Part shown: piece by piece, positions 1-32,000 of the stretch
Numbering within the stretch: the stretch's first letter is position 1
Layout of the letters: each line of letters begins with the position of its first letter
Origin: Vibrio alginolyticus NBRC 15630 = ATCC 17749
GTDB taxonomy: Bacteria; Pseudomonadota; Gammaproteobacteria; Enterobacterales; Vibrionaceae
NCBI RefSeq assembly: GCF_000354175.2
Contig: NC_022349.1
Coordinates: 960,001 to 992,000 of the forward strand
Length of the DNA: 32,000 nucleotides
Direction: 5' to 3'
The notes under the pieces: model-generated
Told to the model about the DNA's origin: nothing
Seen by the model: the letters and a program-made list of their open reading frames with translations, nothing else
Databases searched by the model: none
Position numbers and translations under genes: made by a program

Positions 1-80
1 GCAGACCACCTTAAATACAAAAACCAACGCATAGTGAAAATGCCACGCGTTGCGAATCCCTCTTGAACAGTTTGTTAGGT
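1..80 (-). repeat. attC_00, VCR-like integron recombination site (truncated by window edge)
   Basis: Matches the distal two-thirds of the repeat consensus (atgccacgcgttgcgaatccctcttgaacagtttgttaggt). Ends gttaggt, which is R'' ACCTAAC on the - strand. Confidence 0.85.
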
Positions 81-653
81 GGGATTGTCGCACGCCATAA
101 GCAATGCTTTCAGCTCTAAATTCAATGAAGCCTCACCAATTTTTCTTGCTGAATTTCCCAATTGATTGCGGTAATTACAATCGGCTCCCGCCTCTAATAA
201 TAACCTAACACCTTCGATATTCTCATTGATTGCAGCAATCATTAATGGTGAGTTGTAAACATACTCCTGAGTAAGAAGTAAATTGGGATCACCTCCATTA
301 TCAAGAAGTAGCTTTAATATTTTGTTATTGGAGAAGTTAGCAGATGCAAAAACTGGGCTATTCCCTTCATAATTCTGTATGTTGGGGAGCGCACCACTTG
401 ATAGTAAAGTTTTTACAAGTTCATGGTCACCAAGAAATGACGCCATGAGTAATAGTGACGCTCCACATGAATTGACTGTATTAACGTCCATTCCCTTCTT
501 CAACAAACGTTGAGCATACGAGCTGCTTTTTCCCTCAATCATCTGATAAATTGCGATATTTATAGGACTACTAGGGTCGTTTCTGCTTTTGCAAGAACTT
601 GAATCACTTGTCAAAAACACTATGGATAAAGCTGCTAGTAAAAATCGCTTCAA
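75..653 (-). CDS. ankyrin-repeat protein with N-terminal signal/lipoprotein-like leader
   Basis: ORF track gives 75..740, but its first 29 codons are read-through of attC_01. I moved the start to TTG 651-653, which has AGGAGG (661-666) 7 nt upstream. Ankyrin-type repeats are visible (GASLLLMASFLGDHELVKTLLSSGALPN; NSPLMIAAINENIEGVRLLLEAGADCN). Hydrophobic leader is LLAALSIVFLTSDSSSC. The stop TAA lies inside R''. Confidence 0.6.
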   Translation of the reverse strand: MKRFLLAALSIVFLTSDSSSCKSRNDPSSPINIAIYQMIEGKSSSYAQRLLKKGMDVNTVNSCGASLLLMASFLGDHELVKTLLSSGALPNIQNYEGNSPVFASANFSNNKILKLLLDNGGDPNLLLTQEYVYNSPLMIAAINENIEGVRLLLEAGADCNYRNQLGNSARKIGEASLNLELKALLMACDNPT

Positions 654-662
654 AATAATCCC

Positions 663-788
663 TCCTAACGCCCAATTAAGGTGTGAAGCACGCGACCACG
701 GTACTTCATTTGACCACCGTACACACTGAACTAAACCCAAACCAAAACTGCCAAGCGTGCTGAATCACTCTTAAATTGTTTGTTAGGC
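663..788 (-). repeat. attC_01 (VCR-like, 126 bp)
   Basis: + strand runs tcctaac...gttaggc, giving R' GTTAGGA and R'' GCCTAAC on the - strand. Inner stem agcacgc/gcgtgct. Confidence 0.9.
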
Positions 789-1517
789 GCTCAGGAGCTT
801 GAGTTTACCTGCTAGCTGCTCTCTCAAAGTTTGAAGGCCCTCACCGTTGTTTAAATAGATCAGAGCTCTGTGATGAATCATATCGGACGGAATGTCGCTT
901 ACATTTTGTGCTATTGGGACGACTGTTTTACCGAGGGTATGAGCAATACCTGTTTCATACATAACATTCGGGTTTTTATTGGAAAAGTCTACCACCACAA
1001 TTTTTGCACGGTAGATAAGACTAAATATATCCTGGATTATGGACGAGTGTTTCCATATATCGTCAGCTCGTAGACATCTAAGCGTTGCATCTTCTGTTGC
1101 GCCTTTGATCGCGTCATAAACACTACTAAAACCAGCAAAAGGCATCATAACCGCTACTAAATCATCTTCCACGTCACTATCCGGTATTGAAAACACATTT
1201 GGTGAAAACGTAATTTTCCTCTCAGACGGTTTGGCAGAAATGTATGTAGCGCTTTGATCAGGATACCATTCATTTAAGTAAGCCTCGGTTTCTTTTAGGG
1301 CATTTGCATTGTGATCAACCATAGAGCGTAAAACGCTAATAATACACCCGCTATAGTCTTCATCACCAAAATGTAGACTACGCAATAACCTTGAATGATG
1401 TTCGATAAGGTGTGTGCAGTCAGTTATCAAACCTAACTCGATCCAGTTTTCAGCAGTAAAATTTTCTAAAATTCTTCGTTTTAACTGCAAAATCATTTGT
1501 GTATTTATATCTTTCAC
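783..1517 (-). CDS. hypothetical two-domain protein; C-terminal half resembles the nucleoside 2-deoxyribosyltransferase-like / TIR-like Rossmann fold
   Basis: 244-aa ORF filling the cassette, GTG start at 1515-1517. C-terminal pattern: VAVMMPFAG...VYDAIKGA...IVVVDFSNKNPNVMYETGIAHTLGKTVVPI. N-terminal helical region carries RLLRSLHFGDEDY. The family call is from memory of motif patterns and is not searched. Confidence 0.6.
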   Translation of the reverse strand: MKDINTQMILQLKRRILENFTAENWIELGLITDCTHLIEHHSRLLRSLHFGDEDYSGCIISVLRSMVDHNANALKETEAYLNEWYPDQSATYISAKPSERKITFSPNVFSIPDSDVEDDLVAVMMPFAGFSSVYDAIKGATEDATLRCLRADDIWKHSSIIQDIFSLIYRAKIVVVDFSNKNPNVMYETGIAHTLGKTVVPIAQNVSDIPSDMIHHRALIYLNNGEGLQTLREQLAGKLKLLSA

Positions 1518-1542
1518 ATTGAACCTATCATCTATAAATGAC

Positions 1543-1668
1543 GCCTAACGCCCTGTTAAGGTGTGAGCAACGCAATACAAAAGCCGCCGCATACCACCTT
1601 AAACACTAAAACCAACGCATAGTGAAAATGCCACGCGTTGCGAATCACTCTTAAACAGTTTGTTAGCC
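1543..1668 (-). repeat. attC_02 (VCR-like, 126 bp)
   Basis: gcctaac...gttagcc, giving R' GTTAGGC and R'' GGCTAAC. Inner stem gcaacgc/gcgttgc. Confidence 0.9.
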
Positions 1669-2229
1669 AAAATGGGCTTCTCTATGACAATTGGGACACA
1701 GAGCAATAGCATTCTCTACAGTATCATCTCCTCCTTTCGCTAAAGGGACAATATGGTGCACTTCAAGGTATGGGCTCCTATCTTTTTTACGTTGGAATGG
1801 AGCTTTTTTACTGCAACCCTCACAGTATTCCCCTGCTCTTACTAATACTTCAGCTACTACATCAGGGTTTCGTTTGAATTTTGTAACCAACTCCAATACA
1901 AATTGAGGTTTTTTATTAGCTTTAGCTAAGCGTTTTCTCCTAGCTTCGGAGCTTGTGCTAAGTGAGTTCTTAATTTTTTCGTCAAAGTCATTCTGCTCAC
2001 TATCTCTGTTATCAAACAAGCGAAAGCCAAGACGAGAGAACTGCTCTCGTGCATATTTTGAATGAAACTCTGTTGTATCCGAAATACCGTTTGCCAAAGC
2101 CCAAATTATCTTCGCTGGATATATACCATTGCTATCACTTAATACATACCAGTGACCCGGTTTTCCGTAATTTTGGGGTCTTTTCCCTGCATCATACTGA
2201 GCAAAAGCTTCTTCTATCATCTTTTTCAA
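1663..2229 (-). CDS. HNH endonuclease (McrA-like small nuclease)
   Basis: 188-aa ORF. C-terminal HNH/zinc motif CEGCSKKAPF...LEVHHIVPLAKGGDDTVENAIALCPNCHREAH. TTG start at 2227-2229 with GGAG 8 nt upstream. Stop lies inside R''. Confidence 0.85.
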   Translation of the reverse strand: MKKMIEEAFAQYDAGKRPQNYGKPGHWYVLSDSNGIYPAKIIWALANGISDTTEFHSKYAREQFSRLGFRLFDNRDSEQNDFDEKIKNSLSTSSEARRKRLAKANKKPQFVLELVTKFKRNPDVVAEVLVRAGEYCEGCSKKAPFQRKKDRSPYLEVHHIVPLAKGGDDTVENAIALCPNCHREAHFG

Positions 2230-2248
2230 GCAATAAACTCCAAATGTT

Positions 2249-2375
2249 GGCTAACGCCACGTTAAGTGGTGAACAACGCGACCACCTAACCTAAACCATT
2301 GTGCCGTAACCACTTAAGCTGATACAAACCAAAAATGCCAAGCGTTGTGAATCCGTCTTAAACGCTTTGTTAGCC
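2249..2375 (-). repeat. attC_03 (VCR-like, 127 bp)
   Basis: ggctaac...gttagcc. Inner stem acaacgc/gcgttgt. Confidence 0.9.
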
Positions 2376-2798
2376 GTTTTGGACGCCGACTATAGAAAAG
2401 TGGTGACTAGCGATATTGAAACCTTCGCGTAAATAGAACTTATGTGCTGGAAAACGCTGAACACCAGAATCCAAATGTATTTGTTCACAACCGCTTTCTA
2501 AAGCATATGTTTTAAACCAATCGATAATAAATTTACCTACTCCACTCGAACGAAATTGCACATTAGTTACCAAGTCTTCAATGTAAATATGCTTACCCCA
2601 AGCAAGCTTTTCACCTACGCTAAAGCCTGCTGCTAATACGCCTTCTGGCGATTTGACATAGACGACTTGGTAACCATTTGATTGCTGCTTCTCGATCTGA
2701 CCAGACAAAGTATCTAAGTTGTAATTTGGGCGAAGTTGTAACAACACTTCTAGGACTGACTCGTAATCAGAATTTTTCTCTAAAAATTGTACTTCCAT
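2370..2798 (-). CDS. GNAT-family N-acetyltransferase
   Basis: ORF track gives 2370..2828. I trimmed the start to ATG 2796-2798 (MEVQFLEK) with a GGAGAA RBS. Acetyl-CoA binding-type motif VTNVQFRSSGVGKFIIDW and C-terminal FYLREGF. Confidence 0.85.
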   Translation of the reverse strand: MEVQFLEKNSDYESVLEVLLQLRPNYNLDTLSGQIEKQQSNGYQVVYVKSPEGVLAAGFSVGEKLAWGKHIYIEDLVTNVQFRSSGVGKFIIDWFKTYALESGCEQIHLDSGVQRFPAHKFYLREGFNIASHHFSIVGVQNG

Positions 2799-2815
2799 GT
2801 TTTCTCCGTTTTGAC

Positions 2816-2941
2816 GGCTAACGCCCAATTAAGGTGTGACCCACGCGACCACGATACTAAAATTAGACGCCGTAAACACTAAACTTAACCCAAACTCAAA
2901 ATGCCAAGCGTGGGGAATCACTCTTAAATTGTTTGTTATGC
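2816..2941 (-). repeat. attC_04 (VCR-like, 126 bp)
   Basis: ggctaac...gttatgc. Inner stem cccacgc/gcgtggg, compensatory relative to other copies. Confidence 0.9.
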
Positions 2942-3541
2942 GTGTGCCTGAGCCTTCAAAGAATCTAGCATTTTCTGCTGAAACTCTTTTCGCATTATTT
3001 CTCTTTCTTCGTTCTCATGAAGAACCAACAAGAATGTTTGCCGATCACCCCACTCTTCTACTTTACGCTTTGGCAAACCACCTAATTCTCTAAGTTTCTC
3101 AGACATTTGAATGGCTAATAAACCTAAAGCAGCATATTTCGTTGCTCTCGCCTCATAAAATTCCGCAAAATCAGGAGGTGTAGCAGCATAATCACTTACA
3201 GCTGAGATATATGAATTAGCTTCGTGAACCAATTGAGGTAGGTTTAACAAATCGTAGAGTAAATCCTGGGGAAGTATTTTCCAATCAACCTCAAGTTCTA
3301 ACGGAATAAAGCTTGGGGTTTTCGAGTGATAGTAAGTGTATCCATTCTGATCTTCGGTGCCATCATCAGTGACGACTTCACGACAACCGACTATAAACTG
3401 CTCGATACTACTCGTGACAATAATTGCAAGGTAGTACGTTTCTGCTGCTTTTGACTTTTTCGCAGCAACAGACTCTTTGAGGATAGTTAAAAGAAAACCG
3501 ACCAAACCGCCTAAAATGACAACAATTAATTTCTCAAACAC
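2936..3541 (-). CDS. hypothetical membrane-anchored protein
   Basis: 201-aa ORF. GTG start at 3539-3541 with AGAGGA 5 nt upstream. N-terminal TM helix LIVVILGGLVGFLLTIL. No recognisable domain. Confidence 0.6.
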   Translation of the reverse strand: MFEKLIVVILGGLVGFLLTILKESVAAKKSKAAETYYLAIIVTSSIEQFIVGCREVVTDDGTEDQNGYTYYHSKTPSFIPLELEVDWKILPQDLLYDLLNLPQLVHEANSYISAVSDYAATPPDFAEFYEARATKYAALGLLAIQMSEKLRELGGLPKRKVEEWGDRQTFLLVLHENEEREIMRKEFQQKMLDSLKAQAHA

Positions 3542-3564
3542 GATAATCCTCTAGTCGATAAAAC

Positions 3565-3690
3565 GCATAACGCCCTGCTAAGGGGTGAACAACGCAATAC
3601 CGAAGCCGCTACAAACCACCTTAATCACTAAAATCAACGCATAGTAAAAATGCCACGCGTTGTGAATCCCTCTTGAGCAGTTTGTTAGTT
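3565..3690 (-). repeat. attC_05 (VCR-like, 126 bp)
   Basis: gcataac...gttagtt. Inner stem acaacgc/gcgttgt. Confidence 0.9.
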
Positions 3691-4173
3691 TGCAGACCCA
3701 AAAGGTTGATTTTACGTTGTTTTAAACTTTGCGAACAACAAAATTTATGTGCTTTGATGCACTTAAGTCAGGCGTAGTCTCAAAGCGGCTAGTCAATGAA
3801 ACCACTTGGAACAAGCAACGCCGCAGAAAACGAACTCACTACACCAGAAACTGCTTTTGGAAAGGCAATCTCACAATGCGGACTTTCAACAAAGCCACTG
3901 AAACCACGTGAACTTACCACACCAGAGAAAACGTCCTCGCAGCGAGTAAATCGGCTTTTGTAGCAACAAACTCAACGAGCAGAGTTTCAGCAAAAAAGTT
4001 CAACTTAGTTAACCAAAAAGTCGCCGCACCAAAGAACAAATCAACCGTGAAACGATGCCAATTTTGGACTTTTACCACGCTAATTAACACTGAAATTGAA
4101 CACCAATACGACAATTTCAACTTTGAACTTTTACCACTAGAACTTGCGATATAGCTGCGTTTTTCCTCTTGCA
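3691..4173. other. ORF-less integron cassette, family A copy 1
   Basis: 483 bp between attC_05 and attC_06. It holds only an 86-aa TTG ORF (-) and a 60-aa ORF (+), and neither is conserved in the paralog at 7225..7582. The two copies share an identical 17-mer tgaaaccacttggaaca (3797-3813 / 7330-7346) and the terminal block tagctgcgttttt. Confidence 0.7.
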
Positions 4174-4298
4174 AACTAACGCCCAGTTAAGGGGTGAAGC
4201 ACGCAATACCTAAGCTGCCGCATTGCACTTCAACACCAAAACCACCGCATACTAAAAATGCCACGCGTGCTGAATCCCTCTTGAACTGTTTGTTAGCA
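4174..4298 (-). repeat. attC_06 (VCR-like, 125 bp)
   Basis: aactaac...gttagca. Inner stem agcacgc/gcgtgct. Confidence 0.9.
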
Positions 4299-4721
4299 CG
4301 CTGCCATTAAAGCCTTTGATATACGCCAAGACATTGAAATATAGCACGAAATTTATGGCTTAAAACACCAAAACCAAACGGACAGGTGCCAAACTAAAAA
4401 CAAACATCAAGACGTAAGTTGGCTAGAAGAAAAACATGCTTAACTGCCCTTTTTCACCGCTTTCAAATTAGCAAAGAATACGGGCTTCGAACTTGAACAA
4501 CAGCGACAAAGAAACACTTGTTTTGCCGAAAATTTCTCAGTACCAAAAAAACCACGCCAGAGAAATAGCCCAAAAGTTAGAAACCGTAAACGATAAACTC
4601 AAAGCGAAAACTTCACATCTAGTGCCACCGGAGCGAACCTGAAAGGCACATTTGATCAGGTGTAAAGCGAGGAAAAGAAACCAATAAAAACAGAAACTTT
4701 TAGCCTTTGATGCCAACCCTG
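4299..4721. other. ORF-less integron cassette, family B copy 1
   Basis: 423 bp with no ORF of 60 aa or more. Conserved blocks shared with B2-B5: agaagaaaaac, gttagaaaccgtaaacg, tagtgccaccgga, tgaaaggcac, aggtgtaaa. Hairpin GTGCC-N18-GGCAC at 4622-4649. Confidence 0.75.
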
Positions 4722-4848
4722 TGCTAACGCCGCGTTAAGTAGTGAGCGACGCCTACACCTTACCTAAACAACTACACCGTAAACACAAAACTCAACTTGA
4801 ACTGAGAATGCCACGCGTTGCGAATCTGCCTTAAACGCTTTGTTATAA
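4722..4848 (-). repeat. attC_07 (VCR-like, 127 bp)
   Basis: tgctaac...gttataa. Inner stem gcgacgc/gcgttgc (imperfect). Confidence 0.9.
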
Positions 4849-4866
4849 GCAAAATAGCACCGATGT

Positions 4867-5286
4867 CTAGCTGCTCTTTAATTGCTCAACCTCCGATAAC
4901 ACCCAAGCACTATGATGATGTTCAAAACCTATTTTTGGATAATAACCTTCAGCTTGCGGTGCCGATAATAAAATAACCTTACAGCTTGGAGTTAGTTGCT
5001 TTTTAGTAATCAATATTAAATTTTTTCCGATACCACTAGATTGAACACTTTCATCGACGGCTAGATCAGAAAGGTAGCAACAATAATGAAAGTCAGTCAC
5101 CGAACGTGCAATCCCGATGAGCTGGTTGTTAAACCATGCAGTAACAACTAGATTAGCATTTTCCAACATACCTTGAATTGTAAGGTTGTCATCAAGCGGT
5201 CTACGTACACCAAGTGATGTTTTTTCTAACAATTCAATAAACTGTACCGCTGTAATTGGACAGTTAACTTTATACTCAATTTCCAT
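4867..5286 (-). CDS. GNAT-family N-acetyltransferase
   Basis: ORF track gives 4867..5325. I trimmed the start to ATG 5284-5286 (MEIEYKVN) because the upstream codons enter attC_08. Motif LAVDESVQSSGIGKNLI plus C-terminal YYPKIGF. Confidence 0.85.
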   Translation of the reverse strand: MEIEYKVNCPITAVQFIELLEKTSLGVRRPLDDNLTIQGMLENANLVVTAWFNNQLIGIARSVTDFHYCCYLSDLAVDESVQSSGIGKNLILITKKQLTPSCKVILLSAPQAEGYYPKIGFEHHHSAWVLSEVEQLKSS

Positions 5287-5312
5287 TTGATACCCTTTGA
5301 ATCTGACTTTGC

Positions 5313-5438
5313 TTATAACGCCCAATTAAGGGGTGAGTAACGCAACACCAATGCTACCGAAAACCACCTTAACCACTAAAATTAACGCATAGTAAAAATG
5401 CCACGCGTTACGAATCCCTCTTGAATTGTTTGTTAGTA
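5313..5438 (-). repeat. attC_08 (VCR-like, 126 bp)
   Basis: ttataac...gttagta. Inner stem gtaacgc/gcgttac (compensatory). Confidence 0.9.
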
Positions 5439-5862
5439 CGCTGCCCTTAAAGCCTTTGGCACACACCAAGATATTGAAATATAGCACGAAAATTATGGCT
5501 TAAAACGCTGAAGCCAAACAGACAACTACCAAACTTGAACTCAATTTCAAAACCCAAGCTGGCGAGAAGAAAAACTTGCTTAACTGACCTATTTTCACCG
5601 TTTTCAAATTAGCAAAGGATACGGACTTCGAAACTGAACGGCAGCGCCAAAGAAACTCAGTGTTTGACAAAAATGTTCCAGCATCAAAGAAATCACACCA
5701 AAGAAATAGCCAAAAAGTTAGAAACCGTAAACGGTAAATTCACAGCGAACACTCCGCATATAGTGCCACCGGAAAGATCGTGAAAGGCACAATGTTTCAG
5801 GTGTAAAGCAAAGCAGAGAAACCGGTAAACTCTGAAAATTTTAACTTTTGATGCCAACCCCG
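5439..5862. other. ORF-less integron cassette, family B copy 2
   Basis: 424 bp, alignable end to end with 4299..4721. Substitutions and small indels are scattered and do not follow a 3-nt pattern. No ORF of 60 aa or more. Confidence 0.75.
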
Positions 5863-5988
5863 TACTAACGCCCTGTTAAGGGGTGAGCAACGCAATACCA
5901 AAGCCGCCGCATACCACCTTAATCACTAAAACCAACGCATAGTAAAAATGCCACGCGTTGCGAATCCCTCTTGAACAGTTTGTTATAG
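5863..5988 (-). repeat. attC_09 (VCR-like, 126 bp)
   Basis: tactaac...gttatag. Inner stem gcaacgc/gcgttgc. Confidence 0.9.
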
Positions 5989-6526
5989 CTCACTAGCCTG
6001 TTGCGCCATCATAACTTTAAGTTCCTTTGCTTTATTGTCGAAAGCTTCTTGAGTCTTTATTAATTCATCAAGTTTTTGGCGCTTAAAACTCCTGTTTTCA
6101 CGACAATAATCTAGTACATCATCGCGCAATTTGATCAAGTTTCCGAAGTCATCAAACAACTCAGGGAAGTGTAGCTGCAAAATGGTTTGTAGCTTCTGAA
6201 AGTCACCTTTTTCCTGAAGTCGATTTTCAGTAGATAACTTCATTGCATTTTCCGCAGTGTTTGCGCCTTTATAAACGGGAATAAAAACCAAGCACATACC
6301 CTGCAAATCAATTTCCCACTTTTGAAAAAGTAGATGTAGCTCTTCTAATTTTGTTCGCTTAAATTCGATTTTTTTCAGCTCTAGTGTATTTTTGTGCTCA
6401 AGCTTTGATCTTTGGTGATTAACAAAACTTGTAACTATCACGCCTAGTAGAGTACCAAGAACCCCCCAAACTAGCTGTAATTAAAGGAGTGTAATTTAAC
6501 ACCGTTGACTGTACCTCTGATTCCAC
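5983..6526 (-). pseudogene. membrane-anchored coiled-coil protein gene split by a +1 frameshift in a G6 tract
   Basis: The track ORF 5983..6441 (GTG) lacks an RBS. A GTG at 6524-6526 has AGGAG 6 nt upstream and opens a frame that ends 28 codons later. Removing one G from the GGGGGG run (6462-6467, - strand) fuses the two frames into about 180 aa. The fused protein has a TM helix LITASLGVLGTLLGVIVTSFV that spans the junction. Confidence 0.5.
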
Positions 6527-6540
6527 GATTATCTCCTGAG

Positions 6541-6668
6541 CTATAACGCCGCATTAAGGGGTGAACAACGCATTCCACCCAAACTAAACCATTGTGCTGT
6601 AAACACTAAAGCCGATTAAAACCAAAACTGCCAAGCGTTGTGAATCCCTCTTGAATGCTTTGTTAGTT
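6541..6668 (-). repeat. attC_10 (VCR-like, 128 bp)
   Basis: ctataac...gttagtt. Inner stem acaacgc/gcgttgt. Confidence 0.9.
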
Positions 6669-7076
6669 GGTGGAGTTTAACGCGTTCTGAAGACCTTTCC
6701 AGTCTTTGCACCCAAGATAAACATTTTTACCACTAGTCAGTGTTAACTTAAGAGCTTTACTCACAGAAGCATTGTACAGCCAGCCATCTTTTAACATACG
6801 GATCCCTATACCTTGATACAACTTAGTCTCATAAAGTGAAGTCTGTACAATGTCAGACAGTTCCACTTCTTTGCGAAGAAAGCCGAAACCAAAATACCAG
6901 TAAATTTTATTTCCACTGACTCCGACTGTCATAGAGTAAAACAATACAGCTATAACCAAATTGATTAATAATGCAATCACTGCGCTGCTTATGTGGCTAG
7001 ACGTAAATATTATGATCGCGCTTAGGATAAAAAGGAGGTTTAGTAATACTTTATTAACCTCTGTTTGTTTATACAT
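6663..7076 (-). CDS. hypothetical membrane protein (2 TM plus a small C-terminal domain)
   Basis: ORF track gives 6663..7085 (TTG). I prefer ATG 7074-7076 (MYKQTEV) with AAAGGA upstream. TM helices are LLNLLFILSAIIIFTSS and AVIALLINLVIAVLFYSM. Confidence 0.6.
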   Translation of the reverse strand: MYKQTEVNKVLLNLLFILSAIIIFTSSHISSAVIALLINLVIAVLFYSMTVGVSGNKIYWYFGFGFLRKEVELSDIVQTSLYETKLYQGIGIRMLKDGWLYNASVSKALKLTLTSGKNVYLGCKDWKGLQNALNSTN

Positions 7077-7096
7077 AGCTTGCAATCCTTTGAACC

Positions 7097-7224
7097 AACT
7101 AACGCCGCATTAAGGGGTGAACAACGCAAACCACCCGGCCTAAGGCATTGTGCCGTAAACACTAAAGCCAATTCAAACCAAAACTGCCAAGCGTTGTGAA
7201 TCCCTCTTGAATGCTTTGTTAGTT
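7097..7224 (-). repeat. attC_11 (VCR-like, 128 bp)
   Basis: aactaac...gttagtt. Inner stem acaacgc/gcgttgt. Confidence 0.9.
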
Positions 7225-7582
7225 GCCAAACCTAAAGCTTTGATTTGATAGTTAGTTGCCGCTTTGCCAACACTGTCTTTGCGTATTTCGGAAAACTCAA
7301 ATCAGGCGCAGTTTCCAAGCGTCTGTCACTGAAACCACTTGGAACATACAACGCCGTAGAAAACGAGCTAACAACACCAAAAAGCGCCTTTGGGCAAACA
7401 ATGTTACAGAGCTAACTTTCAACATATAAATCGATTTCTGAAATAGAGAATACAACAACAAAAGAAACCAACGCACGATTTTACAAACCCAAATAACTAG
7501 AAATTGAAATACGAAAACCGAGCCAAAAACACACGAACATTAACCCTAAACATTCTGCTTTAGCTGCGTTTTTCTCGTTGGC
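7225..7582. other. ORF-less integron cassette, family A copy 2
   Basis: 358 bp with no ORF of 60 aa or more. Blockwise homologous to 3691..4173. Confidence 0.7.
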
Positions 7583-7708
7583 AACTAACGCCCTGTTAAG
7601 GTGTGAGCAACGCAATACCGATGCCGCCGCATATCACCTTAACCACCATACGCAACGCATAGTAAAAGTGCCACGCGTTGCGAATCACTCTTAAACAGTT
7701 TGTTAGCC
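7583..7708 (-). repeat. attC_12 (VCR-like, 126 bp)
   Basis: aactaac...gttagcc. Inner stem gcaacgc/gcgttgc. Confidence 0.9.
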
Positions 7709-7723
7709 GCTCATTCCCAAAGG

Positions 7724-8026
7724 TTACTGCTTACTCAACAGGAACTTACGCAAATCTCTCTCTGCACGCATAACAAACAGAATAAACACCTTGTCACCGT
7801 CTTGTTTATAGAAAACACGACATGGATTAGCGACAACTTCACGATAACTTAAATGTTCTAGCTCGAGTGGAATACGACCTGACTCTGGGAAAGTTTGTAG
7901 GCGTTCGACTTTGGAGAAGATCGTTTGTACTAACTGCTTTGCAGCTACGATATTTTCAAGTGCGATGTATTCAGCGATATCATTGAGATCAGATAACGCA
8001 GGTTCAGTCCAGATTACTTCAGCCAT
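7724..8026 (-). CDS. type II toxin, RelE/ParE superfamily (ParE-like)
   Basis: 100 aa. It begins MAEVIWTEPALSDLNDIAEYI and ends FILFVMRAERDL, typical of plasmid-stabilisation ParE-like toxins. It overlaps the upstream antitoxin gene by 13 nt. Confidence 0.85.
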   Translation of the reverse strand: MAEVIWTEPALSDLNDIAEYIALENIVAAKQLVQTIFSKVERLQTFPESGRIPLELEHLSYREVVANPCRVFYKQDGDKVFILFVMRAERDLRKFLLSKQ

Positions 8027-8271
8027 TTTGACATTTTGTCCTTGGCTTCATCATGACTTACCACTTTGCCGTCAGCTAGTGCACGCTCACCTCGTGCAAT
8101 ACCCTCAAGGATAGCTAAACGATTTTGCATAAATTCGTAGTCATCAACATCAACTAGATACGCAGATGGCTTACCATGCTCAGTAATTAACACTGGTTCT
8201 TTGGTGTCGTGGAGATCGGCGAGGATCTTAGTTGCTTGACGTTTGAGTGATGTAACTAGTTCTACTTTCAT
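8014..8271 (-). CDS. type II antitoxin, Phd/YefM family
   Basis: 85 aa. Sequence MKVELVTSLKRQATKILADLHDTKEPVLITEHGKPSAYLVDVDDYE matches the Phd/YefM N-terminal fold pattern. It is translationally coupled to the toxin. Confidence 0.85.
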   Translation of the reverse strand: MKVELVTSLKRQATKILADLHDTKEPVLITEHGKPSAYLVDVDDYEFMQNRLAILEGIARGERALADGKVVSHDEAKDKMSKWLK

Positions 8272-8294
8272 GAGAGCTGCTCCAAAGGAATACT

Positions 8295-8335
8295 AAAGTG
8301 ATACTATTCTATCACTTTGAGTATAGCAAGCTCCA
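8295..8335 (-). promoter_or_regulatory. putative TA promoter with operator palindrome
   Basis: On the - strand, TGcTATACT (extended -10, + coordinates about 8320-8328) is followed by a perfect 9-bp inverted repeat AAAGTGATA-N6-TATCACTTT (8295-8318). This sits just upstream of the antitoxin RBS GGAG. Confidence 0.5.
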
Positions 8336-8339
8336 TGAC

Positions 8340-8466
8340 GGCTAACGCCCAATTAAGGCGTGAGCGACGCCACCAAAGAACTTAAACCATTGCGCTGTAA
8401 ACACAAAAGCCGATTCAAACTAAAAATGCTATGCGTTGCGAATCGCTCTTGAATTGTTTGTTATGT
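8340..8466 (-). repeat. attC_13 (VCR-like, 127 bp)
   Basis: ggctaac...gttatgt. Inner stem gcgacgc/gcgttgc (imperfect). Confidence 0.9.
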
Positions 8467-8810
8467 TTTACCACAAACGACTCACTTTCTTGACAAAGAA
8501 CTGCTGTGCTCAAGAAATTGTTCAACTCACATCACACGAGTCAACCAACCATTATGACAAGTGCAACAAATGCAAAGCGCATAATAATTGAGACCTATCA
8601 TCAAAACCAAAGCGACTTTAAGCAAGATAAATTTTCAGAATAAATCCATAATTTCAATGGAAGCAACCCTGAGGTTTGAAGCTCAAAATCGGTTGAGAAA
8701 TCCAAGAATTTAGGCCACCGATATTGAATTTCTGAAACCATGAAGACAACTTATTAGAGTAACCAAAGAAGTAAACCAAAAACTATTTATTGCTTATAAA
8801 TCAATGTGAA
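8467..8810. other. ORF-less integron cassette, family D copy 1
   Basis: 344 bp with no ORF of 60 aa or more. It shares its first ~55 nt (ttttaccacaa..gactt..ttga.aaagaactgct) and later blocks (aagcgacttt.agc) with 19981..20434. Confidence 0.65.
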
Positions 8811-8936
8811 ACATAACGCCTTGCTAAGGTGTGAGCAACGCAATACCTTAGCCTCCGCATAATACCTTAAACACATAAACCGACACATAGTAAAAATGCC
8901 ACGGGTTGCGAATCACTCTTAAGCAACTTGTTATAC
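8811..8936 (-). repeat. attC_14 (VCR-like, 126 bp)
   Basis: acataac...gttatac. Carries the variant gccacgggttgcg. Confidence 0.9.
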
Positions 8937-8990
8937 CGCTTGGTTGAGGCTAAAATGACCAACATAAAAACCACTTAAGAGACCGATTAT

Positions 8991-9239
8991 ATGACCACTA
9001 GAATTTTAGCCGATGTTGCTGCAAGCATTACTGAGTTGAAAGCTAACCCTATGAAAGTTGCAACTAGTGCTTACGGCGAACCTGTTGCTGTATTAAACCG
9101 AAATGAACCAGCATTTTATTGCGTGCCTGCCGAAGCGTACGAAATGATGATGGACAGACTCGAAGATCTGGAACTACTAGCTATCGCTAAAGAGCGTGAA
9201 TCTGAAGAGAGCATTTCGGTAAATATTGATGACCTATAA
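8991..9239 (+). CDS. type II antitoxin, Phd/YefM (StbD/RelB-like)
   Basis: 82 aa. ILADVAASITELKANPMKV...EPVAVLNRNEPAFYCVPAEAYE. Inverted relative to the cassette array. Overlaps the toxin start. Confidence 0.85.
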   Translation: MTTRILADVAASITELKANPMKVATSAYGEPVAVLNRNEPAFYCVPAEAYEMMMDRLEDLELLAIAKERESEESISVNIDDL

Positions 9240-9519
9240 ACTCGACTTTAAAAAGAGTGCACTCAAAGAGTGGAAAAAGCTTGGCTCTACTCTGCAACAA
9301 CAATTTAAGAAAAAGCTAATCGAGCGCTTAGATAACCCACATGTTCCGGCTTCAAAGCTTTCTGGAGCTGACAACATGTATAAAATTAAGTTGCGTCAAT
9401 CGGGCTACCGTCTCGTCTACAAAGTTGAAGACGATGTCATCATTGTAACCGTCTTAGCAGTTGGAAAACGCGAACGTAGCGATGTTTACCGTAAAGCCAT
9501 GAAAAGGTTAGATGATTGA
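9229..9519 (+). CDS. type II toxin, RelE/StbE family
   Basis: ORF track starts at TTG 9226. ATG 9229 gives MTYKLDFKKSALKEWKKL...YRLVYKVEDDVIIVTVLAVGKRERSDVY, the RelE/StbE pattern. It overlaps the antitoxin by 11 nt. Confidence 0.85.
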   Translation: MTYKLDFKKSALKEWKKLGSTLQQQFKKKLIERLDNPHVPASKLSGADNMYKIKLRQSGYRLVYKVEDDVIIVTVLAVGKRERSDVYRKAMKRLDD

Positions 9520-9559
9520 TTGCGGTTGGTGTACCCCACAAAAAGTAGACAGTACATAA

Positions 9560-10342
9560 CTACATACTTTCGTACTCAACTGGGCTGACCTGCCCCAACG
9601 CTGAGTGTCTTCTTCTGCGATTGTAAAATACCTCGATGTATTCGAAGATGCCCATTCGGGCTTCTTCGACAGTTTGATAGTCTTCTGCGTATATCAGTTC
9701 GACTTTCAGTCGACTGTAGAACGACTCCATCACCGCATTATCCCAGCAGTTACCCTGCCGACTCATGCTCGGTACACCTCCATGCTTACGCATGAAGTCT
9801 TGATATTTGTAGGCTCTGTATTGTACACCACGGTCTGAGTGGATAATGACGCCCTTAGGCGGCTTACGTGACTCAAACGCCATTTTTAGAGCGTTAGTGA
9901 TTAGCTCGACGGTCATCGTTGTCCCAAGCGACCAACCCACAATGCGTCTTGAATGCAAGTCCATCACTGTCGCTAAGAAGAGCCAACGGCTCTTCACCCA
10001 GATATACGTAATGTCCGTAACCCATTTCTGATTTGGCGTCTCAGACTCAAAGTCTCTACGCAGTAAATTGTCGGCAACATTCGTCATAGCAGCCACATAA
10101 TTCACGCAGCAGGCATAGCCTGCTTCGTTGAGCTCTTCGGCTATTCGCACTGAGCCGTAACGTGCCCGATATTGGGCAAAGGTACACATGACGAGCTGTT
10201 CAAAGCGCTCTCGCCGCTTTGAACGCTCACTCGGCGTATGATGGCACCACTTATAATAGCCGCCCCGACTCACTTCTAAGGTGCGGCACATTAAGCTAAT
10301 GGAATACTCACCGACATAGCTTTCGATGAACTCGTACTTCAC
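9560..10342 (-). CDS. IS3-family transposase OrfB (DDE/rve core), internally deleted; expressed as an OrfAB fusion by -1 frameshift
   Basis: DDE-type motifs WVTDITYI, IIHSDRGVQY, NAVMESFYSRLKVE. It lacks 23 aa (DIMKEKGIRARNGKGFKYSKDVA region) that are present in copy 2. Confidence 0.85.
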   Translation of the reverse strand: MKYEFIESYVGEYSISLMCRTLEVSRGGYYKWCHHTPSERSKRRERFEQLVMCTFAQYRARYGSVRIAEELNEAGYACCVNYVAAMTNVADNLLRRDFESETPNQKWVTDITYIWVKSRWLFLATVMDLHSRRIVGWSLGTTMTVELITNALKMAFESRKPPKGVIIHSDRGVQYRAYKYQDFMRKHGGVPSMSRQGNCWDNAVMESFYSRLKVELIYAEDYQTVEEARMGIFEYIEVFYNRRRRHSALGQVSPVEYESM

Positions 10343-10647
10343 TCTTGCTGCTTCGCGAAGTACGCCGAGACCTTTTTTAGGAATTCCATTTCATCTTTGA
10401 GTCGCTTGTTCTCGCGCCTTAGCGCCCGAAGCTCTTCGGACTCTTTCTTCGAGTAATCGACACCGTCTAAGGTGTTAAACTGTTTATCAGATAGGCGTGT
10501 GAACTGGCGCTTCCAGTTTCGGATCTGCTGGGCACTGATGCCCAGCTCCTTGGCAACGGAAACGGCTGTTCGGCCAGGAAGACTGGCCAAGCGGACTGCT
10601 TCTTTGCGGAACTCTTCGGTGTACGCTGGATTACGATGTTTAGCCAT
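10339..10647 (-). CDS. IS3-family transposase OrfA (HTH plus leucine zipper)
   Basis: 102 aa. HTH is VSVAKELGISAQQIRNWKRQF. Coiled coil is LRALRRENKRLKDEMEFLKK. The protein is identical in all three copies. Confidence 0.9.
   Translation of the reverse strand: MAKHRNPAYTEEFRKEAVRLASLPGRTAVSVAKELGISAQQIRNWKRQFTRLSDKQFNTLDGVDYSKKESEELRALRRENKRLKDEMEFLKKVSAYFAKQQE
10372..10378 (-). promoter_or_regulatory. programmed -1 ribosomal frameshift heptamer A AAA AAG (IS copy 1)
   Basis: - strand reads CTA AAA AAG GTC in the orfA frame. A -1 slip continues into the orfB frame (KKGLGVLREAARVKYEF...). This is the classic IS3-family arrangement. Confidence 0.8.
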
Positions 10648-10715
10648 AAATCACCTCTCAATTAGACCCTAGATCTAACTTAGTAAAGTGTCTACTAAAC
10701 GTGGGGTACTCGGCG

Positions 10716-10841
10716 GTATAACGCCCTGTTAAGGGGTGAGCAACGCAATACCAATGCCGCCGCATACCACCTTAATCACTTAAACCAACGCATAGTGAAG
10801 ATGCCACGCGTTGCGAATCCCTCTTGAACAGTTTGTTAACT
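10716..10841 (-). repeat. attC_15 (VCR-like, 126 bp)
   Basis: gtataac...gttaact. Identical to attC_39 from its second base onward. Confidence 0.9.
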
Positions 10842-11182
10842 GAGCGCCTTTCAGTTTTCGCCGATTTTTCAGCCACTTTCGCCAAAGCTCGTTTTGCTAA
10901 TTAATGATTAGCAAAGCTAACTCAAATATGTGTTTAACAAAAAAATTACCGTTGATCTTTAGTTTGAAATGCGTCTCACAACACCATACTTCGGCGATGT
11001 AAGTGCGCCGAACTAATCGCGAACGCCTTATATTATTAGAAGGCTTTATGCCGCCTTTCACATCAGTAAGCTTAAGTACCAAACTGAAATTAGTCGCATT
11101 ACCTCAGCTAAGGAAACCGACCGAACACGCTAAACCTCCGAACCTAGAAACCGTATCAATGTGCTTTCGTATTTTCTGTGCC
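10842..11182. other. ORF-less integron cassette, family C copy 1
   Basis: 341 bp. It holds only two overlapping 61-aa ORFs without RBS. Contains the perfect hairpin tttgctaat-taatg-attagcaaa (10893-10915). Identical to 30345..30685. Confidence 0.7.
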
Positions 11183-11308
11183 AGTTAACGCCCTGTTAAG
11201 GTGTGAGCAACACAATACCGATGCTCCCGCATGCCACCTTAAACACTAGACGCAACGCATAGCAAAAATGCCACGCGTTGCGAATCACTCTTAAACAGTT
11301 TGTTATGT
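11183..11308 (-). repeat. attC_16 (VCR-like, 126 bp)
   Basis: agttaac...gttatgt. Confidence 0.9.
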
Positions 11309-11734
11309 GTTTGCGTGCTGAAGTTGAAAATGCAACTGAGACATTAGTGATTGATATACTTTCATAGTAAATACTTGCAAATTTTCCATACAAAACTCAC
11401 CACCAATAATTGGATGCAGATTCCAACCTAAGCATTCGTCTTGTTTTGGTTGTAGCCCGTGTTCGAGCGCCAAGTCATACCAACTAGTTAAAAAGACATT
11501 ATCACACCAATCTTGTGATTTATTCATTTTATTGTACTCATGAAAGTCCGAAGCAATTGTTTCATAGGTACCATCTAAAACCGATAACAATGAAATTGAG
11601 CCATCCACTTCACCAAATAGCCAGTCACCCATGATGGTTAGATACAAAGGTTTCCCTGTAGGATTAAGCAACCATTTCCACTGAGGTAACAAGGTATCTA
11701 TTTCTACGTCCGAGACTTCCCAAATAAACTGCAT
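11303..11734 (-). CDS. DUF1851 / Tdi1-like (T6SS immunity-type) protein, tentative
   Basis: ORF track gives 11303..11803 and runs into the IS end. I trimmed the start to ATG 11732-11734 (MQFIWEVSDVEID). The pattern WKWLLNPTGKPLYLTIMGDWLFGEVDGSISLL recalls DUF1851. This is from memory and not searched. Confidence 0.55.
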   Translation of the reverse strand: MQFIWEVSDVEIDTLLPQWKWLLNPTGKPLYLTIMGDWLFGEVDGSISLLSVLDGTYETIASDFHEYNKMNKSQDWCDNVFLTSWYDLALEHGLQPKQDECLGWNLHPIIGGEFCMENLQVFTMKVYQSLMSQLHFQLQHANT

Positions 11735-11805
11735 TTTTATCTTTCTCACTCTGTTTAGAAACCCATTGACACTGGTGTACCCCACAAAAAGTAGACAGTA
11801 CATAA

Positions 11806-12657
11806 CTACATACTTTCGTACTCAACTGGGCTGACGTGCCCCAACGCTGAGTGTCTTCTTCTGCGATTGTAAAATACCTCGATGTATTCGAAGATGCCCA
11901 TTCGGGCTTCTTCGAGGGTTTGGTAGTCTTCTGCGTATATCAGTTCGACTTTCAGTCGACTGTAGAACGACTCCATCACCGCATTATCCCAACAGTTGCC
12001 CTGCCGACTCATGCTCGGTACACCTCCATGCTTGCGCATGAAGTCTTGATATTTATATGCTCTGTATTGTACACCACGGTCCGAGTGGATAATGACGCCT
12101 TTAGGCGACTTACGTGACTCAAACGCCATTTTTAGGGCATTGGTGATGAGCTCGACGGTCATCGTTGTCCCTAACGACCAACCCACAATACGCCTTGAAT
12201 GCAAGTCCATCACTGTCGCTAAGAAGAGCCAACGGCTCTTCACCCAGATATACGTGATGTCCGTAACCCACTTCTGATTTGGCGTCTCAGACTCAAAGTC
12301 TCTTCGCAGTAAATTGTCGGCAACATTCGTCATAGCAGCCACATCCTTGCTGTATTTAAACCCTTTACCATTACGTGCCCTGATACCTTTTTCCTTCATG
12401 ATATCAGCCACATAATTCACGCAGCAGGCATAGCCTGCTTCGTTGAGCTCTTCGGCTATTCGCACTGAGCCGTAACGTGCCCGATATTGGGAAAAGGTAC
12501 ACATGACGAGCTGTTCAAAGCGCTCTCGCCGCTTTGAACGCTCACTCGGCGTATGATGGCACCACTTATAATAGCCGCCCCGACTCACTTCTAAGGTGCG
12601 GCACATTAAGCTAATGGAATACTCACCGACATAGCTTTCGATGAACTCGTACTTCAC
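11806..12657 (-). CDS. IS3-family transposase OrfB (full length, DDE/rve)
   Basis: 283 aa with the same DDE motifs. Includes the segment DIMKEKGIRARNGKGFKYSKDV that is absent from copies 1 and 3. Confidence 0.9.
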   Translation of the reverse strand: MKYEFIESYVGEYSISLMCRTLEVSRGGYYKWCHHTPSERSKRRERFEQLVMCTFSQYRARYGSVRIAEELNEAGYACCVNYVADIMKEKGIRARNGKGFKYSKDVAAMTNVADNLLRRDFESETPNQKWVTDITYIWVKSRWLFLATVMDLHSRRIVGWSLGTTMTVELITNALKMAFESRKSPKGVIIHSDRGVQYRAYKYQDFMRKHGGVPSMSRQGNCWDNAVMESFYSRLKVELIYAEDYQTLEEARMGIFEYIEVFYNRRRRHSALGHVSPVEYESM

Positions 12658-12962
12658 TCTTGCTGCTTCGCGAAGTACGCCGAGACCTTTTTTAGGAATT
12701 CCATTTCATCTTTGAGTCGCTTGTTCTCGCGCCTTAGCGCCCGAAGCTCTTCGGACTCTTTCTTCGAGTAATCGACACCGTCTAAGGTGTTAAACTGTTT
12801 ATCAGATAGGCGTGTGAACTGGCGCTTCCAGTTTCGGATCTGCTGGGCACTGATGCCCAGCTCCTTGGCAACGGAAACGGCTGTTCGGCCAGGAAGACTG
12901 GCCAAGCGGACTGCTTCTTTGCGGAACTCTTCGGTGTACGCTGGATTACGATGTTTAGCCAT
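12654..12962 (-). CDS. IS3-family transposase OrfA
   Basis: 102 aa, identical to copy 1 OrfA. Confidence 0.9.
   Translation of the reverse strand: MAKHRNPAYTEEFRKEAVRLASLPGRTAVSVAKELGISAQQIRNWKRQFTRLSDKQFNTLDGVDYSKKESEELRALRRENKRLKDEMEFLKKVSAYFAKQQE
12687..12693 (-). promoter_or_regulatory. programmed -1 frameshift heptamer A AAA AAG (IS copy 2)
   Basis: Same context as copy 1. Confidence 0.8.
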
Positions 12963-13030
12963 AAATCACCTCTCAATTAGACCCTAGATCTAACTTAGTA
13001 AAGTGTCTACTAAACGTGGGGTACTCGGGA

Positions 13031-13157
13031 ACATAACGCCGCGTTAAGTAGTGAGCAACATTTCCACCTAACCTAAACCATTGTGCCGTAAACACTAAAA
13101 TAGAAGCAAACCGAAAATGCCGAGCGTTGCGAATCTGTCTTAAACGCTTTGTTATGT
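13031..13157 (-). repeat. attC_17 (attC of the qnrVC cassette, 127 bp)
   Basis: acataac...gttatgt. Variant inner box gccgagcgttgcgaat. Confidence 0.9.
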
Positions 13158-13176
13158 GCGTAGCCGAATCTTGCGC

Positions 13177-13833
13177 TTAGTCAGGAACAATGATTACCCC
13201 TAATTGCTCCAGTAACTGCTCCTGTTGCCACGAGCATATTTTTACACCTGTTAGATCAATCTTTCGAGGGTCTAAACCATAAAGCTCTGAATGACTTAAA
13301 TCACAACCTTGTACTCTAAACTGTTCCCAGCAATCTTCCGAAAAAACGCCACGACTTAAATCTGACTCTTTAAATGAAGCGCCTCGAAGATTTGCACCAA
13401 TCCATCTATTTTCGAACAGGTCACATTTTTCAATAAGCTGCTGCTCAAAATTGGCATAGGATAAGTTACAACCTGTTATGTATGCAGAGCAAAAGTACAT
13501 TTTATTCGAAACCTGATTTACAAAACTAACTTGGCTAAAATTTGCTCCTTTAAGATCACAATCTCTCAGTTCAATACCAAAGCAATTTGCCCCCTTAAAA
13601 TGGGACATTGAAAGCTGACAGTTTTTAAATGAAGCATCTCGAAGATCAGCATAAGAAAAATCGCACCCTTCCAGTGCCCCCTGCTCTATGAAAGTACAGT
13701 TAATGAACTGTGTATCTCGAAGGTTTGAGCGCGTAAAATTACAATGTATAAAAGTACAATTGCTAAAGATATGTTCTTGCAAGTCCTGATGTGAGAAGTT
13801 CACTTGATTATATAATTGCTTTGATTTTTCCAT
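13177..13833 (-). CDS. qnrVC: QnrVC-type pentapeptide-repeat quinolone-resistance protein (218 aa)
   Basis: ORF track gives 13177..13872. The start ATG 13831-13833 yields MEKSKQLYNQVNFSHQDLQEHIFSNCTFIHCNF... and ends ...QLGVIIVPD. I recognise this as the QnrVC family at its canonical 218-aa length. The sequence is tandem pentapeptide repeats throughout. RBS is GGAG. Confidence 0.9.
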   Translation of the reverse strand: MEKSKQLYNQVNFSHQDLQEHIFSNCTFIHCNFTRSNLRDTQFINCTFIEQGALEGCDFSYADLRDASFKNCQLSMSHFKGANCFGIELRDCDLKGANFSQVSFVNQVSNKMYFCSAYITGCNLSYANFEQQLIEKCDLFENRWIGANLRGASFKESDLSRGVFSEDCWEQFRVQGCDLSHSELYGLDPRKIDLTGVKICSWQQEQLLEQLGVIIVPD

Positions 13834-14078
13834 GCTGTAGCTCCAAAAAACATTTGATTTGAAGACTACCATTTACCTGAAAGTTCTCAACAAAAACAAA
13901 ACCAATAAAAACAGACACTTAAAAAGCCCCATTTTAGCCAAAATAAGGCACCAAAACGGCATTTTAAAGGGGGCTAATTCAAAACAACCGATGCGGCCAG
14001 CTAGAAAAAAGTTTTAGTGAATCTGGCGGGTTTTAGAGAAAGCACTGGTGTACCCCACAAAAAGTAGACAGTACATAA

Positions 14079-14861
14079 CTACATACTTTCGTACTCAACT
14101 GGGCTGACCTGCCCCAACGCTGAGTGTCTTCTTCTGCGATTGTAAAATACCTCGATGTATTCGAAGATGCCCATTCGGGCTTCTTCGACAGTTTGATAGT
14201 CTTCTGCGTATATCAGTTCGACTTTCAGTCGACTGTAGAACGACTCCATCACCGCATTATCCCAGCAGTTACCCTGCCGACTCATGCTCGGTACACCTCC
14301 ATGCTTACGCATGAAGTCTTGATATTTGTAGGCTCTGTATTGTACACCACGGTCTGAGTGGATAATGACGCCCTTAGGCGGCTTACGTGACTCAAACGCC
14401 ATTTTTAGAGCGTTAGTGATTAGCTCGACGGTCATCGTTGTCCCAAGCGACCAACCCACAATGCGTCTTGAATGCAAGTCCATCACTGTCGCTAAGAAGA
14501 GCCAACGGCTCTTCACCCAGATATACGTAATGTCCGTAACCCATTTCTGATTTGGCGTCTCAGACTCAAAGTCTCTACGCAGTAAATTGTCGGCAACATT
14601 CGTCATAGCAGCCACATAATTCACACAGCAGGCATAGCCTGCTTCGTTTAGCTCTTCTGCAATTCGCACAGAGCCGTAACGTGCCCGATATTGGGCAAAG
14701 GTACACATGACGAGCTGTTCAAAGCGCTCTCGCCGCTTTGAACGCTCACTCGGCGCATGATGACGCCACTTGTAGTAACCACCTCGACTCACTTCTAACG
14801 TACGGCACATTAAGCTAATCGAGTACTCGCCTGTATAGCTTTCAATGAACTCGTACTTCAC
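14079..14861 (-). CDS. IS3-family transposase OrfB (internally deleted variant)
   Basis: 260 aa with the same deletion junction NYVA|AMTNV as copy 1. Confidence 0.85.
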   Translation of the reverse strand: MKYEFIESYTGEYSISLMCRTLEVSRGGYYKWRHHAPSERSKRRERFEQLVMCTFAQYRARYGSVRIAEELNEAGYACCVNYVAAMTNVADNLLRRDFESETPNQKWVTDITYIWVKSRWLFLATVMDLHSRRIVGWSLGTTMTVELITNALKMAFESRKPPKGVIIHSDRGVQYRAYKYQDFMRKHGGVPSMSRQGNCWDNAVMESFYSRLKVELIYAEDYQTVEEARMGIFEYIEVFYNRRRRHSALGQVSPVEYESM

Positions 14862-15166
14862 TCTTGCTGCTTCGCGAAGTACGCCGAGACCTTTTTTAGG
14901 AATTCCATTTCATCTTTGAGCCGCTTGTTCTCGCGCCTTAGCGCTCGAAGCTCTTCAGACTCTTTCTTCGAATAATCGACACCGTCTAAAGTGTTAAACT
15001 GTTTATCAGATAGGCGTGTGAACTGGCGCTTCCAGTTCCGGATCTGCTGGGCACTGATGCCCAGCTCCTTAGCAACGGAGACGGCTGTTCGGCCAGGAAG
15101 ACTGGCCAAGCGAACTGCTTCTTTACGGAACTCTTCGGTGTACGCTGGATTACGATGTTTAGCCAT
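14858..15166 (-). CDS. IS3-family transposase OrfA
   Basis: 102 aa. The protein is identical to copies 1 and 2 despite nucleotide differences. Confidence 0.9.
   Translation of the reverse strand: MAKHRNPAYTEEFRKEAVRLASLPGRTAVSVAKELGISAQQIRNWKRQFTRLSDKQFNTLDGVDYSKKESEELRALRRENKRLKDEMEFLKKVSAYFAKQQE
14891..14897 (-). promoter_or_regulatory. programmed -1 frameshift heptamer A AAA AAG (IS copy 3)
   Basis: Same context as copy 1. Confidence 0.8.
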
Positions 15167-15234
15167 AAATCACCTCTCAATTAGACCCTAGATCTAACTT
15201 AGTAAAGTGTCTACTAAACGTGGGGTACTCGGGC

Positions 15235-15360
15235 ACATAACGCCCAATTAAGGTGTGAAGCACGCAATACCGAAGCCCCCGCATACCACCTTAATCACTA
15301 AATTCAACGCATAGCAAAAATGCCACGCGTTGCGAATCACTCTTGAACAGTTTATTATGT
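15235..15360 (-). repeat. attC_18 (VCR-like, 126 bp, R'' point-mutated)
   Basis: acataac...attatgt. R'' reads ACATAAT instead of ACATAAC (tttattatgt where other copies have tttgttatgt). Confidence 0.85.
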
Positions 15361-15373
15361 GCGTGGTTGAAAC

Positions 15374-15790
15374 CTACTCTACACTTGGCTCCGGTAAAAC
15401 TGGTGGTGTACTGTCCATATAAGTTAAAAAGTTTTCCCATAACTCGTGCGTTCTTTGCTTAGTTAACTTAGTTTTGCACGATATCGCCATAACTCCACGA
15501 ATAGTTCCATCACGCCATTGCGTATAAACCGAATCACAGTGAGAGGACATATATGCTTGCCAATCCTGTTGAGCAAGCTTAATTGCTGCGATCAGTTCTG
15601 GGTCATGAGAGTTGTGCTCAAAGCTAGTGTTTAGATATTTGTCTAATTTAACTTGTGCTGACTCTAGTTCAATAGCAGTACATTGGTTTATCTCGATTGT
15701 GGTCATCGCATTATTACAGTCAATGGACTCTTCTTCAGCAAGAGCACCAAATGAAAGACTAGCTAATATGATGATTAGACACTTATTCAT
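15374..15790 (-). CDS. secreted DUF1311 / LprI-like (lysozyme-inhibitor-type) protein
   Basis: 138 aa. Signal peptide MNKCLIIILASLSFGALA. DUF1311-like spacing: MTTIEINQCTAIELESAQVKLDKYLN...AQQDWQAYMSSHCD...ISCKTKLTKQRTHEL. The family call is from memory. Confidence 0.7.
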   Translation of the reverse strand: MNKCLIIILASLSFGALAEEESIDCNNAMTTIEINQCTAIELESAQVKLDKYLNTSFEHNSHDPELIAAIKLAQQDWQAYMSSHCDSVYTQWRDGTIRGVMAISCKTKLTKQRTHELWENFLTYMDSTPPVLPEPSVE

Positions 15791-15806
15791 CGTTTTCTCC
15801 TAAAGC

Positions 15807-15932
15807 ACATAACGCCCAATTAAGGGGTGAGTAACGCAACACCAATGCCGCCGCAAACCACCTTAATCACTAAAATTAACGCATAGTAAAAATGCCACGC
15901 GTTATGAATCCCTCTTGAATTGTTTGTTAGTA
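15807..15932 (-). repeat. attC_19 (VCR-like, 126 bp)
   Basis: acataac...gttagta. Inner stem taacgc/gcgtta. Confidence 0.9.
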
Positions 15933-16355
15933 CGCTGCCCTTGAAGCCTTGGGCATACCCCAAGATGTTGAAATATAGCACGAAATTTATGGATTAAAAC
16001 ACTGAAACCAAACGGACAACGGCCAAATTGAAAACTAGCTTCAAGACGTAAGTTGGCTAAAAGAAAAACATGCCAAACTGCTCTTTTTCACCGCTTTCAC
16101 ATTAGCAAAGGATACGCTCACCAAACTCAACCGCAGCGACAATGAAGCTACATTTTTGATGCTGAAACCAACAGCATCAAAGAAGCCGCGCCAAAGAAAT
16201 AGCCCAAAAGTTAGAAACCGTAAACGATGAAATCAAAGCAAAAACTTCGCATCTAGTGCCACCGGAGCGAACGTGAAAAGCACATTTGAACAGGTGTAAA
16301 GTTAGGAAAAGAAACCAATAAACACAGAAACTTCTAACCTTTGATACCAATTCAG
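15933..16355. other. ORF-less integron cassette, family B copy 3
   Basis: 423 bp, alignable with B1 and B2. The hairpin arm GGCAC is changed to AGCAC here. Confidence 0.75.
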
Positions 16356-16481
16356 TACTAACGCCCTGTTAAGGTGTGAGCAACGCAATACAAGAGCTGC
16401 CGCAAACCACCTTAAACACCAAACGCAACGCATAGTAAAAATGCCACGCGTTGCGAATCACTCTTAAACAGTTTGTTAACT
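16356..16481 (-). repeat. attC_20 (VCR-like, 126 bp)
   Basis: tactaac...gttaact. Confidence 0.9.
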
Positions 16482-16483
16482 AA

Positions 16484-17389
16484 CTACGATTTGTAAATAT
16501 CTAAAAAGCTATAGCTCGGCTCGGGCATATTACGGGTGTAGAACACTTCTGGAACATAATCCGTTTCAAACCCTAAGCGAAAACCGTATTTCTGGTAAGT
16601 AAGCTTTGCCAGTGCCAGTAACGGCATAGCAAAATAGCCTACACGCTCTTCCTTTAACTTTTTTTGACTCCAATACTTGTGGTGCCCTTTGACCGCTTCA
16701 TACATCGCTTGTTGATATTCCGCTTCACCACAACCTGATTTGTTTAGAACTTTTGTCATCACATTAATCGTTGGCAAATCGACAAGGTTAGCGTGTTCAA
16801 AGGCTAAACCCTCAAGATACTCAGGCGTACTCACATCAATAAACTTCTGAATTAACGACTTAACGTCGCCAGATTTTATTCCGAGCATGACCATTTGGAG
16901 CTCAAAGAAGGTACGAGACCGAACATTATACCACTCAGTGTTTGGGTGGTCGGCTAAGTTGGCAAGGTACTCGATGTCACTCACTTGCTCACAGAATAAA
17001 GATAGCCAACTTAAATAGGTCAAATATCGCGCGCCATCGAGAGCATTGTATTCCTCTTTCTTTGCTACTAGAGTCACCTCCGCTTTGGGGAGCACCACCG
17101 AAATCGTCTCACCATTACTCAATAGCTGTGACTGCACTAATTTAATATCAAAGTACTGATGCATATCCATTGCTCTAAGACTGGATTCTATGTCTCCAGC
17201 CTTGTGGTATAAACTACTGGTTAGATAAAGGCCTGCAAGACTCACGCGATATAAATCGACTTTCCCGATTTTAGAGTAAAGCTCAAAGTCATCTAGCAGT
17301 AGTTTACATTTCATCCCGTATGGATTCGAAAGCCTTTTTAGGTGGTCTGCATGGCATGGCATTGGTTTAAAGTGTTCTTTTGATGTCAT
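16484..17389 (-). CDS. hypothetical all-alpha protein (possibly polymorphic-toxin immunity type)
   Basis: ORF track gives 16484..17464, and its first 25 codons translate attC_21 (RCSHLNRAL). I trimmed the start to ATG 17387-17389 (MTSKEHFKPM), giving 301 aa. No firm motif. The C-terminal GYFAMPLLALAKLTYQKYGF recalls Imm-type families, with low confidence. Confidence 0.6.
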   Translation of the reverse strand: MTSKEHFKPMPCHADHLKRLSNPYGMKCKLLLDDFELYSKIGKVDLYRVSLAGLYLTSSLYHKAGDIESSLRAMDMHQYFDIKLVQSQLLSNGETISVVLPKAEVTLVAKKEEYNALDGARYLTYLSWLSLFCEQVSDIEYLANLADHPNTEWYNVRSRTFFELQMVMLGIKSGDVKSLIQKFIDVSTPEYLEGLAFEHANLVDLPTINVMTKVLNKSGCGEAEYQQAMYEAVKGHHKYWSQKKLKEERVGYFAMPLLALAKLTYQKYGFRLGFETDYVPEVFYTRNMPEPSYSFLDIYKS

Positions 17390-17431
17390 ATAAACATTTC
17401 TCTTTAATTTATAAACTGGATCGAAGGAGTT

Positions 17432-17557
17432 AGTTAACGCCCTGTTAAGGTGTGAGCAACGCAATACCGATGCCTCCGCATACCACCTTAAACACTAAAC
17501 GCAACGCATAGTAAAAATGCCACGCGTTGCGAATCACTCTTAAACAGTTTGTTATGT
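17432..17557 (-). repeat. attC_21 (VCR-like, 126 bp)
   Basis: agttaac...gttatgt. Confidence 0.9.
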
Positions 17558-17959
17558 TCGTAGCCTCGTGTGCCATCTAGTTACGTCCGTGAGCCTACTT
17601 TCATAGACCTTATTCACTGTTGCTATATGAGCTATACAGTCAAAATTAAACAACACTACACGTTTTTTAATAGTTTTTACTTTATCCGTATCTACTTCAA
17701 CTGTTAAAGAAGCTTTCAATAATGTTGATAAATCGATATTTTCCTTTATCGCTTCACTTCTAAACCAAGCTGATAGCTCATTGGAAATATACAGTTCTAG
17801 CTCGCCAGCAATCGAATGTGAAACTGTTCCATCGAGCAAGTTAATACACAAGACACCATTAGGCAGCTCAGATAACATTTCGAGGTCTTCACCCATCCGC
17901 CAACCAACAAACATCTTGGGTAGAACTTCAACGTAGTGATTAATCCTTTTTAGTCCCAT
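17552..17959 (-). CDS. hypothetical protein (135 aa)
   Basis: ORF track gives 17552..18004. I trimmed the start to ATG 17957-17959 (MGLKRINHY) with AGAGGGA upstream. The stop lies inside R''. Confidence 0.55.
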   Translation of the reverse strand: MGLKRINHYVEVLPKMFVGWRMGEDLEMLSELPNGVLCINLLDGTVSHSIAGELELYISNELSAWFRSEAIKENIDLSTLLKASLTVEVDTDKVKTIKKRVVLFNFDCIAHIATVNKVYESRLTDVTRWHTRLRT

Positions 17960-17971
17960 AATCCCTCTAGA

Positions 17972-18097
17972 ACATAACGCCCAATTAAGGTGTGAAGCAC
18001 GCAACCACTACACCCAATTTGACCACCATAAACACTGAACTTAACCCAAACCAAAAATGCCAAGCGTGCTGAATCACTCTTAAATTGTTTGTTAAGT
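17972..18097 (-). repeat. attC_22 (VCR-like, 126 bp)
   Basis: acataac...gttaagt. Inner stem agcacgc/gcgtgct. Confidence 0.9.
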
Positions 18098-18102
18098 TTC
18101 TT

Positions 18103-18795
18103 TTACCGATGAACAAACTGTTCCCTATAGTGCCCTAACTCCAAGCATTTTGAGCATTCTTCTTCACTCTCACGGTAATAGACTCTTTTATTTCCTATGA
18201 TCATTTGCACACGTTCAACAACGCTGTCCCCCTTACCTTTGAGCTGAACAACTTGTAAATCAGGCTTACAGCAACGAAGAATCCCTTGTAATAGCTCTAC
18301 TGTTGAGGCTTGTACTTTAGGTCCGAGTATCAATTTTTTCACTGCAATCGGTACATATGTGTCCGATGTGATACAACGGAACTCCTTCTCATATTTCCAG
18401 CTCGAATCCTTATACTTTAGAATTTCTATCGCTTTATCTGTTGTTAATTGATTTTTAGAAACTTTTGGCTTGTTGCGATAGGAAACTTTAACAACTTCCG
18501 AACTTGGTAGCAGTTCAAACTCAATGGCACAACCACGTCCCCCATCTGCATAATGTGCCCACATTAATGTGTTTGAGTCGTCTGGAGTAAAACAACATAC
18601 TCGCAGATCTTCGAGTATGTTCTTCCACGTTTCTTCTAGGTCATCGGGGATTGTACCATCAACCTTAATGACTCCCTCCATAGGGTCATTTAGCTCACTA
18701 TACTTACTTGCATACAATCTTTCTCGAAGCAATATGTCCAATACGAACTCAAAATTACTTAATGATTTGTATTTGTAGAATGTATTTTTGTTCAT
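18103..18795 (-). CDS. DUF2971-like protein
   Basis: 230 aa. FYKYKSLSNFEFVLDILLRERLYASKYSELNDPMEG ... CCFTPDDSNTLMWAHYADGGRGCAIEF matches my recollection of the DUF2971 signature (..NDP.E ... lMWshYa..hkG.ci.f). Confidence 0.7.
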   Translation of the reverse strand: MNKNTFYKYKSLSNFEFVLDILLRERLYASKYSELNDPMEGVIKVDGTIPDDLEETWKNILEDLRVCCFTPDDSNTLMWAHYADGGRGCAIEFELLPSSEVVKVSYRNKPKVSKNQLTTDKAIEILKYKDSSWKYEKEFRCITSDTYVPIAVKKLILGPKVQASTVELLQGILRCCKPDLQVVQLKGKGDSVVERVQMIIGNKRVYYRESEEECSKCLELGHYREQFVHR

Positions 18796-18812
18796 TTGAA
18801 CTACCTATTGAA

Positions 18813-18938
18813 ACTTAACGCCCTGTTAAGGGGTGAGCAACGCAATACATAAGCCGCCGCATACAACCTTAAACACTTAAACCAACGCATAGTAAAAATG
18901 CCACGCGTTGCGAATCCCTCTTAAACAGTTTGTTAGCT
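18813..18938 (-). repeat. attC_23 (VCR-like, 126 bp)
   Basis: acttaac...gttagct. Confidence 0.9.
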
Positions 18939-18946
18939 GTTTCGTA

Positions 18947-19261
18947 TTAGGAGACTGGACTATTAACGTAAAAATAACCAACAAGACCAACCGTGCCGTA
19001 TAAAAGTGCCTTCAGAGAAGCTAGCCAGTTACTTTTAATATTAAGTAAAGTCACCACAATTGAGGATACCATCGCAAAACACCACATCAAGACAACTAAA
19101 CAAGCAAACAATAAATCTATAACGTCACCGAACCCATAAGGTTCTCCGGGTGAGACCGCTATATGCCCATAAATTTGAGATTTATATAGTAGCCCAGAGA
19201 AAGCAAAAAAATGGACTAAAACAATACTGAACGCTAATAACTTATTAAATCTTGCTTCCAT
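18947..19261 (-). CDS. small integral membrane protein (3 TM)
   Basis: 104 aa. ATG start with GGAGAG 9 nt upstream. Three hydrophobic helices. Confidence 0.6.
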   Translation of the reverse strand: MEARFNKLLAFSIVLVHFFAFSGLLYKSQIYGHIAVSPGEPYGFGDVIDLLFACLVVLMWCFAMVSSIVVTLLNIKSNWLASLKALLYGTVGLVGYFYVNSPVS

Positions 19262-19295
19262 TTAGTTTCACTCTCCAATACCACATTGCACAAAC

Positions 19296-19421
19296 AGCTA
19301 ACGCCCTGTTAAGGTGTGAGCAACGCAATACCGAAGCCACTGCATACCACCTTAAACACTAAAACCAACGCATAGTAAAAATGCCACGCGTTGCGAATCA
19401 CTCTTAAACAGTTTGTTATAG
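19296..19421 (-). repeat. attC_24 (VCR-like, 126 bp)
   Basis: agctaac...gttatag. Confidence 0.9.
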
Positions 19422-19832
19422 CGCTTTGCCGTTTACAAGTGACCAATGATGAGGCATTAATTCTCGTATAGTCTTGAAAACCAATGCATTCCCTGAAGTC
19501 GTAATTGCTGCTTTGACATCCCCACCCCAATGGACGAGGCGCTCTTGGCAAACTCCGCATGGTGACAAAATTAGAAATTCATCGTTCTCGCTCTCACGAC
19601 ACAGGCATAATGAGTGGGTCACTCGCTCATTGAGTTTGTGAGCCTCTAAATACGCTCCCACCTCCATGCATAGTGAAAGAGCATCGTTTTTAGTATCAGG
19701 AGCAATGCTTGTTAATATTTTTCCTGACTCTGTTCTAACAGCCGCAGCTCCACCCCAACCAGAAGGATATCGCATATTTACTAGTTCTATTGCTGCTTGA
19801 TAGAGCTCTTTTTCGATATTATCCATGACCAT
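19416..19832 (-). CDS. cytidine deaminase-fold protein (blasticidin-S deaminase-like)
   Basis: 138 aa. Zinc-binding motifs C-M-E (LSLCMEVGA) and PCGVCQE at CDA-family spacing. The stop lies inside R''. Confidence 0.8.
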   Translation of the reverse strand: MVMDNIEKELYQAAIELVNMRYPSGWGGAAAVRTESGKILTSIAPDTKNDALSLCMEVGAYLEAHKLNERVTHSLCLCRESENDEFLILSPCGVCQERLVHWGGDVKAAITTSGNALVFKTIRELMPHHWSLVNGKAL

Positions 19833-19854
19833 CCATATTCAATTTTATCGTGCG

Positions 19855-19980
19855 CTATAACGCCCTGTTAAGGGGTGAGCAACGCAATTCCGAAGCCGCC
19901 GCAAACCACCTTAAACACTAAAACCAACGCATAGTAAAAATGCCACGCGTTGCGAATCCCTCTTGAACAGTTTGTTATGT
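19855..19980 (-). repeat. attC_25 (VCR-like, 126 bp)
   Basis: ctataac...gttatgt. Confidence 0.9.
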
Positions 19981-20434
19981 TTTACCACAAGTCACTGACT
20001 TTATTGAGAAAGAACTGCTATTTCAAGCTAGTTTTCTGAACCAAACCACAAGGCAAGAACCAACTTGGCCACCAAAAGCGACTAACCCAAAACCAGTAAT
20101 TCCACTTCCCTGCCCAATGAGGCAACCCGACGAAGCTCCAACAAGCGACCTGTCTTTCCAACCAAAGTGCAAAACAATGGCAAATTGCCGAGGCAACTGC
20201 CAAGCCAAAATGCTAATTGGCTAAGAATCCAAAAGCGACTTTGAGCCAGTTAAACTAAAAACCGACCGCCACGACCTGACAATGAAGCAACCCACGAACA
20301 TTGGTATGTTTTACGGGCTGATTGGTTCAAGAACTTAGACCGACAATACTGATTTGCTGAGTCTACTAGGGACGAATTGCCAGAGGGACAAAGAACTAGA
20401 GCCTAAGACCTTTAAGCCTTTGAAATGCAAGTAA
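19981..20434. other. ORF-less integron cassette, family D copy 2
   Basis: 454 bp. It holds only two overlapping 61-aa - strand ORFs without RBS. Shares its 5' and internal blocks with 8467..8810. Confidence 0.65.
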
Positions 20435-20560
20435 ACATAACGCCCTGTTAAGGGGTGAGCAACGCAATACAAAAGCCGCCGCATACCACCTTAACCACTA
20501 AACGCAACGCATATTGAAAATGCCACGCGTTGCGAATCCCTCTTGAACAGTTTGTTATGT
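20435..20560 (-). repeat. attC_26 (VCR-like, 126 bp)
   Basis: acataac...gttatgt. Identical to attC_36. Confidence 0.9.
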
Positions 20561-20568
20561 GCGAACTT

Positions 20569-20841
20569 CTAGCTTGTAGATGACTGCTCAGCAACACTAA
20601 CTTTAGGCTCTTTCTCTGGCGTCGACCATTTGATGATTGCTCTAAGGTTCATTGAGAAAAAGATGATATTTGCAATTATCATTGCCACACTGCCAGTAAG
20701 ATAACCAACTGCTACCCAACTAGTGTTACCGCACATCATTAAGATGAAACCGATTTTGTTCTTATTTCCAATTTGCCAAATTGCAAGAAACGTAAGTACC
20801 ATTGCAACCCAGTCGATTCCATAGTACTGAAAATATTCCAT
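20569..20841 (-). CDS. small 3-TM membrane protein (PnuC/SemiSWEET-sized), copy 1
   Basis: ORF track gives 20569..20856. I trimmed the start to ATG 20839-20841 (MEYFQYYGIDW) with GGAGGA upstream, giving 90 aa. Three TM helices and an acidic/Ser-rich tail. Confidence 0.65.
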   Translation of the reverse strand: MEYFQYYGIDWVAMVLTFLAIWQIGNKNKIGFILMMCGNTSWVAVGYLTGSVAMIIANIIFFSMNLRAIIKWSTPEKEPKVSVAEQSSTS

Positions 20842-20854
20842 TTTTCCTCCAAGC

Positions 20855-20980
20855 ACATAACGCCCGCTTAAGTGGTGAGCAACGCAATGCCGAAGCTACC
20901 GCATTCCACCTTAAACACTAAACGCAACGCATGGTAAAAATGCCACGCGTTGCGAATCCGTCTTGAAGCGTTTGTTATAT
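20855..20980 (-). repeat. attC_27 (VCR-like, 126 bp)
   Basis: acataac...gttatat. Confidence 0.9.
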
Positions 20981-20988
20981 GACGGTTT

Positions 20989-21891
20989 CTAGTATGCCTC
21001 GTCACATAGAAGCAAGATTGCTGAAGCCACAGCATTAATCGAATATTTGGCAACGTGTTCAGGGACATTCTTGTCGTCTAAACCAGCGCCATGCGAGTAG
21101 CTCAATCGATTTCGTATGGTTGCTATCAACATAATTGGCTGTTCCCAAAATGAATCGAGGTTCGAACTAGTGATAATAGTCTTAAGCAATACTCCAGCAG
21201 TATCTTTATCTGAAAATTTGTATTTATTTCTAGCACAAATTACTTTCATCGTACTTTCCAAAGCACTACAACACTTGGTAACACTATCTCGATACTTTCC
21301 TTTTCGATATTCATCTAATGCAAGCATGAATTCCTCATTAGCATTCAATAAGTCTGGCTTTCTCAACAATGCTAAGGCAGGCTCGACCGCTGTATTGTGA
21401 AGAACATCGCTATCTTTACGTATTATTTTTGGAAATTCTCTAATTTGTCTAGCTTTTGCAGGCGAACCATAAAAGTAGGTATCTACCTCTTCCCATACAG
21501 TATCCGTCAAGTAATATGGTAAATCATCAACTGCAAAGAACTCGTTAATGTGTTTTATAAAAACACATTCATCTCCTGACCGTTTGAAACTTTGAGTTTG
21601 AAATAGATACTCAATAGAATCTAGCAAATGAGCATCATCACATTGAAGTATATAGTTATATACATCATCTTCGATTCCAATACCTTGATATGCATTTGGG
21701 GACAATACTGATTTACCATGTAAATATGAAAGTTTCTTATGGAGCTCGCGAAGTACGTCATAAAATGAGTTATCAGTAAAATCTTTCACTAACATCACGA
21801 AACGTTGCCTAAAGGTCTCCGATATGGGTTTTAAAGGCTCTTTATCGCTGCGTTTTCTTCTTGAGAACACGTCAAAAATATTGCCTAGCAC
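20989..21891 (-). CDS. AbiJ-like abortive-infection protein with C-terminal HEPN (Abi_C-type) domain, tentative
   Basis: 300 aa. GTG start at 21889-21891 with AGAGGA 6 nt upstream. N-terminus FDVFSRRKRSDKEPLKPISETFRQRF. C-terminal R-x4-6-H motif IATIRNRLSYSHGAG, typical of HEPN/Abi_C. From memory, not searched. Confidence 0.65.
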   Translation of the reverse strand: MLGNIFDVFSRRKRSDKEPLKPISETFRQRFVMLVKDFTDNSFYDVLRELHKKLSYLHGKSVLSPNAYQGIGIEDDVYNYILQCDDAHLLDSIEYLFQTQSFKRSGDECVFIKHINEFFAVDDLPYYLTDTVWEEVDTYFYGSPAKARQIREFPKIIRKDSDVLHNTAVEPALALLRKPDLLNANEEFMLALDEYRKGKYRDSVTKCCSALESTMKVICARNKYKFSDKDTAGVLLKTIITSSNLDSFWEQPIMLIATIRNRLSYSHGAGLDDKNVPEHVAKYSINAVASAILLLCDEAY

Positions 21892-21908
21892 TGTTTTTCC
21901 TCTTAGTC

Positions 21909-22034
21909 ATATAACGCCCAATTAAGGTGTGAAGCACGCGACCACAACACTTAATTTGACCACCGTAAACACTAAACTTACCCCCAAGAAAAAATGCCAA
22001 GCGTGCTGAATCACTCTTAAATTGTTTGTTATAT
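21909..22034 (-). repeat. attC_28 (VCR-like, 126 bp)
   Basis: atataac...gttatat. Inner stem agcacgc/gcgtgct. Confidence 0.9.
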
Positions 22035-22036
22035 CT

Positions 22037-23134
22037 CTACACCATAGTGATAAGACGCAACTTCTTGCTATCGGGCTGATATTCAAGCGATACCATTAGT
22101 CGTATTACTTCACCAAATGAGTTGGATTTCTCAACAAGAATATTAAATTTAGATACATTGTGCTCCTTCAGATAAGCCAGATTATAAAAATAGTTATAAA
22201 CTAGTCGTTGTTTAATTAGAATTTCTAACTCACGCCTATCAAAGTGGAAGAGCTCCGACTTCTTCATCCGACCTTTCTTATGCTCTTTTAGATAACCAAG
22301 CTTGCTATCTTCGATTTCAATTTCAAGTTCATCAATTGGTAGTAAAGTGGTTGAGATAGCATTTATCGAAAAATCGGTGTCTCGAGCAAAAACACCTTGA
22401 ACGGGACGTTCTATCTTATATGTAAGAAACACTCCATCTAGGTCTTCGTTAATGCTAACTACAGTATACCCATGTTCTTCAAAGGAGTAACCGAGTGTAT
22501 TTATGTTTTCAGCATCGTCTTCATCTGCTGCATGGGATAATATAATTTTTTTCTTATGTTTGATAAATGACTTAGCTAAAGTAAAAGAAGCGTATGTTTT
22601 CATAAATGACGCATAAGTGACATCAATATAGCCAGTATAAGGCTTATATGTACTTAACCCTTCATCTAGTATTTTACGCATAGAGGGTGACAGATTATTT
22701 ATATAAACGAAAAAGTATTGATTACCGTATTGGTAAGTAGAGTCATTTCTTTTTTTTATACTTGCCCAGAGTTCATGACACAACTTCGATTGACTAATCT
22801 GACCACCATGATCTAAATAGTCGCCGACTAAAACACTATGGCTACTTCTGGAATCAAAAAACGGTAAAACCTTATCGATCACATCATAACCATACCAATA
22901 GCTATCAATTTGCTCACTATCAAATACCAGTATAATTTCTTCTTTGTCCGTTGAAGGCGTTAAACAATTTCTCAGGTCTTTATAGTTAACGTTTTTAGAC
23001 TTCAATATTTCAACAGTTTTACCCAACAGCCTGTTAATTTCACTATTTATAACCTTTGTATCTAGGTTAAAGGTTCTTTTCATGACTTCGAGCAGAACAT
23101 GCTCTCTGGCATTTAATGTATGTATTGATTCCAC
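22037..23134 (-). CDS. hypothetical protein (365 aa), orphan
   Basis: ORF track gives 22037..23182, and its first codons translate attC_29. I trimmed the start to GTG 23132-23134, which has GGGAGG 4 nt upstream. The cassette is AT-rich. No motif recognised. Confidence 0.6.
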   Translation of the reverse strand: MESIHTLNAREHVLLEVMKRTFNLDTKVINSEINRLLGKTVEILKSKNVNYKDLRNCLTPSTDKEEIILVFDSEQIDSYWYGYDVIDKVLPFFDSRSSHSVLVGDYLDHGGQISQSKLCHELWASIKKRNDSTYQYGNQYFFVYINNLSPSMRKILDEGLSTYKPYTGYIDVTYASFMKTYASFTLAKSFIKHKKKIILSHAADEDDAENINTLGYSFEEHGYTVVSINEDLDGVFLTYKIERPVQGVFARDTDFSINAISTTLLPIDELEIEIEDSKLGYLKEHKKGRMKKSELFHFDRRELEILIKQRLVYNYFYNLAYLKEHNVSKFNILVEKSNSFGEVIRLMVSLEYQPDSKKLRLITMV

Positions 23135-23149
23135 TAAACCTCCCGTGAG

Positions 23150-23275
23150 ATATAACGCCCTGTTAAGGGGTGAGCAACGCAATACCGAAGCTGCCGCATA
23201 CCACCTTAACCACTATAACTAACGCATAGTAAAAATGCCTCACGTTGCGAATCCCTCTTGAACAGTTTGTTATGT
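23150..23275 (-). repeat. attC_29 (VCR-like, 126 bp)
   Basis: atataac...gttatgt. Carries the variant gcctcacgttgcg. Confidence 0.9.
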
Positions 23276-23656
23276 ACGTACTTTACTCAGTATCAGATAC
23301 TTCTCGGCACATTCAGAAAACAAAGTATATGGATTCATACTATTCCCATAGTTTTGAAACAATAGATCCCCACTTTCTATCCGAGCACTTACCTCTCGCT
23401 TTGTAAGTCCACTCGCTTCAGACGCAGTTAACCCCTCAAAAATCACGTATTGCTCATCTAGTATATATTCTCCACTTAATAGACGTTTTTCGATCTTGAC
23501 CTCAAAGTAGTTTCTACCCTGTTTTTCAAACAGCTTAACTTCTAAGTTACAAGATAACTTGTCGCTATTCAGATAAGTTCCAATAAGTCCGTCGTTAGGT
23601 TCAGCAAGTACAGATGTCGATAAAAGCCCCAAGAGAAGATAGCTTACTTTCTTCAC
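23270..23656 (-). CDS. hypothetical secreted protein
   Basis: 128 aa. GTG start with AGGAGG 4 nt upstream. Signal peptide MKKVSYLLLGLLSTSVLA. Confidence 0.6.
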   Translation of the reverse strand: MKKVSYLLLGLLSTSVLAEPNDGLIGTYLNSDKLSCNLEVKLFEKQGRNYFEVKIEKRLLSGEYILDEQYVIFEGLTASEASGLTKREVSARIESGDLLFQNYGNSMNPYTLFSECAEKYLILSKVRT

Positions 23657-23669
23657 ATTACCTCCTAGT

Positions 23670-23795
23670 ACATAACGCCCTGTTAAGGTGTGAGCAACGC
23701 AATACCGAAGCTACCGTATACCATCTTAAACACTAAACGCAACGCATCGTAAAAATGCCAAGCGTTGCGAATCACTCTTAAACAGTTTGTTATGT
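23670..23795 (-). repeat. attC_30 (VCR-like, 126 bp)
   Basis: acataac...gttatgt. Confidence 0.9.
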
Positions 23796-23796
23796 T

Positions 23797-25347
23797 TTAA
23801 TTTTTGCGTGTATGTGATTTAATCGAAACCACCAATTGCCATATCAAAGTTGCATACATGATATAGAATAAAAGACTTATAAACTCAATACCTTTATGAA
23901 GAAATTTCGAGAACGGCATAAAGCTTATCGCGACATTATTAAAAAAACCAACCACGCTCGATATTTGCGAATTAAAGTCAGGGTAAATTTTATATAGGTA
24001 ATTATTTTCATATGAAAATATGACAGCTTGAAATATTAAAGACAAGATAACAATTAAAAATGCAGGTCGAAAGTAACTTCTACCAAATTTGGATATTTTA
24101 TCATTAAGGGAGAATACCAATTTCTCTTGAGACCATGGTTCTTCTTCCATGTCATTTTTATACCTTTCCATTTCTAAAGAAAAGTACTTATTTGCCTCTA
24201 TATGGTTTCCCACTTTATCAAATGAGTGTTTTATTATTCTTAGCGTTTCTCTATTTGTATTATTGGATGAAAGACTTACATTTAAAAAGTTAGGCATTTC
24301 TTTCAAATTTGCGTTTTCTAAATCCAAACCAGAATTAAAAATTGCATTCCTAAAATTAACAAAGGACAAAAATGTAACATACTTGAATGTTGTAGGGTTT
24401 TCACTTTCATAACCTAACTTACAGCATTCAAAACCAGCAAAGTCGCTAAATATACTTTTAAAGAAATTAACTTCCTCTATTTCAGAGCGGTACATATCAA
24501 ATATTTTACTAAAGTTTGAATTTATAACATTCAATTTCTTTATTTTATTTTCTTTGAATTCAAACTTAGAATCAAATTCAACATTTTCAATGGTAACTTC
24601 CTCAACAAAAAGGTTATTAAGTATAAACTTAGATTTTATCGTGCTATCAGCGATAGTTAACTTATTAACCCTCTGTTTAAATAATACCGAATTTTTAAAT
24701 AGAGAGTTATTTACAACAATTCCATTAAGATTTATTTCATTATTAAACTTGCAATCGTGAAAGACAGAGTAGTTAGATTCATCAAATAAATTAAACTGAT
24801 TACTAAAACTAACATCACCCTTAAAACTGCAATTTTGATACAACACTTGGTTTACATTACCCAGTATTTTCAATGGGAACACAGTCCACTCTTTAATAAA
24901 ATCACAGTCTTGAAAGAATGATTCGAAATCCCCCAAATCAAAATAAATATACATAAACTGGCAGTAATTAAAATGTGCACCTTTCAACTTTTTTAACAGT
25001 TTAAAATAGTCAAAGTGGTCACGACTATCTCGCTCTGGAAACTTAATATGGTCAAACACTATGATTTGATCACGAACAAATTTCTCAACGACCTCAGACT
25101 CCAACTCATCTTTCAAAAAATCTCTAAAATCATCTCTCGACACAGCTGGTGCAGTAAATGAAAGATTATATACTTGGTCTAAAATGTAAGTGACAAGCTC
25201 GTCATAAAATCTTGATAATAAGGAATTATTATGGAAATCGGTACTATAACTATTTTTTCCACAATGTAGAGGACAGTCGGATTGTTCTTGCATAACAGAA
25301 TTGTTACATCCATCAACTGCGCATTGATTATCCACAATTTTCTCCAT
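23797..25347 (-). CDS. large divergent pentapeptide-repeat (beta-helix) protein with N-terminal Cys-rich motif and C-terminal TM helices
   Basis: 516 aa. N-terminus CAVDGCNN...CPLHC. The central ~200 aa have period-5 hydrophobic residues (NCSFK GDVSF ... HDCKF NNEIN ... SNFSK IFDMY). C-terminal helices are FRPAFLIVILSLIFQAVIF and FISLLFYIMYATLIWQLVVSI. The cassette is very AT-rich. Confidence 0.7.
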   Translation of the reverse strand: MEKIVDNQCAVDGCNNSVMQEQSDCPLHCGKNSYSTDFHNNSLLSRFYDELVTYILDQVYNLSFTAPAVSRDDFRDFLKDELESEVVEKFVRDQIIVFDHIKFPERDSRDHFDYFKLLKKLKGAHFNYCQFMYIYFDLGDFESFFQDCDFIKEWTVFPLKILGNVNQVLYQNCSFKGDVSFSNQFNLFDESNYSVFHDCKFNNEINLNGIVVNNSLFKNSVLFKQRVNKLTIADSTIKSKFILNNLFVEEVTIENVEFDSKFEFKENKIKKLNVINSNFSKIFDMYRSEIEEVNFFKSIFSDFAGFECCKLGYESENPTTFKYVTFLSFVNFRNAIFNSGLDLENANLKEMPNFLNVSLSSNNTNRETLRIIKHSFDKVGNHIEANKYFSLEMERYKNDMEEEPWSQEKLVFSLNDKISKFGRSYFRPAFLIVILSLIFQAVIFSYENNYLYKIYPDFNSQISSVVGFFNNVAISFMPFSKFLHKGIEFISLLFYIMYATLIWQLVVSIKSHTRKN

Positions 25348-25361
25348 ACATAATTTTTAAA

Positions 25362-25489
25362 ACATAACGCCGCATTAAGTGGTGAGCAACGCAGACCACT
25401 GAGCTTAAAGTATGATGCCGTAAACACAGAAACTAAAGCAAACCAAAAATGCCAAGCGTTGGGAATCCGTCTTAAATGCTTTGTTAGGC
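25362..25489 (-). repeat. attC_31 (VCR-like, 128 bp)
   Basis: acataac...gttaggc. Confidence 0.9.
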
Positions 25490-25785
25490 TTAAGCTTGCT
25501 ACTTGTGTTGAGCTTTAATTAAAACAGGTAATATATGGCCATTTCGGTTGACACTAACCTGTTTGATGTTAAATTGCCGCTGTATTTTAGATTTTAGAGG
25601 AGGGTCTATGTTAACCCAACTTTTGGTCTGCCCTTTGTATTCTGTAATTGGGAATAGGGCCTAGTTTAACTAGTAAACATTGGCCGAGTAACCCTTTAGA
25701 ATACTTACAGCATAAATACTCGGCCAACTTCTAAATCTACCTCGCGTTTCCTACGCTAGCACAATTCAAACAATAACCTTTTTAA
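25490..25785. other. short cassette without an ORF of 60 aa or more (cassette E)
   Basis: 296 bp. Contains a strong SD plus an 18-codon ORF on the + strand, and a 9-bp-stem inverted repeat ggccgagta-N26-tactcggcc (25682-25725). Confidence 0.6.
25608..25664 (+). CDS. candidate 18-aa hydrophobic peptide (speculative)
   Basis: AGAGGAGGG lies 4 nt before the ATG. The peptide is MLTQLLVCPLYSVIGNRA. It is inverted relative to the array, like the TA cassettes. There is no conservation evidence. Confidence 0.2.
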   Translation: MLTQLLVCPLYSVIGNRA

Positions 25786-25911
25786 GCCTAACGCCTTGCT
25801 AAGGTGTGAGTAACGCAATACAAAAGCTACCGCACAGCGCCTTAATCACATAAGCCACCGCAAAGTAAAAATGCCACGCGTTACGAATCACTCTTAAGCA
25901 ATTTGTTAGTA
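25786..25911 (-). repeat. attC_32 (VCR-like, 126 bp)
   Basis: gcctaac...gttagta. Near-identical to attC_41. Confidence 0.9.
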
Positions 25912-26332
25912 CATGCGCTACTTCTATTTATGCGCTCCAAGATATTGAAAACTGAGATGATATGAAAGGCTTTGAACACTGAAGTGAGACGGGCAGCTAC
26001 AAAACTTTACCCCGATTGAAAGACGAAAGTTGGCTAGAAGAAAAACGCACTGAACTGCCCTACTTTCACTTGCTTCAAATTAGAAAAGGATTCTTTCCTC
26101 GTACTTCAACCGCCACAACAAAAGTAATCAAGGTTCTCTCAAAAGCCACCACGAAAATGAAGAAGCACCAAAGAAATAGGCTAAGAGTTAGAAGCCGTAA
26201 ACGATGAAATCAAAGCGAACACTTCGCATATAGTGCCACCGGAAAGAACGTGAAAGGCACTAACTGAAAGGTGTAAATACGAGCGCCAAAACAGATAAAC
26301 ACCAAAACTTATGACCTTTGATGTCAAACCCG
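25912..26332. other. ORF-less integron cassette, family B copy 4 (divergent subfamily)
   Basis: 421 bp. It shares the B blocks and an extended hairpin TAGTGCC-N18-GGCACTA (26231-26262). The 63-aa + ORF (26016..26207) is not conserved in B1-B3. Confidence 0.7.
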
Positions 26333-26460
26333 TACTAACGCCGCATTAAGGTGTGAGCAACGCTACCACGAGACCAAACCATACCACCGTAAACACAAAA
26401 CCCAACGATGGAATGAAAAATGCCACGCGTTGCGAATCACTCTTAAATGCTTTGTTATGC
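26333..26460 (-). repeat. attC_33 (VCR-like, 128 bp)
   Basis: tactaac...gttatgc. Confidence 0.9.
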
Positions 26461-26462
26461 AT

Positions 26463-27419
26463 TTAGTCAAATAGGTCACCGTTGGTTTGTTCGAGCGCTT
26501 CCAAGTGGGACACAATAAGTTTTGGTCGTTTCGCTGCAATTCGACCTTTTTCATCTAAACGGCTAACGGTACCGACTAGCTTACAGCGCAAAAACAGAAG
26601 AGGTTTATATTTAACGACACTACCCACATCAGGATAAGCAGTAAGAATGTGCCCTAAATATTTAAAGCCTAAGGAGTTGGATGTTTTATTTTCCCTCGTA
26701 ACTTCACCTTCAATCACAACCGTTGCACCGTGCACTAGCTCAGGTAAAACTAAAACTTCATCGTCATCTTCACTGTCATCCTTACAGAAGATTGCTTTGT
26801 CTTGTTTACCAATAGTAACTTCGTCCTTAATCCCATCGCTGTATGTCCCAATTTTTAACGAGCGTCCTTCAGCTATATTACGAGCTAATTCTTCTAGCAA
26901 TTTTGAGTTGGAATCTAGATAAAGATCTAACGCAGGCTTTGGAACATATATGTACTCCCCTCTATTGTTGGGAATACCGATAAGTTCGTTATTATTTTTA
27001 AACTTAAGGTTGGACAGATCTTTTTTACCCGTTTCTCCTAGATGTTTGCTGATTCGTGCAAACCACTTTAACCCATCTAGTGCTTTCGAGAATATTGAGG
27101 TGAAGCCGAAGTTCTCAAAATCTTTCTCAGCCATTTTTGACGCAGCTTTACTAAAATAAGCGGTCGCAACAACCCCAAGTCCAGCTTGTGCCCACCCAGC
27201 AACTGTTTCTGGAACTAGAGCTTCCCAAGAACCCTTTTGGACCCTCATCGGAATTTCAAAATCAATATGCTTCAAGTCTGGTGCTTGTTTAGAAATAAGC
27301 TCTCTAATTGCTCCATCATATGCGAGTAGAGCTTTAGCTTGTCTTCTAGCATCCATTAACCCATTTTCTACTAACTCACCATCGTACTTTATATAACCTA
27401 AGTACTTTTCTTGTTCCAT
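26463..27419 (-). CDS. hypothetical protein (318 aa), orphan
   Basis: Clean ATG start (MEQEKYLGYIKYDG). An unusually long 174-bp leader separates it from attC_34. No motif recognised. Confidence 0.7.
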   Translation of the reverse strand: MEQEKYLGYIKYDGELVENGLMDARRQAKALLAYDGAIRELISKQAPDLKHIDFEIPMRVQKGSWEALVPETVAGWAQAGLGVVATAYFSKAASKMAEKDFENFGFTSIFSKALDGLKWFARISKHLGETGKKDLSNLKFKNNNELIGIPNNRGEYIYVPKPALDLYLDSNSKLLEELARNIAEGRSLKIGTYSDGIKDEVTIGKQDKAIFCKDDSEDDDEVLVLPELVHGATVVIEGEVTRENKTSNSLGFKYLGHILTAYPDVGSVVKYKPLLFLRCKLVGTVSRLDEKGRIAAKRPKLIVSHLEALEQTNGDLFD

Positions 27420-27515
27420 TGTTAAACCTCAAAGTCATACTGATTTGAGACTGATATAGCAACGAACCAAAGTAGCAGCTATACATCAGAGTCATAGAGC
27501 AAAATCGCCTTTATG

Positions 27516-27544
27516 ATACTACTTTTGTATAAAATTGAGCGCAA
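27516..27544 (-). promoter_or_regulatory. putative cassette-internal sigma70 promoter
   Basis: On the - strand: TTGCGC (-35), a 17-nt spacer, then TAGTAT (-10). It lies about 95 nt upstream of the 26463..27419 start. Confidence 0.35.
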
Positions 27545-27593
27545 TAATAGAAGCGTGATGCGCTCTGCGAATTGTGATGATAGCGCTTAAAAT

Positions 27594-27719
27594 GCATAAC
27601 GCCCTGTTAAGGGGTGAGCAACGCAATACAAAAGCTGCCGCATACCACCTTAATCACTAAATTCAACGCATAGTAAAAATGCCACGCGTTGCGAATCCCT
27701 CTTGAACAGTTTGTTATGT
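27594..27719 (-). repeat. attC_34 (VCR-like, 126 bp)
   Basis: gcataac...gttatgt. Confidence 0.9.
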
Positions 27720-28073
27720 ACGTAGTTTAAAATGAACACCTGAGCTTTCAAATTCTATGCTCCCAAAGCCACCTACCACCTTAAAATATGATTGGTTCTT
27801 TTCAAAGTAGTCGATGTTTCCGTAGTCTTTTGAACCGTCAAGGTCTATGGTCGGCTGCATATCATTTTGATTCAAGAGCCCATTAATACTTAAAACACCC
27901 TCAAAAAGAAGAGACCCCAAGCGATAGCAAGTATGCTCACCTATTTTTGGAGCTTCATAATATTTAGACTCAGGCCAGATGCTAAACTCTAGTTCAATTT
28001 CAAAAGTTTGATCATTGTAGTGCCAACCCAAAACAAATGAATCCTGAAGGTCTACACCTACGAGAAAATCCAT
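27714..28073 (-). CDS. hypothetical protein (119 aa)
   Basis: ORF track gives 27714..28091. I trimmed the start to ATG 28071-28073 (MDFLVGVDLQ) with GGAGAA 4 nt upstream. Confidence 0.6.
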   Translation of the reverse strand: MDFLVGVDLQDSFVLGWHYNDQTFEIELEFSIWPESKYYEAPKIGEHTCYRLGSLLFEGVLSINGLLNQNDMQPTIDLDGSKDYGNIDYFEKNQSYFKVVGGFGSIEFESSGVHFKLRT

Positions 28074-28087
28074 ATTTTTCTCCAAGT

Positions 28088-28213
28088 ACATAACGCCTTG
28101 TTAAGGTGTGAGGCACGCAATACTAATGTTTCCGCATAACACCTTAACCACTAAAGCCCACGCATAATAAAAATGCCACGCGTGCGGAATCACTCTTGAA
28201 CAATTTGTTATGT
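28088..28213 (-). repeat. attC_35 (VCR-like, 126 bp)
   Basis: acataac...gttatgt. Inner stem gcacgc/gcgtgc. Confidence 0.9.
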
Positions 28214-28549
28214 ACGTTGTACCGAGCGCACTCGTACCCAACCAATTTCACCCGTTGACCTCGAGACTCGATACCACTCATTGAGTTCAAACTGCACTGA
28301 TAGCTTTTCACCAATGACTGTATTGAGCTCAACATTGTCATAGTCATAACGCAAAATACCTTCTGAGATTCCTTCAATCTTTTCGATATATTGAACTGGA
28401 GCCCAACCCTGCATACCTTCACTACTGGTTATAAAGATCCAATTGGGAAACTCGTCGTCAATTGCACCGAGAGCTACTTTATCACCTTGTTTCAAATAAA
28501 ACGGATTGGGATATTCTGAGACGTGTTTTTCCGTAGCTACTACTTCCAT
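28208..28549 (-). CDS. hypothetical protein with SH3-like repeats (113 aa)
   Basis: ORF track gives 28208..28567. I trimmed the start to ATG 28547-28549 (MEVVATEK). It has two SH3-like strands ending GWAPVQYIE and GWVRVRSV. Confidence 0.6.
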   Translation of the reverse strand: MEVVATEKHVSEYPNPFYLKQGDKVALGAIDDEFPNWIFITSSEGMQGWAPVQYIEKIEGISEGILRYDYDNVELNTVIGEKLSVQFELNEWYRVSRSTGEIGWVRVRSVQRT

Positions 28550-28563
28550 ATTTTCTCCAAAGT

Positions 28564-28689
28564 ACATAACGCCCTGTTAAGGGGTGAGCAACGCAATACA
28601 AAAGCCGCCGCATACCACCTTAACCACTAAACGCAACGCATATTGAAAATGCCACGCGTTGCGAATCCCTCTTGAACAGTTTGTTATGT
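28564..28689 (-). repeat. attC_36 (VCR-like, 126 bp)
   Basis: acataac...gttatgt. Identical to attC_26. Confidence 0.9.
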
Positions 28690-28697
28690 GCGAACTT

Positions 28698-28970
28698 CTA
28701 GCTTGTAGATGACTGCTCAGCAACACTAACTTTAGGCTCTTTCTCTGGCGTCGACCATTTGATGATTGCTCTAAGGTTCATTGAGAAAAAGATGATATTT
28801 GCAATTATCATTGCCACACTGCCAGTAAGATAACCAACTGCTACCCAACTAGTGTTACCGCACATCATTAAGATGAAACCGATTTTGTTCTTATTTCCAA
28901 TTTGCCAAATTGCAAGAAACGTAAGTACCATTGCAACCCAGTCGATTCCATAGTACTGAAAATATTCCAT
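28698..28970 (-). CDS. small 3-TM membrane protein, copy 2 (identical to 20569..20841)
   Basis: ORF track gives 28698..29012 and runs into attC_37. I trimmed the start to the ATG at 28968-28970. The nucleotide sequence is identical to copy 1. Confidence 0.65.
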   Translation of the reverse strand: MEYFQYYGIDWVAMVLTFLAIWQIGNKNKIGFILMMCGNTSWVAVGYLTGSVAMIIANIIFFSMNLRAIIKWSTPEKEPKVSVAEQSSTS

Positions 28971-28983
28971 TTTTCCTCCAAGC

Positions 28984-29108
28984 ACATAACGCCCAATTAA
29001 GGTGTGAGGCACGCAATACGATGCCCCCGCATACCACCTTATTCACTTAAACCAACGCATAGTAAAAATGCCACGCGTGCCGAATCACTCTTAAATTGTT
29101 TGTTAGTT
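28984..29108 (-). repeat. attC_37 (VCR-like, 125 bp)
   Basis: acataac...gttagtt. Inner stem ggcacgc/gcgtgcc (compensatory). Confidence 0.9.
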
Positions 29109-29135
29109 GCCCATCTCAAAGCCTAGTGCTAACAT
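29107..29135 (+). promoter_or_regulatory. putative TA promoter
   Basis: TTGCCC (29107-29112), a 17-nt spacer, then TAACAT (29130-29135). It lies 30 nt upstream of the antitoxin ATG. RBS is AAGGA. Confidence 0.35.
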
Positions 29136-29164
29136 TTGTACACACACCAACAAAGGAATAAATC

Positions 29165-29449
29165 ATGGACACTAGAATTCAATTTCGTGTTGATGAAGAA
29201 ACAAAACGCCTAGCTCAACAAATGGCTGAGAGCCAAGGTCGCACTCTGAGTGACGCATGCCGTGAACTTACTGAGCAACTTGCTGAACAACAAAGAAAAA
29301 CATTGTCTCACGATGCATGGCTAACTGAACAAGTAAATCTAGCATTTGAGAAGTTTGACTCAGGAAAGTCCGTTTTCGTTGAGCACCAAAATGCTAAATC
29401 TCGAATGGAAGAGCGCAAAGCCAGAATCCGTAATCGAGGTAAGCAATGA
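29165..29449 (+). CDS. type II antitoxin, RelB/DinJ family
   Basis: 94 aa. MDTRIQFRVDEETKRLAQQMAESQGRTLSDACRE is the DinJ/RelB ribbon-helix-helix pattern. ATGA overlap with the toxin. Confidence 0.85.
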   Translation: MDTRIQFRVDEETKRLAQQMAESQGRTLSDACRELTEQLAEQQRKTLSHDAWLTEQVNLAFEKFDSGKSVFVEHQNAKSRMEERKARIRNRGKQ

Positions 29450-29724
29450 TTTTATGGGAAGAAGAGTCACTTAATGATCGTGAAAAGATCTTCGAGTTTC
29501 TCTATGACTTCAACCCTGATGCGGCAGAAAAAACTGACAACCTCATTGAAGCAAAAGTAGAAAACTTGCTTGAACAACCTTTAATGGGCGTACAACGAGA
29601 TGGTATCCGCGGACGATTACTCATTATTCCTGAGATTTCGATGATTATCTCTTACTGGGTCGAGGGAGATATCATCCGAGTTATGCGTGTACTCCACCAG
29701 AAACAAAAATTCCCTACGGATTGA
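29446..29724 (+). CDS. type II toxin, RelE/ParE superfamily
   Basis: 92 aa. Sequence includes ILWEEESLNDREKIFEFL...RLLIIPEISMIISYWVEGDIIRVMRVLHQKQ. Inverted relative to the array. Confidence 0.85.
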   Translation: MILWEEESLNDREKIFEFLYDFNPDAAEKTDNLIEAKVENLLEQPLMGVQRDGIRGRLLIIPEISMIISYWVEGDIIRVMRVLHQKQKFPTD

Positions 29725-29739
29725 TTGCTTCCTCTGGGG

Positions 29740-29868
29740 AACTAACGCCCAATTAAGGGGTGAGCAACGCTACCACCTAAACCTGAAGCATTGTGCCATA
29801 AACACTATATTTGAAATAGAAGCAAAAATGCCAAGCGTTGGGAATCCCTCTTAAATTGTTTGTTATAA
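29740..29868 (-). repeat. attC_38 (VCR-like, 129 bp)
   Basis: aactaac...gttataa. Confidence 0.9.
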
Positions 29869-29869
29869 C

Positions 29870-30190
29870 TCAGTATTCTGACTGCAATTTCTTATGTAGC
29901 TTCAATATATCCGCCGCAATTTTGCTCGCTGTTTTATTTTGGATCTTAGTCATTGTATGAGCGACAGCACCTTCAACCATTTTGCCTTCAAAGTTAGTTC
30001 TAGGACCACTTTTAGTCATACGTTCTTGTATTGAACGCCAGTCACCAAGCAACTCTTCGGGAAAGTGAATATCTAAAAGACTTGAAGTCGCCTCATTGGC
30101 ACTAAGCAAGCGACTTCTCGCATCTCCAGCTCCAATACACAACTCTTCTACTGCATCATCAATACGACATTTAACATATTGGTATTTCAT
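29870..30190 (-). CDS. hypothetical helical protein (106 aa)
   Basis: ORF track gives 29870..30268 and runs through attC_39. I trimmed the start to ATG 30188-30190 (MKYQYVKC) with GAGGAA 8 nt upstream. Confidence 0.55.
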   Translation of the reverse strand: MKYQYVKCRIDDAVEELCIGAGDARSRLLSANEATSSLLDIHFPEELLGDWRSIQERMTKSGPRTNFEGKMVEGAVAHTMTKIQNKTASKIAADILKLHKKLQSEY

Positions 30191-30218
30191 GTATAAATTT
30201 CCTCGGAACTTGGATGAG

Positions 30219-30344
30219 TTATAACGCCCTGTTAAGGGGTGAGCAACGCAATACCAATGCCGCCGCATACCACCTTAATCACTTAAACCAACGCATAGTG
30301 AAGATGCCACGCGTTGCGAATCCCTCTTGAACAGTTTGTTAACT
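30219..30344 (-). repeat. attC_39 (VCR-like, 126 bp)
   Basis: ttataac...gttaact. Identical to attC_15 except for the first base. Confidence 0.9.
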
Positions 30345-30685
30345 GAGCGCCTTTCAGTTTTCGCCGATTTTTCAGCCACTTTCGCCAAAGCTCGTTTTGC
30401 TAATTAATGATTAGCAAAGCTAACTCAAATATGTGTTTAACAAAAAAATTACCGTTGATCTTTAGTTTGAAATGCGTCTCACAACACCATACTTCGGCGA
30501 TGTAAGTGCGCCGAACTAATCGCGAACGCCTTATATTATTAGAAGGCTTTATGCCGCCTTTCACATCAGTAAGCTTAAGTACCAAACTGAAATTAGTCGC
30601 ATTACCTCAGCTAAGGAAACCGACCGAACACGCTAAACCTCCGAACCTAGAAACCGTATCAATGTGCTTTCGTATTTTCTGTGCC
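30345..30685. other. ORF-less integron cassette, family C copy 2
   Basis: Identical to 10842..11182. Confidence 0.7.
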
Positions 30686-30811
30686 AGTTAACGCCCTGTT
30701 AAGGTGTGAGCAACGCAATACCGATGTTGCAGCAGACCACCTTAAACACTAAACGCAACGCATAGTAAAAATGCCACGCGTTGCGAATCACTCTTAAACA
30801 GATTGTTATAA
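30686..30811 (-). repeat. attC_40 (VCR-like, 126 bp)
   Basis: agttaac...gttataa. Confidence 0.9.
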
Positions 30812-30812
30812 G

Positions 30813-31502
30813 TTAATCCGCAATAGCTATAGCAATTGAAATGTCATCGCTACTATAGTCACCAAAATCTACTAGCCATGCATTCTTTGGGTTACCTGGA
30901 GTAAGCGGATTTTCGCCAGGATTAAACTCCAAACCTATTGCTGCGTGATTCCACAAAAGGTCTTTTAAATAGCTAATATACGATTCAATTGTATTTTTTG
31001 AGCTTGCGTACTTTTGCTTATACCTTGAAATATGTGAGTCATAATCTTCAGAAAATGGTTTCGGTATATGCATAAAGTCACCACATTTTTTGTAAATCTT
31101 AATCAACTCACCATGGGTAGCTTTAATGTCTTTGCGCTGAATTTGATGTAAGCCATCGCTAAATTGGCTCTGACCTAAAGGAATTGGCATAAAGTGAGGA
31201 CTAATAGAGTTAAGTTTCTGTAGGATAACTCTCGCATTCCAGTCCTTTGTAAAATCACCATTGATGTCACTTTCTTCACCTTCAATTCGTCTAAATTCTT
31301 TATATCTATTTTTGTCGCATAAAACAGAGCTAAAGCAAACTTGTTCGACAATTTTTCTTAATTGAAGAAAGCAGAACTCAGCATCCAGCGGAGGTAAAGA
31401 GCTTTTTTCTGAATGTTTAGAAAGGCATTCATCCACAGCTCTAATCCTCACTTTGACTTCAAGCATCATAGACTGATAAATCTGATATGGTTGAACTTTC
31501 AT
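30813..31502 (-). CDS. hypothetical protein (229 aa), orphan
   Basis: Clean ATG start at 31500-31502 and fills the cassette. No firm motif. Confidence 0.65.
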   Translation of the reverse strand: MKVQPYQIYQSMMLEVKVRIRAVDECLSKHSEKSSLPPLDAEFCFLQLRKIVEQVCFSSVLCDKNRYKEFRRIEGEESDINGDFTKDWNARVILQKLNSISPHFMPIPLGQSQFSDGLHQIQRKDIKATHGELIKIYKKCGDFMHIPKPFSEDYDSHISRYKQKYASSKNTIESYISYLKDLLWNHAAIGLEFNPGENPLTPGNPKNAWLVDFGDYSSDDISIAIAIAD

Positions 31503-31519
31503 GACTATCTCACTTTAAC

Positions 31520-31646
31520 TTATAACGCCTTGCTAAGGTGTGAGTAACGCAATACAAAAGCTACCGCACAGCGCCTTAATCACCATAAGCCACCGCAAAG
31601 TAAAAATGCCACGCGTTACGAATCACTCTTAAGCAATTTGTTAGTA
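31520..31646 (-). repeat. attC_41 (VCR-like, 127 bp)
   Basis: ttataac...gttagta. Near-identical to attC_32, with a 1-nt indel. Confidence 0.9.
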
Positions 31647-32000
31647 CATGCGCTACTTCTATTTATGCGCTCCAAGATATTGAAAAGTGGCATGATATGA
31701 AAGACTTTGAACACTGAAGTGAGACGGGCAGCTACAAAACTTAAACTCGGTTAAGAGACGAGAGTTAGCTAGAAGAAAAACGTAATGAACTGCCCTACTT
31801 TCACTGGTTTCAAATTAGAAAAGGATTTTTTCCTCGTACTTCAACAGCCACACCAAAAATAATCATGGTTCTCTCAAAAGCCACCACAAAAGTGAAGAAG
31901 CACCAAAGAAATAGGCTAAGAGTTAGAAACCGTAAACGGTGAAATCAAAGCGAACACTCCGCATATAGTGCCACCGGAAAGAACGTGAAAGGCACTAACT
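31647..32000. other. ORF-less integron cassette, family B copy 5 (truncated by window end)
   Basis: Collinear with 25912..26265, with scattered substitutions. Ends within the conserved tagtgccaccggaaagaacgtgaaaggcacta hairpin. Confidence 0.7.

What the first reader, a model, noticed from the sequence alone, without database searches (positions are those of the whole stretch)
4299..5862. Five-member family of ~420-bp ORF-less cassettes (family B): candidate structured RNA or DNA element spread as an integron cassette
Copies lie at 4299-4721, 5439-5862, 15933-16355, 25912-26332 and 31647-32000 (truncated). Together they take more than 2 kb of the window. None has a conserved ORF. Differences between copies are scattered point changes and 1-2-nt indels with no codon periodicity, and the only ORF of 60 aa or more (26016..26207) exists in one copy only. 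Sharply conserved islands persist in all copies: agaagaaaaac, c(a/c)a(a/g)agaaatag, gttagaa(a/g)ccgtaaacg, tagtgccaccgga, tgaaa(g/a)gcac and aggtgtaaa. The two islands GTGCC and GGCAC form a hairpin with an 18-nt loop in every copy (for example 4622-4649), extended to a 7-bp stem TAGTGCC/GGCACTA in B4 and B5. In B3 the arm GGCAC becomes AGCAC. That change keeps pairing only as G:U if the minus (cassette-sense) strand is the RNA. Island-like conservation without coding capacity, in a unit mobilised by IntI, suggests a functional non-coding product rather than junk.
Basis: seen in the sequence. Interest (0 to 1): 0.8.

Follow-up and report, generated by a model that had tools for sequence, protein, structure and literature searches.

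The report
Conserved gene-less Vibrio integron cassette family
The five repeats are real copies of a widespread protein-less integron cassette found only in Vibrio, a kind of element known since 2006; there is no evidence that it makes a folded RNA, and its function is still unknown, most likely a regulatory role or a selfish one.

Summary
Five copies of a ~425-nt cassette cargo, each followed by its own attC, lie at the stated coordinates in a Vibrio-type superintegron whose cassettes read on the minus strand. All the listed sequence islands occur only in these copies.

The family is large. I collected 142 distinct copies from at least 25 Vibrio species genomes, marine metagenomes and some Vibrio plasmids. 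They were always in cassette context and never in the phage records searched.

The family is non-coding:
- There is no codon periodicity.
- Every frame is broken by stops in many copies.
- No intact longer homologue exists among 5.8 billion proteins.

The structured-RNA reading is not supported:
- Rfam gave no match, even at E ≤ 10.
- Folding energies equal those of shuffled sequence.
- The structure conservation index is at most 0.36.
- No Watson-Crick covariation appears in 142 sequences.
- The proposed hairpin shows no compensatory change, and its G:U variants disagree about which strand would be the RNA.

Conserved, paralogous, Vibrio-restricted non-coding cassettes were described by Boucher et al. 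(2006). Blanco et al. (2024) found that most gene-less Vibrio cassettes they tested act as sense-strand promoters, but this family was not in their set.

Uneven conservation (most of the cargo about as conserved as the attC; a central 75 nt much more variable) argues for constraint on the sequence itself. My best guess is a cis-regulatory (promoter-type) cassette. A selfish passenger or an unstructured RNA remain live rivals.

The parts
4299..4726 (-). B1 cargo (B1-type subfamily)
   Evidence: Alignment; nhmmer hit 4725-4299, E 1.7e-116.
4175..4298 (-). attC belonging to B1
   Evidence: VCR-like repeat families D2/D3; sequence printed.
5439..5867 (-). B2 cargo (B1-type subfamily)
   Evidence: E 1.1e-122.
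5316..5438 (-). attC belonging to B2
   Evidence: D2/D3 copies 5316-5376 and 5359-5438.
15933..16360 (-). B3 cargo (B1-type subfamily; hairpin arm variant AGCAC)
15810..15932 (-). attC belonging to B3
25912..26337 (-). B4 cargo (B4-type subfamily; 97% identical to a V. jasicida copy)
25789..25911 (-). attC belonging to B4
31647..32000 (-). B5 cargo, 5' end cut by the window edge (93% identical to B4)
   Evidence: D13.
31523..31646 (-). attC belonging to B5 (first 61 nt identical to B4's attC)
   Evidence: D3: 31523-31583 is 100% identical to 25789-25849.
4556..4667 (.). Most conserved core of B1 (TTTACACC ... GTGCC-N18-GGCACTA ... CGTTTACGGnTTCTAAC ... CTATTTCT). Equivalent cores lie at about 5697-5808, 16190-16301, 26167-26278 and 31902-32000.
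   Evidence: Invariant columns; conservation masks; motif positions. An independent sample ascertained on a different anchor still keeps the 3' motif.
5466..5479 (-). Invariant block TTTCAATATCTTGG about 35 nt upstream of the cassette's own attC. It holds the only family-wide conserved -10-like TAnnnT (TATCTT, sense strand). Equivalents lie at 4326-4339, 15960-15973, 25937-25950 and 31672-31685. B1 (TGTCTT) and B3 (CATCTT) deviate.
   Evidence: B1/B3 deviations; PWM score about 5 bits, which is weak.

Best explanation
Family B is a gene-less (non-coding) integron cassette. It has a ~425-nt cargo and its own attC, is mobilised by the integron integrase, and circulates among Vibrio superintegrons as several old sub-lineages.

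The cargo is constrained at the level of the nucleotide sequence, not as a protein and not as a folded RNA. The most likely role, by analogy with the gene-less Vibrio cassettes that have been tested, is cis-regulatory. The cassette would supply weak internal transcription initiation on the sense strand, reading through its attC into whatever cassette lies downstream (a 'promoter cassette').

Shown here:
- Cassette anatomy.
- Non-coding nature.
- Lack of conserved RNA structure.
- Wide distribution restricted to Vibrio.
- Uneven conservation along the cargo.

Inferred only:
- The promoter function, and which bases carry it. The sole family-wide conserved -10-like element is TATCTT, inside the invariant TTTCAATATCTTGG near the 3' end of the cargo.
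- The role of the very conserved ~110-nt 5' core. This is not explained by the promoter model and stays unknown.
For: Cassette and family:
- Five attC-bounded copies in the window.
- 66 exact core matches in 57 loci, all Vibrio, from 25 species-level genomes.
- 87 further full copies in 80 metagenome loci found with a different anchor.
- Full copies sit unannotated between cassette genes on Vibrio 'plasmid' records.

Non-coding:
- No 3-nt periodicity, and a synonymous fraction of 0.22-0.26 in all six frames.
- Second codon positions are as variable as third positions in the one mostly open frame.
- The open antisense frame switches between subfamilies.
- The longest antisense ORF finds only 12 short (59-90 aa) Vibrio hypothetical proteins among 5.8e9 sequences, none with a Pfam domain.

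Constraint:
- Among pairs under 90% identical, mean pairwise identity is 0.77 (5' part), 0.83 (core; 0.78 without the columns used for ascertainment), 0.74 (3' part) and 0.76 (own attC). The central 75 nt is at 0.57.
- Natural variants lack the central block (L135, L125).

Old lineages:
- 37 of 52 copies in multi-copy genomes have their closest relative in another species.

Literature:
- Boucher 2006 (PMC1382264) described exactly this class and proposed promoters, RNA or selfishness.
- Blanco 2024 (PMC11014356) found sense-strand promoter activity in most of the cassettes tested (25 of 30), with lacZ control fragments negative.
- Michael & Labbate 2010 detected expression of non-coding cassettes in V. 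rotiferianus DAT722.

Candidate element:
- The only TAnnnT conserved at 93% or more across the family is the sense-strand TATCTT.
Against: - No canonical sigma-70 promoter was found in B1 or B2 by the consensus scan.
- The best PWM scores (7.5 bits sense, 6.5 antisense) are no better than those in coding cassettes of the same window (7.2).
- The -35 region upstream of TATCTT is not conserved, and B1 and B3 carry mutations in the hexamer.
- A promoter needs about 40 nt. It does not explain conservation of about 350 nt, and least of all the 110-nt 5' core.
- This family was not among the 29 gene-less cassettes tested by Blanco et al.: its core motifs are absent from their supplement. The analogy is therefore indirect.
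- Blanco et al. themselves state that these promoters cannot be predicted in silico.
Confidence: 0.4

Rival explanations
1. Selfish or passenger cassette. The cargo has no host function. The family is abundant because the cassette excises and reinserts efficiently and is exchanged between vibrios. Apparent conservation would come from relatively recent spread, gene conversion between paralogues, or cargo features that favour recombination.
For: - Multi-copy in many arrays: 10 copies in V. diabolicus, 3 in tandem in L042.
- Restricted to Vibrio arrays with VCR-like attC.
- Neighbouring cassettes are essentially random.
- The most recurrent cassette families in the fetched arrays are all gene-less.
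- Boucher 2006 lists this as one of two options.
Against: - Conservation is strongly uneven within one mobile unit (0.57 central against 0.74-0.83 elsewhere). Recent spread alone does not give that pattern.
- Copies within an array are usually deep sub-lineages, not recent duplicates or homogenised copies.
- The idea that the skewed cargo keeps the recombinogenic bottom strand unstructured failed. Family B is only marginally less structured than coding cargo (-0.082 against -0.088 kcal/mol per nt), and the other gene-less families are more structured.
Confidence: 0.25
2. Unstructured regulatory RNA. A transcript from one strand of the conserved core acts by base pairing, either as a trans-acting sRNA or as an antisense RNA reading into the upstream attC and cassette. 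It would not need a conserved fold.
For: - Blocks conserved at sequence level without structure are what seed regions look like.
- The best positionally conserved antisense -10 candidate is TATAGT at A2 column 113 (6.5 bits).
- The A-rich antisense strand is almost structure-free.
- There is precedent for cassette-borne sRNA in Xanthomonas (sRNA-Xcc1; review PMC8876359) and for antisense promoters in gene-less cassettes (Blanco 2024).
Against: - No intrinsic terminator in the cargo on either strand. The only terminator-like hits in 4100-6100 lie in attC sites or in the coding cassette between B1 and B2.
- The TATAGT element is lost in the B1-type subfamily, which has TCTAGT.
- No target is known and no transcript data exist.
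Confidence: 0.2
3. Structured non-coding RNA or structured DNA element. The GTGCC/GGCAC hairpin and other islands would be parts of a conserved fold.
For: - The 5-bp stem with an 18-nt loop is present in most copies; 80% of cells are paired over the 7-bp version.
- It is the only helix RNAalifold recovers consistently in windows.
Against: - No compensatory pair in the hairpin, and its G:U variants disagree on strand (11 favour the plus strand, 2 the minus strand).
- SCI at most 0.36.
- MFE z-scores between -0.8 and +0.8.
- No Watson-Crick-consistent covariation in 142 sequences.
- No Rfam hit at E <= 10.
Confidence: 0.05
4. Protein-coding after all: a small (about 50 aa) hydrophobic peptide on the sense strand, or a decayed relic of a gene on the A-rich antisense strand.
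For: - One sense frame is stop-free across the 5' module in 112 of 142 copies.
- Antisense translations look protein-like near ...KEIAxKLETVNxxxKAxTxHxVPPERT* and share a stop codon.
Against: - 30 of 142 copies have stops in the sense frame.
- No ATG start, and 1-nt indels between subfamilies near the putative start.
- No codon-position bias.
- Antisense frames switch between subfamilies and contain conserved stops.
- No intact homologue in 5.8e9 proteins.
Confidence: 0.05

Closest known systems
Conserved paralogous non-coding cassettes of Vibrio integron arrays (Boucher et al. 2006, BMC Evol Biol 6:3, PMC1382264)
   Same: - No ORF and no protein-database match.
- No codon-like substitution pattern.
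- Similar to homologues over the whole cassette length.
- Multi-copy within arrays.
- Homologues found only in vibrios.
All were tested here and met.
   Different: I could not check whether family B is one of the specific families they counted, for example DAT722 cassettes 26/46/48 or the 45-copy V. vulnificus family. The species-representative V. vulnificus, V. cholerae and V. fischeri genomes gave no exact core match.
Promoter cassettes: gene-less cassettes of Vibrionaceae superintegrons (Blanco et al. 2024, NAR 52:2961, PMC11014356)
   Same: - Gene-less by their definition (no ORF over 210 bp).
- Size range: cargo about 425 nt plus an attC of about 124 nt.
- Vibrio sedentary chromosomal integron context.
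   Different: Family B motifs are absent from their 30 tested sequences, so promoter activity is untested for this family. In-silico promoter signals are no better than in coding cassettes.
sRNA-Xcc1, an integron-cassette-encoded trans-acting sRNA of Xanthomonas campestris (Chen et al. 2011, cited in PMC8876359)
   Same: An ORF-less cassette whose product would be an RNA.
   Different: No sequence similarity or Rfam match, no terminator, no transcript evidence, and a different genus and attC type.

Membership tests
Integron gene cassette | Cargo bounded 3' by its own attC (R''...R' boxes) and 5' by the R' remnant of the preceding attC, in the same orientation as the array | tested here: met
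   About 125-nt VCR-like attC directly after each copy, TTAG... start after GCGTTA. Same arrangement in 58 homologous copies.
Non-coding / gene-less Vibrio cassette (Boucher 2006; Blanco 2024) | No ORF above the size limit (150 bp in Boucher, 210 bp in Blanco) | tested here: inconclusive
   The longest ORFs are 53-63 aa, or 159-189 bp. This is under Blanco's limit and over Boucher's. Boucher's second criterion (next row) decides.
Non-coding / gene-less Vibrio cassette (Boucher 2006; Blanco 2024) | No protein-database match, and no synonymous-site pattern in an alignment of homologues | tested here: met
   no periodicity; only 12 short Vibrio ORF calls, no longer homologue, no Pfam domain.
Non-coding / gene-less Vibrio cassette (Boucher 2006; Blanco 2024) | Close full-length homologues in other vibrios, paralogues in the same array, none outside Vibrio | tested here: met
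   The metagenome copies carry no taxonomy.
Promoter cassette (Blanco 2024) | Reporter-measured promoter activity and mapped transcription start sites | not testable with these tools
   In-silico proxies are weak and inconclusive.
Structured RNA family (Rfam-type) | Match to a curated covariance model | tested here: not met
   0 hits at gathering threshold over the whole window, and 0 hits at E <= 10 on 4150-6000.
Structured RNA family (Rfam-type) | Conserved secondary structure supported by covariation and thermodynamic stability | tested here: not met
Cassette-borne sRNA (sRNA-Xcc1-like) | Own promoter and intrinsic terminator delimiting a discrete transcript | tested here: not met
   No terminator-like site inside the cargo. 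The presence of a transcript is not testable.
Pseudogene relic | Intact coding homologue elsewhere | tested here: not met
   The longest open frame among the 61 genome-derived copies is 120 codons, in one copy only.
Degenerate attC / fused cassette | Significant similarity of the cargo to attC sites | tested here: not met
   Local alignment z-scores up to 3.4, mostly below 1, in both orientations.

The most novel reading that the evidence does not exclude
The ~110-nt core (TTTACACC...GTGCC-N18-GGCACTA...CGTTTACGGnTTCTAAC...) is a sequence-specific functional module that is not a promoter. It could be a binding platform for a host or integron protein, or an unstructured regulatory RNA. Selection would maintain it in several old lineages per array across dozens of Vibrio species. 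The strong T-over-A skew of the sense strand, shared by unrelated gene-less cassette families, would then reflect a common strand-specific role of 'empty' cassettes in superintegron biology.
Probability: 0.2. Interest if true: 0.7.

Novelty: new member of a known kind. Interest (0 to 1): 0.35.

Why it matters
Gene-less cassettes make up 6-49% of Vibrio superintegron arrays (PMC1382264). Their role bears on how very long, supposedly silent arrays are expressed and maintained.

This family is a well-delimited test case that has not been tested experimentally:
- 142 distinct copies.
- At least 25 species.
- Two or more deep sub-lineages.
- A dispensable central block.
- A near-invariant core.

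If it proves to be a promoter cassette, it extends the findings of Blanco et al. to the Harveyi-clade vibrios. If the core does something else, that would be a new functional class of cassette. As it stands, the finding restates a known puzzle and does not reveal a new kind of element.

Tried and rejected
1. Structured RNA. Rejected on Rfam, RNAalifold, windowed SCI and column-shuffle z-scores, the hairpin pair count, mutual information with APC correction on 142 copies and MFE z-scores.

2. Protein coding, either strand. Rejected.

3. Cargo core as a degenerate attC or fused cassettes. No significant similarity.

4. Sigma-54 promoter at TGGCAC. By reading the sequence, the GC of the -12 element is 2 nt too close, and it is absent in the B1 type. 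Rejected.

5. Canonical sigma-70 promoter. The consensus scan found none in B1 or B2, and PWM scores were not above the coding controls. Left open only as a weak TATCTT candidate.

6. Fixed partnership with a neighbouring cassette. Neighbours are diverse. One other gene-less family is upstream in 7 of 54 cases, and family B itself is often in tandem.

7. 'Unstructured bottom strand helps attC folding'. Not supported.

8. Phage origin or phage target. No phage record matched. One IMG/VR contig carries two copies, probably an array, and was not followed up.

9. The L033 chimera as evidence for a 5'-leader function. It is a deletion fusing the first 111 nt of a family B cassette to a 5'-truncated gene for a TRADD-N-associated membrane protein, whose intact homologues are about 237 aa. 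Uninformative.

10. Identifying the source strain through the plasmid collection. Only attC matches were found.
Full report
CONTEXT. The window is a Vibrio-type superintegron array. A repeat of about 125-139 nt occurs 30-40 times. Its reverse complement reads like a VCR-type attC (TAACAAAC...GCGTTA), and most ORFs lie on the minus strand. Cassettes are therefore in sense on the minus strand.

OBSERVATION. The five claimed copies are real.
- They align over about 425 nt with 80% mean column identity.
- A profile built from the family finds exactly these five places in the window.
- Each copy starts right after the GCGTTA of the preceding attC and is followed by its own attC.
- The copies form two deep subfamilies. 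B1, B2 and B3 are 81-83% identical to their nearest partner. B4 and B5 are 93% identical to each other, and B4 is only about 70% identical to B1-B3.
It overlooks a TTG-initiated minus-strand frame of 54-59 codons at the same position in B1-B3.

HOW BIG IS THE FAMILY.
- One scan of species-representative genomes with an exact core pattern returned 57 loci with 66 matches. All were Vibrio, from 25 species-level genomes, including harveyi, rotiferianus, owensii, jasicida, diabolicus (10 copies), proteolyticus, nereis, splendidus, nigripulchritudo, atypicus, hepatarius and ouci.
- A profile search of those loci found about 10 further copies that lack the exact pattern yet keep the core almost unchanged.
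- A metagenome scan anchored on a different part of the core gave 80 more loci and 87 full-length copies. The 17-nt motif that was not used for ascertainment (CGTTTACGGnTTCTAAC) is exact in 56 of 82 distinct copies and within one or two changes in nearly all of the remainder tabulated.
- Full copies also lie on Vibrio records in the plasmid collection, unannotated, between typical cassette genes.
- No phage record matches.
- In total 142 distinct copies were aligned. Among the 61 genome-derived copies, pairwise identity runs from 62% to 100% with a median of 71%.

NOT CODING.
- Across the 61 genome-derived copies, column variability shows no period of three. The fraction of single-nucleotide codon differences that are synonymous is 0.22-0.26 in all six frames. 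Every frame carries hundreds of stop codons over the set.
- The one sense frame that is mostly open across the 5' module is interrupted in 30 of 142 copies. Its second codon positions vary as much as its third. It has no ATG, and the subfamilies differ by 1-nt indels near its putative start.
- On the antisense strand the open frame switches between subfamilies (...KEIAxKLETVN...PPERT* against ...QRNRLRVRSRKR*) and contains conserved stops.
- The longest antisense ORF (100 aa) was searched against 5.8 billion proteins. It finds only 12 short (59-90 aa) Vibrio 'hypothetical proteins' with no Pfam domain and no longer intact relative.
The family is not a pseudogene relic.

NOT A CONSERVED FOLD.
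- Rfam gives nothing at gathering thresholds for the window, and nothing at E <= 10 for the B1-B2 region.
- Whole-cargo MFEs equal those of dinucleotide shuffles: z = -0.03 and -0.80 for B4 sense and antisense, and +0.78 and +0.16 for B1.
- RNAalifold on 61 copies gives -14 kcal/mol with a covariation term of -2.6. The few 'both sides changed' pairs are differences between the two subfamilies, and many cells are broken.
- In 120-nt windows on 21 representatives under 90% identical, the structure conservation index is 0-0.36 on the sense strand and 0-0.16 on the antisense strand.
- Mutual information with APC correction on 142 copies puts all top pairs inside the hypervariable central block. 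They reflect linkage of sequence variants, not Watson-Crick-consistent covariation.
The outer two pairs are absent in about half of the copies. Eleven copies carry GTACC, which breaks the stem on the minus strand but gives G:U on the plus strand. Only two copies (one of them B3) have the opposite pattern. The 3' arm was part of my search pattern, but the copies found without that pattern also keep it.

WHAT THE SEQUENCE DOES SHOW.
- Conservation is uneven within one mobile unit. For pairs under 90% identical overall, mean identity is 0.77 in the first 62 columns and 0.83 in the core (0.78 after removing the columns my pattern fixed). It is 0.74 in the 3' part and 0.76 in the cassette's own attC, but only 0.57 in a central block of about 75 nt.
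- Natural variants lack the central block altogether (L135, L125).
- Most of the cargo is thus about as constrained as a functional recombination site.
- Copies in one array are usually not recent duplicates. 37 of 52 copies in multi-copy genomes have their nearest relative in another species. B4 is 97% identical to a V. jasicida copy but 70% identical to B1-B3.
- Neighbouring cassettes are diverse.
- The sense strand is strikingly T-rich, with an AT skew of -0.30 to -0.35. Most coding cassettes in the window lie between -0.05 and +0.13.
- In the fetched arrays, the other cassette families that recur across species are also gene-less and T-rich on the sense strand (-0.19 to -0.38). Most other cassettes recur little or not at all.
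- The cargo is not related to attC or to the other gene-less families.

MECHANISM.
- Canonical promoters were not found in B1 or B2.
- A sigma-70 PWM gives best scores (7.5 bits sense, 6.5 antisense) no higher than in coding cassettes (7.2).
- The only TAnnnT conserved in at least 93% of 142 copies is the sense-strand TATCTT. It lies inside the invariant block TTTCAATATCTTGG, about 35 nt before the cassette's own attC, and points towards the downstream cassette. Its -35 region is not conserved, and B1 and B3 carry changes in the hexamer.
- Blanco et al. (PMC11014356) showed sense-strand promoter activity in most of the Vibrio cassettes they tested (25 of 30), with negative lacZ controls. They state that such promoters cannot be found in silico. 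Family B motifs are absent from their sequences.
- Michael and Labbate detected expression of non-coding cassettes in V. rotiferianus DAT722.
- On this basis I rank a cis-regulatory, promoter-type role first, at about 0.4. A promoter does not account for the conserved 110-nt core.
- Rivals are a selfish passenger cassette (0.25), an unstructured regulatory or antisense RNA (0.2), a structured RNA (0.05) and a small protein or gene relic (0.05).
- The idea that a skewed, poorly self-complementary cargo helps the bottom-strand attC to fold was tested and not supported.

COMPARISON WITH WHAT IS KNOWN.
- Boucher et al. 2006 (PMC1382264) already reported the defining properties of this class. Vibrio arrays contain non-coding cassettes that are paralogous within arrays and over 80% identical between species across their whole length. 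They are absent outside vibrios and are not pseudogenes.
- Those authors proposed the same alternatives: selfish elements, promoters or regulatory RNAs.
- Family B meets each of these features when tested here.
- It is therefore a (possibly already counted) member of a known kind whose function is still unsettled. It is not a new class.

VERDICT.
- 'Functional non-coding element spread as a cassette' is plausible.
- 'Structured RNA' is not supported.
- Novelty is low to moderate, and interest is 0.35.

Noticed in passing
window 3687-4179, 7221-7588, 8463-8816, 19977-20440 (and families): Several other cassettes in the window lack a convincing ORF and share the T-rich sense strand (AT skew -0.19 to -0.27). 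In the fetched arrays, the four next most recurrent cassette families after family B are all gene-less with sense AT skew of -0.19 to -0.38. Most coding cassettes lie near zero. I found no published mention of this strand skew.
   Followed up: partly
window 3723-3997 (minus strand); L013, L024, L026, L034, L036, L037, L052: A second gene-less family (about 494 nt; 17 copies in 15 loci) lies immediately upstream of a family B copy in 7 of 54 cases. In the window it lies immediately downstream of B1. It may simply reflect the abundance of both families.
   Followed up: partly
window 9527-10700, 11773-13000, 14046-15200: Three copies (91-100% identical) of an IS3-family insertion sequence. OrfA is 102 aa (HTH_Tnp_1) and OrfB is 260-283 aa (rve integrase core). 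They are inserted in the cassette array (repeat families D5-D7; Pfam).
   Followed up: partly
window 10717-11016 = 30220-30519; 20435-20734 = 28564-28863: Two pairs of 100% identical stretches of at least 300 nt (attC plus the start of a cassette). These indicate recent duplication of two other cassettes within the array (D11 and D12).
   Followed up: no
L059 (V. owensii pVOWZ4, NZ_CP033147.1) 3001-3169, and more than 10 similar 70-110-kb plasmids of shrimp V. parahaemolyticus / V. owensii: A fragment made of the last ~170 nt of family B cargo plus the first ~35 nt of its attC (83% identity). It sits outside any array, next to an IS200/IS605 tnpA, on plasmids from diseased shrimp that look pVA1-like by size and host. 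It appears to be a cassette remnant.
   Followed up: partly
L033 6950-7590 (V. proteolyticus NBRC 13287): A chimeric cassette. The first 111 nt of family B are fused in frame to a 5'-truncated gene for a TRADD-N-associated 2-TM protein (PF20712). Intact homologues are about 237 aa. It is probably a deletion across a cassette boundary.
   Followed up: yes
L135 5989-6357 and L125 1-328 (metagenome contigs): Family B variants that precisely lack the hypervariable central block (profile positions 196-252). This shows that the central block is dispensable.
   Followed up: no
family B consensus (ungapped positions 162-172, 176-186, 212-222 of the consensus; for example window plus strand around 5695-5712): The 11-mer TTCTTTGGTG(C/T) occurs three times in and next to the variable central region (CACCAAAGAA on the plus strand). 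The 8-mer TTTGGTGT is also conserved in two other gene-less families. This may just reflect base composition.
   Followed up: no
L140 (IMGVR_UViG_2511231129_000002) 3072-3096 and 11061-11085: One contig in the viral collection carries two family B cores 8 kb apart. It is probably a cassette array classified as viral and was not examined.
   Followed up: no

What the first reader, a model, noticed from the sequence alone, without database searches (positions are those of the whole stretch)
9523..15241. IS3-family element inserted three times in the identical register next to attC R': apparent attC-junction target specificity
Reading the minus strand, the junctions are G|TTAT[ACCG]-IS at attC_15, G|TTAT[GTTC]-IS at attC_17 and G|TTAT[GTGC]-IS at attC_18. 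The 4-bp target is therefore always nt 5-8 of the cassette just downstream of the recombination crossover, and all three copies have the same orientation as the cassettes. Copies 1 and 3 carry perfect 4-bp target duplications (CGGT 9523-9526/10714-10717; GCAC 14042-14045/15233-15236). They are independent transposition events into different cassettes: a RelBE-type TA cassette and the qnrVC cassette. Three out of three at a single-nucleotide register in 32 kb is very unlikely by chance. There is precedent for structure-targeting. IS3-family IS1397/ISKpn1 insert into REP/BIME palindromes, and IS1111-attC elements and group IIC-attC introns target attC. I do not know of an IS3-family member with an attC-junction preference.
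Basis: partly seen in the sequence, partly recalled or inferred. Interest (0 to 1): 0.75.

Follow-up and report, generated by a model that had tools for sequence, protein, structure and literature searches.

The report
Insertion sequence that targets integron cassette boundaries
A 1.26-kb IS3-family insertion sequence, and a whole clade of marine relatives, inserts almost only 4 bp past the sequence GGCGTTAT. That sequence is the conserved 3' end of integron attC sites, so the element piles up, always in one orientation, at gene-cassette boundaries.

Summary
The window is a Vibrio-type chromosomal integron with cassettes on the minus strand. It holds three co-oriented IS3-family copies, each at attC-...GGCGTTAT-N4|IS. 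Copies 1 and 3 have perfect 4-bp duplications, and an IS-free qnrVC cassette elsewhere proves the duplication for copy 3.

Of 69 distinct junctions of this IS from about 20 Vibrio species, 67 have exactly this register and orientation. Relatives with 52-66% transposase identity, from Thalassolituus, Marinobacterium, Motiliproteus, Pseudoalteromonas and metagenomes, do the same. In a target-blind metagenome scan, 67 of 80 left ends carry CGTTA at the register, against 3 of 34 control right ends.

The target is a sequence, not a hairpin. Several perfect-duplication insertions lie at bare GGCGTTAK outside any attC. Within attC sites, GTTAT is preferred over GTTAG (p=3e-10). attC sites are still far over-represented relative to the motif's genome-wide frequency, and this is unexplained.

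The 7-bp R' core stays intact. One IS-loaded toxin-antitoxin cassette sits behind three unrelated attC sites, so the IS probably rides with cassettes.

The held full-text search found only IS1111-attC elements credited with targeting attC (group IIC-attC introns are known to me from memory). ISfinder could not be checked. I call it a new variant of a known kind.

The parts
9527..10713 (-). IS copy 1, 1187 bp: orfA 10339-10647, orfB 9560-10342 (260 aa, lacks 23 aa). The left inverted repeat (IRL), CCGAGTACCCCACGTTTAGTAGACAC, faces the attC site. The right inverted repeat (IRR), ..GTCTACTTTTTGTGGGGTACACCA, faces the toxin-antitoxin cassette.
9523..9526 (.). Target duplication of copy 1, right-hand copy (CGGT on the plus strand, ACCG on the minus strand).
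10714..10717 (.). Target duplication of copy 1, attC-side copy (nucleotides 5-8 of the cassette).
10718..10725 (-). Target motif GGCGTTAT: attC spacer GGC plus the first five bases of R'. The core GTTATAC is left intact upstream of the IS.
10718..10845 (-). VCR-like attC site whose R' end was hit by copy 1. The same attC and its cassette recur without an IS at 30220-30714.
11773..13028 (-). IS copy 2, full length 1256 bp: orfA 12654-12962 (102 aa), orfB 11806-12657 (283 aa).
12687..12693 (-). A-AAA-AAG slippery heptamer where orfA and orfB overlap (programmed -1 frameshift). NCBI holds a fused 380-aa protein for this IS (P0031).
12345..12413 (-). 69-bp segment, bounded by ATGTGGCTG direct repeats, that is missing from copies 1 and 3. 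It encodes part of the HTH_21 region of OrfB.
13029..13032 (.). attC-side 4 bp of copy 2 (GTTC on the minus strand). It does not match the other flank, 11769-11772 (GTGT).
13033..13040 (-). Target motif GGCGTTAT for copy 2.
14046..15232 (-). IS copy 3, 1187 bp: orfA 14858-15166, orfB 14079-14861 (260 aa).
14042..14045 (.). Target duplication of copy 3 on the qnrVC side (GCAC on the plus strand, GTGC on the minus strand).
15233..15236 (.). Target duplication of copy 3 on the attC side. The IS-free qnrVC cassette in pVb1762 reads ..GGCGTTAT|GTGCTTTCTC with a single GTGC.
15237..15244 (-). Target motif GGCGTTAT for copy 3.
8991..9519 (+). Phd/YafN antitoxin plus RelE toxin, inverted inside the cassette that now begins with copy 1.
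13177..13872 (-). qnrVC gene of the cassette that now begins with copy 3.
11303..11734 (-). 143-aa ORF of the cassette that now begins with copy 2. The same-sized ORF at the homologous place in L218 carries a PF08906 (T6SS_Tdi1_C) hit.

Best explanation
This is an active IS3-family insertion sequence. It has orfA and orfB joined by a -1 frameshift, a DDE (rve) transposase and a 4-bp target duplication.

Its transposition complex selects targets by reading an asymmetric 8-bp sequence, 5'-GGCGTTAT-3', with T preferred over G at the last position. It joins the IS ends across the 4 bp immediately 3' of that sequence, always with the left inverted repeat (IRL) next to the motif.

That sequence is the unpaired spacer GGC plus the R' core GTTAT of Vibrio-type attC sites. 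It is nearly the only conserved primary sequence in an attC. Large chromosomal integrons therefore offer dozens to hundreds of co-oriented targets, and the IS accumulates at cassette 5' boundaries in cassette orientation.

The 7-bp core GTTATNN and the whole attC stay upstream of the insertion. The IS thus becomes the first 1.26 kb of the next cassette. From there it can be carried along when the integron integrase moves that cassette.

Multiple direct copies then act as portable homology. Recombination between them scrambles the duplications and makes mosaic copies. Deletion of the cassettes lying between two copies is the expected outcome but was not observed directly.

Shown here: the anatomy, the register, the orientation, the duplication, the empty site, the sequence discrimination, and conservation across the clade.

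Inferred: that the transposase itself reads the motif, that movement is by copy-out-paste-in through a circle, that the integrase moves loaded cassettes, and that recombination between copies explains the missing duplications.
For: Family: OrfB scores 334 bits against NF033516 (cut-off 160), and the A6G slippery site lies in the orfA/orfB overlap.

Register: 67 of 69 distinct junctions are GCGTTA(T/G)-N4|IRL. The logo has 1.5-2.0 bits at each of positions -12 to -5 and 0.8 bits or less in N4.

Empty site: pVb1762 reads ..GGCGTTAT|GTGCTTTCTC, while the window reads GTTAT GTGC[IS]GTGC TTTCTC.

Sequence rather than structure: non-attC insertions at the same register with perfect duplications are L003 (CAAA), L061-65 (AAGC), L066 (GCAT) and L075 (CTTT). 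L072 has GTAC on its left flank, matched by the right flank on L069. L033 and L037 show the same left junction but no right end. The last motif base is T in 57 of 63 occupied attC-type sites and in 171 of 342 unoccupied ones (Fisher p=2.8e-10).

Orientation: the window has 37 motifs on the minus strand and none on the plus strand.

Clade-wide: relatives of 52-66% OrfB identity have the same target. In the target-blind metagenome scan, 67 of 80 IRL-type ends carry CGTTA at the register, against 3 of 34 TG-type ends (p=2.4e-14).

Riding with cassettes: the identical unit TTAT-ACCG-IS-ACCG-toxin-antitoxin cassette lies behind three unrelated attC sites, two of them in one genome.

Recombination: copy 1 matches copy 2 at 614 of 615 positions in the 5' part and matches copy 3 at 572 of 572 in the 3' part, while the other pairs are about 95% identical. 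Of 35 complete copies, 21 lack a matching duplication.
Against: The 8-mer alone does not explain the size of the attC bias. In 200 kb of V. campbellii DNA, non-attC GGCGTTAT occurs about 20 times per Mb, or roughly 100 per genome. That is similar to the number of GTTAT-type attC sites, yet only 3 of 68 Vibrio sites are outside attC. Either something more about attC is sensed, such as flanking sequence, folding or replication context, or insertions elsewhere are removed by selection.

No transposition was observed. No IRR-N-IRL circle or tandem junction was found in the held DNA.

The IRL terminus is CC, not the TG usual for the family, so the chemistry at that end is assumed rather than known.

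The three attC contexts of the loaded toxin-antitoxin cassette could also be independent hits on the same hot spot.

Metagenome contigs that cross a 1.25-kb repeat may be chimeric.
Confidence: 0.85

Rival explanations
1. The IS recognises the attC site as such: its folded hairpin, or the site bound by the integron integrase. On this view the GGCGTTAT motif is only a marker of attC.
For: About 95% of Vibrio junctions and roughly 55-70% of relatives' junctions are in attC-like contexts. That is far more than the motif's genome-wide frequency predicts. IS1111-attC elements are known to target attC sites, which can fold. ISAjo2-type elements sit 5 bp from a tyrosine-recombinase binding site (abstract of PMC10132070).
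Against: At least seven non-attC sites are hit at the identical register, most with perfect duplications. They share only the 8-mer with attC and nothing further upstream. There is strong T over G discrimination at one base among otherwise equivalent attC sites. Integrase recognition of attC is described as structure-based rather than sequence-based (my own knowledge of MacDonald et al. 2006, a paper cited in PMC11023631).
Confidence: 0.1
2. Insertion is random or only weakly biased, and selection leaves only harmless copies in the non-coding leaders of silent cassettes.
For: Most integron cassettes are unexpressed, so insertions there are probably neutral (PMC11023631).
Against: Selection cannot produce a single-nucleotide register and a single orientation in 67 of 69 junctions, because any position in the leader would be equally harmless. 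Non-attC insertions, including one inside a ccm operon (L072) and one inside another IS (L003), still show the motif.
Confidence: 0.02
3. The three window copies come from duplication of one IS-attC junction, or the IS was captured as or within a cassette by the integrase rather than by transposition.
For: Cassettes are duplicated in this window (10717-11211 = 30220-30714). An IS-loaded cassette does recur behind different attC sites.
Against: The three copies have different N4, different downstream cassettes and different upstream attC sequences. The 4-bp duplications and the empty site are the signature of a DDE transposase and lie 4-8 bp away from the G|TT crossover. Integrase-mediated insertion makes no duplication.
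Confidence: 0.02

Closest known systems
[quoted passage not shown]
   Same: Insertion sequences found at one fixed position and orientation in integron attC sites, so they accumulate in cassette arrays.
   Different: They belong to a different family. Their transposase is of the DEDD type, their target is chosen by a seeker RNA (PMC11187229), and they lack canonical terminal repeats and a target duplication (my knowledge). Here the element has an IS3-family DDE transposase, a 4-bp duplication, and a target just outside the R' core.
Group IIC-attC introns
   Same: Mobile elements specialised on attC sites in one orientation (my knowledge; not tested here).
   Different: They are retroelements that recognise the target through RNA. 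No transposase or duplication is involved.
IS1397 / ISKpn1 (IS3 family, target REP/BIME palindromes)
   Same: IS3-family elements with a strict preference for a short repeated host sequence (my knowledge). They are the precedent that this family can evolve sequence-specific targeting.
   Different: Their target is a different repeat.
ISAjo2 / IS1202 family at dif and pdif sites (PMC10132070)
   Same: A DDE insertion sequence found in one orientation a fixed few bp (5 bp) from the binding site of a tyrosine recombinase, with a short target duplication. The geometry is very similar.
   Different: It is a different IS family and targets a different recombination site (XerC/D dif rather than IntI attC).
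ISEc15 (closest element named by NCBI, 46% OrfB identity)
   Same: IS3 family with the same orfA/orfB layout and size.
   Different: It has canonical TG..CA ends. The one copy examined (L092) has no GCGTTAK-N4 target, so it lies outside the targeting clade.
IS2 (IS3 family, asymmetric ends)
   Same: The left end lacks the canonical terminal dinucleotide while the right end keeps CA-3' (my knowledge of IS2). Here IRL starts with CC, CA, TC or AG, while IRR ends in CCA (or CTA in the V. cholerae-type copies), in every clade member.
   Different: IS2 makes a 5-bp duplication and has no attC preference. Whether the asymmetry is linked to targeting here is unknown.

Membership tests
IS3 family | Two overlapping ORFs (orfA with an HTH, orfB with a DDE/rve domain) joined by a programmed -1 frameshift | tested here: met
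   orfA is 102 aa (PF01527) and orfB is 283 aa (PF13276, PF00665, PF13683, PF13333). The A6G heptamer lies in the overlap. OrfB scores 334 bits against NF033516, whose cut-off is 160.
IS3 family | Imperfect terminal inverted repeats ending 5'-TG...CA-3' | tested here: inconclusive
   Inverted repeats of about 26 bp are present. IRR ends ..CCA, but IRL begins CC, not TG, in this IS and in all clade members.
IS3 family | Short (3-5 bp) target duplication | tested here: met
   A 4-bp duplication is present in 14 of 35 complete copies and was verified against an empty site.
IS3 family | Copy-out-paste-in transposition through a circle with abutted ends | not testable with these tools
   No IRR-N-IRL junction was found in the held DNA. 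Outward PCR would be needed.
attC-targeting mobile elements (functional class) | Most copies at one position and orientation within or next to attC | tested here: met
   67 of 69 junctions are at R'+8, co-oriented with the cassettes. About 65 of 68 distinct sites are attC.
IS1111-attC group | DEDD transposase, subterminal repeats and no target duplication | tested here: not met
   The transposase has an rve (DDE) domain, the repeats are terminal, and there is a 4-bp duplication.
Integron gene cassette (is the IS itself a cassette?) | Bounded by the G|TT crossover on both sides and carrying its own attC | tested here: not met
   The IS is bounded by its own repeats and a duplication 4-8 bp from the crossover, and has no attC of its own. 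It lies inside the downstream cassette.
Sedentary chromosomal integron (context) | Long array of co-oriented cassettes separated by highly similar attC sites | tested here: met
   The window has 30 copies of a 139-nt repeat and further attC types in 32 kb, all in one orientation. No intI lies in the window. One related locus (L008) holds a tyrosine recombinase next to the array.

The most novel reading that the evidence does not exclude
A large clade of IS3-family elements that, as far as I could find, has not been recognised is a dedicated integron hitch-hiker. Members share at least 52% OrfB identity and occur in Vibrionales, Oceanospirillales, Alteromonadales and many uncultured marine bacteria.

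Its DDE transposase reads the one conserved primary-sequence element of attC, C-GTTA-K of R' with the GG of the spacer. It inserts 4 bp downstream, so attC stays intact and the IS becomes part of the next cassette.

The IS then travels with cassettes moved by the integrase. It also seeds arrays with direct 1.26-kb repeats that allow integrase-independent deletion, duplication and exchange of blocks of cassettes.
Probability: 0.55. Interest if true: 0.8.

Novelty: new variant of a known kind. Interest (0 to 1): 0.7.

Why it matters
Integron arrays are treated as shaped by the integrase alone, with insertion sequences as incidental passengers. The only attC-targeting insertion sequences credited in the held literature are the RNA-guided IS1111 group; group IIC-attC introns I know from memory.

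A classical DDE insertion sequence that reads the R' core would add a second, protein-based route by which mobile elements colonise integrons.

It would also explain why IS3-family transposases are so common in cassette surveys: 23% of cassette-borne transposases in PMC11089894.

It would supply the repeats for the IS-mediated array rearrangements shown experimentally in V. cholerae (PMC11023631).

The system is experimentally tractable, because it is an 8-bp target with single-base discrimination. Here the IS sits directly upstream of a quinolone-resistance cassette (qnrVC), which bears on how such cassettes are expressed and mobilised.

Tried and rejected
1. Classifying flanks as attC by inverted-repeat score, duplex energy or minimum-free-energy closure of TAAC..GTTA. 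All of these missed many obvious Vibrio attC sites. A TAAC-anchored arm alignment worked better but still misses short attC sites, so the attC fraction for relatives is only a rough estimate.

2. A guide-sequence idea, in which a motif in the IS is complementary or identical to the target. The GTTAG seen in the left untranslated region is part of a TATAGT promoter-like box and is not conserved in Thalassolituus. The resemblance between IRL GAGTTAC and the target GCGTTAT is weakest in the Vibrio IS, which has the strictest target. I dropped the idea.

3. Resemblance between the attC L' box and IRR around GGGGT. The non-attC targets lack it, so I dropped this too.

4. A search for abutted IRR-N2-6-IRL junctions in all held loci found none.

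5. The viral contig scan only re-found one V. cincinnatiensis contig.

6. Literature: ten full-text searches and several look-ups. Rowe-Magnus 2003, Tetu & Holmes 2008 and Siguier 2014 are not held. The sequence-string search was useless. I could not name the IS because ISfinder is not available.

7. Whether the two 1261-bp IS3 copies of V. cholerae N16961 (PMC11023631) belong to this clade could not be checked.

Full report
**What is in the window**

The 32-kb window is a Vibrio-type sedentary chromosomal integron. One 139-nt repeat family has 30 copies and there are further attC types, all in one orientation. Read on the minus strand, each repeat runs from ..TAACAAACTGTTCAAGAGGG.. to ..CCCCTTAACAGGGCGTTAT. 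The cassettes are therefore on the minus strand and GTTAT is the R' core. The exact OrfB sequence is annotated in Vibrio alginolyticus, so that is the probable source.

**The element**

Three copies of one element lie on the minus strand:
- Copy 1: 9527-10713
- Copy 2: 11773-13028
- Copy 3: 14046-15232

Copy 2 is the full-length form, 1256 bp. It has orfA (102 aa, HTH_Tnp_1) and orfB (283 aa, HTH_21 plus rve) overlapping at an A-AAA-AAG slippery site. OrfB scores 334 bits against NCBIfam's IS3-family model, whose cut-off is 160.

The inverted repeats are about 26 bp long. IRR ends ..GGGGTACACCA, but IRL begins CCGAG rather than TG.

Copies 1 and 3 are 1187 bp. They lack 69 bp between ATGTGGCTG direct repeats, which removes 23 aa of the HTH_21 region.

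The copies are mosaics. Copy 1 equals copy 2 in the 5' part (614 of 615) and equals copy 3 in the 3' part (572 of 572). The other comparisons are about 95% identical.

**Check of the observation**

The junctions are as reported:
- ..GGGCGTTAT ACCG|IS|ACCG
- ..GGCGTTAT GTTC|IS|GTGT
- ..GGGCGTTAT GTGC|IS|GTGC

The downstream flanks are unrelated cassettes: an inverted Phd/RelE toxin-antitoxin pair, a 143-aa ORF, and qnrVC. The upstream attC sites differ as much as any two attC sites do. Segmental duplication is therefore excluded.

An IS-free qnrVC cassette on V. alginolyticus plasmid pVb1762 reads ..GCGGCGTTAT|GTGCTTTCTCTAAAG. A P. aeruginosa plasmid copy likewise has a single GTGC. This is the empty site for copy 3, and it proves that GTGC was duplicated on insertion.

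The window holds 37 GGCGTTA[T/G] motifs on the minus strand and none on the plus strand. Three insertions at about 41 such sites out of 64,000 position-and-orientation choices has p of about 3e-10.

**Other copies of the same IS**

The exact OrfA is on record in 1300 blocks of the assembly collection. I tabulated flanks from four sources:
- ten places in complete genomes
- records of the plasmid collection
- a scan of one genome per species using a 23-mer internal to IRL, which is blind to the target: 42 stretches from about 20 Vibrio species
- V. cholerae-type copies

Of 69 distinct junctions, 67 are GCGTTA(T/G)-N4|IRL. The other two are one V. cincinnatiensis site with N5. Every position from -12 to -5 (GGCGTTAT) carries 1.5-2.0 bits, and the four duplicated bases carry 0.8 bits or less.

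**Sequence or structure**

Three of the 68 distinct Vibrio sites are not attC:
- L003, which is the same site as L086, lies inside another element's transposase gene and has the duplication CAAA.
- L033 lies in an intergenic tail.
- L037 lies in ordinary DNA.

Each has GGCGTTAT at the same register and nothing else in common with attC.

Among attC-type sites in the held Vibrio loci, the eighth base is T in 57 of 63 occupied sites but in only 171 of 342 unoccupied ones (odds ratio 9.5, p=2.8e-10). The composition of N4 does not differ much.

The IS therefore reads bases, including one that separates otherwise equivalent attC sites.

The need for GGC before GTTA also explains the single orientation. 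The complement of the R'' end reads TTTGTTA, and the window has no motif on the plus strand.

**Relatives**

OrfB homologues fall into a tight Vibrio cluster (77% identity or more), followed by a gap to 60-67%. All the relatives examined show the same target:

| Source | OrfB identity | Sites |
|---|---|---|
| Thalassolituus oleivorans | 60% | one attC site (duplication CTTT); two non-attC sites (AAGC; GCAT at CTCGTTAG) |
| Metagenomic element (P0106) | 62% | one attC site; one site in a ccm operon (GTAC) |
| Marinobacterium stanieri | 64% | one attC site |
| Motiliproteus | 66% | two sites |
| Pseudoalteromonas sp. THAF3 | 52% | one attC site |

In all of them the IS starts 17 nt before a conserved AGTAGACAC, and IRL does not start with TG.

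ISEc15 is the closest element that NCBI names, at 46% identity. It has TG..CA ends and no such target in the copy examined.

**Target-blind metagenome scan**

I scanned metagenome contigs with TTACCCANNNNNAGTAGACAC, a pattern internal to the repeats. It gave 127 ends.
- Of the 80 distinct ends with an IRL-type terminus (CCGAG, CCAAG, CCGTG and similar) pooled from all held loci, nearly all of them from this scan, 67 have CGTTA at -10 to -6. Allowing one mismatch raises this to 71.
- Of the 34 ends with a TG terminus, which are the other side of the elements and serve as the internal control, only 3 do (p=2.4e-14).

By a TAAC-anchored arm-complementarity score, 31 of 57 relatives' sites look like attC, against 2 of 33 controls. 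About eight more are obvious attC sites by eye.

**What the motif does not explain**

In 200 kb of V. campbellii DNA away from the known IS copies, non-attC GGCGTTAT occurs 4 times. That is about 20 per Mb, or roughly 100 per genome, and matches the expectation from base composition. It is about as many as the GTTAT-type attC sites of a large array.

Yet only 3 of 68 Vibrio sites are outside attC. Either attC adds something that I could not identify, or insertions elsewhere are purged by selection. This remains open.

**Consequences for the integron**

The insertion point is after nucleotide 8 of the cassette. The 7-bp core GTTATNN and the whole attC therefore remain upstream, and the IS becomes the 5' end of the next cassette, co-oriented with it.

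The unit TTAT-ACCG-IS(deletion form)-ACCG-toxin-antitoxin cassette of copy 1 is found behind three quite different attC sites. Two of these are 37 kb apart in one genome. The breakpoint is where the integrase crossover lies. This fits transport or duplication of the loaded cassette by the integrase. Repeated hits on the same hot spot cannot be excluded.

Of 35 complete copies, 21 lack matching duplications. Together with the mosaic copies, this points to frequent recombination between direct IS copies. Such recombination would delete or exchange blocks of cassettes. Richard et al. 2024 showed experimentally that IS3 copies in the V. cholerae array recombine and invert it (PMC11023631). I could not check whether those copies belong to this clade.

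**Comparison with what is known**

The element is a member of the IS3 family. All tested features are met except the TG terminus of IRL.

It works like the IS1111-attC elements and the group IIC-attC introns, in that it specialises on attC. It is not related to either. It has a DDE transposase and makes a duplication, whereas IS1111 elements use a DEDD enzyme guided by a seeker RNA (PMC11187229).

Within the IS3 family, IS1397 and ISKpn1 are the precedent for repeat-specific targeting (my knowledge).

The geometry resembles ISAjo2-type elements, which sit 5 bp from the XerC side of dif sites (PMC10132070).

**Prior description**

Ten full-text searches found no report of an IS3-family element with an attC or GCGTTAT target. 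Integron papers from 2024-2025 cite only Tetu & Holmes 2008 and Post & Hall 2009 for attC-targeting insertion sequences. One of them reports that 23% of cassette-borne transposases are IS3-family, without comment on targeting.

ISfinder and several older papers were not available, so an existing note cannot be excluded.

**Verdict**

The finding is real and general, and is best described as sequence-specific targeting of the attC R' end by an IS3-family clade. It is a new variant of a known kind, with interest of about 0.7.

Noticed in passing
window 9527-10713 and 14046-15232 versus 12345-12413: Copies 1 and 3 share a 69-bp in-frame deletion in orfB between ATGTGGCTG repeats, which removes the HTH_21 hit. 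Both still have perfect target duplications. The deletion form's exact OrfB is on record on 11 contigs. Either it is mobilised in trans, or the deletion spread by gene conversion. The copies are clear mosaics.
   Followed up: partly
L218, L219-L222, L221/L223 (relatives of window 8991-10717): The IS-loaded toxin-antitoxin cassette of copy 1, with the same N4 (ACCG), the same IS variant and the same cassette, sits behind three unrelated attC sites. Two of these are in one genome.
   Followed up: partly
window 10717-11211 = 30220-30714; 20435-20865 = 28564-28994: Two cassette-plus-attC segments are duplicated at 100% identity within the window. The first starts exactly at the attC R' end that abuts copy 1, and its second copy has no IS.
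   Followed up: partly
window 11769-11772 / 13029-13032, and 21 of 35 complete copies elsewhere: Most complete copies lack matching 4-bp duplications. Some metagenome contigs (L067/L068, L069) join the left flank of one insertion site to the right flank of another. This could be recombination between copies or assembly chimeras.
   Followed up: partly
IRL of all clade members (window 10709-10713, 13024-13028, 15228-15232): The left terminus is CC, CA, TC or AG rather than the TG usual for the IS3 family, while the right terminus keeps ..CCA or ..CTA. In the metagenome set this asymmetry goes together with the target specificity.
   Followed up: partly
L003 3870-3940 and L086: The IS is inserted at GGCGTTAT-CAAA inside the 3' part of another element's rve gene. 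The same nested insertion occurs in two different genomes.
   Followed up: no
L215 (V. campbellii NZ_CP050465.1, 1.00-1.05 Mb): A small cluster of five attC-like sites lies far from the IS-bearing arrays, on a 2-Mb replicon that PLSDB lists as a plasmid.
   Followed up: no
L022 about 930-1010: Two attC R' ends lie only 42 nt apart (..GCGGCGTTATGCTCTAGGAGGTAATTTTGCTCACCCCTTAGCAGGGCGTTAT). This is either a tiny ORF-less cassette or a truncated attC.
   Followed up: no
window 13873-14045: The IS now separates the qnrVC cassette's 173-nt leader from everything upstream. IS-free versions of the same cassette sit on V. alginolyticus, P. aeruginosa and S. stutzeri plasmids.
   Followed up: partly
L035 / L044 (V. 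cincinnatiensis): This is the only exception to the register among the Vibrio copies. The spacing is 5 bp rather than 4 (GGCGTTAT-GTAAC|IS), and the same site occurs in two strains.
   Followed up: no

Follow-up and report, generated by a model that had tools for sequence, protein, structure and literature searches.

A qnrVC10 cassette bracketed by boundary-inserted IS3-family elements in a chromosomal integron array of Vibrio alginolyticus

The qnrVC10 cassette described here is very probably an ordinary one, and the two directly repeated insertion sequences (IS) that bracket it are best explained as a by-product of site-specific insertion together with recombination between IS copies; an IS that targets the attC/cassette boundary in a single orientation accounts for the bracketing of the gene. 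The window, the whole stretch of 32,000 nucleotides that was analysed, lies within the sedentary integron carried by chromosome 1 of Vibrio alginolyticus. Positions 7177–19833 of the window (12,657 bp, including all three IS copies) are 100% identical to CP014045.1 and UAVI01000015.1, and chromosome 1 of V. alginolyticus FDAARGOS_114, a strain name taken from PMC7216594, has the same sequence as the window over that stretch; in a third assembly, CP196677.1, the gene order is called identically. Because the sequence is the same in two assemblies, the arrangement of the IS and qnrVC is not an assembly artefact. All of the structural features of the locus are on the minus strand (Table 1), except for the ParE/Phd genes on the plus strand.

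Table 1. Coordinates of features at the IS/qnrVC locus
Feature	Position in window	Strand	Basis
IS copy 1, 1187 bp	9527..10713	-	duplication ACCG at 10714-10717 and 9523-9526
Tdi1-like cassette gene (T6SS immunity, C-terminal domain)	11303..11734	-	Pfam PF08906
IS copy 2, full-length, 1256 bp	11773..13028	-	profile matches, flanks, mosaic SNPs
qnrVC cassette attC	about 13031..13157	-	R'' ACATAAC ... R' GTTATGT; repeat family, GGCGTTAK match
qnrVC10 coding sequence, 218 aa plus stop	13177..13833	-	NCBIfam NF000421 and identity to WP_017822040.1
qnrVC cassette leader	13834..14041	-	conserved in qnrVC1-, qnrVC6- and qnrVC10-type cassettes
Right target-site duplication GTGC, IS copy 3	14042..14045	-	native cassette bases
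IS copy 3, IS3-family, 1187 bp	14046..15232	-	profile matches and end/flank comparison
Left target-site duplication GTGC, IS copy 3	15233..15236	-	uninterrupted cassettes
LprI-like cassette attC (upstream of qnrVC)	15235..15368	-	attC repeat families D1-D4; GGCGTTAK match 15237-15244

The qnrVC10 cassette

The 218-aa open reading frame matches the QnrVC model NCBIfam NF000421 across residues 1–218 of 218 with a score of 499.3 bits (cut-off 460), and the Pfam Pentapeptide repeats likewise match it. Its predicted product has no differences from QnrVC10 of plasmid pVb1762 (WP_017822040.1; 100% identity) and differs from QnrVC6 at two positions, T34K and N71D. An earlier note on this DNA had described a QnrVC-type gene in a cassette with its own attC and a leader of about 210 bp, and had proposed that the allele be named by comparison with the known ones; the description agrees with what we find, and we take the gene to be the named allele qnrVC10 in an ordinary, complete and apparently self-promoted cassette. 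An 8-fold rise in MIC has been reported for another allele, qnrVC4 (PMC13638679).

As it now stands the cassette spans positions 13037–15240 with IS copy 3 included, and its attC contains GGCGTTAT at 13033–13040 with the crossover G at 13037. The leader totals 216 nt, of which 8 nt precede IS copy 3 and 208 nt follow the duplicated GTGC. It contains an intact PqnrVC, with a −35 of TTGAGA (13885–13890), a spacer of 16 nt and a −10 of TAGTCT (13863–13868) located 29 nt before the ATG, and this promoter is invariant in an alignment of cassette leaders. The internal promoter anticipated in the earlier note is thus present at 13890–13863 and fits the published PqnrVC (PMC8876359), which is placed 29 bp upstream of the ATG, has 8 of 12 consensus bases, and suffices for expression in other contexts. 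The qnrVC1 cassette (Fonseca & Vicente 2012, as summarised in PMC8876359) also has a 216-nt leader, a promoter 29 bp upstream and a Vibrio attC, and it is 94% identical to the window cassette over 1,015 bp; the latter differs in carrying allele VC10, in being chromosomal, and in having its first 8 nt split off by the IS.

A 1,015-bp qnrVC10 unit with the same attC is present in at least seven contexts with differing downstream cassettes, homology stopping at GTTA, and the IS-free cassette has at least six other upstream neighbours. The unit is bounded by G|TT, has its own attC and has varied neighbours, all as in the definition of an integron gene cassette, and the number of different downstream neighbours indicates that the cassette is already freely mobile as such without the IS. 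We also considered an instance in which an IS3-family gene lies directly upstream of qnrVC10 (L045; CP150864.1), but this is an unrelated element in the preceding cassette, and the start of the qnrVC cassette is intact there.

Three copies of an IS3-family element

Members of the IS3 family usually have inverted repeats ending 5'-TG...CA-3' and generate short (3–5 bp) target duplications. The window element has the −1 frame orfA/orfB organization, the A6G motif and the DDE (rve) domain of this family: NCBIfam NF033516 matches orfB with 334 bits and orfA with 52 bits, Pfam matches include HTH_Tnp_1, HTH_21 and rve, the slippery sequence CTAAAAAAG is within orfA and the −1 frame enters orfB, and a fused 380-aa OrfAB is annotated on record (P0002). 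Its right end is ...CA, whereas the left end is CCGAG, starting with CC rather than the usual TG, and the inverted repeats match only from position 5 onward (GTACCCCAC). A 4-bp duplication flanks 14 of the 20 evaluable copies. We considered a 3-bp duplication, with which the outer flanks of the bracket would match (GTG/GTG), but dismissed it, since both window copies that have duplications, and all 14 such copies overall, also agree at the fourth base. One genome (CP129934.1) has three copies that are 100% identical to one another, all of them flanked by perfect duplications of their own, and the full-length element appears to be active in other genomes.

The three window copies are direct repeats, and only copy 2 has a full-length transposase gene, which the earlier note had stated for the pair flanking qnrVC. 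Copy 2 has orfA at 12654–12962 (102 aa), an A6G frameshift site, and orfB at 11806–12657 (283 aa), which matches contiguously along the IS3 profile; an element in HG992751.1 is the same apart from 4 nt. In copies 1 and 3, orfB has lost 69 bp in frame and with them the HTH_21 match, leaving copy 3 with orfA at 14858–15166 and a 260-aa orfB at 14079–14861. Copy 1 sits 8 nt inside a ParE/Phd toxin-antitoxin cassette, whose genes are at 8991–9519.

Copy 3, with the termini CCGAGTACCCCAC... and ...GTGGGGTACACCA, is inserted 8 nt into the 5' end of the qnrVC cassette. The attC of the upstream LprI-like cassette terminates in GGCGTTAT (15244–15237) with its G|TT crossover between 15241 and 15240, and the insertion point is after TTATGTGC, 8 nt beyond that crossover. 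Uninterrupted qnrVC cassettes read GTTATGTGC|TTTCTC, which confirms this position, and both it and the location of copy 2 directly past the qnrVC attC are as the earlier note had given them. Since copy 3 is flanked by its own duplication, it arrived alone, as a simple insertion.

Copy 2 also begins 8 nt beyond a crossover, that of the qnrVC attC, and occupies the 5' end of the Tdi1-like cassette, but its flanks are GTTC (13029–13032) and GTGT (11769–11772) and it has no duplication. On its right the copy is followed by the native first bases of the Tdi1-like cassette, GTTAT GTGT CAATGGG (GTTATGTGTCAATGGG), which is present in eight other arrays, and together with the mismatch this points to a hybrid formed by IS x IS recombination. 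The distribution of differences among the copies is mosaic: all 32 sites that distinguish copies 1 and 3 are at positions 108–608 of the element, and 23 of the 24 that distinguish copies 1 and 2 are at positions 656–1124. Substitutions at two positions to the left of copy 2 would be a less likely explanation, given these mosaic SNPs and the frequency of mismatched flanks in complete genomes, where five of ten sampled copies in other Vibrio chromosomes are without matching duplications. In metagenome contigs such mismatches could stem from chimeric assembly, and for the recombination argument we have therefore counted only complete genomes. On these grounds we take copy 2 to be a recombinant hybrid copy.

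Insertion at cassette boundaries

About 37 of 40 independent copies of the IS (a sample of ~40 from at least 1,300 index blocks, biased toward long contigs) are located exactly 4 nt after the motif GGCGTTAK, and always in the cassette orientation. Offset and orientation are the same for the three window copies, ten chromosomal copies in other genomes and four in plasmid-collection records. The motif is at −12 to −5 in 24 of 25 distinct left flanks, and the rule holds for 13 of 15 independently sampled metagenome copies, with one further copy shifted by 1 nt. A relative in Thalassolituus oleivorans with 60% OrfB identity has the same targeting behaviour. There are 37 GGCGTTAK sites in the window against 1.6 expected, each of them at the end of an attC on the minus strand, and three are occupied. 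The IS thus appears to be sequence specific, reading GGCGTTAK and integrating 4 nt downstream in one orientation. Comparison by eye of the motif with the ends of the IS, as in IS911-type end targeting, revealed no convincing similarity.

The motif is the conserved 3' end of the Vibrio-type attC, consisting of the R' core and the two G's and C before it, and as a result every cassette boundary is a potential target. Four or five of the targets have the motif without a Vibrio-type attC. Insertion takes place 2 nt beyond the 7-bp R' box, which is 8 nt downstream of the IntI crossover, so that attC is not disrupted and the IS comes to form the leading segment of the cassette that follows. Homing of this type would also account for IS copies in Harveyi-clade integrons being co-oriented at cassette starts. 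The element would be a DDE transposon that homes to the attC/cassette boundary at single-nucleotide precision without destroying the recombination site, and it would make a small and experimentally tractable system for studying how an IS3-family transposase selects a specific sequence. Full-text literature searches, which also covered qnrVC10 and the names of Vibrio IS elements, found no published description of an attC-specific IS3-family element.

Two groups of elements with strict targets are useful comparisons. IS1397 and ISKpn1 are IS3-family elements with strict specificity for the palindromic units of BIMEs, a short and highly repeated sequence. They resemble the window IS in family and in having a strict target among repeated genomic sequences, and differ in that the target is the loop of the REP/PU palindrome in enterobacteria and not a cassette boundary. 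Elements of the IS1111-attC group insert inside attC and are not known to duplicate the target. This group (IS110/IS1111 family; Tetu & Holmes 2008; Post & Hall 2009, both cited in PMC3971601 and PMC11089894) targets attC sites, and like the window IS it invades integrons at attC in a fixed position and one orientation, but its DEDD transposase relies on a non-coding seeker RNA for guidance (PMC11187229). The window IS instead has a DDE (rve) OrfAB, makes a 4-bp duplication, lands 2 nt beyond the R' box with attC left whole, and appears to recognise an 8-bp DNA motif that can be used outside attC too. It therefore lacks the DEDD transposase by which the group is defined and is not a member, although it seems to work in a similar way, and it would represent a second and mechanistically different IS route into integrons besides the seeker-RNA-guided one.

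Origin of the bracket and alternative readings

The likely sequence of events starts from an active IS3-family element whose DDE transposase is produced through −1 frameshifting and which duplicates 4 bp of target. Copy 3 entered the qnrVC10 cassette by simple transposition (GTGC/GTGC), and the left flank of copy 2 derives from another insertion, which would have been into a cassette natively starting TTATGTTC. Two IS copies in direct repeat would then have undergone homologous recombination, with loss of whatever separated the qnrVC attC from the Tdi1-like cassette. Recombination between IS3-family copies has been demonstrated experimentally in the V. cholerae chromosomal integron (PMC11023631). 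The N16961 array resembles the window in having embedded IS3-family copies without target duplications that are substrates for array-rearranging recombination; there, the IS are within coding sequences in opposite orientations, leading to inversion, whereas the window copies are direct and at boundaries, leading to deletion. IS copies could in this way supply the repeated homology by which cassette arrays are pruned. In the outcome that we propose, IntI would still be able to excise a 2.2-kb IS::qnrVC10 cassette, and qnrVC10 would still be driven mainly by its own promoter.

It had been suggested that the segment 11773–15232 is a composite transposon, mobile as one unit through the copy 2 transposase and a route by which a chromosomal qnrVC reaches plasmids. 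The architecture stands: the left end of copy 3 and the right end of copy 2, which form the outer ends of the unit, are undamaged, OrfA/OrfAB of copy 2 is apparently complete, and the full-length element appears active elsewhere. Moreover, IS pairs can capture this cassette, since on the V. alginolyticus plasmid pVb1762 (NZ_OK146920; PMC10434038) a 99.4%-identical qnrVC10 cassette (protein 100%) lies between two directly repeated IS; these are ISVba1, of the ISAs1 family, and the plasmid segment consists of an upstream attC, the qnrVC10 cassette and a truncated TIR cassette. There, mobilisation from a chromosome has indeed taken place. What does not stand is the idea that the window unit has moved. 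Its outer flanks differ (GTGC and GTGT) and copy 3 has a duplication of its own, so the unit was not acquired as one composite piece; there is neither a duplication around the whole nor a second locus or replicon, and it is found in one array context only. A 301-bp junction probe against PLSDB gave no record spanning both halves of the IS-qnrVC junction among 72,556 plasmids, the IS itself being in only five plasmid records, and the exact 25-mer of the junction has no matches in metagenome contigs. This IS does not adjoin qnrVC relatives at any of 37 genome loci examined, and an exact-protein look-up of the copy 3 OrfB variant returned only the LprI-IS-qnrVC10 context. The IS-free cassette, as noted above, is already mobile on its own account. 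Movement as a composite is thus very unlikely, and with the junction on no mobile replicon the suggestion that the locus is a snapshot of qnrVC escape fails on present data. The resistance gene is ordinary, a named allele in its usual cassette, with no sign of movement by this IS pair, and those who monitor resistance should not take two IS copies around a cassette in such arrays as sufficient evidence of a composite transposon.

An effect of IS copy 3 on qnrVC10 transcription, through read-through or an outward promoter and with selection for quinolone tolerance, is somewhat easier to entertain, although we also consider it unlikely. The IS and the gene are co-oriented with the IS end 212 nt upstream of the ATG, and folding of the leader predicts no significant RNA structure (z = +0.5) that would block read-through. 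However, PqnrVC is intact and invariant and is sufficient elsewhere (PMC8876359). A consensus scan of the minus strand from 12900 to 15400 found no promoter-like site directed outward, and because the scan also misses the validated 8-of-12 PqnrVC this is weak evidence against such a promoter. Terminator-like hairpins between the IS and qnrVC are weak (five, against 2.2 expected), and neither a barrier nor a promoter was recognised there. The position of the IS appears to be set by the target motif and not by the gene, and the same IS precedes both the Tdi1-like cassette and an oppositely oriented toxin-antitoxin cassette. Integron arrays tolerate IS elements, and one might suppose that the IS has no target preference and that its copies simply persist in the integron as harmless insertions, as the IS3-family copies inside cassette coding sequences of V. 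cholerae (PMC11023631) would suggest. Selection for harmless sites, however, cannot set position to a single nucleotide, and the near-constant offset and orientation extend to copies outside attC and in another genus; together with the excess of motif sites in the window, these lead us to reject this explanation, the chance of which is negligible.

Returning to boundary insertion, a broader and more tentative proposal is that the element belongs to a new clade of IS3-family IS in Vibrio that has relatives at 60% identity in Thalassolituus and marine metagenomes. Such a clade might be a dedicated parasite of cassette boundaries that keeps attC functional, travels as an IntI passenger and, as direct repeats, drives cassette deletions, and a segment between two copies, such as qnrVC10, might share its homing to integrons with attC sites ending in GGCGTTAK.

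The earlier note had also pointed out that a qnrVC cassette excised by IntI would carry IS copy 3 with it; the IS is formally inside the cassette, and the IS::ParE/Phd unit of the same array offers an analogue. Behind each of three different attC sites that unit has the same 1,910-bp sequence (100% identity) with its boundaries at attC core sites, which suggests that the IS behaves there as a cassette passenger. The three junctions could in principle represent independent insertions into three copies of one cassette; this is less parsimonious because all three carry the identical 69-bp-deleted variant.

The IS copies, the array and the qnrVC10 cassette

One IS3-family element is present in three copies in the window, all direct repeats read from the minus strand, and copies 2 and 3 flank the qnrVC10 cassette. 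Copy 2 carries orfA and an A6G slippery site, and its 283-aa orfB gives a contiguous match to the IS3 profile; copies 1 and 3 are missing 69 bp in frame, with loss of the HTH_21 match, and this deletion is bordered by the repeat ATGTGGCTG. The coordinates and layout given in an earlier note made from the sequence alone are correct. Copy 3 follows TTATGTGC, and each of copies 2 and 3 lies 8 nt beyond a G|TT crossover, that of the qnrVC attC for copy 2 and that of the attC upstream for copy 3.

Positions of the IS copies, the qnrVC10 cassette and neighboring cassettes
Feature	Position	Strand	Length	Flanks (left / right)
IS copy 1	9527-10713	minus	1187 bp	ACCG / ACCG
Tdi1_C immunity-type cassette	11303-11734	minus		
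IS copy 2	11773-13028	minus	1256 bp	GTTC / GTGT
qnrVC cassette	14045 to 13031		1,015 bp	
qnrVC10 ORF	13177-13833	minus		
qnrVC promoter	13890-13863			
IS copy 3	14046-15232	minus	1187 bp	GTGC / GTGC
LprI lysozyme-inhibitor-like cassette	15374-15790	minus		
Imm49 cassette	16484-17464	minus		

The window is a cassette array, in which a repeat of ~125-140 nt occurs in 30-40 copies, all on one strand, along with short genes on the minus strand. The segment 7177-19833 (12,657 bp) is 100% identical to CP014045.1 (Vibrio alginolyticus FDAARGOS_114 chromosome 1; PMC7216594) and UAVI01000015.1, and a third assembly, CP196677.1, has gene order called the same, so an assembly artefact is excluded for the IS/qnrVC structure. 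Whole cassettes also occur twice inside the array (10717-11306 and 30220-30809, 98.5% identity; 20435-20977 and 28564-29105, 95.6%; 25789-26265 and 31523-32000, 94.4%). We note that short minus-strand ORFs ending ...NAWHF..AL.LVFKV.CGGIG.ALLTP (e.g. 11196-11393, 15820-15981, 17445-17576 and 17985-18116) are translated attC repeats, labelled 'DUF3265 domain-containing protein' in plasmid records, and are almost certainly not genes. The surroundings of qnrVC10 are rich in inter-bacterial competition functions (Tdi1_C, LprI-like and Imm49 immunity-type neighbors).

The assignment of the ORF as a QnrVC-type gene is confirmed by its match to NCBIfam NF000421 (499.3 bits, cut-off 460), and the allele is QnrVC10, identical to WP_017822040.1 and two residues different from QnrVC6. 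The canonical cassette shares 99.4% identity with its qnrVC10 counterpart on plasmid pVb1762, ~97% with qnrVC6 cassettes and ~94% with qnrVC1 cassettes on 111 plasmids; both gene and cassette are already known. Downstream of the qnrVC10 cassette in its IS-free form, at least seven different neighbors occur. A promoter is described 29 bp 5' of the qnrVC ATG, with 8 of 12 consensus bases (PMC8876359), and this sequence (TTGAGA-N16-TAGTCT) is invariant across all aligned cassettes and intact in the qnrVC10 leader, in agreement with the proposed internal cassette promoter. A minus-strand scan found no consensus promoter-like site, and the same scan misses this validated promoter; the leader has no significant RNA structure. 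Read-through from IS copy 3 may affect qnrVC10 expression.

Target sites of the IS

The three window copies are at an equal offset from an attC and in the same direction, a preference that would explain why they bracket the qnrVC10 cassette. We sampled the IS at ten chromosomal places in six other Vibrio genomes, in four plasmid-collection records and as deleted variants, together with a V. vulnificus variant, a relative in Thalassolituus oleivorans (60% OrfB identity) and 15 metagenome contigs retrieved with a left-end 26-mer. The motif GGCGTTAK, which forms the 3' end of Vibrio attC sites, is at -12 to -5 in 24 of 25 distinct left flanks, the remaining one being CTCGTTAG; in the metagenome copies it is at that offset in 13 of 15, with one shifted by one base and one reading GGCGTATT. 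The 4-bp spacer between motif and IS is the target duplication. Four or five targets have the motif though they are not Vibrio-type attC sites, so the IS probably recognizes the sequence motif rather than a folded attC. GGCGTTAK occurs 37 times in the window (1.6 expected), each time at an attC end and on the minus strand, and three occurrences are occupied by the IS. Because the insertion point is 2 nt past the 7-bp R' box, the attC sequence is kept and the next cassette gains the IS as its 5' part. In CP129934.1 there are three identical copies with a perfect duplication at each, which argues from sequence comparison that the element is active.

This IS3-family clade most likely does home to cassette boundaries in a sequence-specific way; that such homing is also undescribed is somewhat doubtful. 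In full-text literature searches, no IS3-family element that targets attC turned up. The IS3 family has a precedent in IS1397 and ISKpn1, whose specificity is for a sequence that is repeated in the genome (palindromic units). Group IIC-attC introns are one kind of attC-targeting element. Another is the IS1111-attC group, with a DEDD transposase and seeker-RNA guidance (PMC11187229). The IS here leads to a similar result as both, since its insertions in integrons are specific for site and orientation, but with an IS3-family DDE transposase it lacks the defining feature of the IS1111-attC group and is no member of it and, unlike the known attC-targeting elements, it leaves the attC intact and makes a 4-bp duplication.

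The relatives with 60% OrfB identity, in Thalassolituus oleivorans CP017810.1 (L085) and marine metagenomes (L087-L094), follow the target rule of the window IS, with GGCGTTAT or CTCGTTAG and then a 4-bp duplication, and some of these sites do not resemble attC. In HG992751.1 (L057, 1-3690) an IS copy is in the first cassette, beside an integron-integrase-like gene (Phage_integrase and SAM_4), so the IS can sit promoter-proximal in an array.

Insertion, probable recombination and possible cassette movement

Cassettes of qnrVC lacking the IS read GTTATGTGC followed directly by TTTCTC, and the window reads GTTATGTGC-[IS]-GTGCTTTCTC, so copy 3 came in by itself and made a 4-bp duplication; copy 1 is likewise bordered by a duplication. 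The Tdi1-like cassette starts natively with GTTAT GTGT CAATGGG in eight other arrays and, since the flanks of copy 2 differ, its right flank is a normal insertion site and its left flank derives from another insertion. The copies are also mosaic: copies 1 and 3 have 32 differences, all at positions 108-608 and none later, and copies 1 and 2 have 24, of which 23 are at positions 656-1124. The simplest account of copy 2 is IS x IS recombination with deletion, in which homologous recombination of directly repeated copies would have removed any sequence that separated the qnrVC attC from the Tdi1-like cassette. Experiments in V. cholerae have shown that IS3-family copies within a Vibrio integron recombine (PMC11023631), and IS in chromosomal integrons and their rearranging role are already known.

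The 4-bp flanks do not match in half of the sampled IS copies in complete Vibrio chromosomes (L050, L054, L055, L058, L059), which points to frequent IS x IS recombination in these integrons and, with it, frequent loss of cassettes. The flanks are mismatched in all eight of eight metagenome contigs, probably from chimeric assembly across the IS repeat.

The earlier note had the cassette identity and promoter right; its reading of IS2-qnrVC-IS3 as a composite transposon, a snapshot of qnrVC escape, is not supported. Although the architecture is formally present, the outer flanks differ and copy 3 has its own duplication. The plasmid search it proposed found the IS-qnrVC junction in none of 72,556 plasmids and the IS itself in only five records, all Vibrio; the junction is likewise unmatched in the metagenome collection, and the IS adjoins the gene in none of 37 genome loci with qnrVC relatives. 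The bracketing of qnrVC as framed is of modest interest, and the homing of the IS to cassette boundaries is the more interesting result.

The logic that the IS would ride with an excised cassette holds, and has an analogue in the unit TTATACCG-IS(deleted)-ACCG-ParE/Phd-attC. This 1,910-bp unit is 100% identical behind three different upstream attC sites (copy 1 with 8991-9519 in the window; L064, L065, L067), two of them in the same genome with the second outside the window, and homology ends exactly at the attC cores. These boundaries fit movement or duplication of the IS-loaded cassette by the integrase, although repeated insertions by a site-specific IS could also give identical junctions. 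For qnrVC10 itself there is no sign of passenger movement; the copy-3 OrfB variant was found in no context other than LprI-IS-qnrVC10.

The qnrVC10 cassette without this IS is also plasmid-borne, between two copies of ISVba1 (ISAs1 family) (PMC10434038). In pVb1762 (L001/L042; L001 4684-8469) the segment between the ISVba1 copies is a piece of an array of chromosomal type, made up of the 3' portion of an attC, the qnrVC10 cassette and a TIR-domain cassette that is truncated; it is a real case of an IS pair capturing the qnrVC10 cassette.
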